A stretch of 64,000 bases of DNA from an uncultured Gemmatimonadales bacterium (GTDB taxonomy: Bacteria > Gemmatimonadota > Gemmatimonadetes > Gemmatimonadales > GWC2-71-9): the NCBI GenBank assembly GCA_963739455.1, contig CAVUAK010000001.1, positions 1,568,001 to 1,632,000 of the forward strand, written 5' to 3'. The notes under the pieces are model-generated. The model was not told the DNA's origin. It did no database searches and was given only the letters and a program-made list of their open reading frames with translations. The position numbers and the translations under genes are program-made. Positions 1 to 64,000 of this stretch are shown here, one piece after another; positions within the stretch are counted from its first letter, which is position 1; each line of letters begins with the position of its first letter.

Positions 1-1142
1 GCGAGCTGGTCGCCCGTGTGATCGCGGCCCAGCGAGGCCTGTCCAGGAAGTGCCTCGTCCTCGACCTCGACAACACCTTGTGGGGTGGTGTCATTGGTGA
101 CGATGGGATCGGCGGCATCGTGCTCGGTGAGGGGAGCGCGGCTGGCGAGGCACACCTCGCACTGCAACGCTACGCACGTCAGCTGGGCGAGCGCGGCGTC
201 ATCCTGGCCGTTTGTTCGAAGAACGATCCCGCCATCGCAGAGGCAGCTTTTCGCGATCATCCAGAGATGGTGCTCCGGCCGCCAGATATCGCGGTCTTCA
301 TCGCCAACTGGGAAGACAAGGCGGTGAACCTGAAGCGCATTGCGTCTCGACTTAACATCGGCGTAGACAGCCTGGTGTTTGTCGACGACAATCCGGCGGA
401 GCGCGACCGGGTCAGGCAGGCCCTGCCGGGAGTAGCGGTGCCAGAATTACCGGGCGACGTTGCGGGCTATGTGGGGTGTCTCGCCGATGCAGGCTACTTC
501 GAGGCGATTGCCTTTACCACCGAGGATCGGCAGCGCGGCGAACAGTATGCGGCCAACGCAGCTCGAGAGGCCCTGCTGGAAGCATCAGGCGGCATGGATG
601 AATACCTGCGCAGCCTGGGCATGGTACTCGATCATGCACCCTTCCAGGATGTGGACCAGGCGCGCGTTACGCAGCTCATCAACAAGACGAACCAGTTCAA
701 CCCCACGACGCGCCGCTACACCCAGAAGGAGGTATCCGCGGTGAGCACGTCGCCCGTTTGCCTCACACTGCAGCTTCGGCTCGCTGATCGCTTCGGTGAC
801 AACGGGCTCGTGAGTGCACTCATCCTGCAGCCAGTCGAGGGACGGGCGGATCAACTCGAGATGGATACGTGGGTAATGAGTTGCCGCGTCTTCGGGCGCC
901 AACTCGAGCACGAGGCGCTCAACCTGGTGGTGGAAGCGGCCCGTTCGCGCGGCGTAACGTCACTGCGGGCGGACTACCTGCCCACCGCAAAGAACGGCGT
1001 CGTCGGCGACCTTTACCCCCGTCTCGGGTTCCGCGCCGCGGAAGAGGTCGCGTCCGTCCCCGGGGCGACCCGGTGGGTCCTGGATCTGGCGGACTATGCG
1101 CCGCTGTCCAGTCACATTGTTCGCAAGGGAGGCTCGGCATGA
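1..1142 (+). CDS. fkbH: FkbH-like HAD-IIIC phosphatase/glyceryl-ACP transferase (5' truncated by window edge)
   Basis: Motifs LDLDNTLWGG, CSKN, FVDDNPAER, NKTNQFN, DRFGDNG, MSCRVFGR. The frame is open to the left edge. Confidence 0.93.
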   Translation, partial: ELVARVIAAQRGLSRKCLVLDLDNTLWGGVIGDDGIGGIVLGEGSAAGEAHLALQRYARQLGERGVILAVCSKNDPAIAEAAFRDHPEMVLRPPDIAVFIANWEDKAVNLKRIASRLNIGVDSLVFVDDNPAERDRVRQALPGVAVPELPGDVAGYVGCLADAGYFEAIAFTTEDRQRGEQYAANAAREALLEASGGMDEYLRSLGMVLDHAPFQDVDQARVTQLINKTNQFNPTTRRYTQKEVSAVSTSPVCLTLQLRLADRFGDNGLVSALILQPVEGRADQLEMDTWVMSCRVFGRQLEHEALNLVVEAARSRGVTSLRADYLPTAKNGVVGDLYPRLGFRAAEEVASVPGATRWVLDLADYAPLSSHIVRKGGSA

Positions 1143-1381
1143 CGGAGGAGGAGATCCTTGAACGTTACACCCGGCTCTTGCGCGACCTGCTCTTGGATGA
1201 GTCGATCGTGCTGGGGATGGACACGCGCCGCGATGAAGTCACAGGCTGGGATTCCTTCACCTACGTGAACTTCATTGTCACAGCGGAAATGGAGTTCGGT
1301 GTCAAGTTCGGGGTGGCGGAGATCGAGTCCTTTGAGAATGTCGGTGCGGTCGTTCGCCGCACCAAGGCATTGCTCGGCTGA
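1139..1381 (+). CDS. Acyl carrier protein (80 aa)
   Basis: MTEEEILERY...GWDSFTYVNF...EFGVKF. ATG overlaps the fkbH stop (ATGA), and its own stop overlaps the MBOAT start. Confidence 0.9.
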   Translation: MTEEEILERYTRLLRDLLLDESIVLGMDTRRDEVTGWDSFTYVNFIVTAEMEFGVKFGVAEIESFENVGAVVRRTKALLG

Positions 1382-3009
1382 TGCTCTTCAACAGCTACGA
1401 GTTCATCTTCGTCTTCCTGCCGCTTACACTGGCGTGCTACTTCTTGCTTGGTCGCCGGTCCCGGGGTGGGGCGCTGCGATGGATCATCCTGGCGTCGCTC
1501 GGCTTCTATGCCTGGTGGCGGCCGGTCAACGTACTGATTATCGCGCCTTCCATCCTCATCAATTTCGCCCTGGCGCGGATGCTTCAGCGCTTGGTGCGAG
1601 ATGGGCACGCGAGCAGGGCGCGGGCCGTGCTGATAGTCGGGCTCATCTTCAACGTGGCCTTCCTGGGCTACTTCAAGTACGCCAATTTTGCGACGGACGT
1701 CGTGAACGACGTGACGGGTACGAACTTTGTCTTGGCCCGAATCATCCTGCCGCTCGGCCTCTCGTTCATCACCTTCCAGAAGATTGCCTTCCTCATCGAC
1801 GTGCACGCCAGGCGCGTTGAGGAATTTTCGCTGCAGGATTACTGCCTGTTCGTCCTGTTCTTCCCGCAGCTGATCGCGGGTCCGATCGTGCACTACCGCG
1901 AGATGATGCCGCAGTTCCAGAAGCTTTCTGGGCGGCCCGAGCCGATGGACTTCGCGGTCGGCCTGACCCTCTTTGCCTTTGGTCTCTTCAAAAAGGTTGT
2001 TCTCGCCGACCGCATCGCACCGATGGTCAGCGAGATCTTCGGCCATGCGGCGACGGGGGCTCCTACCACGCTTCTGACGTCCTGGCTGGCGGCGATCGGG
2101 TTCACCTTCCAGATCTACTTCGATTTTGCCGGCTATTCCGACATGGCGCTCGGACTTGCCCGCCTCTTCGGCGTGCGATTCCCGCCGAACTTCGATTCCC
2201 CCCTCAAGGCGTCGAACATCGTCGACTTCTGGCTGCGCTGGCACATGACGCTGACGCGGTTCCTGACGGGCTACCTCTACAACCCGCTGGCGCTGGCGCT
2301 CACGCGGCGGCGGCTGGCGGCGGGACATGCTGGTCTGTTGGGCGGTCGCACGTCGGTCTGGGCGTTCATGCAGTTGCTCGTATTCCCCACATTGCTGACG
2401 ATGCTCGTCTCGGGGTTCTGGCATGGCGCGGGGTATCTGTTCCTGCTGTGGGGACTCCTGCACGGCGTCTACCTGTCCATCAACCACGCGTGGCGAATGT
2501 TTGGGGTCAGGCAATTCCGTGACAAGGCGCGCTATCTCCGCATCATGAAGCCCATCGGTTTCGCGCTCACATTCGGCTGTGTCGTTGTCTCGATGGTGAT
2601 CTTCCGGTCCGACAATCTTTTGTCAGCGCACTCGATGCTCATCGGGATGACGGGCCTGAGTGGTATCGCACTGCCCGATGCCATCCACAGCCGGCTCGGT
2701 CCACTGGCCGGCATCATGGACAAGCTCGGGGTAACGGGCAAGCTCGAAGTCGATGTAGACCTCCGGCTCATGGTGGTAAAGGTCGGCCTCCTCGGCTTCA
2801 TCGCGCTGCTTTGTCCGAATACCCTGCGCCTCATGGCGCGCTACGAGCCGGCGCTCGGCATCGGACCTGAGCCCACCGAGCGTCTGTTACGTTCGGGTCG
2901 CTTCGCCTGGCGCCCGTCCCTGGCCTGGGCACTCGTGGCGTGCGCGGTGATGGCGCTTGGCGTAATGCGGCTGGGCGGTCGGAGCGAGTTTCTCTACTGG
3001 CAATTCTAG
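1381..3009 (+). CDS. MBOAT family O-acyltransferase (AlgI/DltB-like)
   Basis: MLFNSYEF, PLGLSFITFQ, FFPQLIAGPI, DFAGYSDMA, FWLRWHMTL, SGFWHG (catalytic His), C-terminal FLYWQF. Confidence 0.93.
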   Translation: MLFNSYEFIFVFLPLTLACYFLLGRRSRGGALRWIILASLGFYAWWRPVNVLIIAPSILINFALARMLQRLVRDGHASRARAVLIVGLIFNVAFLGYFKYANFATDVVNDVTGTNFVLARIILPLGLSFITFQKIAFLIDVHARRVEEFSLQDYCLFVLFFPQLIAGPIVHYREMMPQFQKLSGRPEPMDFAVGLTLFAFGLFKKVVLADRIAPMVSEIFGHAATGAPTTLLTSWLAAIGFTFQIYFDFAGYSDMALGLARLFGVRFPPNFDSPLKASNIVDFWLRWHMTLTRFLTGYLYNPLALALTRRRLAAGHAGLLGGRTSVWAFMQLLVFPTLLTMLVSGFWHGAGYLFLLWGLLHGVYLSINHAWRMFGVRQFRDKARYLRIMKPIGFALTFGCVVVSMVIFRSDNLLSAHSMLIGMTGLSGIALPDAIHSRLGPLAGIMDKLGVTGKLEVDVDLRLMVVKVGLLGFIALLCPNTLRLMARYEPALGIGPEPTERLLRSGRFAWRPSLAWALVACAVMALGVMRLGGRSEFLYWQF

Positions 3010-5246
3010 TGGCGAGTGCTCCCCGGACCCGGGATATCAAAGACGAAGAGCACCGATCCCGCTGCGATGGCGAGGCGCAACCTCCCGTCAACGCGGAAGA
3101 CAATTGGCGCGCCGCGGATGGGTGCACCGAGGTTGGCATGCCAGACCCGCTCCCCGCTCAGGGCATCGAGGGCGAAGAAGGTGTGACTCTGGCCCCCGAG
3201 GACAATCCGGTCCCCGATGGCGAGAAGGCCACCGGTGGTTTCGGCTCGATTCTCGAACGCGGGCGTTCTCCATCGAATGCGCCCCGAGGCGAGGTCGAGG
3301 CCTACGACCGAGAGCGGGCGGTTCTCACCCGGAATCGGCTGCGTGCGTCCGCCGGCGTACTGGCCGTCCTCGGTGAGGATCGTGGAGTCCCTAAAGAAGA
3401 TGGATCCACCCTCCTGGATGGCCACGAACATCAGGCCGAGTCGGCTGCTGTAGGTCGCTGGCCACCAGCTGGTCGCGCCGGCAATGCCGGGGTACACCGC
3501 GGCGCCCCGGATCGTTGGCCGTGATGAAGGACGGACCTTCGGTCGGCCCGATGGCTCGAAGCCGTAGTTCCAGGTCTGGCGCGTGAAGGGAGTCGCCCGG
3601 AGAAACTCTCCCGTCGTGCGGTCCAGGACGTAGAAGAACCCGTTCCGGTTGGCCCAGAGAAGCAGGGCACGGTTCTGGCCCTGCCAAGGAGCGTCCACAA
3701 GAATCGGGATCTGGCTGGCATCCCAGTCGTTCGCATCCGACGGCGTGAACTGGAAGGCCCAGCGAAGCTTGCCCGTGTCGATATCCAGGGCGATGGCGGA
3801 ACTGGTGTAAAGATTGTCGCCAGGGCGGACGTCGGGTGCGAAGCCGGGCGCGGGATTCCCGACGCCCCAATAGAGGAGCCGGCGCACCGGGTCGTACGCA
3901 CCGGGCACCCAGGTGGCTCCGCCGCGTGGCGCTGCGGCAGCCGGAGGCCAGGTCTCGCGCCCCGGTTCGCCTGCCTGGGGAAGGGTGTGAAAACGCCAGA
4001 GGCGTTGGCCGGTCCGCGGTTCGTAAGCATCCAGGAATGCGCTCGCTCCGAGGTCACCGCCCCCGACGCCGACTATGAGGTGGCCATCCACGACGAGTGG
4101 GGCGCTTGTGATGCTGATTCCGTCGGCGGCTTTGCCGACGGCCACATCCCATTGCTTACGCCCGGTGGCAAGGTCCAAGGCTATTAGGTGGGCATCCAGC
4201 GTGCCGACGAAGACGAGCGTGTCCAGCACGGCGACACCGCGATTACTGCGCGTGCAGCAGAGGCGTGGTGAGGCCATCGGCTCACGAGCGAACCGCCACA
4301 CGACGTTTCCGGTTCGCTGGTCGAGGGCAAGAACTTCCTGTGCCGAGGTAACGATCAGGAGCCCGCGTATCGCGAGGGGCGTTGTCTGTGATGGGGAAGG
4401 ATCGGCGGAGAACTGATGAGCCCAGAGGAGATGCATCTGACCCAGGGACTCGGTCGTGAGCTCTGGCACGTCGCGATTGCGCTGACCGGAAAATCCACCG
4501 GTGTAGCTCAACCATTCCGCTGTGTTGGTGTCCGCGCCGGCGAGCTCAAGCATGGTCACCGGAACCGCTTTCCGTCGGCCAGCCCCCGCCTCGCGGCCGC
4601 CGGGGTCGCGCTGCAGTTCGCGAAGGTAGGCGATGACCTTCCAGGTGTCGATGAACGAGAGGCCGGTCGGCGCCATGGCAGTCGACGGAATGCCGTCCTG
4701 CAGCACACGGAACACGGCCCAGTCATTTGCGCTGCGGTGTCGCGGACCCTCTGCGAGGGCCGGCCCATGACCGCCTTCCCCGCTCGAGCCATGGCACTGG
4801 GCGCAATGCGTCGCGAAGATCTGCCTGCCGGCGTCGGTTTCGGATGCCAGTTGGTCGGGCAGGGAGAGCGCGGCGCTCGGGTTGAGGCTATTCTCCAGAG
4901 CGGCCAGGTCAAAGCCACGCCGGGTCGTGAGGAGCTCGAGCAGTTCACGCGGGCGCACGCCGGGGAGTTGGCCCGCGAGCTTCAGGGCACCGAGATGAAT
5001 TCGGAGGCGGACTTTGGTTGGCGCTGCCCATCCGAGGATCGCGATGATCGCCAGCGCGAGCATGACCCAGCGCAGGCTCCGGAGTTGACGCTTGGGGCCA
5101 GAAAAAGTCGCCAGCGAACGGTCTCCGGTCTCGGTCACTTTGGCCGTGCCTGCAAGTCCTGTTCCCGGTGTTTGTCGAATGGCATGCTGTTGAGCCCATC
5201 GTCCCGCCGTGCTGCCCGTGGGAGTGCGCACTAGTGCGCATCGCAA
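3006..5246 (-). CDS. Membrane-anchored cytochrome c + PQQ-dependent alcohol-dehydrogenase-family fusion (true start probably ~5138 or later)
   Basis: N-terminal hydrophobic segment, CAQCH heme motif, W-repeat beta-propeller, vicinal CC (CCTRSNRG), GNP, DNLYT, NDWD, NRNGFFY. Confidence 0.85.
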   Translation of the reverse strand: MRCALVRTPTGSTAGRWAQQHAIRQTPGTGLAGTAKVTETGDRSLATFSGPKRQLRSLRWVMLALAIIAILGWAAPTKVRLRIHLGALKLAGQLPGVRPRELLELLTTRRGFDLAALENSLNPSAALSLPDQLASETDAGRQIFATHCAQCHGSSGEGGHGPALAEGPRHRSANDWAVFRVLQDGIPSTAMAPTGLSFIDTWKVIAYLRELQRDPGGREAGAGRRKAVPVTMLELAGADTNTAEWLSYTGGFSGQRNRDVPELTTESLGQMHLLWAHQFSADPSPSQTTPLAIRGLLIVTSAQEVLALDQRTGNVVWRFAREPMASPRLCCTRSNRGVAVLDTLVFVGTLDAHLIALDLATGRKQWDVAVGKAADGISITSAPLVVDGHLIVGVGGGDLGASAFLDAYEPRTGQRLWRFHTLPQAGEPGRETWPPAAAAPRGGATWVPGAYDPVRRLLYWGVGNPAPGFAPDVRPGDNLYTSSAIALDIDTGKLRWAFQFTPSDANDWDASQIPILVDAPWQGQNRALLLWANRNGFFYVLDRTTGEFLRATPFTRQTWNYGFEPSGRPKVRPSSRPTIRGAAVYPGIAGATSWWPATYSSRLGLMFVAIQEGGSIFFRDSTILTEDGQYAGGRTQPIPGENRPLSVVGLDLASGRIRWRTPAFENRAETTGGLLAIGDRIVLGGQSHTFFALDALSGERVWHANLGAPIRGAPIVFRVDGRLRLAIAAGSVLFVFDIPGPGSTRH

Positions 5247-6460
5247 TCCTCACGGCCGGATTTCCGGTGCTCTCCGAGACATTTATCGTTGACCACATTG
5301 TTGGGCTGTCGCAGCGTGGGCACTCCGTTGACGTCTACCCGTCGGAGCTGGTGCCCCATCAGGAAAGCGCGTGCGATGCGCAATGTACGGCCGCGATGCG
5401 GCTCGTTCGTCGGCCATCAAACGAAAACCTCCCTCCACATTCAAGGGCGGCCCTGGTTGGCCGTGCGTGGCTGAGTTGTTCCGCGTCCGAGCGGCGTGCC
5501 TTGACTTCTACGATCATGGAGGAATGGCGCGTTGGCGGTCGTGTGCAACTGCGAATCGCGACGCGGGCGGTCGCTTTCCTGCCGAGGCGCCGGTTCGACG
5601 TGATACACTGCCACTTCGGTGACATTGGAGAGAGGGCGGCCCAGCTCGCGCGCTTGGGCGTGCTCGATGGCCCGATCGTGACCTCCTTTCATGGCTATGA
5701 TGTCTCGTCGTTGCCTCGTGCTGTGGGTCCGAATCTCTATCGAGAGTTGTTCGTGCGAGGTGCCGCCTTTGTCGCGGTGAGCGGTCATGTGCGCAACAGG
5801 CTACTGCAGCTGAACGCGCCTCCGGATAAGACTCTCGTCATTCGGCTTGGGATTGACCTCGAGCGATTTCGTGTCACCGATACTCCGGGGAACGATGCTC
5901 GGCCGACGCGGCTGGTGAGCGTGGGGCGCATGGTTGACAAGAAGGGGCATGACACGGCGATACGTGCCGTGGTGCGGGCCCGCGCGCTGGGCGCCGCTGT
6001 CGAGCTCACGGTAATCGGCGACGGCCCCAAGCGCGCGGAACTGGAGGCGCTGATCGCGGAGCTCGACTGCAGTTCAATGGTGTCACTCCTCGGTGCGGCG
6101 CCGCGCGCCACCGTGCAGGAGGTGTTGGGTCGCTGCCATGCCTTCCTCATGGCCAGTCGGACCGCCGCCGATGGTGATCAGGAGGGGCTACCCGTCGCCC
6201 TGATGGAGGCTATGGCGCGAGGCCTGCCTGTGGTGGCAACGCGGCACGGTGCCATTCCGGAGCTGGTCGAGGACGGGGTCTCGGGTCTCCTCGCCGATGA
6301 AGATGATGTCGAAGGCCTGGCAACGAGCATTGCCAGACTGGCACGAAGCCCAAGTGAGCGCCGGACCATGGGGCGTGCCGCGCGCGTCGCGGTTTCACGT
6401 CAGCACGACGCGACCCGGCAACTCGACGAGCTGGAGCGCTTGTACCGGACTCTCGCATGA
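5234..6460 (+). CDS. Glycosyltransferase family 4 (WcaL-like)
   Basis: FPVLSETFI, HCHFG, FHGYD, VGRMVDKKG, GDQEGLPVALMEAMA. GTG start at 5234. Confidence 0.9.
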   Translation: MRIAILTAGFPVLSETFIVDHIVGLSQRGHSVDVYPSELVPHQESACDAQCTAAMRLVRRPSNENLPPHSRAALVGRAWLSCSASERRALTSTIMEEWRVGGRVQLRIATRAVAFLPRRRFDVIHCHFGDIGERAAQLARLGVLDGPIVTSFHGYDVSSLPRAVGPNLYRELFVRGAAFVAVSGHVRNRLLQLNAPPDKTLVIRLGIDLERFRVTDTPGNDARPTRLVSVGRMVDKKGHDTAIRAVVRARALGAAVELTVIGDGPKRAELEALIAELDCSSMVSLLGAAPRATVQEVLGRCHAFLMASRTAADGDQEGLPVALMEAMARGLPVVATRHGAIPELVEDGVSGLLADEDDVEGLATSIARLARSPSERRTMGRAARVAVSRQHDATRQLDELERLYRTLA

Positions 6461-8037
6461 TCTCGAAACGCGACCGACTGGACCATGCGTTCCTTTCGGG
6501 CGTCGCCTGGCTCGGCACGCTTCGTTGGGCAAGCCAGATGTCGTCCTGGGTCATCACGATCTGGGTTGCGCGGCTCCTCGGTCCCTCTGCGTATGGGATC
6601 GCGGGGATGGCCATGGTCGTCATCGGCCTTGCCGCGGTGCTGGTTGACTTCGGGCTCGGTGCGGCCGTGATCGCGTTGCCCGAGCAGCAGCGTCGGGCCC
6701 AGCAGCAGCTGCATGGCGCCGCGATCATGCTCGGTGTGTTGGGGATGGGGGCGGTGGCTGCAGCAGGTCCGGCCGTGGGGCGCTTCTACGGTGACTCGCG
6801 CGTCACGAGCGTACTGGTATGGCTCAGTCTCACCTTCGTTGTTGATGGGCTGCGCACTGTCCCGGCCGCCATCCTGACGAAGCAGCTGAAATACCGTGCT
6901 GTTGCCATCTCCGAGCTCGCGCGAACACTCGTGGCCAACATCACCACGCTGGCCTGGGCGCTCTTCCATCCAACATACTGGGCGCTGGTCGCAGGTGCCC
7001 TGGCCGGCTCGGTCGCCGCCACCATCTCCATTCTCTTCCGAGACCCCATCAGGCCGCGCTGGCCTGACCTTCACGAAGCTGAGGAGGCGTTGCGGTACAG
7101 CCGGCGCCTGCTGGTCGGTCGCTTGGCATGGTACGGCTATACGAGCTCTGACGCACTGATCGCCGGCAAGCTGCTGGGTGCACCCGCACTCGGTTCCTAT
7201 TCCTGGGCGATGAACGTGGCCCTGCTCCCCTCGGAAAAGATTACGGCGATTGTCACGAGCGCCTCACTCGCCGCGTTTGCGGCCGTCCAGGATGATGTCG
7301 CGCAGTTGCGTCGCTACTTCAGCGGGCTAACGGCCGGGCTCTCTCTCGTGATGTTCCCGACGTGTGCTGGCCTCGCCTTGGTGAGTCCCGAACTCGTGCG
7401 CACCCTTGTTGGCGCGAAATGGGACGCGGCGATCGTCCCGCTGCAGTTGCTCGCGGTTTACTCCATCTTCCGTTCAGTCACGACATTGCTGTCGCAAGTG
7501 CTCAACGTATCCGGGCAGGCAAGGTTTACCATGTGGAACGGCTTGGCCATTCTCGCGGTGCTGCCTCCATGCTTTCTGGTCGGGTCACGACTGGCAGGAA
7601 TCAATGGCATCGCCGCGGCATGGCTCGTCACGTTTCCGCTGGTCGTCGGGCCAATCCTGTTTCGCACACTACGGACTGTAGAGATGCCGCTCTTGGGCTA
7701 CTTGGTCCTCTTCCGGCCTGCGGCGCTCTCCACCCTCGTCATGGCCATAGTCGTGTGGGTTGCTGGGCTGGCCCTCGCGACGCGGCTTGCCGAAGCGCCG
7801 CGACTCTTGGCCCTGTCTTCCCTCGGTGCCTTCACGTACGCGGCGTTCCTGTGGGGCGCCTTTCCCAATACCTGGCGCACCTACGCTGGCGTCGCTCGCC
7901 GGATGATCGGGTCCCTGCGCCCATCGGCGACACCGGGGCGTGTTCCCAATGAGGTGGGAGTACCGGGGTCAAGCGAACTCACATCTGGTCTCAATGTGGT
8001 GGGCGACACCGGGAAGGCAGAACAACCAGCAGCGTGA
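6457..8037 (+). CDS. Wzx-type polysaccharide flippase (WzxC-like)
   Basis: ARLLGPSAYG, DFGLGAA, DALIAGKLLGAPALGSY, GAKWDAA. About 12-14 hydrophobic segments. Confidence 0.88.
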   Translation: MISKRDRLDHAFLSGVAWLGTLRWASQMSSWVITIWVARLLGPSAYGIAGMAMVVIGLAAVLVDFGLGAAVIALPEQQRRAQQQLHGAAIMLGVLGMGAVAAAGPAVGRFYGDSRVTSVLVWLSLTFVVDGLRTVPAAILTKQLKYRAVAISELARTLVANITTLAWALFHPTYWALVAGALAGSVAATISILFRDPIRPRWPDLHEAEEALRYSRRLLVGRLAWYGYTSSDALIAGKLLGAPALGSYSWAMNVALLPSEKITAIVTSASLAAFAAVQDDVAQLRRYFSGLTAGLSLVMFPTCAGLALVSPELVRTLVGAKWDAAIVPLQLLAVYSIFRSVTTLLSQVLNVSGQARFTMWNGLAILAVLPPCFLVGSRLAGINGIAAAWLVTFPLVVGPILFRTLRTVEMPLLGYLVLFRPAALSTLVMAIVVWVAGLALATRLAEAPRLLALSSLGAFTYAAFLWGAFPNTWRTYAGVARRMIGSLRPSATPGRVPNEVGVPGSSELTSGLNVVGDTGKAEQPAA

Positions 8038-8067
8038 AGCTGGCTACGACGCGCCGCTGGCGCCGAC

Positions 8068-9312
8068 CTATCGAACGCGGGCGAGCAACTTGTTGCGATA
8101 CCTGTTGAAAGCATCGTGCCATGTGAAATCGCTCGTGACCCGCTCCCTTGCCTTAAGGGCCAGGTCGTGCTGTAGCGGTGGATCTGTCAAGAGCTGCAGG
8201 ATGGCGGCGGCCATGGCATGGGGATCCTCCGATGGAATGAGCACCCCCGTAACGCCGGGCACGATAATCTCGGGGATGCCTCCCACACGTGTCGCGATGA
8301 CGGGCACTGAGAAGTAGCCGGCCTCCAGCAACACGATTCCGAAGGGCTCCTGGCGGGAGCTCAGGACCATCAAAACCGCGCCCCTGATGGTGGCGAGAGC
8401 ATCGGGATGTTCGGCGTCCAATATGAATTCAACGGCATCGGTGAGTCCGAGGTCGCCCGCGAGCCGCCGCAATGCCTCAAGCTCAGGTCCGGACCCGCCT
8501 AGCATCGCCAGCCTGAGCTCGGTCTGCGTCTTCCGAACCTCAGCAAACGCGTTCAGGAGGATGTCGAGTCCCTTCTTTCGCTCAAACTTGGCCACGCTGA
8601 CGAGATAGCGGCTCCCTGCCAGGCGCGACGAAAGGCGCCCGCGCTCCACCTCCGCGTCCAGGCGCACGGGATCGATGCCGTTGTGAACAACTTCTACATC
8701 GTATTCGCGCCCCGCCGCCTCGAGGAGACGGCGACGCAAGTTGTCTGAACAGCAGGTAATACCATCTGCCGAGTGCAGGAGGAGCCGCCACCAGTACCGA
8801 ATAATGGCAGATCCAGTCTCGAGTTCCGTGAGGTCTGCTCCATGAAACGAGAGGATGAAGGCTCCCGCCGGGCAGGCGAGGCGGTAGGCCCAAAGCAGCG
8901 TGAGCGCGGACAGGTCGGGGAAATGCACATTGACCGCGGCGGGTCGGCTCGCCTGCAAAAGGCGAAAGAGCTTCCACCCTGCTACCGGGAGTCGGATGGG
9001 AAGCGTCAACAGGTGCCGCAGTGTCCGAGCGCTGTGCCAGGGGCTCACCCATCGTAGGTGCACATGTTCAACGCCATCATACCGCGAATGGACCGGATGT
9101 CCTGCTTCCCACTCGTTGAACAAGACGACGACCGTGGTGTCAGAGGCCCGCAATGCCTGTACTATGAGGTTGCGAAGCACCTCACTGACCCCACCCGGAA
9201 CATTCAGGCTCCATGGCGCGACGAGAAAGATGGTGGGTGGCTGCTGTGCGGTGCCTGGGCGGTTGTCCTGCGCGGGGACCGTACTGGAGCGCTCGTTGCT
9301 GGGCTGGGTCAA
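8068..9312 (-). CDS. Glycosyltransferase family 4
   Basis: PGGV, FHGAD, HNGID, KKGLDILL, EPFGIVLLEA, TRVGGIPEI. Confidence 0.9.
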   Translation of the reverse strand: MTQPSNERSSTVPAQDNRPGTAQQPPTIFLVAPWSLNVPGGVSEVLRNLIVQALRASDTTVVVLFNEWEAGHPVHSRYDGVEHVHLRWVSPWHSARTLRHLLTLPIRLPVAGWKLFRLLQASRPAAVNVHFPDLSALTLLWAYRLACPAGAFILSFHGADLTELETGSAIIRYWWRLLLHSADGITCCSDNLRRRLLEAAGREYDVEVVHNGIDPVRLDAEVERGRLSSRLAGSRYLVSVAKFERKKGLDILLNAFAEVRKTQTELRLAMLGGSGPELEALRRLAGDLGLTDAVEFILDAEHPDALATIRGAVLMVLSSRQEPFGIVLLEAGYFSVPVIATRVGGIPEIIVPGVTGVLIPSEDPHAMAAAILQLLTDPPLQHDLALKARERVTSDFTWHDAFNRYRNKLLARVR

Positions 9313-9593
9313 ACAAGAACTCCTCTCACAGGCACCTGGCAGTCACGAACCCCTCGGATCTCGGTATACTATCGGGGATCGTCAGACCAAGCCAAACACT
9401 AACAGGGCGATGAGCTTAGGTCATGATCCGTGCCGTTGCTCCCCGTCCGTGCGCGGACCCAGTGACCGTCGGAGTTCCGTCTTGGCTGCCGTTTGGATGC
9501 ATCAGTTTTCGTGCCATACGTGGCGCATCCGCGGCATCTACCCATGACCGGGTTTCATTACCGATTTTTGCTGTGCCAAGGTCAGGTACTGAG

Positions 9594-10604
9594 GTGGCGC
9601 TGATTACCGGGCGTGCGGCACGCCGGCACCGCATGGCGCTTCTCGCGCTCCTCCTTCTCGGTGCTTGCCGTGGTCGTGGGGAAACCACTGCCGCCCCCCC
9701 GAACAACGTGCTGTCCTTGGCGCCGTTCCGCGCGGTCATCTTTACGCGGGATTCGCTGCAGTACCACTCGGACGGCTTCAAGGAGGCTGGGGCCGACGGT
9801 GCTGAGCGCCCGCGGTACAGAGTGACCGGGGGCGGGGTTACGGGGACTGGCCTGTATTCGGCACCGGATTGGGAGGGACATTTTCTGGTTATCGCCACGC
9901 TGGCCGGGACCGGGCAAGCCGATACCAGCCACATCATGGTTGTTAAGCGAGGAAAGCACAGCTATCAGAGTGCCTTCCCATCTACGGAAGAGGTGCTCTC
10001 TGACGGTGGTCGCTGGGCAAACGGAGGCCTGATCGGCCTCGAGTGGTCGAACGTGGCGACTAGGCCCGGTCGAGTGTTTGGCCTTCAAACCGGTCGGAGC
10101 TACAGTGATGCGACGGCGTTGCTGACAGGGGAATGGTTGCCCAACCAGATGGTGGCCGCCACTGTCTACGTCGTGTCAGCTCAGTGGGAGGAATGCTACC
10201 CAGAAGTAGAACTCCGTCTGCGAAGTACACTGTTTCCGCGCTGGAATGCGGGTTACGAGGTCAGTTTCGAGGTATCGAGTGATCATGAGGCGTATCTGAT
10301 TGTCGTGCGCTGGAACGGGCCATTTGGCAACTTTACCTACTTGCTGAAGCGGAAGGGCCCCGAATTCGGGGTGCGAGACGGGGACGTGGTGAGCGCCAAG
10401 GCACAGGGTGACACAATCTTTGCTTACAAGAACGGTGTAGAATTGGCCCGGGTAACGGATGCTGCATACGCCGGCGGCAACCCAGGGATCGGATTCAATC
10501 TCGAGAACGCGCGACTGGCGTGTAGGGGCACGAACAGTCGGTACGGCTTTTCGAGCTTTCTGGCGACCGACGAAGAGCTTGAGCCACGCGGAGTCGCTCA
10601 CTGA
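9594..10604 (+). CDS. Putative lipoprotein: one Ig-like repeat + ~200-aa beta-rich C-terminal domain (paralog of 15183..18059); start could be 9594 or 9633
   Basis: Basic n-region, hydrophobic stretch and LGAC lipobox. The C-terminal domain aligns by hand with that of the 958-aa protein. Confidence 0.8.
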   Translation: MALITGRAARRHRMALLALLLLGACRGRGETTAAPPNNVLSLAPFRAVIFTRDSLQYHSDGFKEAGADGAERPRYRVTGGGVTGTGLYSAPDWEGHFLVIATLAGTGQADTSHIMVVKRGKHSYQSAFPSTEEVLSDGGRWANGGLIGLEWSNVATRPGRVFGLQTGRSYSDATALLTGEWLPNQMVAATVYVVSAQWEECYPEVELRLRSTLFPRWNAGYEVSFEVSSDHEAYLIVVRWNGPFGNFTYLLKRKGPEFGVRDGDVVSAKAQGDTIFAYKNGVELARVTDAAYAGGNPGIGFNLENARLACRGTNSRYGFSSFLATDEELEPRGVAH

Positions 10605-10610
10605 CGCGCC

Positions 10611-10626
10611 GGGCATCAACCTTGCT
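10611..10626 (+). promoter_or_regulatory. Sigma-54 (-24/-12) promoter candidate upstream of wzm
   Basis: GGGCATC-AACC-TTGCT, correct GG-N10-GC spacing, ~48 nt before the ATG at 10674. Confidence 0.6.
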
Positions 10627-10673
10627 CGTAGCGTGAGTTTGTACCGTCGCCTTTCCTGGGAACCCATGGAGCC

Positions 10674-11468
10674 ATGCTAGGCATCGTCCCTCAACTTCGC
10701 GAAGTCTTCGATCGTCGCGACCTGCTGTACATCCTCACTTGGCGTGAGATTGCGCTGAAATACAAGCAATCAGTTATGGGCCTCCTCTGGGCAGTCCTGA
10801 TGCCGATCGTGGTCATTGGCGCCGGAGTGATTGTCCGGTACGCGATAGCGAGCACCTCCGGCACGCCATTGGCTAAGGCTGACATTGCTGCGGTTGCCGT
10901 AAAGGCTGCTCCATGGGCCTTTTTCGTGGCGGCGCTTCGGTTCGGGACGAACAGCCTCATCGCGAGTGCCAACCTGCTCACGAAGATCTACCTGCCGCGG
11001 CTCATCTTCCCCATGGCAGCCGTGCTGTCACAGCTCTTTGACTTCGTTGTGGCCTCAGGGGCCATACTCATTCTCCTCGCACTACTCGGCGTTGGGGTCA
11101 GTTTCCAACTGTTGTGGCTCCCCGTGCTGCTCGGGCTGCTTTTCCTCCTCGCAGTGAGCTGCGCGATCCTCTTGTCTGCCGGTAGCCTCTTCTTCCGCGA
11201 CGTGAAGTACATCGTGGAAATCATCCTCACCTTTGCCATTTTCTTCACGCCGGTGCTTTACGAGGCTTCCATGATGGGCAAGTGGCAGCCCTTGATCCTG
11301 CTCAACCCAGTGGCGCCCATTCTGGAGGGCCTTACCACGACCGTCATCAAGCATGGCGCGCCATCGCTGCCATGGCTCCTGTACAGCGGCGTCTGGGCGT
11401 GCGGCCTGCTGCTGATCGCATTGACCATGTTTCGCCGGCTTGAGCCCTACTTCGCCGAGAGCGTCTGA
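10674..11468 (+). CDS. wzm: ABC-2 polysaccharide exporter permease
   Basis: REIALKYKQSVMGLLW, LLTKIYLPR, FRDVKYI, LNPVAP, FAESV end. Confidence 0.92.
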   Translation: MLGIVPQLREVFDRRDLLYILTWREIALKYKQSVMGLLWAVLMPIVVIGAGVIVRYAIASTSGTPLAKADIAAVAVKAAPWAFFVAALRFGTNSLIASANLLTKIYLPRLIFPMAAVLSQLFDFVVASGAILILLALLGVGVSFQLLWLPVLLGLLFLLAVSCAILLSAGSLFFRDVKYIVEIILTFAIFFTPVLYEASMMGKWQPLILLNPVAPILEGLTTTVIKHGAPSLPWLLYSGVWACGLLLIALTMFRRLEPYFAESV

Positions 11469-11470
11469 TC

Positions 11471-12706
11471 GTGACCAACACGGTGCTGGAGGTGAATGCG
11501 GTCTCTAAGCGTTTTCGGCGTGGCCAGCTGCATGACTCGCTGCGTGACCTGCTTCCGTCGCTGGGACGCAGGCTGATACGCGCTGGAGCGGCGCCAGAGC
11601 ACAGCGTGCTCGACTTCTGGGCACTACAGGATGTGTCATTCACTGTTGAAGAGGGAGAGGCTTTTGCGATCGTCGGCGGTAATGGGGCGGGCAAGAGCAC
11701 CATGCTCAAGCTATTGTCGCGTATCATGCGGCCGACCAGCGGGGCTGTGAGCGTTGAGGGACGCCTTTCGGCGCTGATTGAGGTGAGCGCCGGCTTTCAT
11801 CCTGACCTGACCGGAAGAGAGAACATCTACCTCAACGGCGCGATCCTCGGGATGAGCCGTTCCGAGATTGCGCGTCGGTTCGACGAGATTGTCGCGTTCT
11901 CAGGCCTGGAGCAGTTCCTGGACACCCAGGTCAAGCGCTATTCCTCCGGCATGTACGCCCGGCTCGGGTTCTCGGTCGCCGCACATGTTGATGCCGATGT
12001 CCTGCTGATCGACGAGGTGCTTAGCGTGGGCGATTACTTGTTCCAGAGGAAGTGCGTTGAGCGGATGAACGAAGTCATTCGCGGTGGCACGACGGTCGTA
12101 TTCGTGTCTCACAATCTCAAGGCGGTGACCGAGCTCTGCCACCGGAGCCTCTTGCTTGAACGGGGCCGGGTTGGAATGATCGGCCCGACCACGGACGTTG
12201 TTCGCACTTACCTCTCCCGCGGCGGTGTACGGCATGACGTCAAGCCGGGCCAGCCAGTCAGCATTGTCAGTGTGACCGTGGAGGGACCGGACGGGACTGC
12301 GATCGGGTTGCCCTCCGGGGGGCGTGCTCGGGTGACGGTCGACGCTCACGCTCTGACGGACATCGACGACGTAACGCTGTTGATCCAGGTCGCTGACGAG
12401 CAGCAGTATGCGCTGTTCGACACGTGCAGTCAGCGGCTCGGGGCGGGACCCCTATCAATACGGCGTGGTGAAACCGCGAAGTGTGTCTTCGATCTCGATC
12501 TCGAGCTGGCCGAGGGCACCTACTACATCAACGCATATATCCACCAGTATGTCACAGGCACCACGTATGACCGGTGGGACACGGCAGCGACGTTCTTTGT
12601 GCGCGGAACACCGTCCATGCGGGGCGTCGTCAATCTGCACCCAAGGCTCACGAGCTGTGCGGTGTGCGCCGCGAGTGCAATTCAGGCCCCGGTGTCGGCT
12701 GGGTGA
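11471..12706 (+). CDS. wzt: ABC polysaccharide exporter ATPase with C-terminal Wzt_C-like domain
   Basis: FWALQDVSF, Walker A GGNGAGKST, YSSGMYARLGF, IDEVLSVGD, plus a ~160-aa beta-rich C-terminal extension. Confidence 0.93.
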   Translation: MTNTVLEVNAVSKRFRRGQLHDSLRDLLPSLGRRLIRAGAAPEHSVLDFWALQDVSFTVEEGEAFAIVGGNGAGKSTMLKLLSRIMRPTSGAVSVEGRLSALIEVSAGFHPDLTGRENIYLNGAILGMSRSEIARRFDEIVAFSGLEQFLDTQVKRYSSGMYARLGFSVAAHVDADVLLIDEVLSVGDYLFQRKCVERMNEVIRGGTTVVFVSHNLKAVTELCHRSLLLERGRVGMIGPTTDVVRTYLSRGGVRHDVKPGQPVSIVSVTVEGPDGTAIGLPSGGRARVTVDAHALTDIDDVTLLIQVADEQQYALFDTCSQRLGAGPLSIRRGETAKCVFDLDLELAEGTYYINAYIHQYVTGTTYDRWDTAATFFVRGTPSMRGVVNLHPRLTSCAVCAASAIQAPVSAG

Positions 12707-13959
12707 AACCGTTCCAGCCAGATCTCCCTCCAGAAGATCCACTCGTTCTCGGGGTTGAAGTCCCGGAACTCTCCTGTCGCGGTCACACCTTCGAGGATGA
12801 TGGATGGCCTGCTTAGGTGCACGAGCTGTCCCGTCGCCTCGACCATCGTCAGCTCCACACGGTCGCGGACACGATAGATCCCGCCGCAATACCGAAGCAT
12901 GTCAGGGTCAAATCGCAGCCCTCGATTTCGCGACGCGTCGTTCAAGGTGGCTTCAATTTCTGCCTTGGTACGCACGCGAACGAACTCCCCCGGGCGGAGA
13001 TTGAGGGAGAGCTCCGGCGTTGAGTGCCCGGCCGCCGGGGTGTAGAACGGGGACTCCACGCCACTGCGGAGGTTCTGAATTCGATTGAACGCGGCGAGTG
13101 ACAATCCCGCGAGGAACGCTCGCGGCGGAACATTGCCGTTGAGCAGGTCCCGGAAGTAGCGCCCATAGATGCCGCTGCTCATCGGAGTGGTGCCGGCGGT
13201 AAGTTCGGTGGCCTGGCATCGCATCCTATTGCCACGGCGAGTGTGCATCACAAGCCGATTGCGATCGTACTGCTCCGTGGCGTAATGAACCGCTGCAGCC
13301 GCACTAGTGCGCTTCGCAGCGGCAATGTTCGGCCTCGTGGTTCGCACAAGCCAGGATTCGTTCCATCGAATGTGACAGTTTGCCTGGCAGCCTTGATGAG
13401 CGGATCCATCACATCGGATGTCCACTAGCTGCACCGTTGAGCGCACGCGGCGCAAGCCAGTCTTGCCGATCCAGTCATGCAGTTTGTCGATGCGACGTGC
13501 GACCTGGGCTGTGCGCCCGCACCAGCCAGCCATTTCAGGCATGAACGGCAGTCCGCCGAGCGCACCGTCCTGGTCGAGCGTGGAGGCAATCTCGGCGAGG
13601 GTCCTGACCTGCACCCAGTCACCGGCGCGAAGGCCGCGCGATGACGCGGCTGAACGAAGGACCGAGAAGATCGGCGCCGGAAGCCACTCGCGGGGCCGGT
13701 CGGTGTGATAGGGAAGGCCTCGTGCTTCCATCGCATCTCGACGCAGGGCAATCACGCCACCCAGCACCACAAGCGCGGCGCTGCTCGCCAGCCAGAGCAG
13801 TGCCAGGAAGAGCAACACGAATAGGAGCGGCCCGGCGTGGGAAGCGCCATGCACCTCGGGCGGCGCCAGTGCAACGGCCACGCATGCGGCGCTCGCCAGG
13901 CCGCAAATGGCACCTGCAGCGACGACGGTCTTCAGGTAGCTAGTGCGCAATCCGGACAC
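12682..13959 (-). CDS. Hypothetical membrane-anchored protein with an internally duplicated domain
   Basis: 425-aa ORF with two N-terminal TM segments and two copies of LR.G(D/E).V.VRT.AEI..TL...G...GL.F.P(E/D)M...CG...W.E.WL.R. Confidence 0.75.
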   Translation of the reverse strand: MSGLRTSYLKTVVAAGAICGLASAACVAVALAPPEVHGASHAGPLLFVLLFLALLWLASSAALVVLGGVIALRRDAMEARGLPYHTDRPREWLPAPIFSVLRSAASSRGLRAGDWVQVRTLAEIASTLDQDGALGGLPFMPEMAGWCGRTAQVARRIDKLHDWIGKTGLRRVRSTVQLVDIRCDGSAHQGCQANCHIRWNESWLVRTTRPNIAAAKRTSAAAAVHYATEQYDRNRLVMHTRRGNRMRCQATELTAGTTPMSSGIYGRYFRDLLNGNVPPRAFLAGLSLAAFNRIQNLRSGVESPFYTPAAGHSTPELSLNLRPGEFVRVRTKAEIEATLNDASRNRGLRFDPDMLRYCGGIYRVRDRVELTMVEATGQLVHLSRPSIILEGVTATGEFRDFNPENEWIFWREIWLERFHPADTGA

Positions 13960-13998
13960 TCGACCAATTCATCCTGCGATAGGTGAGATTGCGCAAAA

Positions 13999-14014
13999 TG
14001 GCATGAAAGTCGCA
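13999..14014 (+). promoter_or_regulatory. Sigma-54 promoter candidate upstream of GT2
   Basis: TGGCATG-AAAG-TCGCA with GG-N10-GC spacing in the intergenic region. Confidence 0.5.
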
Positions 14015-14132
14015 CAGCAAGGTGGCCCTAAGATAGCTTCCTAAACCTTGATAGGGCTTCAGGTTGGGTCTGCGCTGTGACGGTGTGGCAACAGACCAGC
14101 GGACGCGACCTCCCGTTGGCGAGTGACAACAA

Positions 14133-15131
14133 ATGAGACCATCCATGACCGAATCTAGAATGCCGTTGGTAAGCGTCGTCATTCCGGTCTACAATGGGGC
14201 CGAATTTCTCGCCAACGCGATCGACAGTGTTCTGAAGCAAACCTACTCCAATTTCGATCTCACGATCGGCAACAACTGGAGCACAGACCGGACCTTGGAG
14301 ATCGCGCAGGAGTATGCCGCCCGCGATTCACGAATTCGCGTTGTCACGTATCCAAAATTCGTGTCTGTGGTCGATAGCCACAACACGGCATTTACCCTGA
14401 TCTCACCGGAAGCAGAGTATTGCAAGATCGTTGGGGCAGACGACTGGATATTCCCTGATTGCCTGCGGTGCATGGTAGAAGTCGCTGAGGCGTATCCCAG
14501 TGTCGGAATGGTCTCATCGTATGTCTTGCACGGGACAAATGTAGGCCGCGTTGGTATGCCATACCCGAGACAGTTTGTGCGGGGTCGGGAGATATGCCGC
14601 ATGCGCTTCCTGGAGGAGGTAAAGCCGTTCGGAGGGCCCTCGGCGTCACTCATTCGGGCAACCATTCTCAAGACGCAGCGGCCGTTCTACAACCCACTGA
14701 ACTACCATGGTGACATCGAGGCGTACCTGGAATTGCTGAAGGATCACGATTTTGGCTTTGTTTTTCAGGTCCTTTCTTACAACAGGAAAGGCGAGAAGTC
14801 ACGTACCACCGCCTACCTCGATCGAGTCGAATCATCGTACGCTGCCGAAGTAGATGAACTGACGAAATACGGCCCAGTCTACCTCACGCCCGAGGAACGG
14901 GAGCCGCGCCTGCAGGCGGCTTGGCGGCGGTACTATCGATTTCTGGGCGAAAATGCCCTCAAGTTCCGGAACAAGGAGTTCTGGGACTATCACTTCAAGC
15001 ACATCAAGGCGATGGGCTACTCCCTCAGTCGCGGCAGGATTGCGGCCAGTGCCCTCCAACGGGTTCTGGAGCTCGCCTTGAATCCTCTCAATACGGCCCG
15101 CGCGATCCTGCGAAGGCTGGCAGCAACCTGA
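14133..15131 (+). CDS. Glycosyltransferase family 2
   Basis: VSVVIPVYNG, SVLKQTY, NWSTDRT, GADDW. Confidence 0.9.
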   Translation: MRPSMTESRMPLVSVVIPVYNGAEFLANAIDSVLKQTYSNFDLTIGNNWSTDRTLEIAQEYAARDSRIRVVTYPKFVSVVDSHNTAFTLISPEAEYCKIVGADDWIFPDCLRCMVEVAEAYPSVGMVSSYVLHGTNVGRVGMPYPRQFVRGREICRMRFLEEVKPFGGPSASLIRATILKTQRPFYNPLNYHGDIEAYLELLKDHDFGFVFQVLSYNRKGEKSRTTAYLDRVESSYAAEVDELTKYGPVYLTPEEREPRLQAAWRRYYRFLGENALKFRNKEFWDYHFKHIKAMGYSLSRGRIAASALQRVLELALNPLNTARAILRRLAAT

Positions 15132-15182
15132 GCCGTCTTTCGTCAGCGTTCAGGTGCCAGCCCTTGCTGCCTTGCGAGCCAC

Positions 15183-18059
15183 TCAGGGGGTATCTGTGGC
15201 CACAAAGCTTGTAAATCCATAATCCCCATTGGTGCCGGAGCAACCGGCCGGCGCGTTCTCCAGGTTGAACCCCATGCCAGGGCTTCCGCCTGTGTATGTA
15301 TTGTCGACCGCCGTTGCCATCTGGACGCCGTTCTTGTAAGCCGTTATCTGGTTGCCCACGACCTTTGCGCTGATCACATCGCCCTCCTTCACGCCATACT
15401 GGGCGCCATTCTGGTTGAACAGGTAGGTGTAGTTGCCCAGCGGCCCGTTCCATCGAACGATGATTAAGTAGGCGTCGGAGGACGACGACACCTTGAAGCT
15501 GATCTCGTACCCGTTGTTCAAGTGTGCCGCCACGGTGCTCCGCAGGCGCAATTCAACTTCCTGGTAGCAGGCGTCCTTAGGGTTCACCGCGTGAACGGTT
15601 GCCGTGACCGACTGGTTGGTGCCCCATTGGCCATTGAGCAGCGCTGTTGCGTCCGTGTAGCTGGCGCTAGCTTGGCGGCCGATCGCGAGTCCCGGCGTGG
15701 TGGAGACATTGCTCCAGTCGAGGCCAACGCTCCCGCCGTTGATCCAGCGCCCGCCCTCAGAAATCGGGTTCTCGTTGAGCGCGAAGCTCGTGCTGTAGTC
15801 ATGTCCCACCGGGCTGGCGGCCGCGACTGTCACCAACGAGGTGTCCGCCTTCGCGCCACCTTGCTGCAGGGCGATCACCTGGTAGGCCGTGCCAGCCGTC
15901 GCGCCAGCCGTATAGAGGCCTCCACCCGAGATCGTGCCGCCCGTCGCACTCCAGGTGACCGTGACTGCCTGGCTGCTGTTATCAGTCATCCTGCCGATGG
16001 CGGTGAATTGCTGCGTCGCGCCCGCGACCACCGTGGCGGTCGCTGGGGTCACCACGACGGCGGACAGCGTCGGCGCAGGCGCCGAAATCGTGATGGACGC
16101 TGTATCCGCCTTGGAGCCGCCTTGTTGCAGCGCGATCACCTGATAGGAGGTGCCAGCCGTTGCTCCAGCCGTGTAGAGCCCTCCACTCGAGATCGTGCCA
16201 CCCGTCGCACTCCAAATGACCGTGACCGGCTGGGTGCTATTGTCACTCATCTTGCCGACCGCAGCGAACTGCTGTGTCGCGCCCGCGGCCACTGTGGCGG
16301 TCGCAGGGGTTACCACGACCGCGGATAGTGTCGGAGCAGGCGCCGAAATCGTGATGGACGCTGTATCGGCCTTGGTGCCACCCGCCTGGGTCGCAATGAC
16401 CCGGAAGGATCCGCCAGTGCCGCCAGCGGTGTAGAGGCCGTTGCTGCTGATCGTGCCGCCCGTTGCGACCCAGCCAGCGCCGACGGCGGCGCTGCTCCCA
16501 TCACTCATGCGGCCGACCACGGAAAATTGCTGAGTCGAACCCGTAAGCAGGCTAGCCGAACCGGGGGCGATCTCGACCGCGGTGAGGGTGGGTGCAGTTG
16601 CAGCGATCGTCACCGCTGCCGTGTCAGCCAGCGTGCCTCCCTGCTGGACTGCGATCACTCGGAATGACCCTGCGCTAGCGCCCGCGGTGTAGAGTCCTGC
16701 AGCGCCTATCGAGCCACCTGTCGCGGTGTAGTTGACTGGCACGCTCACCGAGCTGCCATCCGTCATCTGGCCGGTAACGGTGAACTGCTGTGTGTTACTT
16801 GCCGAAAGTGTCACCGACGCTGGAGTCAGGATCACCTTCTGCACGGTTGGTGGAGGCGGCGCGATGGTGATGGTCGAGGTATCCGCCAGTGCACTGCTCT
16901 GGTGAGTGGCGATCACACGGTATGTGCCCGCGGCGCTGCCGGCGGTATAAGCCCCGTTGCTGCTCACCGTCCCGCCCGATGCGGACCAGGTCACGGCGAC
17001 GGTCGACACACTCCCATCACTCATCCGCCCCGTAGCCGAGAACTGCTGCGTGCCTCCCGCTGCGAGGCTGGAACTGCCGGGTGCAACGACGATGGCTTGC
17101 AGCGTGACGGACGGCGGTGTGCTCGCAACGGTAACCGCTGCGGTGTCAGCCTTGGTTCCACCCTGCTGCGTTGCGATAACTCGGAATGCGCCGGCCATGG
17201 CGCCGGCGGTGAAGAGACCAGCCGGACTGATGCCTCCTCCGGTGGCAGACCAGGTGACGGAGACACCCGCAGTGCTTCCATCACTCATGTGACCCACCGC
17301 AGCAAACTGCTGCACTGTACTTGGGGCGAGCGAGACCGTACCGGGTGAAATTTCGACTGTCTCTAGCGTCGGCGTGGCCGCGGTAATTGTGACGGATGCG
17401 GTGTCGGCCAGGGTCGCGCCGCTCAGCGTCGCAATCACACGATACGTTCCGGTCGCTGTCCCCGCGGTGTAGCTGCCTCCACTGCTCACGGTGCCACCCG
17501 TCGCACTCCATGTGGCAGTGATCGCCACAGTGGTGCTGTCGGCCTTCACGCCCACCGCAGTGAACGTGAAAGCGGCGCCCGGCTTGAGCGACACCGTGTT
17601 CGGTGACAGTCGAAGTCCTACGGCGGCCCCACTGCTTCTCGGAACATGCACTCGACCCCGCCCAGCGCGACTGGCGCGGCTCGCTTGCACGACGAAGTCA
17701 CCAGGCTCAGCGGCAGTGAACACGCCATTGCCGTCGATGGTACCGCCGATGCCAGCAACGAGCGTCCACTCGACAGGGCCATCGACTGGCTTGCCAAGAA
17801 CGGTCGTATCGGGCACTCGGAACGCAACTGAATCGCCTACGGCAGCGGCAAGCTCCGTTGGCGAAAGCAACAGGGAATCCTGGACTGCGGGAGGGCTTGT
17901 GGGGTCGAGAGGCTCGAGACTCGCTGGCTGTCGCATGTCGCACGCCGATAGCAGCAGCGGGAACAGGAAACCGGTTGCGAGCGCAGCGTGCGTGACCTTC
18001 AATGCCTTCAAGGGAACCCCACAATGTTTGTTTGAACGAGACCACCATGCTTGCGCCAC
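15183..18059 (-). CDS. Large surface lipoprotein with 8 tandem Ig-like (Big_2-like) repeats and a C-terminal ~200-aa domain
   Basis: LLLSAC lipobox. Ala/Thr/Ser/Gly-rich ~86-aa repeats (QQF...G.M.D...V.WSATGG.I...GLYTAG...VIA.QQGG..ADT). Confidence 0.88.
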   Translation of the reverse strand: MAQAWWSRSNKHCGVPLKALKVTHAALATGFLFPLLLSACDMRQPASLEPLDPTSPPAVQDSLLLSPTELAAAVGDSVAFRVPDTTVLGKPVDGPVEWTLVAGIGGTIDGNGVFTAAEPGDFVVQASRASRAGRGRVHVPRSSGAAVGLRLSPNTVSLKPGAAFTFTAVGVKADSTTVAITATWSATGGTVSSGGSYTAGTATGTYRVIATLSGATLADTASVTITAATPTLETVEISPGTVSLAPSTVQQFAAVGHMSDGSTAGVSVTWSATGGGISPAGLFTAGAMAGAFRVIATQQGGTKADTAAVTVASTPPSVTLQAIVVAPGSSSLAAGGTQQFSATGRMSDGSVSTVAVTWSASGGTVSSNGAYTAGSAAGTYRVIATHQSSALADTSTITIAPPPPTVQKVILTPASVTLSASNTQQFTVTGQMTDGSSVSVPVNYTATGGSIGAAGLYTAGASAGSFRVIAVQQGGTLADTAAVTIAATAPTLTAVEIAPGSASLLTGSTQQFSVVGRMSDGSSAAVGAGWVATGGTISSNGLYTAGGTGGSFRVIATQAGGTKADTASITISAPAPTLSAVVVTPATATVAAGATQQFAAVGKMSDNSTQPVTVIWSATGGTISSGGLYTAGATAGTSYQVIALQQGGSKADTASITISAPAPTLSAVVVTPATATVVAGATQQFTAIGRMTDNSSQAVTVTWSATGGTISGGGLYTAGATAGTAYQVIALQQGGAKADTSLVTVAAASPVGHDYSTSFALNENPISEGGRWINGGSVGLDWSNVSTTPGLAIGRQASASYTDATALLNGQWGTNQSVTATVHAVNPKDACYQEVELRLRSTVAAHLNNGYEISFKVSSSSDAYLIIVRWNGPLGNYTYLFNQNGAQYGVKEGDVISAKVVGNQITAYKNGVQMATAVDNTYTGGSPGMGFNLENAPAGCSGTNGDYGFTSFVATDTP
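15820..17880 (-). repeat. Intragenic tandem repeat, ~258-264 nt unit, 7 conserved copies + 1 degenerate
   Basis: Protein repeats are visible. GCCGAAATCGTGATGGACGCTGTATC occurs at 16081 and 16342 (261 nt apart). Confidence 0.85.
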
Positions 18060-18420
18060 GCATCGAGATCAACTAGTCAGAAGCGTGTGTCGCAATCAAA
18101 TACCCTTGTTCCGGGCATTCGGCTCGAAAGCGATGATAGCGTTGCGATTAGGTCTTCAGCAATGCGCATAGAACATTGACAGTCTCTCTTCGTGACGACG
18201 GTCACACAGTGGCACCGATGTGAAGGCCTATGGCTTCGCTGTGTGGCACCGTAGCAACAGTACCGACGGCCGTGGGACACGGCCCGTGCGAGGGGTTGTA
18301 TTCTTCTCCAACTCGTTGTCTGGCTGGGCTTAGCGGCTCAGGTCCCGGAGCACTTGCGAGTCCGACTCTTGCAGTGTGGCCTTAAGGATTCCAATCCAGC
18401 GCTGATAGGAACTCTGCCGC

Positions 18421-18981
18421 ATGCACTTCCGCTATACCGAGATCCCGGGCGCGATGGTCATCGACCCGACGCCGCACGGCGACCATCGTGGGCGCTTCAT
18501 GCGCGCATGGTGTTGCAATGAGATGTCGGATCAGGGAATCGACTTCGTGCCACTGCAGGCCAACATGGGGCGCAGCAGCCAGGCAGGCACGGTCCGCGGA
18601 CTTCATTATCAGGTGGGGCCCAGCACCGAGGCGAAGCTGGTACGTTGCACGTCGGGATCTGTTTTCGATGTGCTGGTGGATCTCCGTCGAGGCTCGACCA
18701 CCTTTGGCCAGTGGACTGCCGCCGAACTTTCGGCGGACAACGGCCGCATGCTATATGTCCCGCCAATGTGCGCTCACGGCTACCAGACGCTGACGGACGA
18801 CGCCGAGATCTACTATCTCACGTCGGCCGTGTATGCACCGTCCTCGGTCCGCGGCCTCCGATTCGACGATCCAGCCGTCGGCATCGCGTGGCCATTGCTG
18901 GTGAGCTCAATTTCCGATCAGGATGCAGCCTGGCCCTTGCTTGGTCACCTCGAACAGGAAAGAAGCGACGTGTCGCGATGA
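18421..18981 (+). CDS. rfbC: dTDP/CDP-4-keto-6-deoxyglucose 3,5-epimerase
   Basis: DHRGRF, GTVRGLHYQ, KLVRC, VDLRRGS, CAHGYQTL, FDDPAVGIAWP. Confidence 0.93.
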   Translation: MHFRYTEIPGAMVIDPTPHGDHRGRFMRAWCCNEMSDQGIDFVPLQANMGRSSQAGTVRGLHYQVGPSTEAKLVRCTSGSVFDVLVDLRRGSTTFGQWTAAELSADNGRMLYVPPMCAHGYQTLTDDAEIYYLTSAVYAPSSVRGLRFDDPAVGIAWPLLVSSISDQDAAWPLLGHLEQERSDVSR

Positions 18982-20324
18982 ACATTGACCTTGCACTCAG
19001 GCAGCGCGCAGCTGAGGGACGGCCGATTCGAGTGGCCATCATCGGCGCCGGCGCGACTGGCCGCGCCATTGCGCTGCAGCTCGGCACCCCGGTGCCGGGA
19101 TCTCGCCTCGCCGGCATCGCCAACCGCACGCCGAGTCACGCCGAACGCGCCCTTCGCGAAGCCGGGATCGGTCAGTGGGCAAGCTCGAGTTCGCCCGGTG
19201 CCGTCGCGGACTCGATCCGCGCGGGTGTTCCCGTCCTGACGGACGACCCCGAGTTGCTCGTGCGCTCGCCCGCCATCGACATCGTCCTGGAGGTCACGGG
19301 CACGATCGACTTCGGTGCGCAAGTCACCCTCGACGCGATCGCTCACGGCAAGCACACCGTGATCGTCAACGCAGAACTCGACTCGACCATTGGACCGATT
19401 CTCAAGACCAGCGCTGACCAGGCCGGGGTCGTCCTGACGAACACGGACGGCGACGAGCCTGGCGTGGCGATGACGCTGTTTCGCTACCTGCGTACACTCG
19501 GGCTGCGACCGGTCGCGGCAGGAAACATCAAGGGCATGGTCGACTACTACCGCAACCCGGATACACAGCGGGCGTTTGCGGAGAAGAACGATCAGGATGC
19601 GTGGAAGGTCACTTCTTTTGCCGACGCGACCAAGCTCTCGATGGAGACGACCGTTCTCGCCAATGCGACTGGATTCGGGGTCGGAAAGCGGGGGATGTAC
19701 GGACCCGCCTGCTCCAACGTCAGGGAGATGGCCAGCTTTGCTTCCTGCCTCGGACATGCTGTCGGGCGGCATCGTGGACTACGCTCTCGGTGCTGCGCCG
19801 CACACCGGAGCCTTCGTCGTGGTCCACGAGGACAATACGCTGAAGCAGGCCCAGCTGGCATACTACAAGATGGGCGACGGTCCGTTCTACGTGTTCTACA
19901 CGCCGTTCCACCTTCCTCACCTGCAGATCGCATCGACCATCGGCCGAGCAGTGCTCTTTGGCGACGCGACGGTCACGCCGCAGGACGGACCCCGGTGCGA
20001 GGTCGTCGCGATGGCCAAGAGGGACCTGAGGGCGGGCGACCGCATCGATGGCATCGGCGGTTTCACCGTCTACGGCCTGATCGACAATACCGACCACGCA
20101 CGCGCCGGCGAATGCCCTGCCGATGGGGCTTGTCCGAGGGATGCATCGCTCGAGCGCGATGTCGCGAAGGACAGCGTGTCATCACGGTCAGTGACGTCGC
20201 GATGCCGGCCGAGCGCCTGAGCGACCGGCTCTGGGCCGAGCAGCAGTCTCGCGCTGGGCACCGCGGGTGCGGCCACGCTCGCGGGACGTCCGCGCCGGCC
20301 TCGGGTGCCGCGGTGCCGTCATGA
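18978..20324 (+). CDS. NAD(P)-dependent oxidoreductase, homoserine-dehydrogenase-like with C-terminal SAF domain (frameshifted)
   Basis: IIGAGATG, NAELDSTIGP, DGDEPG, TSFADATK. Continues in another frame (GDGPFYVFYTPFHL, AKRDLRAGDRIDGIGGF). Indels at ~19740 and ~20110-20180. Confidence 0.82.
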   Translation: MNIDLALRQRAAEGRPIRVAIIGAGATGRAIALQLGTPVPGSRLAGIANRTPSHAERALREAGIGQWASSSSPGAVADSIRAGVPVLTDDPELLVRSPAIDIVLEVTGTIDFGAQVTLDAIAHGKHTVIVNAELDSTIGPILKTSADQAGVVLTNTDGDEPGVAMTLFRYLRTLGLRPVAAGNIKGMVDYYRNPDTQRAFAEKNDQDAWKVTSFADATKLSMETTVLANATGFGVGKRGMYGPACSNVREMASFASCLGHAVGRHRGLRSRCCAAHRSLRRGPRGQYAEAGPAGILQDGRRSVLRVLHAVPPSSPADRIDHRPSSALWRRDGHAAGRTPVRGRRDGQEGPEGGRPHRWHRRFHRLRPDRQYRPRTRRRMPCRWGLSEGCIARARCREGQRVITVSDVAMPAERLSDRLWAEQQSRAGHRGCGHARGTSAPASGAAVPS

Positions 20325-21122
20325 AGGTCGTTCTCTTCTGCGGCGGCCTCGGCACGCGGCTCCGGGACTACGACGAGAACGTCCCCAAGCCGATGGTCAG
20401 CATCGGGTACCGCCCGATCATGTGGCACCTGATGAAGTACTACGCCCATTTCGGGCACAAGGACTTCATCCTCTGCCTCGGCTACAAGGCCGATGTGATC
20501 AAGAAGTACTTTCTCGAGTACAACGAGTGCCTCTCGAACGACTTCGTCCTGGTCCGGCGGCGGGCAGAAGGTCGAGCTGCTCAACAGCGACATCCACGAC
20601 TGGCGGATCACGTTCGTGGACACCGGCCTGGCCTCGCCCATCGGTGAGCGGCTGCGCCGGGTGACGCGAGCACCTCGCCGGGCGAGGAGATGTTCCTGGC
20701 GAACTACACCGATTGCCTCACCGACCTGGATCTGGACGGCCTACGTGGATGCAGTTCAAGGCTCGAAGAAGCATCGCGGGCATGGTGACGGTTCCGCCCA
20801 ACGTGAGCTTCCACTACGTCGCGGCGCAGGGGGGCATGGTCACCAGTCGATCGACGATGCGCGGAGTACGCCCCTCCGGGTCAACGGCGGATTCTTCGTC
20901 TTCCGACAGGAGATTCTTCGACTACCTCAACGAGCGGCGAGGAGCTGGTTGAACGCGCCGTTCCATCGGCTGATTGAACGAGCACCAGCTCCTGGCCTAC
21001 GAGTACAACGGGTTCTGGAAGGCGATGGACACCTTCAAGGACAAGCAACAGCTGGACGCGCTGCTGGCCAAGGGGGCTCCCCCTTGGGAAGTCTGGCGTC
21101 GCTGGCGGCCGGTGCCGAATGA
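20321..21122 (+). CDS. rfbF: Glucose-1-phosphate cytidylyltransferase (frameshifted)
   Basis: MKVVLFCGGLGTRL, PKPMV, LCLGYK, VNGGFFVF, FWKAMDTFKDK, split over several frames. Confidence 0.85.
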
Positions 21123-22274
21123 CCGAGCTAGCCTGCGATTCTGGACCCGGGCAGCTGTCTGGTGCCCTCGATCGCGTCGTTCTGGCGCGGTCGTCGCGTC
21201 TTCGTGACCGGTCATACCGGCTTCAAGGGCAGCTGGCTCTCCCTCTGGCTCGAGTCTCTCGGCGCCGACGTCACCGGCTACGCGCTGGCGCCGCCGACAT
21301 CGCCCAGCCTCTTCGAGCAAGCCGGATGTCGGCCGGGCGGTGCGATCGATCACCGCCGATGTCCGCGACTTACCGACGGCTGACCGCGGCGCATCGGGAA
21401 TGCCGGCCGGACGTCGTCCTCCACATGGCCGCCCAGTCGGTGGTGAAGCAGGGTTACGCCGATCCGGTCGAGACCTATCGCCTCGAACGTGATGGGCACG
21501 GTGCACCTGCTCGAGGCGGTCCGGCCGCTCGGGCGTCCATGCTGCCGTCGTGAAGTGACGAGCGACAAGTGCTATGCCCATCGCACGTCCGGCGCCGCCC
21601 TACCGCGAGACGATCCGATGGGCGGGCGATGATCCCTACTCCAACTCCAAGGGGTGCGCGGAGCTGGTCACGACTCGCGTACCGCCGTCGTACTTTCCGC
21701 CGCGGACGCTCGCGCGGCACGGCGTGGCGCTCGCGAGCGCGCGAGCCGGCAATGCCATCGGCGGCGGCGACTGGACGGCCGACCAGCTGATTCCCGACCT
21801 GATCCGCGGCGTTCAGCTCCGGCAATGCCCTGCCTCATCCGCAGCCCGGCGGCGATCCGGCCCTGGCAGTTCGTGCTCGAGCCGCTGCGAGGCTACCTGA
21901 TGCTCGCGGAACGCTGGCAGCAGGACGGAGCCGACTTCGCGTCGGCGTGGAACTTCGGTCCGGCCGACGACGGATGCCAAGCCGGTGTCGTGGATCGCCG
22001 ACCGGCTGAGCAGGCTGGGTGGGGAAGTGGTGCGGCGTGGACCCGGGATGCCGCACGCCCATCCGGCCGAAGCGGCCGTCTTGCGGCTCGACACGACCAA
22101 GGCGACGACCGCGCTGGGCTGGAGGCCGGCGCTGCCGCTCGCCGAGCGCTCGACTGGATCGTGGAGTGGTATCGGGGGTGGCACCAACGGGCGTGACCTC
22201 GGCAGCTCACGATGGCGCAGATCGAGCGGTACGAGCAGCTGCTGTCACCCGGTCGCATGGCCCCAACCGACTAA
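21119..22274 (+). CDS. rfbG: CDP-glucose 4,6-dehydratase (frameshifted)
   Basis: FWRGRRVFVTGHTGFKGSWL, HMAAQS, DPYSNSKGCAEL, RAGNAIGGGDW, RPWQFVLEPL, AWNFGP. Confidence 0.88.
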
Positions 22275-22289
22275 CGCGGAGATTGCTCG

Positions 22290-23609
22290 ATGGAGAACAT
22301 CGTCGTACTCGGCAGTGGCATGGGCGCGCTGGGGCGCGGCCTACCGCCTGCAGCGGGGAGGGCATCCGGCCGGTCCTGTACGACCAAGAACTCCTATCAT
22401 GGCGGCCACACCGCCTCGTTCGCGCATGACGGGCGGGTTCCTCTTCGACATCGGACCGCACATCTCGTTCACCAAGGACAACCGGATCCAGGAGCTGTTC
22501 GCCGACGAACGTTGACCACCAGTTCGAGACGATCCAGATCCACCTGAACAACTACTGGCGAGGATACTGGCCGACACATCCGGTGCAGCTGCATCTGCAC
22601 GGCCTGCCCGAGGACGTGATCATCAAGGTCATCGCGGACTTCGTGGCGGCGAGACAAGGCCGAGGACGCGCGAGATCAAGAACTACGCCGATTGGCTGCT
22701 GGCGAGCTTCGGCCGGACCTTCGCCGAGCTGTTCCCGATGCAGTACACCCGCAAGTACCACCTGACGACGGCCGAGAACATGAGCACCGACTGGCTGGGA
22801 CCGCGGATCTACCGCCCCAGCCTCGAGGAGGTACTGCGTGGGCGCCATCTCACCGGCGGCGCCGAGACATCCACTACATCACGCATTTCCGGTATCCGAC
22901 GCGGGGCGGCTTCGCCGCCTACCTGCAGCAAGTTCCTGCCGCTGGGTGAGCTCAAGCTGCAGCACGAGCTCGTCGACGCTCGATCCACGGGCCCGGGAGA
23001 CTCACGTTCGCGCAACGGGATCGGTGACCGGATACGACGAGCGTGGTGTCCTCCGGTCCCGCTACCGGAACTGGTCCCGATGATCGCAGGAGCGCCTGCG
23101 CACGTGATCGCTGCCGCGGCGACGGCTCGCCTGTTCGACCTGCGTGCTGGTCAATGTCGGCGTCGATCGAGCGGATCTGTCCGAGGCGCACATGTCATAC
23201 TTCTACGACGAGGACATCTGCTTCACGCGCCTGAGCTTCCCGCACATGCTGTCGCCGGAACAACGTGCCTCCAGGGCGCCGGCAGCATTCAGGCAGAGGT
23301 CTATTTCTCGAGCAAGTACCGACCGCTCGACCGTCTCTCCCGACAGCCTCATCGAACCGGTCATCAGCGACCTCCGCCGCTGCGGCCTGATTCGCGAGGA
23401 CGGACACGATCCTGTTCAGGAACGCCATGCTGGTGCCTTATGCCAACGTGATCTTTGACCTTGAACGGGCCGAGGCGCTCAAGACGGTCCACGGCTACCT
23501 GGATGAGCTCGGGTCGGCATATTGCGGCCGCTACGGCGACTGGGGCTACATGTGGACGGACGAGAGCTTCATCAGCGGTGAGCGGGCGGCCGGGACGGCC
23601 CTGGCATGA
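22290..23609 (+). CDS. FAD-dependent oxidoreductase, protoporphyrinogen oxidase/UDP-galactopyranose mutase-like (frameshifted)
   Basis: IVVLGSGMG, FLFDIGPHISF, YTRKYH, FRYPTRGGF, CGRYGDWGY. Confidence 0.8.
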
Positions 23610-24271
23610 ACGCAGCTGACCCTTCGCGACGGACCGGCCGCGAGCCGCTGACGGTGCTTTGCCTCGGGGCGCACTCCGATGACATCGAGATCGGCTGCGG
23701 CGGGACCATCATGCGGTTGCTCGCCGAGCGGCCCGGAACGTCGGTGTTCCTGGGTCGTATTGAGCGGGGCAGGGCGAGCGTGCGCGCGAGGCGCGGCGGA
23801 GCGCCCGCCGCTTGCTCCGGGGGGCGCACGCAAGCGAGGTCCGGATCGACCCTTTCCGGGACGGATTCCTGCCCTACGTAGGCGTGCAGGTGAAGGAAAT
23901 GTTCGAGGAGCTGAAGCAGGAGGTCCAGCCCGACCTGATCTTCACACACTACGGCCACGATCGGCACCAGGACCATCGCCTGGTCAGCGAGCTGACATGG
24001 AACACGTTTCGAAGCCACCTGATCCTGGAATACGAAATCCCGAAGTACGACGGTGATCTCGGGCAGCCGAACCTGTTCGTCTCACTTCCAGCCGGTGTCA
24101 GGCGGCGGAAGGTCCGAATCCTGATGTCGGCCTTCCCGAGTCAGCGCGGGCAAGTCCTGGTTTTCAGCGGCGACCTTCGAGGGATTGATGCGCCTGCGAG
24201 GAATCGAGAGCGCGGCACCTGATGGCTATGCGGAGGGATTTCATGCGAGGAAGATCATGCTGACGCCGTGA
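23606..24271 (+). CDS. PIG-L family deacetylase (frameshifted)
   Basis: CLGAHSDDIEIGCGG, DRHQDH, ILEYEIPKYDGDLG, ends AEGFHARKIMLTP. Confidence 0.85.
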
Positions 24272-24285
24272 GGTAAGATGCGTTA

Positions 24286-25404
24286 TCAGTGCCAGACGTC
24301 CCATTGCCGCCGCATGCCCAGCACCACGCCAATGCCCGCCGCCGAAACCATGTAGGCTCCCCACACAACCGCCTCTCGGAGCACCCTGAGCGGCGGAAGC
24401 AGCGCAATGGCCGCGATGATGAAGACCACCGCGAAGGCGACGACCAGAAAGTTGCCAGTGCCGACATGCTCCCAAGCGAGCGCCGATAGCCACAGTGCCG
24501 TGACCATGGCCAGCATCGGCGTGGCAAGTCGCATGAGCTTGTGAAAGACAAACTGGAACCAGATCGGATTCTTGTCCGGCCGCAATACTCCGGGAAGCCA
24601 CATGCAGAGCTGAACGTTGCCTGCGAGCGTCCTGACTTTTCGCTGATACTCGAGCTTTGGCGTGGTCTGACGCGTTTCGTGCACCACGGCATCCGGGCAG
24701 AACATGACGCGCTTGCCCTCGAGCACGAGGCGCATTGGAGTATACAAGTCGTCGAGGATGAGCCCGGCGGGCAGGGGTGCCCAGAGGGCACGCCGCATCG
24801 CGTAGAGCGACCCACTGACGCCGACAGCGGAATGCCACCGCGCTTCCGCGGCTCGTAATCCCACCTCCAGGTTCCAGTACCAACGGATCGGCGAGCTTCG
24901 CCGCTCAGCGCCAAGGGCGAGCGCCCCGGAGATAGCGCCGACGGTCTCGTCGAGTAACGGCAACACGAGCTCCCGGATCGTGTCGAGCGCAACACCCTGG
25001 CGCGTGTCGGTGAAGACGATCACGTCCCCGGTGGCCTGCCTCACTGCCGAATTCAGGGTGGCGGCCTTTCCGCCAGGGCCGTCTCCAAGCACGGTCACGA
25101 TGCGCGCGTCGGGCCCGTTACGCAGTACAGGGATCTGATGGTACGTCGACCAATCGAAAGCCACGACGACCTGCAGGCGATCCGCTGGATAGTCAGATGC
25201 CAAGACGGAGTCGATCTTCGAATCGATGAGCGAGACGTCGTCACGGGTTGCAATCAGGACGCTTACGGTTGGCGTGTATGGGCGAATGGGGATCGAGCTG
25301 CGGCGCGTGAGACGCGCCATGGAATGCGCAATAAGCGGATACCCCAGCCAAGTAACAATGAGCAGGGCAAATGCTGCGGAACCGAGGACAGCGAGCGTAT
25401 TCAT
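24286..25404 (-). CDS. Membrane glycosyltransferase family 2
   Basis: N-terminal TM (WLGYP), GKAATLN, FTDTR, GVSGSLYAMR, ILDDL, RKVRTLAGN, HKLMR. Confidence 0.88.
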   Translation of the reverse strand: MNTLAVLGSAAFALLIVTWLGYPLIAHSMARLTRRSSIPIRPYTPTVSVLIATRDDVSLIDSKIDSVLASDYPADRLQVVVAFDWSTYHQIPVLRNGPDARIVTVLGDGPGGKAATLNSAVRQATGDVIVFTDTRQGVALDTIRELVLPLLDETVGAISGALALGAERRSSPIRWYWNLEVGLRAAEARWHSAVGVSGSLYAMRRALWAPLPAGLILDDLYTPMRLVLEGKRVMFCPDAVVHETRQTTPKLEYQRKVRTLAGNVQLCMWLPGVLRPDKNPIWFQFVFHKLMRLATPMLAMVTALWLSALAWEHVGTGNFLVVAFAVVFIIAAIALLPPLRVLREAVVWGAYMVSAAGIGVVLGMRRQWDVWH

Positions 25405-25666
25405 TTGCTCCTAGGTCAATCGTCCTATGATGCGCAAACCCTTCAACCCCATCAGGCAGCTGCAGCGCCGACCCACAACTTGCCACCTTGGTATCGCGCA
25501 CAGCGCTGAGCCAAACTATTGCATGGTAATGATTTACGACTTCTGTCCTGAGGGATAGTCTCGGACGCAGCTATCCAGAGCCCCAGAAGGGCAATAATCC
25601 TGCCGGATGATCCTGAATTGCAGTTCGGAAGAGGTTTATGCGGCGTCCTGGCGTGCGGGGGCGATG

Positions 25667-27439
25667 TCAGTGCACCTGGACCTCCCACACAGCTGTGCTT
25701 CGCGCCTGACGGCTTGCCAGTTCCATGACCGGCGTCAAATACCATCTCCAGCGAGGTGCCCATTGGCGGACCCTGCTGGCTCGAAAGGCGAGCCGCCCCT
25801 TGGGGGTCAGCAATTGGCTCAGCGCATGGTCTGCCCCTTCATGGCTGATCTCTCGACGCAGCTGCTGCTGGCAGGCCGCGCTGTGGGCCTTTTCCGTAGC
25901 GACCATTTCGGGCCGCAGTCCGGCAGGAATGTCACGCGTGCCTGGATACTGGGCAAAATTCGGCCAGAACTCCCGAAGGCAGGAGCGTTGGATGTCGGCG
26001 CTGTGCTTGTCGCTTGACGATATCGACAGCAGAAGGGACAGGTAGTCTGGATCCAGGTATGGGTAGAGCGGCAGCACGCCGGGCGGAGGCAGGTGCTGCG
26101 ACCACAGGGCCACCGCCCGTCGCTGCCGCAACAGCAGGAAGGAGAGTTCGCCTGCGTTCGGACGGTCGGTAAAGCGACTGAGGTAGTTGCGCAGGTCCTC
26201 GCGCACCTGCTCGGCACTGTGCCACGCGCCTTCCGGTAGGACGCTGTCAAACTCCGTCCCAATCGCGTGGCTCGCCACTTCGTCCATTTCACCGTGGGTC
26301 AACGTACCTGGAGCGGAGACCCCAAGCTGCTCCGTCCATCCAACGGGATCACCCAGAACATCGCCCGCAATGCCATCGAGGATCGCGCGATATTGGGTCG
26401 GCGCTCCATGGAGGACTCGAATGGCCCACGTGTGCTCGACTGATTCGCCGTCCAGAAGCGTGCGGCGCATCAGGTCATCGGCCAGATAGCGGTCCTCCGC
26501 CGCCTCTACCACGGCGTGGTCGAAGTTGAAGTCTCGGGCCATCGCACTGGCAAACCTGGCGTCGAGGTCCATGCGTTCCGACTGGATGAGCCGGCAGGTG
26601 ACCGCAGTAAACGGTGTTTGGCGTTGCACCAGCCCTGCGAGTATGCGCCGGCTGTCGAACCCGCTGCTCAACGGGAGCATCAGCTTGTCGTCACTGAGCC
26701 GAACGCATCGCGTCAGTGCCTGTTGGAATACCTCTTCGATCTCCCTGAGGGTTCGACTGTCCATCCGTCGGGTGCCAGGGGGAATGGTGTCGAGGCGCGA
26801 CTGATCGATCGTGACTCCCGCCGCTGTTACCCGTACTGCTTGGCCGGCTGGGACGCGGCGAATCCCTTGTGTAAGGCTGCGATCTGCTGCAATCCACGAC
26901 GACTGGATCAGGCAGCGCCAGGCGAGCCGGTCAGGCGCGTCACCGGCGCACGCGAGGAAACGCGGGTTCGTGGAGAACAGCACAGTGGAGTCCAGCTCGC
27001 GCCAGTACAGCGTGCCCATGCCGAGCAAGTCGGCGTCCAGCGTGAGCGCGTCGCCTCCTCCCTTGATCGTGGCCACTGAGAAGACGCCATCGTGACGTCG
27101 ACTCGGCCCTTCGAGCCAGTAGCACGCGATGGCGGCGGACGATGAATAGCTTTGGATGTCAGGCAGGACGTAGCCCCGGAAAGCGACGGCACCGCCGCTG
27201 CCATCGGCATGGACCAGTCCGAGGTGCTCGGGGGAGACGGCACTCGCCAGGAACCAGTTGCGCCCTCGCAGCGCAGTTATCGGAAACCCGGGTGCTTCTG
27301 CCCACGACACGTGGAGCGATCGGCGAGCATCGAAGACGCCAAGAAAGAAGTTGTCGGAGCCGCCCTCCGGCTGCGCCGGCGGCCAGTGCACCCGGAAGTG
27401 GCGCGCGCCCTCGGGCGACACCAAGGCTTCCTCGCTCAT
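25667..27439 (-). CDS. Asparagine-synthase-related protein (no N-terminal Cys)
   Basis: Degenerate GATase-like half (DGVFS, DLLGMGTLYW, GIRRVPAG), PP-loop LPLSSGFDSR, DGIAGD, PYLD. Confidence 0.78.
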   Translation of the reverse strand: MSEEALVSPEGARHFRVHWPPAQPEGGSDNFFLGVFDARRSLHVSWAEAPGFPITALRGRNWFLASAVSPEHLGLVHADGSGGAVAFRGYVLPDIQSYSSSAAIACYWLEGPSRRHDGVFSVATIKGGGDALTLDADLLGMGTLYWRELDSTVLFSTNPRFLACAGDAPDRLAWRCLIQSSWIAADRSLTQGIRRVPAGQAVRVTAAGVTIDQSRLDTIPPGTRRMDSRTLREIEEVFQQALTRCVRLSDDKLMLPLSSGFDSRRILAGLVQRQTPFTAVTCRLIQSERMDLDARFASAMARDFNFDHAVVEAAEDRYLADDLMRRTLLDGESVEHTWAIRVLHGAPTQYRAILDGIAGDVLGDPVGWTEQLGVSAPGTLTHGEMDEVASHAIGTEFDSVLPEGAWHSAEQVREDLRNYLSRFTDRPNAGELSFLLLRQRRAVALWSQHLPPPGVLPLYPYLDPDYLSLLLSISSSDKHSADIQRSCLREFWPNFAQYPGTRDIPAGLRPEMVATEKAHSAACQQQLRREISHEGADHALSQLLTPKGRLAFRASRVRQWAPRWRWYLTPVMELASRQARSTAVWEVQVH

Positions 27440-28902
27440 GGCCGCTTGCCGCGCCATCCGCGCAGCAATCCTAGCACGTCACTCACCGCCGGGCGAAGGG
27501 CCACCAGGGCGAGGGCGATATATGTCGCAACGCCAACCAGGATCGCGGCCGCCATTCTCAACACCTGGCCCACTTCCAGTGTCGGCGTCCACCTCCTGAA
27601 CACACTGACCACAAGCAGCATGGTCAGGCTCGAGAGGAACGGTCCGATCATGCTGCGTGCCACCGACGATGCCTTCATGCCCAGGTGAGGTACCGATCGC
27701 AGTACAGTGGAAAGGAAGTAGATCGGATACGCGACAACCCATGTGAGCGCGAGACCCGTCACCCCCCATCGCACGCCGACGGCGAAACCAGCGAGCATGA
27801 TCCCTGCCCCGAGCAGCACATTCCTAAGGCTAACGTCGGCCCGGCCAACGGCCTTGAGAGCGGAGAGGAGCACGCCGCTGACCAGCCCCAGCGGCAGCGT
27901 TACGGCGTACGCACTCAGGGGTAGTGTTGCGCCATTCCAGCGCGAACCCAGTATCAGCGGTATCAGATCACCCGCAACCGCGGCTAGGCCAAAAAAAATT
28001 GGAAATGCGATGAAGCTCATGACACCAATGCCCTGCCGCAGTCTTGCGCCCAGTTCAGGTCGATCCTCCTGAATCCGCGCCAATGCGGGCAGCACTACCT
28101 GCTGCATGCCCGGGGCGAGTTTCTCGGCTGGCAGTTCCGCGAGTTCCTTGCCGACGACGTACAAGCCTGTCGCTTGACTGCCAAGCACACGGCCGGCGAT
28201 GAAGACGTCGGCCTGTGAGTACAGGTACCAGATGACCCGCTCCGTCGTTACTGCTCCTCCAAACCGTAGCGCGTCGGCAAGGCCGCGAACGGAAAAAAGC
28301 GGCCAGCCGGGTGGCGGGCTGGCTACGTTGAGCCCGGTTGCACGTACCACCGACTGCACCAGGGCGCCGACGACCAGTGCCCACACGCCAGCGCCCCTGA
28401 GTGCGAGGGTCAATGTAGCCGCCGAAGCTAGCAACGCTCCCGCGATCTCTGCGGCCGCGATCCGCCGAAAAGCCAGCCGCCGCTCGAGCAATGATCGCGG
28501 GACCACGATGAGCGAACCCGTCACGAGCAGTATGGCCAGCACGCGCAGTAGTGGGGCCACGGCCGCATTCCCGAGGGCGCTAGCCAACGTCTTAGCGGAG
28601 GCGAGCATCGCGCCGCATAAGACGACGCCCAGGACAAGCACCAGCCCAAAGACCTTACGAACCAGTATGTCGTCCAGCTGTGGTGCGCGCACAATCATGG
28701 TGCCGAGTCCACCCTCCTCGAAGAGCTGGAACGCAGAGACGGCTATCATGGCCATGGCCATCACGCCGTAGTCCGACGGCCCCAGCAGGCGCATCACCCA
28801 GATGGTGGCGACCCACGCGATGCCCTGTGCCGCCAGCCTTCCGGCGCTCGCCCACGCGAGCGTGTGCAGCAGGCGAGGAGCTTCCGGGAGCGCGGAAGTC
28901 AA
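27436..28902 (-). CDS. Wzx-type polysaccharide flippase
   Basis: RLLGPSDYG, EGGLG, QADVFIAGRVLG, LGSRW. Multi-TM. Confidence 0.88.
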   Translation of the reverse strand: MTSALPEAPRLLHTLAWASAGRLAAQGIAWVATIWVMRLLGPSDYGVMAMAMIAVSAFQLFEEGGLGTMIVRAPQLDDILVRKVFGLVLVLGVVLCGAMLASAKTLASALGNAAVAPLLRVLAILLVTGSLIVVPRSLLERRLAFRRIAAAEIAGALLASAATLTLALRGAGVWALVVGALVQSVVRATGLNVASPPPGWPLFSVRGLADALRFGGAVTTERVIWYLYSQADVFIAGRVLGSQATGLYVVGKELAELPAEKLAPGMQQVVLPALARIQEDRPELGARLRQGIGVMSFIAFPIFFGLAAVAGDLIPLILGSRWNGATLPLSAYAVTLPLGLVSGVLLSALKAVGRADVSLRNVLLGAGIMLAGFAVGVRWGVTGLALTWVVAYPIYFLSTVLRSVPHLGMKASSVARSMIGPFLSSLTMLLVVSVFRRWTPTLEVGQVLRMAAAILVGVATYIALALVALRPAVSDVLGLLRGWRGKRP

Positions 28903-29064
28903 CAGCCCCCCTGGCTGATCGCTAGTGCCCTTCTGTAGCCCCCCACGCGGGCGGCGACAAGGGCAGGCAATATCACGCGCGTTGTACGTTGATGATCACG
29001 TTCGGATGGTAAGGCAGGGGCCGGGGATCGCGCTAGCGTGGATCACCTTCCCGGGGCATTCGAC

Positions 29065-30240
29065 CTATCCCGCAATTCGCTCCAAGTCGGGTACAGCCAG
29101 AGGCACGAGCATCGCAGAGCGCATCACGAGTGATTCGACGATGTCCCCGATTCGCCCTGCGATCCCGTTCCAGTCATGGGCGCGTGCCACCGCGAGCCTC
29201 CGACTGCGGTCCCGCTGAGTATCTCCTGAAGCAAGAACTTGGCTGAGTGTGGCGCTCCATGCCTCCTCGCCGTTCGCGAGGCGAACGACGTCCGGAAAGT
29301 GTCGCAAGGTCTGAATCGGTGATCCCACGACTCGGATGCCGGCGGCCAGATATTCGTGCAGCTTCGTCGGGTAGATACAGTTGGTGTATTCGCTGATCGC
29401 ATACGGCAGCATGCCAATATCGAGGTGCTGCATGTACGGTGGCAGTGCTGCCGCCGGACGACCACCGATGAAATGCACGTTCGGCAGCTTGCCAATGCGA
29501 CTCAGTGTATCCTGCAAGCCCTCCTGCGGTCGGGCAGCACCGACGTACACAAATGACCACGCCGGATGCCGCAATGCCAGGCGCTCGAGCAGCGCCCAAT
29601 CCAGTTGCGTCTTGAGGTAGCCGACATAGCCAAGGCGTGGACGCGGAATGCTGGCGTACTCAGTTGGCTCTGGAAGTGGCGCGGCGAACGCCTCGAAGTC
29701 CACGCCGTTCGGAACCTCGTGGGCCTGCTGCGCATGCTGCGCCTTCCGTTCCCACAATCGCCGCGAATGGATGATGCAGGCGTCGGCATCCCGCATCAGC
29801 GCCTCTTCTTGGGCCCTAAGGGCCCACTGGTCGTCCCCGAACTGGTAGTCATCGTCAATGTGATAGAGGCTCGCGTCATGCGCGACCTGATCGAGCGCGT
29901 CGGCGTACTGTGGCCTCCAGAGGTAGAGCAGGATCTTGTTACAACCCCGTTGAAGCAATGCACGCCTCGCCGAGCTCAGACGTGCGGACTGCACAGCGCT
30001 GGAAAGGAAGCGCGGCACGGCGAAGCCGAAGCGTGGGGCTTCCTGAACGTCGAGGCCATCCGGTGCCTTCGTCGCGTCCGCCCACGGCTCGCGCCACTCG
30101 CCGATTGGTTCGACCCATGCCACCGGGAAGCGCTCCGCTAGTCGTGCCAGAACATGATGACGCGGCTGCCACGCAAGCCCCCAGGCGTCGGGCACGAGCG
30201 CCAGAATGCCGATTCGCGTGTCAGGTGTTCTCGTCAGCAT
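29065..30240 (-). CDS. Glycosyltransferase family 4 (TuaH-like)
   Basis: WQPRHHV, YHIDDDY, VPNGVD, GYVGYL, PTKLHEYLAAG. Confidence 0.87.
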   Translation of the reverse strand: MLTRTPDTRIGILALVPDAWGLAWQPRHHVLARLAERFPVAWVEPIGEWREPWADATKAPDGLDVQEAPRFGFAVPRFLSSAVQSARLSSARRALLQRGCNKILLYLWRPQYADALDQVAHDASLYHIDDDYQFGDDQWALRAQEEALMRDADACIIHSRRLWERKAQHAQQAHEVPNGVDFEAFAAPLPEPTEYASIPRPRLGYVGYLKTQLDWALLERLALRHPAWSFVYVGAARPQEGLQDTLSRIGKLPNVHFIGGRPAAALPPYMQHLDIGMLPYAISEYTNCIYPTKLHEYLAAGIRVVGSPIQTLRHFPDVVRLANGEEAWSATLSQVLASGDTQRDRSRRLAVARAHDWNGIAGRIGDIVESLVMRSAMLVPLAVPDLERIAG

Positions 30241-30295
30241 GCAGGATGTGGCTCCAGAATCGAGGGCTGGGGCATGGAGAATTCAGCGTTACTTC

Positions 30296-30311
30296 GGCAA
30301 GATTGGGACCG
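30296..30311 (-). promoter_or_regulatory. Sigma-54 promoter candidate upstream of TuaH-like GT
   Basis: Minus strand CGGTCCC-AATC-TTGCC, ~55 nt before the ATG at 30240. Confidence 0.35.
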
Positions 30312-30629
30312 CGCGCACCGGTTTCTAGGCCCGAGGCATCTCGTCGTGGAACTCATTGACAGTGAAGTAGTTGACTCGTGTTAAGTCGGCGAATGCGCCA
30401 TTTGAAGTGCGACGCTCTGCCACTCTTGAGGTTCACGGCCAGTGGAAGCGCGCAGGGCCAAGGTGCGCCCACAAGCTCGGCGGCGCCCAGGGCGGTGGAC
30501 GGACACCGCTGCGGTGCCACCGCAACAGGCCTCGGCTTTGATGTGGTGGACACTGGCGTGAAAACCTGAAGGGCACGAAGCTTCGCAGTGAAAAGCGTCG
30601 CGGAAACCGGCGGTTTTATTGGGGTTGGG

Positions 30630-30645
30630 CGGCAGGCTTTTTGCC
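30630..30645 (+). promoter_or_regulatory. Sigma-54 promoter candidate upstream of the HTTM operon
   Basis: CGGCAGG-CTTT-TTGCC, ~52 nt before the ATG at 30698. Confidence 0.5.
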
Positions 30646-30697
30646 CGGATAGTTGAGCGGATCATAGATCAAGAGTACGCATCCCGGGAGGCCGCAG

Positions 30698-31504
30698 ATG
30701 GAACGATTCGAGAAGGGTGAGCCGACCGGCGCCTCGCCGCGGGATTCATTCTCGGTCTTGGTCCTGGGTTTGCTGATCATCGGGCTCCTCGCCATGGTCG
30801 CCCTCAGGTCTGGTGACGCAATCCTTGTTCGCGCTTATCATGGCGACATGGGTCTCGCGAGCCGGATACTTGCGGGCAGGGCAGTTACACCAATCGAGCG
30901 CTATCTCGCGTACTGGGACCACATCGTTCGACAGAGCGCTATTATCGCGGGATTCTGCGTTCTTGCCGTTGCGTTGGCATCCAGCAGCGCCATGCAGCGG
31001 TTCCTTGAACGCAAGCTGGCCAGTGCGCCGAAGGAAATCGAGGTCACGAGCACAGCGCGCGCTCGCTTGCCATTCATCGTCGCCACGATTTTCCTCTTCC
31101 TTCAAGGGCTGGCCATTCTCACGGAGCAAGAGCTCTGGCCCTTCAGTCCCTACCGGATGTACGCGGAGATCCAAACTAGCCAGCTTGAATCGTTCCAGGC
31201 CTGGGCCGTCACGGACTCGGGTGAGAGACCGCTTTATGCTGACGACTTTCTCCCGCCGTTCAACAATGCACGCCTGTCGCAGGCTATCGAACTGCTGGGC
31301 GCCGAGGGTGATTCAAGTGATGTCAGGCGTGGTGCCCAAAATCTGCTGCAACTGTACGAGCACGCACGGGTGGCAGGGCTTCACGATGGACCGCCGATAG
31401 AGGGTATTCGAATGTACGCGGTTCGATGGACGATTGAACCCGAGCTGAGGAACGTCACGACTCCTGACGCCCGCCATCTGGTCGGCGAGTACAAGTCCCC
31501 GTGA
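30698..31504 (+). CDS. Hypothetical membrane protein, HTTM-partner-like (WPFSPYRMY motif)
   Basis: GGAGG RBS, three TM segments, then a soluble domain. The stop overlaps the next start (GTGA). Confidence 0.75.
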   Translation: MERFEKGEPTGASPRDSFSVLVLGLLIIGLLAMVALRSGDAILVRAYHGDMGLASRILAGRAVTPIERYLAYWDHIVRQSAIIAGFCVLAVALASSSAMQRFLERKLASAPKEIEVTSTARARLPFIVATIFLFLQGLAILTEQELWPFSPYRMYAEIQTSQLESFQAWAVTDSGERPLYADDFLPPFNNARLSQAIELLGAEGDSSDVRRGAQNLLQLYEHARVAGLHDGPPIEGIRMYAVRWTIEPELRNVTTPDARHLVGEYKSP

Positions 31505-32844
31505 ACGCTACAGCTCCCTGGAGTGCGGCCATTCAAGGTTCCAGGTGGATCCGCGCTCGGTTCGGCGAGTACCTCCTCGCGCCCATGTCAGTTGCCGAAA
31601 CCGGATGGTTTCGGATGGGGTTCTTCGCGATTGTTCTGAGCAGCTCCTTTATCGGCCAGCGGTACGTGACCCTGTGGAGCGAGGTCGACGAGGTATTCTG
31701 GCGACCGATGCTTCTGGGCCGCATGCTGCACATCCACCCTGGGTCAGCAGGGCTGCTCGCTATCCTGCTCGTCGTATGGAGGGTGGCACTGGGACTCGCG
31801 GCGATTGGTCTCTTCACCAGCTTCAGCACTCGCATTGCGGCACTCCTCGGCGTCTATCTCTTGGCACTTCCTCACACCTTCTCAAAGGTAGATCACGGCG
31901 ACACCATGGTTGCCCTGGGCCTCCTGCTCTTCGCCATCGTGCCGAGTGGCGGCGGATGGTCTTTCGATTCGCTGATCCGTCGTGCGAGACATCCGGAACC
32001 CATGCGCGCGGGCTCTGACACTGACAGGCTCACTGCGGGGGCCGGTTGGCACGTACAGCTGTTCAAGATGCTGCTCCCTTTGGCATTCTTCAGCGCCGGT
32101 ATCGCGAAGCTGCGTGTAAGCGGACTGTGGGCGTGGGCCAGTGCAGACAACCTCCGATATCAAGCGCTTCGTCACTTTTACACCCATAGGCCTCCGACCC
32201 AGATTGCCCAATGGATCGCTAGCTATCCCATCCTGACCCAGAGCCTGGCGATCAATACCCTAGTGATCGAGCTTGGCGCTCCGCTCTTGGTCGTGCTCCG
32301 CGGCTTTTGGCTGCTTGCGGCGCTTGGAGCCGTCGCGGGCATGCAGATCGGTTTCTGGCTCATCCTGGGCGTTTTCTTCTTCCACCTACTGCTGCTGATC
32401 CTCTTTTTCTTCCTTCCCTGGCGCTCCATCGCCGCCCTGCTGCGCGCCCGTTGGCCCGCGGTGCCGATGGATGTGCTGTTTGATGGGTCTTGCGGGATCT
32501 GCCAACAGACAATGTCGGTCCTTAGAGGTCTGGATGTTTTCGGTCGCCTCCGCAGACGCGACGTCCTTGCCGACTGGAGAGGGATCTCGGTTGATCATCC
32601 TGCTCTAAGTCAGGACCGCTGTCTCGACACAATGCACGTCATCGCCTCGGATGGCGTGTACACGGGATTTGAGGCGTATCGACGCATGGCCCGCGTCCTT
32701 CCGCTCATTTGGCTGGTCCTGCCGCTCCTATATCTTCCGCCTGTCCCTTGGTTTGGCCGGCGCATTTATGCGCGCGTTGCGCACTCGAGGCTCCTCAATG
32801 GTTGCCCCATCCCGGAGCGCTCCGGTGTCGGGCCAATTGCCTGA
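31501..32844 (+). CDS. HTTM-domain membrane protein fused to a DCC-family (DUF393) thiol-disulfide oxidoreductase
   Basis: WFRMG, GLFT, FFSAGIAKL...W, TLVIEL. C-terminal VLFDGSCGIC...GFEAY...IYARVA. Confidence 0.8.
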   Translation: MNATAPWSAAIQGSRWIRARFGEYLLAPMSVAETGWFRMGFFAIVLSSSFIGQRYVTLWSEVDEVFWRPMLLGRMLHIHPGSAGLLAILLVVWRVALGLAAIGLFTSFSTRIAALLGVYLLALPHTFSKVDHGDTMVALGLLLFAIVPSGGGWSFDSLIRRARHPEPMRAGSDTDRLTAGAGWHVQLFKMLLPLAFFSAGIAKLRVSGLWAWASADNLRYQALRHFYTHRPPTQIAQWIASYPILTQSLAINTLVIELGAPLLVVLRGFWLLAALGAVAGMQIGFWLILGVFFFHLLLLILFFFLPWRSIAALLRARWPAVPMDVLFDGSCGICQQTMSVLRGLDVFGRLRRRDVLADWRGISVDHPALSQDRCLDTMHVIASDGVYTGFEAYRRMARVLPLIWLVLPLLYLPPVPWFGRRIYARVAHSRLLNGCPIPERSGVGPIA

Positions 32845-32902
32845 GCAATCTAAGTCTCTGCCATTGAGCGTCACTAGTCTGGTGGTGCACTCCGGGCGAG
32901 CG

Positions 32903-34408
32903 ATGCAAATCGGCATCATGGCGCTGACGGGCTTGCTTGTGTCCGTCGGGTTCGCGTTGATGCTGCGCAACAACAGCACCCTCAGCATTTGGACAGATGA
33001 GGCGTACTCCCTCCACACAGCTACTCAGTCGCTCGGAAACGTTTGGAGCGAGAGTCTGGGCCTTCAGCGGCAGGGGCCCGTCTACTTTCTCTCCCTCGCC
33101 ACCTGGCTCAAGCTCGCTCCCGGTTTGTGGGGAGCTCGCCTGCTGTCGACCGTGTTTGTTGGGGGTGCGGTGCTCTTCGCTGGGCTCACGGCGCGTGACG
33201 TCATGCCAAGGGACCGTTGGTTGTACCCCCTGCTCGTCGCGCTGTGCCCATATACGCTCTGGGCCGGCTCCGAAGCCCGCGTGTACGCGATGAGCCTCTT
33301 CCTCGCGTCCCTGTCGACATACCTCCTTCTCAGGGCGCTCGCGCAGCCGCGCCCCCTCGTCTACTGGATCGGCTACGCACTCACGACCGCCTTTGGAGTC
33401 ATCGCGTTCTACCCGATGGCCCTGCTTCCCGTCGGTCAGGTGCTGGCGGCCTACGCAGTCGGTTCGCGGGAGGCGCGCCGCAGCCTGTGCATCGCCGCTG
33501 GAGGTACGATCCTGATGCTCCTGCCATGGGTGCCGATTGCCTGGTCGCAGGTGAGCCAAAGCTGGCTGCCAGAATGGAACAACCTCATCCAGCCGTTCGA
33601 TGCGCCACAGCAGCATGTCTCCATGATCGGGAGCATCGTGAATGCCGCGGGCTTCATGGCCGGCTCGGTGATGCGCTCACCGATCATCATCGATCGTGCA
33701 CCGGTGCGACTTTTTGCGATTCTCCTGGTCCTCGTCGCCGGCGGCATTGCAGTTGCCCGTGGCAAGACAGCGATGAACCCGGCTTGCCGCTTCTTCTTGC
33801 TCTGCTTCGGGATCATCGCGTCCGGCCTCATCCTGCTCATCGTGCTTCGGCCCGGCTTGATCCGGGATCGCTACGCGGTGATTCTCGTCGTGCCCACCAT
33901 GGCCGCCATCGCCAGTTGCGTCACTGCAATTCCGGCTGAACGCCTGCGCACCGTGCTGGTCGTGGCCTGGTGCGGGCTAATGGGCGTCTCGATGATCAGT
34001 TACCAGCGCAACAACCAAAGCGTGCAGGACTGGCGCGGAATCTCGACCTACATCGCCGCGAGGGGGCAGCCGCACGAGCCCATTCTCGTTCATTCCGCCG
34101 ACGGTGTGCTGCCTCTAAAGTTCGAGATGCACGGCTCTAACCCGGTGCGCGGCATCCCTGCCGAGCCCGATCTTGTGGTCTATGACCCCGGCGAGTTGCG
34201 TGTCTCCTCCGTCGCGCAGGTCGATTCCGCCTTGACTCCGCTTCTGTCGGGGCAGGGGACCATCTGGCTGGTCCTCAACCGATCGCTGACTCCCCGCTTC
34301 GGGACGGCGTATGTCGACCAGTTCAGGGTGGCGTCACTGCGGACGATCGATTCGGTAAGTGCGCCCGGGCTATCGGCGTATCACGTACAGTTACGGTCGC
34401 AGAACTAG
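32903..34408 (+). CDS. GT-C glycosyltransferase (GT39/PMT_2, ArnT-like)
   Basis: SIWTDEAYS, GPVYF, EARVYA, DRY, QDWRG. Multi-TM. The start is uncertain. Confidence 0.8.
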   Translation: MQIGIMALTGLLVSVGFALMLRNNSTLSIWTDEAYSLHTATQSLGNVWSESLGLQRQGPVYFLSLATWLKLAPGLWGARLLSTVFVGGAVLFAGLTARDVMPRDRWLYPLLVALCPYTLWAGSEARVYAMSLFLASLSTYLLLRALAQPRPLVYWIGYALTTAFGVIAFYPMALLPVGQVLAAYAVGSREARRSLCIAAGGTILMLLPWVPIAWSQVSQSWLPEWNNLIQPFDAPQQHVSMIGSIVNAAGFMAGSVMRSPIIIDRAPVRLFAILLVLVAGGIAVARGKTAMNPACRFFLLCFGIIASGLILLIVLRPGLIRDRYAVILVVPTMAAIASCVTAIPAERLRTVLVVAWCGLMGVSMISYQRNNQSVQDWRGISTYIAARGQPHEPILVHSADGVLPLKFEMHGSNPVRGIPAEPDLVVYDPGELRVSSVAQVDSALTPLLSGQGTIWLVLNRSLTPRFGTAYVDQFRVASLRTIDSVSAPGLSAYHVQLRSQN

Positions 34409-35463
34409 CGGGAACTCACAGGCGGTCCGGCGGTCGAATTGGCGTTCACCAGCCACGACAAGGCACCTGCAAGCGCCCAGTCGGTGTACTTTTCATTGCC
34501 CTCCCTTGTCACATGGTCGAAGTCATCGGCAAAATCGGCGTCCGTCAGCGGCGACGTAGTTGTCATGTCGACGACCGCTGCTCCATACGGTTCCGCGATC
34601 CTCCGGACTTCGTCGGCAAACGTCGAAAGGGTCGTGCTGAGGGCGAGCGGGCTGATCGTCCCTGGCTTCCTGGGATACAGGATGATCGTCACGTCGATGC
34701 CGCGTGCCTGGAATGACGTCAGGATGTTGCGGAGCGACTGCATCTGAGTCGAGTCACCGATGCACTGGGCGCCGCGCTCCATGGCGCGCTGCCAGCTCGC
34801 ATTACGCTGGTTGAGGTCGCTGGCGACTTCGTCCGCTGGCACAGGTCGGAAGCGCTGCCTGAGCAGGGGCAGGAGCATCTGCTGGCTCCGGTTGCGCACC
34901 AACACCGATACGCGCATCAGGCGCGACCAGTGATACTGCAGGAAGTTACGATTGTACGCGTTGAGTCCGTTTTGGCGCACGTCTTCCAGAAAATCGATAG
35001 TAGTCCAGGCGCGAGCAGGCAGGTTCGGCACATATCCGCCAGCGGTGCCGGGCGCGCAGGAATCCCACCACTCTGTCAGCAGGATCGCGTGACGCACGGC
35101 ACTCTTGTCGCCGAGTTCAGGCCAGACCCGGTGATTCAGCAACCACTCGTAGCTGCTGAGCTTGCCCCATTCCAGCGGTACCGCGACGATCCGCTGCTGG
35201 CCCGCAGTTCGCTTCGCCACCTCGGCCCCGACCTGGTCGAAGGTTCGCGCATGGCTCGAGCCGATGACGAGCACAGTCGGGTTGACCTGCCGCATGTCGC
35301 TGATCGCGTCGTCGACCTCGCGCCGCGGTCGTGGGTAGGCGCTAAGGCGCGCAAGGGCGATGTCGAGGCCAGCCACTGCCACGACAGCGAACAATGCGAC
35401 GATGGCGACGTTTCGCCATGTCTTGCTGACGGGAGCTGAACCCGATTCGAGCGGGGCGCTCAC
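34405..35463 (-). CDS. Membrane-anchored SGNH-like (DltD/AlgJ-like) putative acyltransferase
   Basis: Single N-terminal TM, VLVIGSS (block I Ser), C-terminal DDFDHV..EGN (DxxH). Confidence 0.7.
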   Translation of the reverse strand: MSAPLESGSAPVSKTWRNVAIVALFAVVAVAGLDIALARLSAYPRPRREVDDAISDMRQVNPTVLVIGSSHARTFDQVGAEVAKRTAGQQRIVAVPLEWGKLSSYEWLLNHRVWPELGDKSAVRHAILLTEWWDSCAPGTAGGYVPNLPARAWTTIDFLEDVRQNGLNAYNRNFLQYHWSRLMRVSVLVRNRSQQMLLPLLRQRFRPVPADEVASDLNQRNASWQRAMERGAQCIGDSTQMQSLRNILTSFQARGIDVTIILYPRKPGTISPLALSTTLSTFADEVRRIAEPYGAAVVDMTTTSPLTDADFADDFDHVTREGNEKYTDWALAGALSWLVNANSTAGPPVSSR

Positions 35464-37448
35464 TTGGACTCCGCGGCGCCGAGCTGTGTCGCGACGGACA
35501 GCGACGGATGCCGTGAAATAGCCGCGAGCGAAGCAGGGTTCCTGAGTGAGCTGAGGTTCGCGGGGACCTTCCCGTTCAGCACGTCCCGTGCAGCCCGCTC
35601 ACTCACCTTGCCGCTGAACGTTTGTGGAAGGTCCGTCACCTCAGCGATGACGGCCGGCACGTGATTCACCGACAGCGTCGTGGCGAGCATCTTCTTGAGT
35701 TGCAGTGTCAGCTTCCGGTCGAGGGACTTGCCAGTGGCCATCGTAAGCAAGAGAACGAGCCGGCTCCCTCCCGGTTCACGACTGTCTATCTGCTCGACGG
35801 CGAGGGCCTCGGACACCTCCGGCACTCGCTGCAGGGCATTGTAGATCTCCGCCGGACCGATCCGGACTCCACGGATGTTGAGGACGCCGTCTGTGCGGCC
35901 GAGCACTCGCGCGGTATTCCGGGGAGTGAGGGTGATCAGGTCCCCGTGCGTCCAGACACACGGATGCTGGTCGAAGTAAGAGGCGCGCATCCGCTCCCCA
36001 CCGGGATCATTGAGAAAGCCGACCGGACGTGAGGGGAAGGGCGTGCAGCAAACGAGCTCGCCGGTGCCGACCACCATTGGACCGTCGTCAACCCAGGCGC
36101 GCACGTCGAGGCCAAGGCTGAGGCACTGACTTTCGCCGGCAAACACCGGCAACTCCGGGTTGCCCAGCACAAAGCAGCCAATGATGTCGGTTCCGCCGGA
36201 GATCGATTGCACAAGGCACCCGCCGAACGCGGCGGTGGCCCACTCATGGAGGTCGTCGCGCAAGACAGAGCCGGTGGAGAGAACGGACCGGACCCCTGAC
36301 ACGTCGCCACGTGTTCGGGGCTCGATGGACGCCTCCCGGAGCATCTGCAGGTAGGTCGGATTTGTCCCGAAGACGGTGACGCCCCGGGCAAGGGCTGTGA
36401 CCAGCAGGCTGTCAGGCTCAGGATACGTGACCGAGCCATCATAGACCACGATCTCCGCGCCCGTACCGAGACCGGAGAGCAGCCAATTCCACATCATCCA
36501 GCCGCACGTGGTCTGGTACAGCATCACGTCGCCGTACCCAAGGTCGCCGTGCAGACGGTGCTCCTTGAGGTGCTCGAGCAGGGTCCCACCCACACCGTGC
36601 ACGATGGCCTTGGGGCGCCCAGTCGTCCCGGAGCTGTAGAGCACGAAGAGTGGATGGTCGAACGGGACCCTCGGCCACTCGTGCTCGCCGTCGCCAGGCT
36701 TCGCAGCTGCACTCAGGCTCTGGATGGTGTGAGTCGGGCAACCCCCCGTTGCGGCGGCGCCATCCAGTGCAATGATCCCAGCAATGCTCGGAATATCCCG
36801 CGAGAGTCGACTGAGTACATCCGTCACGTTGCGGACGACACCGTGATGCTGGAACTGTCCATGCGCCACCAGCAGCCTGGGCTCGAACTGCCCAAAGCGC
36901 TCCCGGATCGCGTCATAGCCGAGATCTGGCGAGAGCGCGCTCCACACAGCACCGCGACCGGTCACCGCGAGGCAAGCCACCGCCGTGTCGATAGTGTTCC
37001 GCACGATAGCGGCAACATGGTCCCCAGGACCGATACCGAGCTGTTCAAGTCCCCCAGCCAGTGCAGAAACACGCGCGCGGAGCTCACCCCTCGAGATCGA
37101 GCTGGTCGCGCCCGCCTCGTTCACCTCTCGGATGGCGGGCCAGCTGTCATCACCGGGAAGCTGGCGCAGCAGGTTCTCAGTGTAGTTGAGGCGAAGCTCC
37201 GGAAAAAACCGGGCACTCGCGATCTCGTCTCCGGTGCAAACCGGGTAGATCGAGCCAATGGCGATCAACCCGCTCCAGTCCAGGAATGCCTCCCAGAACG
37301 CGCGAAAGTGCTGTATGGAGAAGGCGTGAAGGTTATGCCACTCACCGAGATCGACCCCCACCTTTGCCTGCAGGAAGTCGCGGAACTCGCCGAGGTCGGT
37401 GGCCGACTGCGCAGGTGGTTGCCATAATGGTGCCAGGGTGCTGGTCAT
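35460..37448 (-). CDS. Acetoacetate--CoA ligase family acyl-adenylate-forming enzyme
   Basis: LNYTENLL, FDHPLFVLYSSGTTGRPKAIVHGVGG, TTCGWMMWNW, SISGGTDIIGCF, WTHGD, GVRIGPAEIY, SGKVSE, LRNP. Confidence 0.9.
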   Translation of the reverse strand: MTSTLAPLWQPPAQSATDLGEFRDFLQAKVGVDLGEWHNLHAFSIQHFRAFWEAFLDWSGLIAIGSIYPVCTGDEIASARFFPELRLNYTENLLRQLPGDDSWPAIREVNEAGATSSISRGELRARVSALAGGLEQLGIGPGDHVAAIVRNTIDTAVACLAVTGRGAVWSALSPDLGYDAIRERFGQFEPRLLVAHGQFQHHGVVRNVTDVLSRLSRDIPSIAGIIALDGAAATGGCPTHTIQSLSAAAKPGDGEHEWPRVPFDHPLFVLYSSGTTGRPKAIVHGVGGTLLEHLKEHRLHGDLGYGDVMLYQTTCGWMMWNWLLSGLGTGAEIVVYDGSVTYPEPDSLLVTALARGVTVFGTNPTYLQMLREASIEPRTRGDVSGVRSVLSTGSVLRDDLHEWATAAFGGCLVQSISGGTDIIGCFVLGNPELPVFAGESQCLSLGLDVRAWVDDGPMVVGTGELVCCTPFPSRPVGFLNDPGGERMRASYFDQHPCVWTHGDLITLTPRNTARVLGRTDGVLNIRGVRIGPAEIYNALQRVPEVSEALAVEQIDSREPGGSRLVLLLTMATGKSLDRKLTLQLKKMLATTLSVNHVPAVIAEVTDLPQTFSGKVSERAARDVLNGKVPANLSSLRNPASLAAISRHPSLSVATQLGAAESK

Positions 37449-37708
37449 GGCGCGGGCTGGAGGCGCCGAACCTGGCCAACGATCTTCCCCAAGCTGTCGA
37501 AGTTCTCGCGCGTCAGGCTCTTTCGATCGACGGTGATGCCGTAGCGCTGCTCCAGATACACCACGAGCCGAACGAATCCAAGGCTGTCGAGAATGCCATT
37601 CTCGATGAACGAGCGCTCGTCATCGCCGATCAATGTCTCGGCGTCGCCGAAATGCACGTTGTCATCGAGCCAGTCGATGACGTCGCGGCGGATATCAGAA
37701 CTGGGCAT
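37445..37708 (-). CDS. Acyl carrier protein (87 aa)
   Basis: GILDSLGFVRLVVYLEQRYGI...ENFDSL. Confidence 0.9.
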   Translation of the reverse strand: MPSSDIRRDVIDWLDDNVHFGDAETLIGDDERSFIENGILDSLGFVRLVVYLEQRYGITVDRKSLTRENFDSLGKIVGQVRRLQPAP

Positions 37709-39149
37709 AGATGAACGCCCCGTCGCCGATCGGCGCGAAGAGCAGCAGGAAGGCGATGAGCGCACCATACGCAAGCCCGCGTACCGGTGCGGGCAGCCGG
37801 AACAGCCGGTCACGGATGCGCGTACCGAGTGAGGATGACTGCCCGTGGTAGGCTGCCACGATCACAACGGCCAGCAGCAGGGTCTTGCTCGTCAGTACCA
37901 GCGAGTCGTTGCCACCCTGTAGGAGGCCTGGCCAGAAGCGCGCGATGTCACCCAGCGTCGCGGCGCGGAACGGCAACATGCTGGCGACGAAGAAAAACTG
38001 CGTGACGGCCCAGGCAAACATCAGGTACGGGGTACTGCGGCGCAGCGTGACCCAGCGCCGGTCGGCGCGCGACCTCCGCTTGAAAGCCTCATCCCACCAG
38101 GCATGCACGGCGAGCCCGATCCCCTGAACGAGCCCCCACAGGACGAAGGGCCAGGTGGCCCCGTGCCAGAGACCGGAGAAAAGGAACACGGCGGTGAACG
38201 CGGCCGGAATACTCTTCTTGAACCAGCCCTTCCCTGTCGTCATGGGAACGAAGAGGTACTCGAAGAGCCAGGTGCTTAGGCTGATGTGCCAGTTGCGCCA
38301 GAAGGCGAGCAGGTTCGTGGTGGCGAAGGGGAATGCAAAGTTCCGGGGCAGTTCCAGCCCCAGCAACTTGCCGGCACCAATGGCGATGGCGCTGTACCCG
38401 CCGAAGTCGCACAGTACTTGTCCGGCATAACAAGCCAGGGCAACCCAGTGAGAGATCGTGTTGAAGCGCTCGGGGTCGGCGAACACCGGATTGACCGACT
38501 GGGCGAAGATCGGGGCGAGGTAGAGTTTCGCAAAGAGCCCGAAAAGTATGTGTGTGGCACCAGATGCCCATTGTTCCGCCCGGGGGCTCCGAGGAGCGGC
38601 CAACTGTGGTAGCATGGCGCGCGCGCTGCTGATCGGACCAGCAAGGAGTTGGGGAAAGAACGATACAAAGAGGGCATAGTCGAGCAGTGACTCCGACGGA
38701 AACACCCGCTCATGGTAGACGTCGATCAGGTAGCCCAGCTTGCTCAACGTGTAGAAGGAGAGCCCGATCGGAATCGCGAGGTGCAGCAGCGGAAGCGCCG
38801 ATGGAAACCCGGCGCTCGTCAGCAGGGAGTTGAGGGACGATGCCAGGAAGGGCTCGTACTTGAGCAGTGCCAGCACGCCGACATTGACGGCGATTCCCGA
38901 CAGGAACGCTGCTTGTCGTAGACGAGGCCTGCCGGAAGAACCGCCAGCTACCATCAGCCTGGCGACGGCGAAGTCACATAGCGTGAGCGCGACAAGGAGC
39001 GGGAGGAGCCTCAGGCTCCACGAAGCGAAGAAGAGGTAACTCGCCAGCAGCAGGAGCGCATTCTGCAGCATCCGCTGGCGCGGCATGAGCCAATACAGTG
39101 CCCAGACCACCGGAAAGAAGAACGCGAACTCAATGGCGGCGAGACTCAC
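37695..39149 (-). CDS. MBOAT family O-acyltransferase (AlgI/DltB-like)
   Basis: PIGLSFYT, FFPQLLAGPI, DFGGYS, FWRNWHISLSTW, SGLWHG, C-terminal FIYAQF. Confidence 0.92.
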   Translation of the reverse strand: MSLAAIEFAFFFPVVWALYWLMPRQRMLQNALLLLASYLFFASWSLRLLPLLVALTLCDFAVARLMVAGGSSGRPRLRQAAFLSGIAVNVGVLALLKYEPFLASSLNSLLTSAGFPSALPLLHLAIPIGLSFYTLSKLGYLIDVYHERVFPSESLLDYALFVSFFPQLLAGPISSARAMLPQLAAPRSPRAEQWASGATHILFGLFAKLYLAPIFAQSVNPVFADPERFNTISHWVALACYAGQVLCDFGGYSAIAIGAGKLLGLELPRNFAFPFATTNLLAFWRNWHISLSTWLFEYLFVPMTTGKGWFKKSIPAAFTAVFLFSGLWHGATWPFVLWGLVQGIGLAVHAWWDEAFKRRSRADRRWVTLRRSTPYLMFAWAVTQFFFVASMLPFRAATLGDIARFWPGLLQGGNDSLVLTSKTLLLAVVIVAAYHGQSSSLGTRIRDRLFRLPAPVRGLAYGALIAFLLLFAPIGDGAFIYAQF

Positions 39150-39161
39150 GTCAGTCGACCC

Positions 39162-40685
39162 CTATGCAACGGACCCACCACGCATCGCGGCGAGGAAGGC
39201 GGCGCCCCGGTGCCTGAGTACAGGAAACATGGCAAGAGAATAGGCCACGGCGCCTGCAAGAATCTCGAGGGCTAATCGCGGTATTGCCGGAAAGTCGGCT
39301 GCGAGCAGCGTCCGCACCGCATATACGGCTGCTACCATGACCACGGACCCCGTGATCGCCGGGAGAAGCGAGGCGACGTACTTCACGAACGAGAGGTCGA
39401 TTTCATGGAGGACCGCCACGAGGAGTGGCCCGCTCACCACTGGATAGAAAATCAGCCAGGCAACAGCGACACCCGGGAGGCCGTACCGCGCCCCCACGGC
39501 GAAACTGCCAATCAGGAGCGCGCTTGCAAGAAGGCTGTTCTTGAGCACTGCACGGGTCTTGTTGCGGGCGATGAGTATCGACGGTAGCAGCACGAGGACC
39601 GAGCGCATCACAGCGAGCACGCACAGGATCTGCATCGGCACGACAGCTGGGCCCCACTTCGCTCCCAGGACGCCGACCAGGAGATGGTCCGCGATCATCG
39701 CCAGTCCCAGGGAGGCCGGGAATGTCACGAGACTCAAACCTTGGGTGACCAGCAACAGGTATCGGCGCATGCGCGCCGAATCATGCTTTGTTGCTGAGAA
39801 ATAGGATGGCAAGACCCGGGTGACGAGGCCTGAGATCTTGTCCAGTGGCGCTGCGGAGAACGACAGTGCAAGCGTATACGCGCCCAAGGATGCGGCACCC
39901 AGGAGCCGTCCAACGATCAATTGGTCCGCGTTGGAATACGCGAAGTAGCCCAGCCTGCTCAGTAGCACGTCCCGCCCAAACCCCAGGGCATGCCCAAGGC
40001 CCTGCCCGGTTGGTCGCCGGAACCCGATGGGTACCGCTCTGCTCAGCATGATGGTAGAGAGGAATTGAGCCATGACGCCGCCGAGCACAAGCGACCAGTA
40101 GCGAAACCCCATGAATGCAAGGGCAACCGTAATGAGGGCCTGCGTTGCCGCCTGGGCAGCCTCGATGATCGAGAGGCGCTTGAAGCCGAGGTCCCGCTGG
40201 AGCACCCCGGAGCGAACAGTCTGAAGCGACGCAAAACAGGCCGTGAGCCCGAGAACAGCAAGCACCGGGAACAGTTCGGGGTACCGGAAGAACAGGCTGA
40301 GTGGCCAGGCAAGTGCAAGAGTAAGCGCGTAGGCGCCCGCGCCAAGCAAGGCTGCCAGGCCGTTGAGCTCCTCCAATTGTGTCGTGGTCATCTGTCGAAG
40401 GTTGACCACCGCACTCCCTAACCCGAACTCGCTCAGCATCGTCATGAGCGACAGATAGACCGTCGCCATGCCGAAAATGCCGTAGTCGGCGGGGGCGAGG
40501 AGCCGAGCCGTCGCGAGCGTCGCCACCCACGAAAGCACTTGCGCGCTCCACTTCGCCGCGGCCGTCCAGGCGACCCCATGGGCAAATGAGCGATCGAGCT
40601 GACGAGCTGGTGCACCAAGAGCGTCTGTAGGAAAGGATTCTCTCAGCGCACTCTGGTGGCTGTCGCTCGCGGTCGGAATACTCAT
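39162..40685 (-). CDS. Wzx-type polysaccharide flippase
   Basis: ARLLAPADYG, EFGLGSA, NADQLIVGRLLGAASLGAY, LGAKW. Confidence 0.88.
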   Translation of the reverse strand: MSIPTASDSHQSALRESFPTDALGAPARQLDRSFAHGVAWTAAAKWSAQVLSWVATLATARLLAPADYGIFGMATVYLSLMTMLSEFGLGSAVVNLRQMTTTQLEELNGLAALLGAGAYALTLALAWPLSLFFRYPELFPVLAVLGLTACFASLQTVRSGVLQRDLGFKRLSIIEAAQAATQALITVALAFMGFRYWSLVLGGVMAQFLSTIMLSRAVPIGFRRPTGQGLGHALGFGRDVLLSRLGYFAYSNADQLIVGRLLGAASLGAYTLALSFSAAPLDKISGLVTRVLPSYFSATKHDSARMRRYLLLVTQGLSLVTFPASLGLAMIADHLLVGVLGAKWGPAVVPMQILCVLAVMRSVLVLLPSILIARNKTRAVLKNSLLASALLIGSFAVGARYGLPGVAVAWLIFYPVVSGPLLVAVLHEIDLSFVKYVASLLPAITGSVVMVAAVYAVRTLLAADFPAIPRLALEILAGAVAYSLAMFPVLRHRGAAFLAAMRGGSVA

Positions 40686-40690
40686 CAGGT

Positions 40691-42436
40691 TTAGGCGAAC
40701 GCCGTGACGGGCTCGCCAACCGCACCTAGCGCGCGCCGGACCAGTTGGGACGCGAAGCCCGACTCAGGTGGCGGCAGCGCCGCGCCTTCACTCACGATCG
40801 CGCAGCCGGTCGGGCAGGTCCCCGCGATCCGCTGCACCTCGCTGAACTGGACCCGGTTGAATGACGTCGGCGCGTAGCGCACGTTCAGGAAGCGCACCAG
40901 CTCCGCCACCTCGTTGCCGACACCGGTTTCGACCGCCCGGAACCCCGCATATACCGCCTCTACCAGCGCCGCCGACGGCGCCTGTCGCCCCCGGCCAATG
41001 CCGACATACGCGAGGCCGCTCGCCTCCACGTCCGCCGCCCGCATCAGGTTGCACGCATCCACCACCTGCTTCGCCTTCGGCGCCATCGCAGCAATCGCCT
41101 TCCACTGCTCCGCGTACACACGGTGCGGACAGCAGAGCACGATCACCTCCGCGTCGCCCACCGCCTCGGCTAGGTCACGCGTGAACACATCCGTCATGCC
41201 GAAGATGCTTCAGGTTCGCGTCCGTCGCATACACATACGGGTCATGGATCTGCACCTGTACGCCGTGTGCCCGGAGCACCTTCGCGAAGTACAGCGTCGG
41301 CGAGTTCCGCGTGTCCTCGGAGTTGCCCCGGTAGGCCGCGCCCAGCAGCGCAACACGCTTCCCCTTGAGGCTACCGAACGCGCGCTCCGCCAGCCGCAGC
41401 GTCTCTGCCGGCGACTGGTCGTTGATCCGGCGCGACTCCAGGATCAGCGACCGCGAGTTGTCCTCCCCCGCCTCGAGCGCCCGCCACCAGAGCAGCACGC
41501 CGTCCTTCGGCAGGCAGTGCCCGCCCACGCCCAGCATCGGCACCAGCAGCCCGCCGCTCGGCACCGCCTGCGGGTCGCTCGACGCCGTGTCCTCCTGCTT
41601 CGCCTTCGTGTTCACGGCATCGCGCAGGGCGAAGAAATCGATGTCCTGCGCGTCGCAGTAGCGCACGACCTCGGCCGCATACGCGATGCGCACGTCGCGG
41701 TAGGCGTTCTCCAGCGTCTTCACCACCTCGGCCGTCATGCTGTTCGTCGCGTGCAGCTCGCCCTGGGTCACGATCTTCGAGTAGAGCCGCCGGATCAGCC
41801 CCGGCGTCTCCGGGTGCAGGCCCGCGATGATCTTGTCCGACGCCGCCACACGCTCCACCAGGCGGCCCGGCATCACCCGGTTGGGGCTGTTGCCCAGCAG
41901 GATGTCCTTCCCCTCGATCAGGCCGTGCTTGGCGAAGTGATCCGTGATCACCGTCGCCATGGACGACGGCGCCAGCGTCGACTCGAACACGATCACCGGC
42001 ACGTTGCCCTGCGGGCCGCTTCTGCAGCGCCAGCGCGATGCCCGTCAGCGCCTCGAACATCGGGCCGTAGTCGGGCACAGCCCCCTTCTTGTCGGTCTGC
42101 ACGGAGATCAGGATCATGTCGGCGTCGCGACAGCGCATCGTAGCCGTGCGCCGCGCTCAGCAGCCCCGCCGCGACCGATTCCTTCACCACCCGGTCGAGG
42201 TCGGGCTCGACGCCGCCGATCGGCGACTTGCCCGCGTTGATCGCGTCCACCTTCCAGCCCGAGGTCGGCGAGTTGCGCTGCACCACGACCACCTTGGCCG
42301 GCTCCGTCGAGCCTTCCCGGATGCGGGCGTGAGCCAGCATCGCCGCCATCGGCATGCCGACGATGCCAGGGCCCACGACGGCGATCTTGCGGACGGTCCA
42401 GGCGGTGACCTTGTCGTTCTCTAGCGTGAGCGGCAT
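40691..42436 (-). CDS. Nucleotide-sugar dehydrogenase (UDP-Glc/GDP-Man/UDP-ManNAc DH family; frameshifted)
   Basis: VVGPGIVG, FEST, SPNRVMPG, KTLENAYRDV, GVGGHCLPKD, GAAYRGNSEDTRNSP, HDPY. Indels at ~42130, ~42005 and ~41200. Confidence 0.87.
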
Positions 42437-42455
42437 CGGTCTCGTCGGGTCAGGG

Positions 42456-44338
42456 TCAGTCGGCGTCGATGAACTGCCGGTGCCACAGCTCCAGGTTCAG
42501 GAGCCCCCACAGGCGACGGCCGAAGGCCGCCTCCTTGCCTAGCAACTGCTGTACCTCGGCCGGGTCGAAGATTCCCCGCTCCCGGCAGCGCTGCGACAGC
42601 AGCACGTCGTGGAAGAAGTCCCGCGCCCGGCCCTGGGCCCACAGGTGCAGCGGCACCGGGAAGCCCATCTTGTCCTTGCGCTCCAGGATCCGCGTCGGCA
42701 GCGTGTGCTGCACCGCGCGCTTGAGGATGTACTTCATCTCGCCGCCGCGGAACTTCATCGCCGGCGGCATGCTCGCCACCAGGTCCGCCATCCGGTAGTC
42801 GAGCATCGGCACCCGCGACTCGAGCGACACCGCCATGCTCACGCGGTCCTCCACCTGCAGCAGCGCCGGGAGGGTGGTCACCATGTCGAAGTGCGTCATC
42901 TTGTTGTAGTACGACGACGTCTCCGGGTGGTTGAACACCTCCTGGAACCGCTCGAACTGCGCCTCGGGCTGGTAGCCTGCCCGGAAGTCCTCGCTCAGCA
43001 GGTCCAGCGCGCCACCGCTCCGGTCGATCAGCCGGAAGTAGCGCCGGTCCATCGGCGAGAACAGCTCATCGTTCCAGAACTGCTTCAGCATCGGCACGTA
43101 CTGCTTGAGCGCCGCCAGGTTGGGCACGATCGAGCGGAGCGAGACGATGTGCTCCTGCTCTTCGTTCGTCTCGAAGATCGCGCCCTTGAGCGCCTGCTCG
43201 AGGTACGCCACCAGGTAGCGCGCGTAGCCGCCGAAGATCTCATCGCCGCCCTGGCCGCCCAGGCACACCTTCACCTGCTTCTGCGCCATCCGCGAGACGA
43301 TGTACTGCGGAAACAGGCCCGGCCCCGCCACCGGCTCGTCCATGTGGTAGACGAGCTTCGGCAGCAGGTCGACGAACTCCTGCTCGGTCGGGAAGATCTC
43401 GTGCGACTCGGCGCCGCAGGCGCGGCCACCTCGCGCGCATAGTCGAGCTCGTCGAACTCCGGCCCTTCCTCGAACGCGCCCGAGAAGGTGTGCAGCTTGC
43501 CGCCGACATGCGGGGCGGCCAGCATCGTCACCAGGCTCGAGTCCATGCCGCCGCTCAGGTAGCAGCCCACCGGCACGTCGCTGCGCATCTGCAGCCGCAC
43601 CGCGTCGGTGAGCAGCCGCCGGACCTCCTCCACGAAGTACTCCTCCGTGTGGTACGGGTCGAGCTGGAACGTCGGTTCCCAGTACTTCTCCGTTCGCACC
43701 TCGAGCGATGCCAGGTTCACCACCTGGTAGTGCCCCGGCAGCAGCTTGCGTACGCCCCGGAACAGCGTCGCATCGCCCAGCACGAACTGGAAGGTCAGGT
43801 AGTCGTGCAGCGCCTCGGTGTGCGGGGCTCGCATCGCCTCCGGATGCCGCAGCAGCGCCTTGATCTCCGAGGCGTAGCATACCTGCCCCGCGATCTCGGC
43901 GTAGTACAGCGGCTTGACCCCGAAGTGATCGCGCGCCGCCAGCACCGTGCCCCGTTCCCGGTCGTACAGCAGGAACGCGAACATGCCGTTGAGCAGCTCG
44001 ACGCAGCCCTCGCCATGCTCGGCGTAGAGCCGCAGGATCACTTCGGTGTCCGACTGCGTCCTGAACTCGTGGCCCTGTCGACGCAGCTCGTCGCGCAGTT
44101 CCACGTAGTTGTAGATCTCGCCGTTGAACACGATCGTCAGCGGCCCGCTCGTCATCGGCTGCTGGCCGGTGGCGAGGTCGATGATCGCCAGCCGCTTGTG
44201 GTGGAAGCCCACCCGGTCGTCGATCTGCTGGCCCTCGCCGTCCGGTCCGCGATGCTGGATCGTGTGCGCCATCGCGCCCAGGATCTCCGCGTCCACCGGC
44301 TGCGCCGGGCGCGTCAGGATCCCCACGAATCCGCACAT
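42456..44338 (-). CDS. asnB: Asparagine synthase (glutamine-hydrolysing) family amidotransferase (one frameshift ~43420)
   Basis: MCGFVG, HRGPD, RLAIIDL, FNGEIYNY, SDTEV, RDHFGVKPL, LSGGMDSS, GQGGDEIFGGY, EDRVSMA, KMGFPVP. Confidence 0.9.
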
Positions 44339-44341
44339 GCG

Positions 44342-45314
44342 CTAGGCCGCCACGGCCGGCGCGCGGAGCGCCAGGCCCTTCCGGTCCATCAGGGCGCGCG
44401 CATGGGTGCTCATGTTCACCAGTTCGAAGTGCTCACCGAGCACCTTCAGCACCCGCTCGAAGAGCTCGATCTTCTTGCTGCTCTTCACGTCCATGCCCGG
44501 GAAGAAGGCGAGGGCCGGAGCCTCTTCGCCGCCGAGCAGGTCGAGCGGGTGAAGCAGGAACGAAGGCTCGAGTCCGGTGGCGCGGCACATGGTCACCGCC
44601 GTGCGGAGGTACGCCGCCATCGCCACTTCCGAGTAGCGCGCCAGGTAGAGCAGGTAGCTGAAGTGGAATGGCACCTTGAACACCGGCATCGTGGTCACCG
44701 GGATCTCGAGCAGCGTCTTGCCGCCATCCAGGTTCCAGTGATACGGCTTGTTCGGGCGGAACCCCTCGCTCAGTGAACCGAAGAGGTAGCTGCGCTTCTC
44801 CCGCTCTTCCTTCGACAGCTTCGCGGTCCAGAAGTAGTAGGCGCGCGCCAGCGGTCCGAGGAAGGTGGGGAAGGTCGAGGCGTCGTACAGATACCCTCGA
44901 CGCGAGAGCACGCGCAGCAGTTCCGGGCTCCAGCTGAAGCCCGGTCCGCGGAACCCGAGGGGTCGCTGCCCAGTCGCCGCCTGGATCGCCGAGCTCGGCG
45001 CCGGTGATTTCCTTCTCGAGCTGGTCCGGCGCGTACAGGTGCAGCCACGGCTCGTGCTCGTAGGAGTGGTTGCCCACCTCGTGCCCCGCCGTCACGAACG
45101 CGCGCAGCGCCGGGATGTTCTCCTCCCGCGCCGCATCAACGCCCACGATGAAGAACGTGATCTTGATGCCAAGGCGCTCGAGCGACTCGAGCACGATGGG
45201 CGAGAACGTCGGGAGGTACGTCGGGCGGCTTTCCCAGCCGGCGTCCCCGTGCGTCTTCATGTACGACCAGAGGTTGTCGACGTCGAGCGAGACGCTTGCT
45301 AGCGGACGGCTCAT
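44342..45314 (-). CDS. Polysaccharide deacetylase (CE4) family protein (frameshifted)
   Basis: SLDVDN, TFFIVG, HEVGNHSYEH, YLYDAS, EIPVTT, LLHPLD. Confidence 0.85.
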
Positions 45315-46665
45315 GCAGCCCCCGTGGCGGCCAGTACGGCGGCTCGCTTGCGCGCAGGCGCGTGAGAAGCTGGGCCGCCTGGCTGTTGGCGAGGCCGATG
45401 GTCTCGTTCACGTTGAGCGTCCCGTTCGCGATCTGCGCCGAGTTGACGATGGAGACCGCCGGCAGGGACGTCGCAAGGGCCGGAAGTCGCTCCGCCGTGT
45501 AGTTGAGCGTTGATACTGCGAGCACTTCCCTCACACGCGACACCTGGAACGCGAGCACCTGGTCGCGCTTGAACGCGGGATACATCCGCTCCAGCGCCGC
45601 GAGGAACAGTTCACGGATTTCGTCGTCGGTCTTGCTCCAGAAGGTGTCGTCCTGTGCCAGGTACCGCGGCAGGTACACCAGGCTCCGGCCGCCGAACCGT
45701 TCCTTGTCCACCAGCGTCGTCATTTCGATCACGCCAGTGAATGGAACCCAGTCGTCAGTGAGGTTGGTGACGTAGTAGTCCGCCAGGGGTCGCTCCAGCA
45801 GCAGCGACGCGCAGGCGATTCCCTGATATACCACGCCATTCAGTCGCTCGCTCTCGGCGGCGCTCAGCTGGGGCGCCAGCTTGGCCACCCGCCCGCACGG
45901 TACCGTGAGCACTACATGATCGAAGGTACGACTTGTCCCGTTGGCGAACTGTACCTCGGCGCCGTGATCCAGTTGCTTCACTTCGGCCACCGGGTGGTCT
46001 GTCAGGGTCTCGACGCCCAGCGCATCGAGGTGCTTCTGGAAGCGGTCCAGCACCAGCGTATATCCGCCGTCCACATAGCCGAACCGTTCCACCTTGAGGC
46101 CGGACCGGCGGGCGGCATACATCCGCTGGATGATTGCCCAGATGAACGACGCACTCGCGAGGCGGTAGTTCTCTCCCAGCTTCGACCGCAGCAGCGGCAA
46201 CCACATCTTCTGGAACACCCGCTTCCCCGAGAGCTTCTCGAGCCACGTCGCCACCGGAACCTCTTCGAGCGCGCGCCAGTCGGTCACGCGTGAAGCGTAG
46301 AGGATGGTGCCAGCCAGTCGCGCCTTGTCGATGAGGGACAGCGGGGGGAACATGGCGAAGTCGAGGCTCGTGGAAAGCGAATAGAGCTTGCCGTCAGTAT
46401 AGAAACCGGTGCGCGTGGTGCCCCATCGCAGCCGGTCGGCGAGCTCGAGATCCTCGAGTAACGCGCGAAGGTTCAGGTCGGAGAGGAGGATGACGTGGTA
46501 GAACCGGTCCCAGGTGTACTCCCCGTGACGCGCGGCGCTCGCCAGCCCACCGGTGGTCGGTGCCGCCTCGATGAGCGTGGCATTGCAGCCAGCCTCCTTG
46601 AGCCGCTTGGCCAGGGTCATGCCGAGCATGCCGCCACCAACGATGCCGATGCTAGGAGTGGACAC
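45311..46665 (-). CDS. NAD(P)/FAD-dependent oxidoreductase (amine oxidase/PPO-like)
   Basis: IGIVGGGMLG, GGLA, WDRFYHVIL, GYVDGGY, NSAQIANGTLNVNET. Ends inferred from the overlapping stop/start with neighbours. Confidence 0.82.
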
Positions 46666-48453
46666 GCGTCGGCGGGACAGGGGAGGGAATTGCCGTCCGT
46701 GGCGCAGGTGCCGGGGTGGCACCGCGGGTCCTGAGAGGCGCACGACCATCAGCTTGCGCAGCAGGCCAAGCTGGCCCACGATCGTCTTGAGCACCTTCAT
46801 CTTTGAGCGGCCCAGCATGCGCACCTCGAGCCGCGTCGGGTATTCGACGATGCGGGAGCCGGACAGGTCGAGCCGCCCGATGAACTCCGCGACGCCGAGG
46901 AATCCTCGCTCATTGATCGGGATCTTGATCGCGGCGCTGCGGCGATACACCCGGAAGCAGCTGGTGTAGGTGTGGAGGTTGTTGTGCAGCACATGCCGGT
47001 AGAGTCCCGAGAGCGACCGCGACAGGAACAGCCGCCAGGCCGCCACGTTGAGCACGCCGCCGTCCGGGTGATACGGCGAGGCGGTCACCAGGTCCACGTC
47101 ATCGGTAAGCAGCGGCATCATGCCGGCAAGCTCGTGCGGGTCATAGCTGCAGTCCGCGTCGATCGAGGCAGACGATCTCGGTGTCGGCCTGCCTTGATCC
47201 CGGTCATGATGGCAGCAGCGACACCGCCATTTACCTCGTGCCGCACCACCTTGCAGTTGCTCCTGGCCGCCGAACGTCTTCTGGAGGCCCGCGAAGGTGC
47301 CGTCGGTGCTGCAGTCGTCCACGAACACGAACCGCAAGTCGAATCGAGTCCCCCAGTCGCTTCTCCACCGACTGCAGCGTGTTCCGCAGGTACGCGAGGC
47401 CGTTCTCCTCGTTGAAGCAGGGAACCACCAGCGTCACCGGGATCGGGGCGGGGATATCCACGCCAAGCTGGAGCTGTTGCGGCGTGGCGAGGCGCGATGG
47501 CGCCGGGGTGCGAACCCGGACATTGGCCAGGTGTCGCTGATACCTCCGGCGCCATCCGGAGCCAGTCTACTACGCTGGTGAAGCGGTAGGCTGAGAGCGT
47601 CTCCTGCAGCAGGCCGTACATCTTGTCGAGGTTGCGATACTGGCGCACCCGTTGCAGGAAAGGTGCGGCCTCGATCCGCGGCTGGTCCGGGTCGATCTCC
47701 CACACATTGAAGTACGTCACCAGTGGCACAGCGAGATGCGACGCCCACCGCTTCAGTTCGTGCCGCACCAACGGGCGGGGGAATTGACGCAGGAAATTTC
47801 CGCCCAGCGGAAGCCGATAGCCCGCTAGGCTGAACGAGGAGATGGGAAGCACCCACAGGTCGCGATCACCCACCGCTCGGCGATGTGTAAACAACAGGTC
47901 GGGACGATCCTTGGCCCGCCGCATCCACGGGACAGAAGCTGGAGTCGTACTGGTAGCCCGCCTCGGCGATCAGGTCCAGTATCCACAGATGATCCGGATT
48001 GTTCCAGACTTCCCCTGCGCGGAAGCCGCGTACTGTCTGGCGCGTGGCCTTCTCCACCACTTCCTTCGACCGCGCGAGATCGATAGCGAGTTCTTCCGGC
48101 GTGAGCTGTGAGATGTCTCGTGGATACATCCCGCGGCTGCCCACCTCGTGCCCCCGCTCCACGATCTTCCGCACCAGCTCCGGCATGCTCTCCGCCAGGT
48201 TGCCGAATACGAAGAAAGTTGCCTTCGACTTTGTCTCGTCCAGAAGGTCGAGCGTGAGGTTGGTGTTGCGCTCCAGCCGGTTCTCAAAGCGATACCACTG
48301 ACCGGCGTGGATCAGCCGGTTGAATGCCTTGACGTGGTAGTAGTCCTCCAGCGTCACCGTCAGCACATGCCGTGGTGAGACACCGCCGCCCCGCTTCATT
48401 GAGCGCCGCTCGACACTCGATGAGGGGGCCGACTGGCTGGGCAGCTGCGTCAC
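46652..48453 (-). CDS. XrtA-system-type polysaccharide deacetylase/DUF3473-like domain apparently fused to a GT2 domain (frameshifted)
   Basis: TLEDYYHV, KATFFVFG, GHEVGSRG, YDSS, GGNFLR, WEIDPDQPR, then VVPCFNEE, VDDCSTD, IDADCSYDP, SPYHP, TSCFRVYRR. Confidence 0.75.
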
Positions 48454-48510
48454 GCAGGGATCCGGTTTGGCGTGGTGCGGAAAAAGGAACTGGGACAGCG
48501 CCCTAGCAGG

Positions 48511-48526
48511 AGCAAGCCGGAGGCCA
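48511..48526 (-). promoter_or_regulatory. Sigma-54 promoter candidate heading the 48.4 to 34.4 kb minus-strand operon
   Basis: Minus strand TGGCCTC-CGGC-TTGCT, ~57 nt before the start at 48453. Confidence 0.55.
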
Positions 48527-48688
48527 GCCCCAGGCCAGAACGTGCCGGGACAAATGCCTGCTCAGTGAACTGACGTTGAATCGTAAGCGTATGTCCTGTA
48601 TCACTTTCACAGCGATGGCGGCACATCCAGCGCGCCCTGGCTGGCCGACACCTGCCAATGGTTGCACTCGTCCCACAGGCAGCCGCCC

Positions 48689-49330
48689 TTAGGCTGGCAA
48701 TACGCCGTTCAGCGAGGGGACCAGCCGCCTTACCGCCTCGTCGGCCAGTCTATCCGCTGCGGCGTCTCCGGAGGCGTCTCCCAGCGGCACGACGATACGT
48801 ACCATCGCCTCCTCCGTACGCGCCTTGAGCGCCGCGTCCCTCAGCAACTCCCACTTCACCTGGTATTCACTCGCTGCCACCCGCCCTCGCCCCTGATACC
48901 AGTAGTACACCAGTGCCCGCTGTCCTCCCTGTGCCAGCACATAGCGGTTCACCGGTACGCTCCCCCCATCCACTGTCACCTGCCTGACGTCGGCGGACAG
49001 CGGTTCCCACCCCGAACCCGGCAGGCAGTTCTTCGGTGAGTGGATTGTCTTTCCGTTCCGCTGGTGCGCGTAGTAACCCACATACACCGAGAATCCCGCG
49101 GCGCTGGACGAGTCGGTGAAGTAACGGAGCAGGTAGTCGCTCGCCCCGTTCGCGGCCAGCTCATCGGCAGCCAGCGCCCGGTCCTCCGACCCGTACGATC
49201 CCATTTCCGCGGGCAATGTCGAAAGCGGCTGTCGCAGCTCCATGCCGCTTGGATCGCGGATCCCGAGCACCAGGAGCGCTCCGGCGCCGAGCACCATGGC
49301 AGGGAGCCACGCCCGGCGCTCAACTGGCAT
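48689..49330 (-). CDS. epsI: EpsI family exosortase-associated protein
   Basis: N-terminal TM, YVGYY, IHSPKNCLPGSGW, VYYWYQ, AMVRI. Confidence 0.9.
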   Translation of the reverse strand: MPVERRAWLPAMVLGAGALLVLGIRDPSGMELRQPLSTLPAEMGSYGSEDRALAADELAANGASDYLLRYFTDSSSAAGFSVYVGYYAHQRNGKTIHSPKNCLPGSGWEPLSADVRQVTVDGGSVPVNRYVLAQGGQRALVYYWYQGRGRVAASEYQVKWELLRDAALKARTEEAMVRIVVPLGDASGDAAADRLADEAVRRLVPSLNGVLPA

Positions 49331-50204
49331 GAGCCCGCCTCGCTGCGAGCCTGGTTTCGAGGCCACGGGCCAGCCACGTTACCCCGCCCAGCACCGCCAG
49401 CGAGACAACAAACAGTAGCCACCCTTCGCTCAAGTGGAGGAACCCTTGTCCCATCTCCGGCGAGATGAAATACACGAAGAATCCCGTGAGGAATACCCGC
49501 ACTGCGTTGACCAGCACCGCCATCCCCACCGCCGCCACTATCAGCAGCACCCTCAGTACCCGGCTGTGTAGCCACAGCGCTCCCAGCAGGAGTCCAATGC
49601 TGAGCAGTGCCGTCAGCGACCTGAGCCCGCTGCACGCCTCGGTAACGAACAACTGGTGTCCTGGCAGCAGGATCACGTTGCCTGCCAGGCGCACCGGGAT
49701 CTGCCGCCACTCGAGTAACGCTGCCCCCATGCGAGAGGCCTGCAGCTGCAGTGGGAGGGCTAGCTGGTTGAGTATGATCGTCGGCAGGGGAACTGACAGG
49801 ATCAGGAGCGACGCCGGAAGCCACCAGCGCTTCAGCTGGCGCCATCCGAGGAAGAAGAGGGTCAGGCCGGCAAGCCCCCCCAGCATCGCCACCCGCTGGG
49901 AAAAGAGTTCCACGGCCAGGGCACCGGCGAAACGCAGCAGCACCGAACCCAGCAGGAACAACAAGCCCCACCACGGGGCGGGACGCGAAGTACGGTCGAT
50001 CCCGGCGCGGTACGCTAGCCAGAGCGCGAGCGGCACCAGCAGTAGCCCGTGCCCAGCATCGGGGTCGCTCCACCACTGCCGCACCAGGCCCGCCGCCGTC
50101 GGCGCGAACAGCACGCCGAACGCCCCCAGCGCCGCCCATAGCGGCAGCTTGAGGTCGCCGCCCGCGACGGCTACAACCGGGGTTGTCCGGGTTCCAGAAG
50201 TCAT
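49320..50204 (-). CDS. xrt: Exosortase (EpsH/Xrt family)
   Basis: WWSDPDAGHG, GNVI, EACSGLRSL (catalytic Cys), NAVRV (Arg), LHLSEG (His). Multi-TM. Confidence 0.93.
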   Translation of the reverse strand: MTSGTRTTPVVAVAGGDLKLPLWAALGAFGVLFAPTAAGLVRQWWSDPDAGHGLLLVPLALWLAYRAGIDRTSRPAPWWGLLFLLGSVLLRFAGALAVELFSQRVAMLGGLAGLTLFFLGWRQLKRWWLPASLLILSVPLPTIILNQLALPLQLQASRMGAALLEWRQIPVRLAGNVILLPGHQLFVTEACSGLRSLTALLSIGLLLGALWLHSRVLRVLLIVAAVGMAVLVNAVRVFLTGFFVYFISPEMGQGFLHLSEGWLLFVVSLAVLGGVTWLARGLETRLAARRAHAS

Positions 50205-50412
50205 GCGCGCCCTGGCTGCAATTGCGATACCCTCTTCGCTCTTCCGTTCCCGTCTACTGCACCACAAGCACACTGGTCTCCAAACCTACCCGACTCATGC
50301 GCACGCTGCGCGCTTCCACTGTGCCGCAGCTGCAGCGTGGCTTGGAAAAGAGGCGGCCCCTGGAGGGGGCCGCCAATGTGTTGCTGGGTCACACCCGCAC
50401 GGTCTGCTCGCG

Positions 50413-50721
50413 TCACCCGGTCTCTTGTTTCCGACGCCTTGCGGCCATGCCGATTCCAGCGAGGCCGGTACCCAGGAGTGCCATCGTCATGGGCTCCGGA
50501 GTCGTCGTGATCGGGCCGCCGTTTCCGATCGGGCTTGGGTTGACCGTTGGCCGCGGAAAGCGCCTGGTGGGAGTGTTCCTCATGATGCAGCCTAGCGTGT
50601 GGCAGTTTGGCAGCGGCTGAAGCCAGTGCTGCAGGCGATCCGGCAGCTGAGCCTCAGCGTCGGGGGAAGCCGCGACTGCAAGCAATGCGACCGCAAGAAG
50701 AACTCGGGCTTGGCGATTCAC
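50413..50721 (-). CDS. Small PEP-CTERM sorting-domain protein
   Basis: GGAG RBS and GTG at 50721. Signal peptide ending AEA-Q. C-terminus TTTPEPMTMALLGTGLAGIGMAARRRK. Confidence 0.88.
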   Translation of the reverse strand: MNRQARVLLAVALLAVAASPDAEAQLPDRLQHWLQPLPNCHTLGCIMRNTPTRRFPRPTVNPSPIGNGGPITTTPEPMTMALLGTGLAGIGMAARRRKQETG

Positions 50722-50768
50722 TATTTGAACTCCGGGCAAGGGCCTGAATGTGACCACTCAAGCCTTAT

Positions 50769-50784
50769 TGCACCCGGCGCGCCA
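50769..50784 (-). promoter_or_regulatory. Sigma-54 promoter candidate upstream of PEP-CTERM/xrt/epsI
   Basis: Minus strand TGGCGCG-CCGG-GTGCA, ~47 nt before GTG 50721. Confidence 0.55.
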
Positions 50785-51023
50785 CGCCGCAGATCACCGT
50801 GTAACGAGCGGCTTAACGCATTTAATTGCAGTGTATTAGGACGATCGTCCCATGTCCCGTTACAATGCGGATTTTCGGTCTATGCGAATAGGGCTCCAGC
50901 AGCCGCGGCCACTTCCTTTCCGCCGCCGCCTGCCCCGCCTCCTGAAGTCTCGTCCGTCCCGTCTCCTGACTATGTTGCACCACTAACACAGTTGTCACGG
51001 CACCCGGAGTCTAGCCCAGCCAC

Positions 51024-51650
51024 ATGACCTTCAAGCTCAAGCGCCTCATTCCCACCTCGCTGCGTCGCTGGCGCGAGGTGCTGGCGACCCTCAAGCCTGA
51101 GGAGCGCCGCGTGCTCATTCGAACCGCCATTGCCGCCACGCTCCGTCCGCGTCGCCGGGACTGGCGGGAGCTCGTGCGGAACGGCAGCAATTTCGTAATG
51201 GTTTGCCACGGCAACATCATCCGGAGTCCGCTCGCCGCGGCGGCACTTGCCCGCGAGGCCGCTTCGCGCCAACGAACTGCAACCCTGTCGAGCGCCGGCC
51301 TCTTCGCCCGGCCCGGCGAACCCGCGGATCCCCGCGCCCTCGAATCAGGCAGGGCGCGCGGGCTTCCCATCGAGGCCCATCGGTCTCGCCTGCTCGGCAC
51401 ACCCCAGGTGTGGTCGGCGGACGCCATCTTCGTCATGGACCACTACAACCTCGGTCGAATCATCTCGCGCTTTCCGGAGGCAGCCGAACGGGTCTTCCTC
51501 CTGGGCGGCTGCCAGCCCGATGGGCGCATGACACTTACCGAGATCTACGACCCCGTCTCTGGTTCGCTCGCCGACGTTGAGCTTGCGCACGATCAGGCCA
51601 TCGCCGCCGTGCGCATTCTTGCCGAGGCATGGGACACCTCGCCAGCGTGA
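51024..51650 (+). CDS. Low-molecular-weight protein-tyrosine phosphatase (Wzb-like)
   Basis: VCHGNIIRS P-loop, SAGL, HRSR, FVMD, IYDP. Confidence 0.87.
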   Translation: MTFKLKRLIPTSLRRWREVLATLKPEERRVLIRTAIAATLRPRRRDWRELVRNGSNFVMVCHGNIIRSPLAAAALAREAASRQRTATLSSAGLFARPGEPADPRALESGRARGLPIEAHRSRLLGTPQVWSADAIFVMDHYNLGRIISRFPEAAERVFLLGGCQPDGRMTLTEIYDPVSGSLADVELAHDQAIAAVRILAEAWDTSPA

Positions 51651-52309
51651 CGGGGAGCGGGCTGGAATCGCTCTTTCCCGCGGGCGTCGTGGTCGAGGTT
51701 GCGACCGCCGCCGATGAGGACGAGCGTCTCCTGTTTGAAGCCGAACTCGCCCTGATGGGCAGCATGATTCCAGCCCGCCGTCGTGAGTTCGCCTCGGGTC
51801 GGAACACCGCCCGCCGCGCCCTCGCCCAACTTGGCATTCCCCCCTCGCCCCTGCTTCGCCAAGGCACGGGCCGCGACATCGCCTGGCCCGCCGGTCTCAT
51901 CGGGAGCATCAGCCACACCCGCGGCCTCTGCGCCGTCGCCTGCGCCCGCATCTCAAGCCAGCTGCAGTCGCTCGGCCTCGACGTCGAACAGCCCGGCCTG
52001 CTGGGCGACGATATCGTGCCCACAGTCTGCCGCTCCGATGAGCTCCAGATGCTCGCCGCCTTTCCGCAGCCCTGGCCATCCGACTGGCCCCGCCTGCTCT
52101 TTGTCATGAAGGAGGCGGCGTACAAGGCGTGGTATCCCGTCACCCGTCGGGAAATCTCGTTTCAGGAAATGCGCGTCACCATCGATGTCGCGGAGCGGAG
52201 TTGTGTGGCCGAAGTGGATGGAAATGTCGCAGCCGGCCTGAAGATCAACGGCCGATTCGGGTGGGAAGAACATCTTGTCTATGCGGGAGCGGTACTGACG
52301 CGGCACTGA
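51647..52309 (+). CDS. 4'-phosphopantetheinyl transferase (EntD/Npt-like)
   Basis: RRREFASGR, WPAGLIGSISHT, LGLDVE, FVMKEAAYKAWYP. GTG overlaps the upstream stop. Confidence 0.92.
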   Translation: MTGSGLESLFPAGVVVEVATAADEDERLLFEAELALMGSMIPARRREFASGRNTARRALAQLGIPPSPLLRQGTGRDIAWPAGLIGSISHTRGLCAVACARISSQLQSLGLDVEQPGLLGDDIVPTVCRSDELQMLAAFPQPWPSDWPRLLFVMKEAAYKAWYPVTRREISFQEMRVTIDVAERSCVAEVDGNVAAGLKINGRFGWEEHLVYAGAVLTRH

Positions 52310-52328
52310 CGAGCTGGGTCCCCGATTG

Positions 52329-53564
52329 CTACGCAGCGGTGGGGAGATGTACCCGGCACTCCACGCCACCAACCTGCAGCCGGGCTGCGGGGCGAAGTCC
52401 TTGTCCGAAGAGTCCGTGCACCCGCGCTGGAATCGACACCGATCCGTCGTTTGTCGGGAGCGTTGTGCCCAGCTCGATCATCCCGGTGACCTGGCTGCCA
52501 TCGTGGCTCACGACGGTGAGTTGCCCCGCTTCCTCTCCCTGGCAACCGAAGCGGTACCGCCCCGCCACCGCGCCCGTTGGAGCCACGGCCCGCCACAGCG
52601 GATGGCTCGCATCGAGAATGGTTGACACCGTGGCACCGCCAATGACCAGGTTGGCATACCCCACGCGTCGCAGCGCATTGGGCCACGCCTGACGGAGGGC
52701 CTGCCGCACCCGCCCCGCCAGCCGGAAAAAGGCGCGCACGCGCTGCTGCTGAAAGAGGAAGCGGTAGCTCGCCAGGTCGTCCACATCCACCACGTAGTCG
52801 TAGTCGTTGTAACTCGAGATCAGGTCGAACACCCGTGCGACGGGAAACCCTGCGTCGCGCAGCAGGCGTCGATAGCTGGGCGGGTGGTACAGGTAGGTGC
52901 GGAACTGGGTGCCGGTGCGCATCCGCGTGACGGCGTTGGCGGCCCAGCGCGGCAGCACCGTCGGCCAGATCACCCCGGTGTGGGTGTCCGGCATGCCGAG
53001 CAGGCTCTCGAGTGCAAACCGGTTCTCGATCGCCACGGCGAGGTGGCCCTTGCCAGGCGCGAGCACGCGTCGTGCTTCCCCCAGCATCCGCAGTTGCAAC
53101 GCTCGCGGGTTGCCCTCCGCGTACACGCCGGCCCACTCCAGGACACCATTGAGCGTCACGAGCCCGAAGGATCCTGCCGCGAAGGGCAGCGCAAATCCGC
53201 TGGCCCGCACGAAGCGGCAGGCGCTGCGGGCGTCCTCGGCCGCGCGCGTCGAGGCATAGGCGATGCGATTCGGCAGGAACTCCGCACCCACCGCCTTCCG
53301 GTAGTATTCCGCCAGTCCCAGCGGGAGCGACCCGAAACCGCAGCCGATATCCAGGGCCGAGTCGTCGCGGTCACGGAGAAGGAGCAGGTGCCAGTTGCCC
53401 AGCGCCAGGTTCCGCATCCGCTTCACGAAGAAGGGGGCGTTCGGCTCGATGTCGTTCAGCGCCTGGCGCCATCCCTTCTCGCGGGTGGCAGCAAGGAGGT
53501 CGGCGAGCTGTTCTGCGTCGAGATCAGCCCAGGCTCTTCCGGTCAGGTACGGTGCGACAGTCAC
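52329..53564 (-). CDS. Class I SAM-dependent methyltransferase
   Basis: ALDIGCGFG, LPFAAGSF, NGVLEW, RVLAPG, AIENR. GTG start with GGAG RBS (the ORF track extends to 53618). Confidence 0.85.
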   Translation of the reverse strand: MTVAPYLTGRAWADLDAEQLADLLAATREKGWRQALNDIEPNAPFFVKRMRNLALGNWHLLLLRDRDDSALDIGCGFGSLPLGLAEYYRKAVGAEFLPNRIAYASTRAAEDARSACRFVRASGFALPFAAGSFGLVTLNGVLEWAGVYAEGNPRALQLRMLGEARRVLAPGKGHLAVAIENRFALESLLGMPDTHTGVIWPTVLPRWAANAVTRMRTGTQFRTYLYHPPSYRRLLRDAGFPVARVFDLISSYNDYDYVVDVDDLASYRFLFQQQRVRAFFRLAGRVRQALRQAWPNALRRVGYANLVIGGATVSTILDASHPLWRAVAPTGAVAGRYRFGCQGEEAGQLTVVSHDGSQVTGMIELGTTLPTNDGSVSIPARVHGLFGQGLRPAARLQVGGVECRVHLPTAA

Positions 53565-53580
53565 GAACGCTCCATAGTCA

Positions 53581-56500
53581 TCATCCCGCGTGGGCCAGTT
53601 CAGCCGAGGCCGCCGCAAGCTGTGCCTCCCTGAGCCGGGTGCGGAACAGTTCGCCGAACACCGGATCGTGCACCAGCGAGTTGTGCGTGCCTGGCGCGTC
53701 GATCACTTCGATCCGTCCGTGGACCGATGCCGTCCACCCCATGGTCGGATCCGAGAAATCCGCGTCGGCATCATCCAGCGCCCGGAACAGCACCACATCG
53801 CCCTCGTAGACTTTCGGCACGTATTGCCGTAGTGCCGCCATGTTCGCGTGCTCCACATAGAGGTAGCGCAGGCTGTGCGGCAGTTCGCTCCCGGTCGCCC
53901 GGAGCACTCGCGCCGCCGTCAGCTGGCCATAATCCCGGAATCTCTGGATACCCCGGCGGAACAAAAGTCTCACTTCGCCCGCTGCACCCTCGCGCTGCGT
54001 GCGCCGCAAGTGCCCCTCGATCCGCCGCCACAGCCGGGCGGGCGCTGGTGGCTGGTGCTCCGTCGAGAACCACGTCGGTCCCCACGAGTCGAACATCGTC
54101 AGCAGGCCGATCGTTTCACCCTCAGCCTGCAGGCGCTGCGCGATCTCCAGCGCCACGATACCGCCCAGTGAGCCGCCACCCAGGAAGTAGGGTCCGTGTG
54201 GCTGGATGCGCCGGATCTCCTCGATGTACTGCTCCGCCATCTCCAACAGGCTGCGGAACGGCTCCGTCTTGCCGTCGAGCCCCCGGCACTGGATGCCGTA
54301 GACCGGCTGGTCCGCGTCGGTGAAATTCGCCAGTGCGCGATAGTTCAGCACGGCGCCACCGCGGGCATGCATGCAGAAGAACGGCGGCAGGTTCCCACCC
54401 GGCTTGAGCGGTACGACGTGGCTCCAGAGCGGGCGCAACCAATCCTCATGTGCCCGGGGATCCCGCACGGCGTCCGATGAGGTCAGGATGTCGGGCGCCG
54501 GCGCGGTGAACGCCGGCATCTGCTGTGGCGTGCGCGGCACCGATGAGCTGATCTGCTGGTCGAATCGCACCGCCAGCGTTCGCACCGTCTGCGCTTCCAG
54601 CAGCGTGGCCAGTGGCAGGTTGTGCCCGGTCAGCTTCTTGAGGCGGGTGAAGAGGCGCACCGCCAGCAGCGAGTGCAGCCCCAGGTCGAGCAGGTTCTCG
54701 TCCAGTCCCACGCGCGGCAGCGAGAGCAGCCCCGACACGAGCGTCGCGATCTCCCGTTCCAGCGGGGTCGCCGCGGCCTCCGCGGCCTCCACCACCGCGA
54801 GCGGACGGGTCAGGATCTGGGGCCGGCTGCTCTCGCGCAGTTGCCGCAAGCAGCAGGGCGAGCGGCAGCGGCGACACCGCGACCTGCGGCACCGCGCCCG
54901 CTGCGAGGATCCGCTCGAGGGCGGCGACACCCTCCTCTGCGCGAATCCCCTCGCGGATCGTGAGGCCGAGTAGCGGGTTCGCCGGCGCCGTCTCGCGCCC
55001 GCGCGGTCGCGGCTGCCGCTGGCGGTGCCGCGAGCCTGGTCATGTCACGCACCGCGAGCAGGCTCAGCTCCAGCACTTCCACCAGCACCCGGCCCGACGC
55101 GTCGCACATCGCAGCATCGAACACCGCCACGTCGCCTGGGGTCGAGAGGTCCTCCCGGTACCGCACGCGGCTCGAGATCGCCCGCGGCAGGTCGCCATGG
55201 ATCCTGACCGTTCCGATCGAGAGTGGCACCAGCAGTTGGGCCTTGCGGTCCAGCCACGGCACCAGCGCCTGCGCCCCCGCCATCGCGATGTCCACCAGCG
55301 CCGGATGCAGCGGGAAGGCCTCCAGGTCGCCGGCGAATCGCGCGTCCAGCTCCAGCTCGAGGAGTGCCTCGCGCTGGCCCAGCCCTATGCGTCGCAGGTT
55401 GTCCCACCGCGGCCCGAACGCCAGGAACGGCGCTGCCGTCGTTACCGATGCCGGATCCTCCGCCAGCCTTGCGCGGCGGGCCAGGGCACCGAGATCCACG
55501 GGGGGCGCCGTGTCGATCACCGTGCCGATGCGCGCGCGCGCATGCAGCCGCCACGACGCGCTCGCGTTCGGCCGGCTCTCCACCGACACCCGCCCATCAG
55601 TGGTGTCGAGGCGCACCCGGATATCGCTGCGACCTGCCCTCCGGCACGATGAGCGGGTCGACGAACTCCACGTCGCGCAGTGCCGCCGGTCCCGCTGCGC
55701 CCCGACAGTCGGTCGGCCAGGTAGGCCAGCGCGAGGAACCCCGTGCCCGGTACCATCGGCTGTCCACCCCGCACGCGATGCTCGGAGAGCAGCCAGTGGG
55801 TCTCCGGCGCAATGCTGCCGAGGTATGCCTGCTCCCGCGCGTTCAGGTGCACCCGGCGGGCGAGCAGTGGATGCCCCGTCGGTTCGCCCGTGAGCGGCGC
55901 ACTCACGCCCAATCGCTGATGCCAGCGATGCCGCCATGCCGACATCCGACCACGGCGCCCAGTTGATCGACACGACCCGCGTGCCGCCGAGCGGCAAACT
56001 GTCGCTGCGACCAGGCGTCCAGGAACGCGTTTGCGGCGGCGTAGTCGAATTGCCCCGGCAGTCCGGTGAGCGCACTGATGGAAGAGAACAGGACAATGAA
56101 GTCGAGCGGTGCGCCCCGCAGCGCCTCCTCCAGCGCCAGCGTGCCCTGAACCTTGGGCGCCAGGACGCGCTGCGCACTCTCCGCGGCGCGCACCTGCAGC
56201 GCGCCGTCGTCGAGCGTGCCGGCCGCATGGAAGACCCCGTGCAGTGCGCCGAGGCGCTGGCGCACCAGCTCGACAGCCTTCTTGAGCGCGCGCGCATCTG
56301 TCACGTCCGCTTCCACCGGGAGCACCGTGGCCCCCGCGGCCTCCAGCTCCCGTACCATCAGCATGCGGCGCACGGATTCGTCCTGCGCATCGTGTGACGC
56401 GATCCACTTGTCCCACGCCTCGCGGGGAGGCAGGAAGTGCCGGCCCAGGAGCGCGATGCGCGCGCCGTGCGCATGAGCGAGGTGCCGCGCCACCGAGAGT

Positions 56501-59500
56501 CCCAGTCCGCCAAACCCACCGGTAATGACGTACACGCCGCCATCCCGGAACGGTGACACGGTTGCCGGCCCGAGCGGCAGGCTCTCGAGCGAGGGAATCC
56601 ACCGGTCGGGGCCGCGCAGTGCCACCACATCGTGATCGATCGCCACCAGCTCTGCCGAGCAGCAGGTCGGTGAGGCGCGTGCTGGCCCGCTCCGCCACGG
56701 GGATGTCCACCAGGCGCGCACTGATCCCCGGCAATTCCGTCGGGATCACCCGCACCGCACCGACCAGCGTCCCCAGTCGCGGGTCGGTGGCCTCGTCGCC
56801 CGTCACGCGCGCGGCGCCGGTGGTGAGTACCGTGAGCTGGACCTGGGAAAGTTCCTCGCTGCCCATCGCCTGGCTCAGCGCCAGCAGCGACAGGAAGCCG
56901 GTTTCGATCGATGCGTCTTCCAGTGGCCAGGCGAACACGATCCGCCGCGGGCTGCGGCCGGCATCGCGCAGCGCCGCGAGCAAAGCCGCCGCATCATCCG
57001 CGTTGGCCTGGTTGAGCGTATAGCCATTGGCACCGGCCACGCTGAAGCGCGTTCCGCGCGATGCCACGATCACGTCCAGGCCCGCGCGACGGCACTGGTC
57101 GACGAGGCCTCGTGCCACGGCCGACCGGTCGGTGAATACCAGCACCGGTCCGTCCAGCGGGTCACCTGGAAGCACTGGTGCGGCGCGGCGCCACGATGGC
57201 TGCGTGAACCAGTCGCCGGAGGTCTTCGGCCCTGCGTCAGCACCGCACCCGGCACCGCCTCCACCGGCCGTGGATCGATCCAGTGCCGTTCCCGCTCGAA
57301 CGGATAGGTCGGCAGCGCCACCCGCCGGCGCGCTTCACCTTCGTGCAGCCGCGCCCAATCCACCTCGACTCCCGAAATCCAGAGGCGCCCCAGCGCCGCC
57401 AGCATGTGCCCGGCGTCGTCCACCGGTTCGTCGGGATGTGGCATCGAGGTGAGGGCCACTGGCGGAGTGCCACCCTGCTGCTTTGCGAGCGTGGACAGCG
57501 TGCGCCCCGGCCCCACCTCGAGCAGCACGCTCGCGTCAGGCTGCGTCAGCGCGCGCAGTCCATCGGCGAATCGCACCGTCTGCCGCAGGTGCCGCAGCCA
57601 GTAGTCCGGATCGGTCGCGTCCGCCTCCGTCATCCAGGTGCCGGTCAGGTTGGAAGCGATCGGGATGGTCGGTGGACGCAGGTCCAGCCGTCGCACAAAA
57701 GCGTGAAACTCCGGGAGGATCGGCTCCAGCAGCTTCGAGTGCGCCGCCACGTTGATGCGGAGCCGCGAACTCTCTATTCCGCGCCCCGCCAGCGCGCGCA
57801 TCAACCGCTCGATCGCTGCCACCGGGCCGGACGCCACCGAGAGCGCCGGCCCGTTGGCCGCGGCGATCGACAGTTCCGTCCCCAGCAGTGGCTCGAGTTC
57901 GGCGGCGCCAAGCGGCACGCTCAGCATCGCACCCTCGGTCACCGTCTCGAAGAGCCGCGCCCGCGTGGTCACGAGGGCCAGCGCGTCGGCCAGGGAAAAC
58001 ACTCCCGCCAGGCACGCCGCGGTGTACTCGCCCATGCTGTGCCCGATCAATGCCGCCGGCTCGATGCCCCAGTGCATCCACAGCCGTGCCTGCGCGTACT
58101 GCGTAAGAACAGCGCCGGCAATCCTGTGAGCGGTTCCTGCAGTCTGGCCGCTGCCGTCGCATCAGTCACCGGCGACAGCAGAAGCGCGCGCACCTGGTCA
58201 GCGTGGTCGCGCTCCATCAGTGCGAGGCACTCATCGACCGCTGCCCGGTATACGGGCTCGTCACGATAGAGCGAGGCCCCCATGCCCGGATGCTGCGCAC
58301 CACCTCCGGCGAACATGAAGGCAACCGATCGCGCCCGGTCAGGTGCCTTGCCGCTGAACAGCACCCTCGCATCTCGCGCGGCCAGCCCCTGCGCCGCGGC
58401 GCTGGCGCTGTCGGCCACCACGTATGCGTCGATCTGCCATCGCCGCGCGGCCTGCCTGCAGTGTCCAGGCGGCATCCGCCAGCGACGGCGCGTCGGGAGC
58501 AGTCAGTGCGTCTGCGAGCCGGTCAGTGGCGCGTTCCAGGGCCGCTGATGAGCGCGCTGACATCACGAGGAGCTGGAGGTGCCGGGTGGGTGCTCGATGC
58601 GGCGGGGGCTCGGGTGGCTGCTCGAGCACCACATGCGCATTGGTGCCACCCACCCCGAGTGAACTCACCCCGGCGCGGCGCGGGTATGGCGCGTCCCACT
58701 CCTTGAGCAGCGAGTTCACGTAGAACGGGGTCTCCTCGAACTGGCACGCCGGATTTGGGGTGGAGTAGTGCAGGGAAGGGGGTAGCTGTCGGTAGCGCAG
58801 CGCCTGGATCGCCTTGATCATGCTGGCGGCGCCAGCCGCGGTGTCGATGTGACCGATGTTCGTCTTCACCGACCCGATCGCGCAGTAGCCCCGCTTGTCG
58901 GTGTGCCGGCGGAATGCTTCGGTCAGCGCCGCAATCTCGATCGGGTCACCCACCAGCGTCCCGGTGCCGTGCGCCTCGATCATTGAAACGCTGGAGGCAT
59001 CCACGCCCGCCACCGCGAGCGCCTCGCTGATCGCGCTCGCCTGGCCCTTCACGCTCGGCGCCAGGTAGCTCACCTTCTCGGAGCCATCGTTGTTGACCGC
59101 CGTGCCCTTCACCACCGCATAGATCGTGTCACCATCGGCAATGGCATCGTCCAGGCGGCGAAGCACCACGGCCCCCGCGCCACTGCCGAACACAGTTCCC
59201 GCCGCGCGCGCATCGAACGCGCGGCAGCGGCCGTCCGGTGACAGGATCTCACCCTCGGCGTAGAGATAGCCCTGCCGGTGCGGCAGCTCGATGGTAACGC
59301 CACCCGCAACGGCAAGGTCGCACTCCCCTGCCAGGAGGCTCTGCACTCCCAGGTGCACTGCCACCAGCGACGTCGAGCACGCCGTCTGCACCGCCACACT
59401 CGGCCCATGCAGGTTGAGTGCGTACGAAACGCGCGTGGTGAGGAAGTCCTTGTCGTTGCCCGTGTGCCGCAGCAGGAAGAAGCCGACCGAGTCCACCAGC

Positions 59501-59928
59501 TCCGGTCGTGTCAGCAGGTTGTAGCCCAGGTAGGCGTTGTGGCCCGAACCGCCGAAGACGCCGATCGGTCCGTTGAATCGTGAGGGCGCGTGACCGGCGT
59601 GCTCCAGCGCTTCCCACACGCACTCCAGGAAGTGCCGGTGCTGCGGGTCCATGATCGCCGCTTCATGCGGGCTGAGCCCGAAGAAGCCGGCGTCGAACAT
59701 CTCCATGTCTTCGAGCGGGGCACCGCGGGGCACGTAGTGCGGATTGCCGAGCAGCGTCGACGACACGCCTGCTGCACGGAGCTCGTCGATGCTGTAGGAC
59801 CGTATCGACTCGACTCCGTCGCGCACGTTTCGCCAGAACGCCTCGGCGTCGGACGCGCCGGGCAGGCGGCACGCCATGCCAACGACGGCGATGTCGGTAG
59901 CCTGCGAGTCGGTCTTTGTCGCGGACAT
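53581..59928 (-). CDS. Type I polyketide synthase KS-AT-KR[DH inserted]-ACP-TE (frameshifted)
   Basis: KS: NDKD, VQTACSTS, HGTGT, KTNIGH. AT: GHSMG, VAAHS. KR: TGGFGGLG, DYAAAN. DH: HPLL, HRVRGGQPMVP, HPALVD. ACP: LGLHSL. TE: GGSLG, PGTH. Confidence 0.9.
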
Positions 59929-59935
59929 CAGGTGC

Positions 59936-64000
<4,065 letters not shown>

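Follow-up and report, generated by a model that had tools for sequence, protein, structure and literature searches.

A recurring ligase, carrier, MBOAT and SGNH gene cassette as a proposed acyl relay to cell-surface glycans

Organization of the cassette

In the window, i.e. the whole stretch of 64,000 nucleotides that was analyzed, genes for an MBOAT acyltransferase, a carrier protein (ACP), a ligase of the acetoacetyl-CoA synthetase (AACS) family and a membrane-anchored SGNH protein follow one another in this order on the minus strand, all as intact open reading frames (Table 1). The MBOAT gene starts 12 nt after the flippase stop codon and overlaps the ACP gene by 14 nt, and the ACP/ligase and ligase/SGNH junctions overlap by 4 nt each (ATGA and GTGA). 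Since the reading frames overlap, the four genes are probably translationally coupled. The intact frames and measured junctions bear out the initial annotation, which had described four overlapping genes in this order behind a flippase. A scan for promoters and terminators gave hits at chance level only (1 vs 1.1 and 5 vs 4.6, respectively). The gene order in the window is unusual, as all 14 other four-gene loci run SGNH-MBOAT-ACP-ligase. A flippase is also found near the cassette in loci L126 and L094, and beside most other copies it is not conserved.

Table 1 Features of the cassette and associated genes in the window
Feature	Coordinates	Strand	Length	Basis
MBOAT acyltransferase	37695..39149	-	484 aa	PF03062 81.7 bits (cut-off 27)
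Carrier protein (ACP)	37445..37708	-	87 aa (from ATG at 37708)	PF00550 24 bits (cut-off 20.8)
AACS-family adenylating ligase	35460..37448	-	662 aa	TIGR01217 606 (520.9), NF002937 661 (639)
Membrane-anchored SGNH protein, predicted terminal acyltransferase	34405..35463	-	352 aa	PF13472 23 (cut-off 32.9); fold
Wzx-type polysaccharide flippase, upstream of MBOAT	39162..40685	-		PF13440 204 bits
4'-Phosphopantetheinyl transferase	51629..52309	+		PF17837 and PF01648 above cut-off

Carrier, MBOAT and SGNH protein

The ACP is acidic (net charge -5), and its predicted phosphopantetheine site, Ser42, is invariant in 11/11 sequences at a mean column identity of 64%. The solved structures nearest to it are stand-alone peptidyl carriers and DltC, and it does not reach the equivalog cut-off for DltC (score 40.3, cut-off 68). 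The phosphopantetheinyl transferase of the window is a candidate activator of this carrier; it adjoins NRPS/PKS genes and may serve only those. In locus L136 such a transferase borders the ligase, and in L002 one borders the fused ligase.

Alignment of the MBOAT to DltB (6bug_C, E 2e-25) places His329 at DltB His336 and His288 at DltB His289. The protein is not a DltB equivalog, as it scores 146.4 against a TIGR04091 cut-off of 375. Its C-terminus is the shuttle hexapeptide FIYAQF, containing Tyr481, and FxYxxF ends every aligned member of the family; the hexapeptide of Neisseria gonorrhoeae PatA is FIYANF (PMC12148441).

Because the PF13472 score of the last gene product is below cut-off, its assignment rests on fold. 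The structural model (pLDDT 92.3) has SGNH/GDSL proteins as all of its best matches (Z 13.6, rmsd 3.4, 185 residues). The alignments that extend furthest are those to DltD (237-243 residues, Z 11.4-11.7, rmsd 5.0-5.2), which ranks below generic GDSL proteins. The protein carries the motifs G68-S69-S70-H71 and D314-x-D316-H317, whose residues S69, S70, H71, D314, D316 and H317 are invariant in 60/60 relatives, and from these the catalytic triad is predicted to be Ser69 (or Ser70), Asp314 and His317. A single hydrophobic N-terminal membrane helix spans residues 19-37. Homologs fall into 73 clusters, its own counted in. The SGNH profile matched no PDB sequence, and the protein did not match PF04914 at E 0.01.

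Conservation and co-occurrence of the four genes

The complete set of four genes also lies side by side in 14 further loci, and the genes occur together in several bacterial groups. In a sample of 301 genomes from one phylum, the ACP occurs in 15 and the SGNH protein in 16, among them all 15 ACP genomes, all of which also have a ligase of the cassette type. The 14 highest ligase-profile scores (831-1063 bits) belong to 14 of these 15 genomes and the fifteenth has a split ligase beside its ACP, whereas the remaining 67 AACS-bearing genomes score at most 763 bits and lack the ACP. Where ACP and ligase stand alone, SGNH-MBOAT is found elsewhere in the genome (5/5), and where SGNH-MBOAT-ACP stand alone, so is a ligase of the clade (2/2). 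The ligase directly follows the ACP in 14 of 16 ACP-anchored loci. Among 80 control AACS loci, which came from a ligase scan of genome contigs (3/64 parts) and are dominated by ordinary AACS, none had the MBOAT or SGNH gene and one had the ACP. These controls and the co-occurrence counts rule out a chance assembly of unrelated genes. The SGNH protein was not found in a plasmid collection, nor the ACP in 201 genomes from the order of genome G303.

The ligase belongs to a separate AACS clade

The closest solved relative of the ligase is Streptomyces lividans AacS (PDB 4WD1, 4wd1_A; E 4.8e-130), and the enzyme passes the ordinary AACS equivalog cut-offs of TIGR01217 and NF002937. Its adenylation motifs and Lys614 are intact, and its A8 loop is altered. 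In the phylogeny, 29/29 sequences of the clade stand apart from 78 ordinary AACS, none of which falls inside their clade (support 1.0, stem 0.62-0.65). Six members are ligase-carrier-thioesterase fusions, some of them from cultured Burkholderiaceae.

The acid pocket (W317-M318-M319-W320-N321, T392, G418 and G419) is common to 78/78 ordinary and 20-21/21 cassette ligases. G418, present in all 78 and all 21, replaces the tryptophan that walls the acid pocket in Acs (3/3 here; PMC11584562). Outside these columns the two groups diverge: F176 (78/78 ordinary vs 0/21 cassette ligases), D183 (77/78 vs 0/21), K/R204 (77/78 vs 1/21), R589 (71/78 vs 4/21) and R595 (76/78 vs 0/21) are largely or wholly lost, T532 (78/78) is Pro in 21/21 cassette ligases, and G526 (77/78) is R/K in 19/21. 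R589 aligns with Acs position 584, which contacts the CoA 3'-phosphate (PMC10455477); this argument is weak, as three acetyl-CoA synthetases of the same phylum also lack the Arg and loss of Acs R584 raises Km only 7-8 fold (PMC10455477). The net charge of the C-subdomain hardly differs between the groups (2.3 vs 1.0), so no electrostatic argument is made. Taken together, the separate clade, the changed CoA-facing positions and the carrier-fused members favor, though not decisively, a ligase that loads the carrier rather than CoA.

Comparison with known acylation systems

The cassette shares with the Dlt pathway (DltA, DltC, DltB, DltX and DltD), which D-alanylates lipoteichoic acid (PMC12148441, PMC11035591), an adenylating ligase, a dedicated phosphopantetheinyl carrier encoded in the operon, an MBOAT with the catalytic His, the FxYxxF tyrosine shuttle and an anchored SGNH protein. 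It differs in its loader, which is AACS-derived instead of DltA, and no DltA model is among the best 25 NCBIfam matches of the ligase. Its carrier, MBOAT and SGNH protein fall below the cut-offs of the Dlt family models or miss them. Its hosts are diderm lineages, and the acid predicted for it is a C4 oxo or hydroxy acid, the ligase pocket resembling that of AACS, whereas the Dlt acid is D-alanine. Moreover, the FxYxxF motif of Dlt lies on the separate microprotein DltX, which the cassette lacks, but here forms the MBOAT's own C-terminus, as in the O-acetyltransferases PatA/PatB and AlgI/AlgJ. These also pair an MBOAT with a separate SGNH transferase that has a Ser-His-Asp triad and one N-terminal anchor, both predicted in the cassette protein. 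Because its MBOAT carries the DltX-type shuttle motif as part of the same chain, like PatA/AlgI, we regard the cassette as a hybrid. According to a 2025 paper by the groups that worked out the Dlt and PatAB systems, MBOAT/SGNH pathways other than Dlt have an acyl-CoA donor and no carrier protein (PMC12148441), but by gene content an ACP accompanies the SGNH protein in 15 of 16 genomes, and carrier and ligase are found together with the MBOAT-SGNH pair in 15/15.

The ligase shares with AACS (TIGR01217, 4WD1) the family cut-offs and acid-pocket residues but, in the genomes tested, always lies beside or co-occurs with one carrier family, or is fused to a carrier and a thioesterase. FkbH proteins load glyceryl donors, and an FkbH-ACP-MBOAT cassette is also present in the window (18-3009). 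It shares with the present cassette a carrier-fed MBOAT, the fused FxYxxF tail and a glycan locus but has an FkbH protein, not a ligase, as loader; no characterization of such a cassette acting on a polymer was found in the literature covered.

The initial annotation had called the locus dltABCD-like with an AACS-family ligase in place of DltA. The four components stand, but the plan is not purely that of Dlt, the shuttle being fused as in PatA/AlgI. Its reading that the ligase feeds the ACP for acylation of a glycan, made dependent on an SGNH fold and on linkage in other genomes, is supported, as both were found and the phylogeny that it proposed set the ligase apart from housekeeping AACS.

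Proposed pathway and its alternatives

We consider it probable that the cassette encodes a trans-membrane acyl relay, in which a Dlt-style carrier feeds a PatAB-style membrane pair with acetoacetate or 3-hydroxybutyrate for transfer to a glycan. The ligase would activate acetoacetate (or 3-hydroxybutyrate) by adenylation and transfer it to the phosphopantetheine arm at Ser42 of the carrier, not to CoA. The MBOAT would move the acyl group to Tyr481 of its own FIYAQF tail, and the SGNH protein would accept it on its catalytic serine and, on the outer side of the inner membrane, attach it as an ester to a glycan of the cell surface, following the Dlt/PatAB chemistry of His-dependent transfer to the FxYxxF tyrosine and then to the SGNH serine (PMC12148441). 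A private carrier could shield the acetoacetyl unit from thiolase, as general metabolism suggests. The group on the glycan would be acetoacetyl, or 3-hydroxybutyryl if it were reduced while carrier-bound or activated directly in that form.

The acceptor is most readily taken to be a cell-surface glycan, though not necessarily the polysaccharide made by the neighboring operon, since many copies are found at a distance from glycan genes. Among 23 other loci annotated with heuristically picked ORFs, clear glycan-biosynthesis genes flank nine, one glycosyltransferase flanks three and none was recognized at 11. These 11 loci leave room for the same relay acting on a lipid or glycolipid (perhaps one made by an NRPS/PKS), on peptidoglycan or on a glycan linked to protein, as do the NRPS/PKS hybrids that directly border the cassette in L126 and L135 and lie 14 kb from it in the window, a CDP-alcohol phosphatidyltransferase ahead of SGNH-MBOAT in three related genomes, and an exosortase and PEP-CTERM-like gene in the window's region. 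We find such an acceptor rather unlikely. In dlt systems, acylation genes can be unlinked from the genes of their acceptor, and the four copies from the window's own phylum (the window, L092, L093 and L094) all lie among glycan genes. Characterized MBOAT-SGNH pairs work on envelope polymers (PMC12148441). In favor of another acceptor, the hexose of a cyanobacterial peptide has been proposed as an MBOAT acylation target (PMC13122637).

The acid carried by the proposed relay would be acetoacetate or 3-hydroxybutyrate. HMG-CoA lyase releases free acetoacetate, and its gene lies directly upstream of ACP-ligase in L001, the only one of the cassette loci searched that has it beside the cassette. Genes for HMG-CoA lyase and 3-oxoacid CoA-transferase also occur 48 kb off in the same glycan region of the window, but a dedicated acetoacetate supply specific to the cassette is not supported, as these genes have the same surroundings in G202 and G240, two genomes in which no cassette was detected. 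No 3-hydroxybutyrate dehydrogenase scored above cut-off in five genomes, and no reductase recurs with the cassette among annotated neighbors. Another short polar acid, e.g. lactate, 3-hydroxypropionate or a branched C4-C5 acid, would fit the long clade stem (0.62) and the near-pocket change S424G, fixed in 21/21 cassette ligases, and acid specificity in this family is not safely read from sequence (PMC11584562). The first-shell pocket columns shared with ordinary AACS and the lyase gene of L001 make such an acid improbable.

It is about equally improbable that the ligase remains a CoA ligase producing acetoacetyl-CoA locally, with the carrier loaded by transacylation or the MBOAT using the CoA ester as PatA does. 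Besides the TIGR01217 score, this would agree with the ligase being apart from the ACP in G546 and G366 and not beside it in L082, and with the scarcity of a second, ordinary AACS, which occurs in 0/15 cassette genomes vs 67/286 others (Fisher p 0.028, with related genomes not independent and four candidates scored per genome). In G000 (84% complete) no AACS other than the cassette ligase was found, and all copies in G215 are of the cassette type. Cassette genomes without a second AACS may thus still use this ligase for CoA. On the side of the proposed relay, G294 encodes both types, with 871 bits for its ordinary AACS and 612 for its cassette copy. Against a CoA ligase, ACP and ligase stay adjacent even where MBOAT-SGNH has relocated, and a carrier domain is fused to six members of the clade. 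Moreover, the whole clade has lost positions that never vary in ordinary AACS, and no transacylase recurs among annotated neighbors.

Significance of the cassette

No description of the four-gene cassette was found in the main-text literature searched; such clusters might be listed in supplementary data. The cassette is a recurring counter-example to the carrier-less rule for non-Dlt MBOAT/SGNH pathways. It leads one to expect a substituent on glycans that has so far gone unreported or unexplained, either acetoacetyl or, by a route that the cassette would provide, O-3-hydroxybutyryl; "acetoacet" and "3-oxo" are absent from the part of a large glycan-structure review that was covered. More speculatively, and with considerable doubt on our side, a surface polymer may carry acetoacetyl (3-oxobutyryl) esters, and the whole "acetoacetate-CoA ligase" clade may consist of carrier-loading adenylation enzymes that also supply the one-module ligase-carrier-thioesterase proteins of cultured Burkholderiaceae. 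If so, the acetoacetyl ester would be a ketone-bearing substituent, in principle metal-chelating or amine-reactive. The clade is labelled acetoacetyl-CoA synthetase in databases and hence read as ketone-body catabolism, a reading that is flagged here. As the hybrid cassette recurs, feeding from a carrier seems to be a general means of exporting non-acetyl acyl groups.

Organization of the cassette

Four genes of the window, encoding an MBOAT protein, a carrier (ACP), a ligase of the acetoacetate-CoA ligase (AACS) family and an SGNH protein, lie in this order behind a Wzx flippase gene, and their ORF coordinates bear out the initial annotation. All four are intact and on the minus strand. The MBOAT gene starts 12 nt behind the flippase gene, and successive cassette genes overlap by 14, 4 and 4 nt. 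All four reading frames are unbroken, though apparent frameshifts are common in much of the surrounding contig. Numerous genes at 18645-24300 and 40691-48453 look broken in this way, probably through sequencing errors because their orthologs in the same-genus genome G215 are continuous.

Genes of the cassette and the evidence for their assignment
Gene	Position in the window	Strand	Evidence
MBOAT	37695-39149	minus	Family scan above curated cut-off
ACP	37445-37708	minus	PP-binding family scan above curated cut-off
Ligase	35460-37448	minus	Acetoacetate-CoA ligase family scan above curated cut-off
SGNH protein	34405-35463	minus	Weak GDSL family match; SGNH fold by model

A cassette lies at nearly the same place in G215. 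Upstream DNA of the two genomes is 84% identical over 7.7 kb, whereas the cassettes are alike only in patches of 66-72%, and third-position GC is 0.77-0.79 in the cassette versus 0.90-0.92 in two upstream genes, from which we infer that the cassette was probably swapped horizontally inside a variable glycan region.

Conservation of the four genes

The linkage of the four genes, on whose conservation the initial annotation depended, recurs at 14 other loci, where the four are adjacent and always in the order SGNH-MBOAT-ACP-ligase; the order of the window was not found among these 14. In its own phylum, Gemmatimonadota, the cassette occurs in 2 of 300 other genomes, in three copies with four genes each, one of them rearranged. 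Seven metagenome loci anchored on the SGNH protein have an adjacent MBOAT gene in all cases, an ACP in six and a ligase in four; two of the three without a ligase stop at contig edges, and L082 has no ligase beside its ACP. ACP-anchored searches were positive in 15 of 301 genomes from the phylum of genome G302, 2 of 301 from the class of G301 and none of 201 from the order of G303. The ligase directly follows the ACP at 14 of the 16 new ACP loci, the MBOAT gene directly precedes it at 11, and all four genes are present at 8. Across the 301-genome sample with 15 ACP genomes, the SGNH protein is encoded in all 15 and in one further genome (16 in total). The top 14 ligase-profile scores (831-1063 bits) belong to ACP genomes; in the 15th, the ligase next to the ACP is split. 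The 67 other AACS-bearing genomes score 763 or less. Where ACP-ligase stands alone at a locus, SGNH-MBOAT is found elsewhere in the genome (5/5), and where SGNH-MBOAT-ACP stands alone, a ligase of the same clade is (2/2). As a control, 80 AACS loci with flanks of up to 7 kb contained no MBOAT or SGNH gene and one ACP. Since kin genomes are not independent, the conservation counts overstate the number of events.

Membrane components and proposed relay

The SGNH fold anticipated for the last gene was confirmed by a structure model built from 60 relatives (pLDDT 92.3), whose structural matches are SGNH/GDSL proteins throughout; DltD gives the longest alignments (237-243 residues), yet does not rank top. 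Ser69, Ser70, His71, Asp314, Asp316 and His317 are invariant in the 60 relatives. In alignment, MBOAT His329 corresponds to DltB His336, and His288 to His289 (DltB background from part of PMC11035591). The MBOAT protein ends in FIYAQF, and FxYxxF is C-terminal in 24 of 24 MBOAT rows counted, one being an AlgI-like paralog of locus L092, whose cassette copy also ends in FIYAQF. PatA acylates the Tyr of its C-terminal FxYxxF motif and PatB then accepts the acyl group, according to part of PMC12148441. In the proposed relay, the ligase would load acetoacetate or 3-hydroxybutyrate onto the ACP, the MBOAT protein would move the acyl group to its own Tyr481, and the SGNH protein would pass it to a surface glycan.

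Acceptor and acid

Neighbours in the window include flippases, glycosyltransferases, a nucleotide-sugar dehydrogenase, amidotransferases and an exosortase. Among 23 other annotated loci (four short loci omitted; ORFs chosen heuristically, so that genes were missed), nine have clear glycan genes, three related loci a single glycosyltransferase and 11 none recognised. By analogy, a glycan is the best guess for the acceptor, and the same relay with a non-polysaccharide acceptor is unlikely.

NRPS/PKS hybrids adjoin the cassette at L126 and L135, and window positions 51629-64000, beside the glycan locus, carry a PPTase and an NRPS/PKS hybrid that is frameshifted and includes a luciferase-like domain of the MupA/Atu3671 type. 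Positions 48689-50757 (minus), upstream of the glycan operon, hold genes for an exosortase and a partner of EpsI type, together with a short gene that is PEP-CTERM-like. Three plus-strand genes (30698-34408) run towards the cassette and encode an unknown membrane protein, a membrane protein with a DCC1-like thiol-disulfide domain and a protein of PMT_2-like (GT-C) type; the cassette is also adjoined by PMT_2-like genes at L083 and L094. In three related genomes (L192, L193, L194 and L128, L131, L133), a CDP-alcohol phosphatidyltransferase gene is followed by SGNH-MBOAT near Flp pilus genes, and ACP-ligase lies elsewhere, followed by START-like and metallo-beta-lactamase-fold genes.

The acid-pocket columns are common to 78 ordinary, stand-alone AACS and 21 context-confirmed cassette ligases, including G418, at whose equivalent position Acs (acetyl-CoA synthetase) has the tryptophan wall of its acid pocket (PMC11584562, in part). 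Judged from sequence, the shared pocket suggests that the acid is acetoacetate or a C4 acid resembling it. An HMG-CoA lyase gene (373.7 versus a cut-off of 246) is directly upstream of ACP-ligase at L001 and at no other cassette locus searched. 3-Hydroxybutyryl amides are among the glycan substituents listed in review PMC9912281, and acetoacetyl is absent as a substituent from the first 300,000 of its 362,387 characters. The same relay with a different acid is quite unlikely.

The genome of the window, G000, has one HMG-CoA lyase and 3-oxoacid CoA-transferase gene pair 48 kb from the cassette, in the same glycan region. This pair lies among glycan genes beside an AT3 acyltransferase (G000:C1:1652321-1656642; L184, L185, L187) in all four genus members examined, the lyase being the only one of G000. 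The pair may supply acetoacetyl groups to glycan acylation in a CoA-dependent manner, or may be no more than relocated catabolic genes. A dedicated supply for the cassette was not supported, as the same context occurs in G202 and G240, where the cassette was not found; free acetoacetate is therefore plausibly available in the host with no dedicated link.

Ligase clade and predicted carrier loading

In the phylogeny against housekeeping AACS that had been suggested, the cassette ligases form one clade apart from the 78 stand-alone AACS (FastTree support 1.0, stem 0.62-0.65; L019, with no single segment past the score filter, and four duplicate loci left out). Genome G294 has both types. Six clade members (L002, P0135, P0159 and three plasmid-encoded Burkholderiaceae proteins from cultured bacteria) have a carrier and a thioesterase domain in the same polypeptide. 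Such single-module proteins (L002, L197, L198, L199, P0135, P0159) occur in cultured Caballeronia/Burkholderia and on Cupriavidus plasmids, where databases label them plain acetoacetate-CoA ligase; Cupriavidus necator NH9 (WP_078201666.1) and Caballeronia (WP_244817717.1) provide examples.

Between the 78 ordinary and 21 cassette ligases, the adenylation residues are invariant, and F176, D183, K204, R589 and R595 of ordinary AACS are mostly or wholly lost from the cassette set; the CoA adenine site is presumably lined by the F176 segment. In the A8 loop, NPGG..T gives way to N(I/V)RG..P, whose IRG, we assume, resembles the NRPS A8 motif. We take PDB 2P20 to be the R584A variant. By alignment, the R589 column is Acs residue 584, a contact of the CoA 3'-phosphate (PMC10455477, in part). 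Against carrier loading speak the ligase's score above the AACS family cut-off, the absence of Arg at 589 from three Acs of the same phylum as well, and the finding of a second AACS in 0 of 15 cassette genomes versus AACS in 67 of 286 others (p 0.028), as would be expected had the enzyme kept a CoA role. A CoA route, in which the ligase still makes acyl-CoA, is the least likely alternative.

Relation to known systems

D-alanyl Dlt-like operons occur in some Gram-negative bacteria. Of the dltABCD-like cassette with another ligase for DltA originally proposed, the inner side would still work as in Dlt, with no DltA; the membrane pair would instead work as in PatAB, with no separate DltX. In the part of PMC12148441 used here, MBOAT/SGNH pathways other than Dlt are said to have no carrier, unlike the cassette. 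Because it has a carrier and neither DltA nor DltX, the cassette is a member of neither Dlt nor PatAB. A literature search returned no description of such a cassette, in agreement with the earlier remark that no characterised system of this composition was known, though supplements could list such clusters.

At 18-3009 (plus), the window has a second carrier-fed MBOAT cassette, likely a glyceryl relay. Its genes encode an FkbH-domain protein (TIGR01686, 294 versus a cut-off of 147) and an MBOAT with FLYWQF at its end, and they include a small ORF that is ACP-like. A third MBOAT gene, apparently frameshifted, lies beyond the window in the same glycan region (G000:C1:1640689-1643255).

In summary, the four-gene cassette is real and conserved and its function is predicted: the full relay, from ligase through ACP, MBOAT Tyr481 and SGNH protein to a surface glycan, with acetoacetate or 3-hydroxybutyrate as the acid, is the reading we consider probable.
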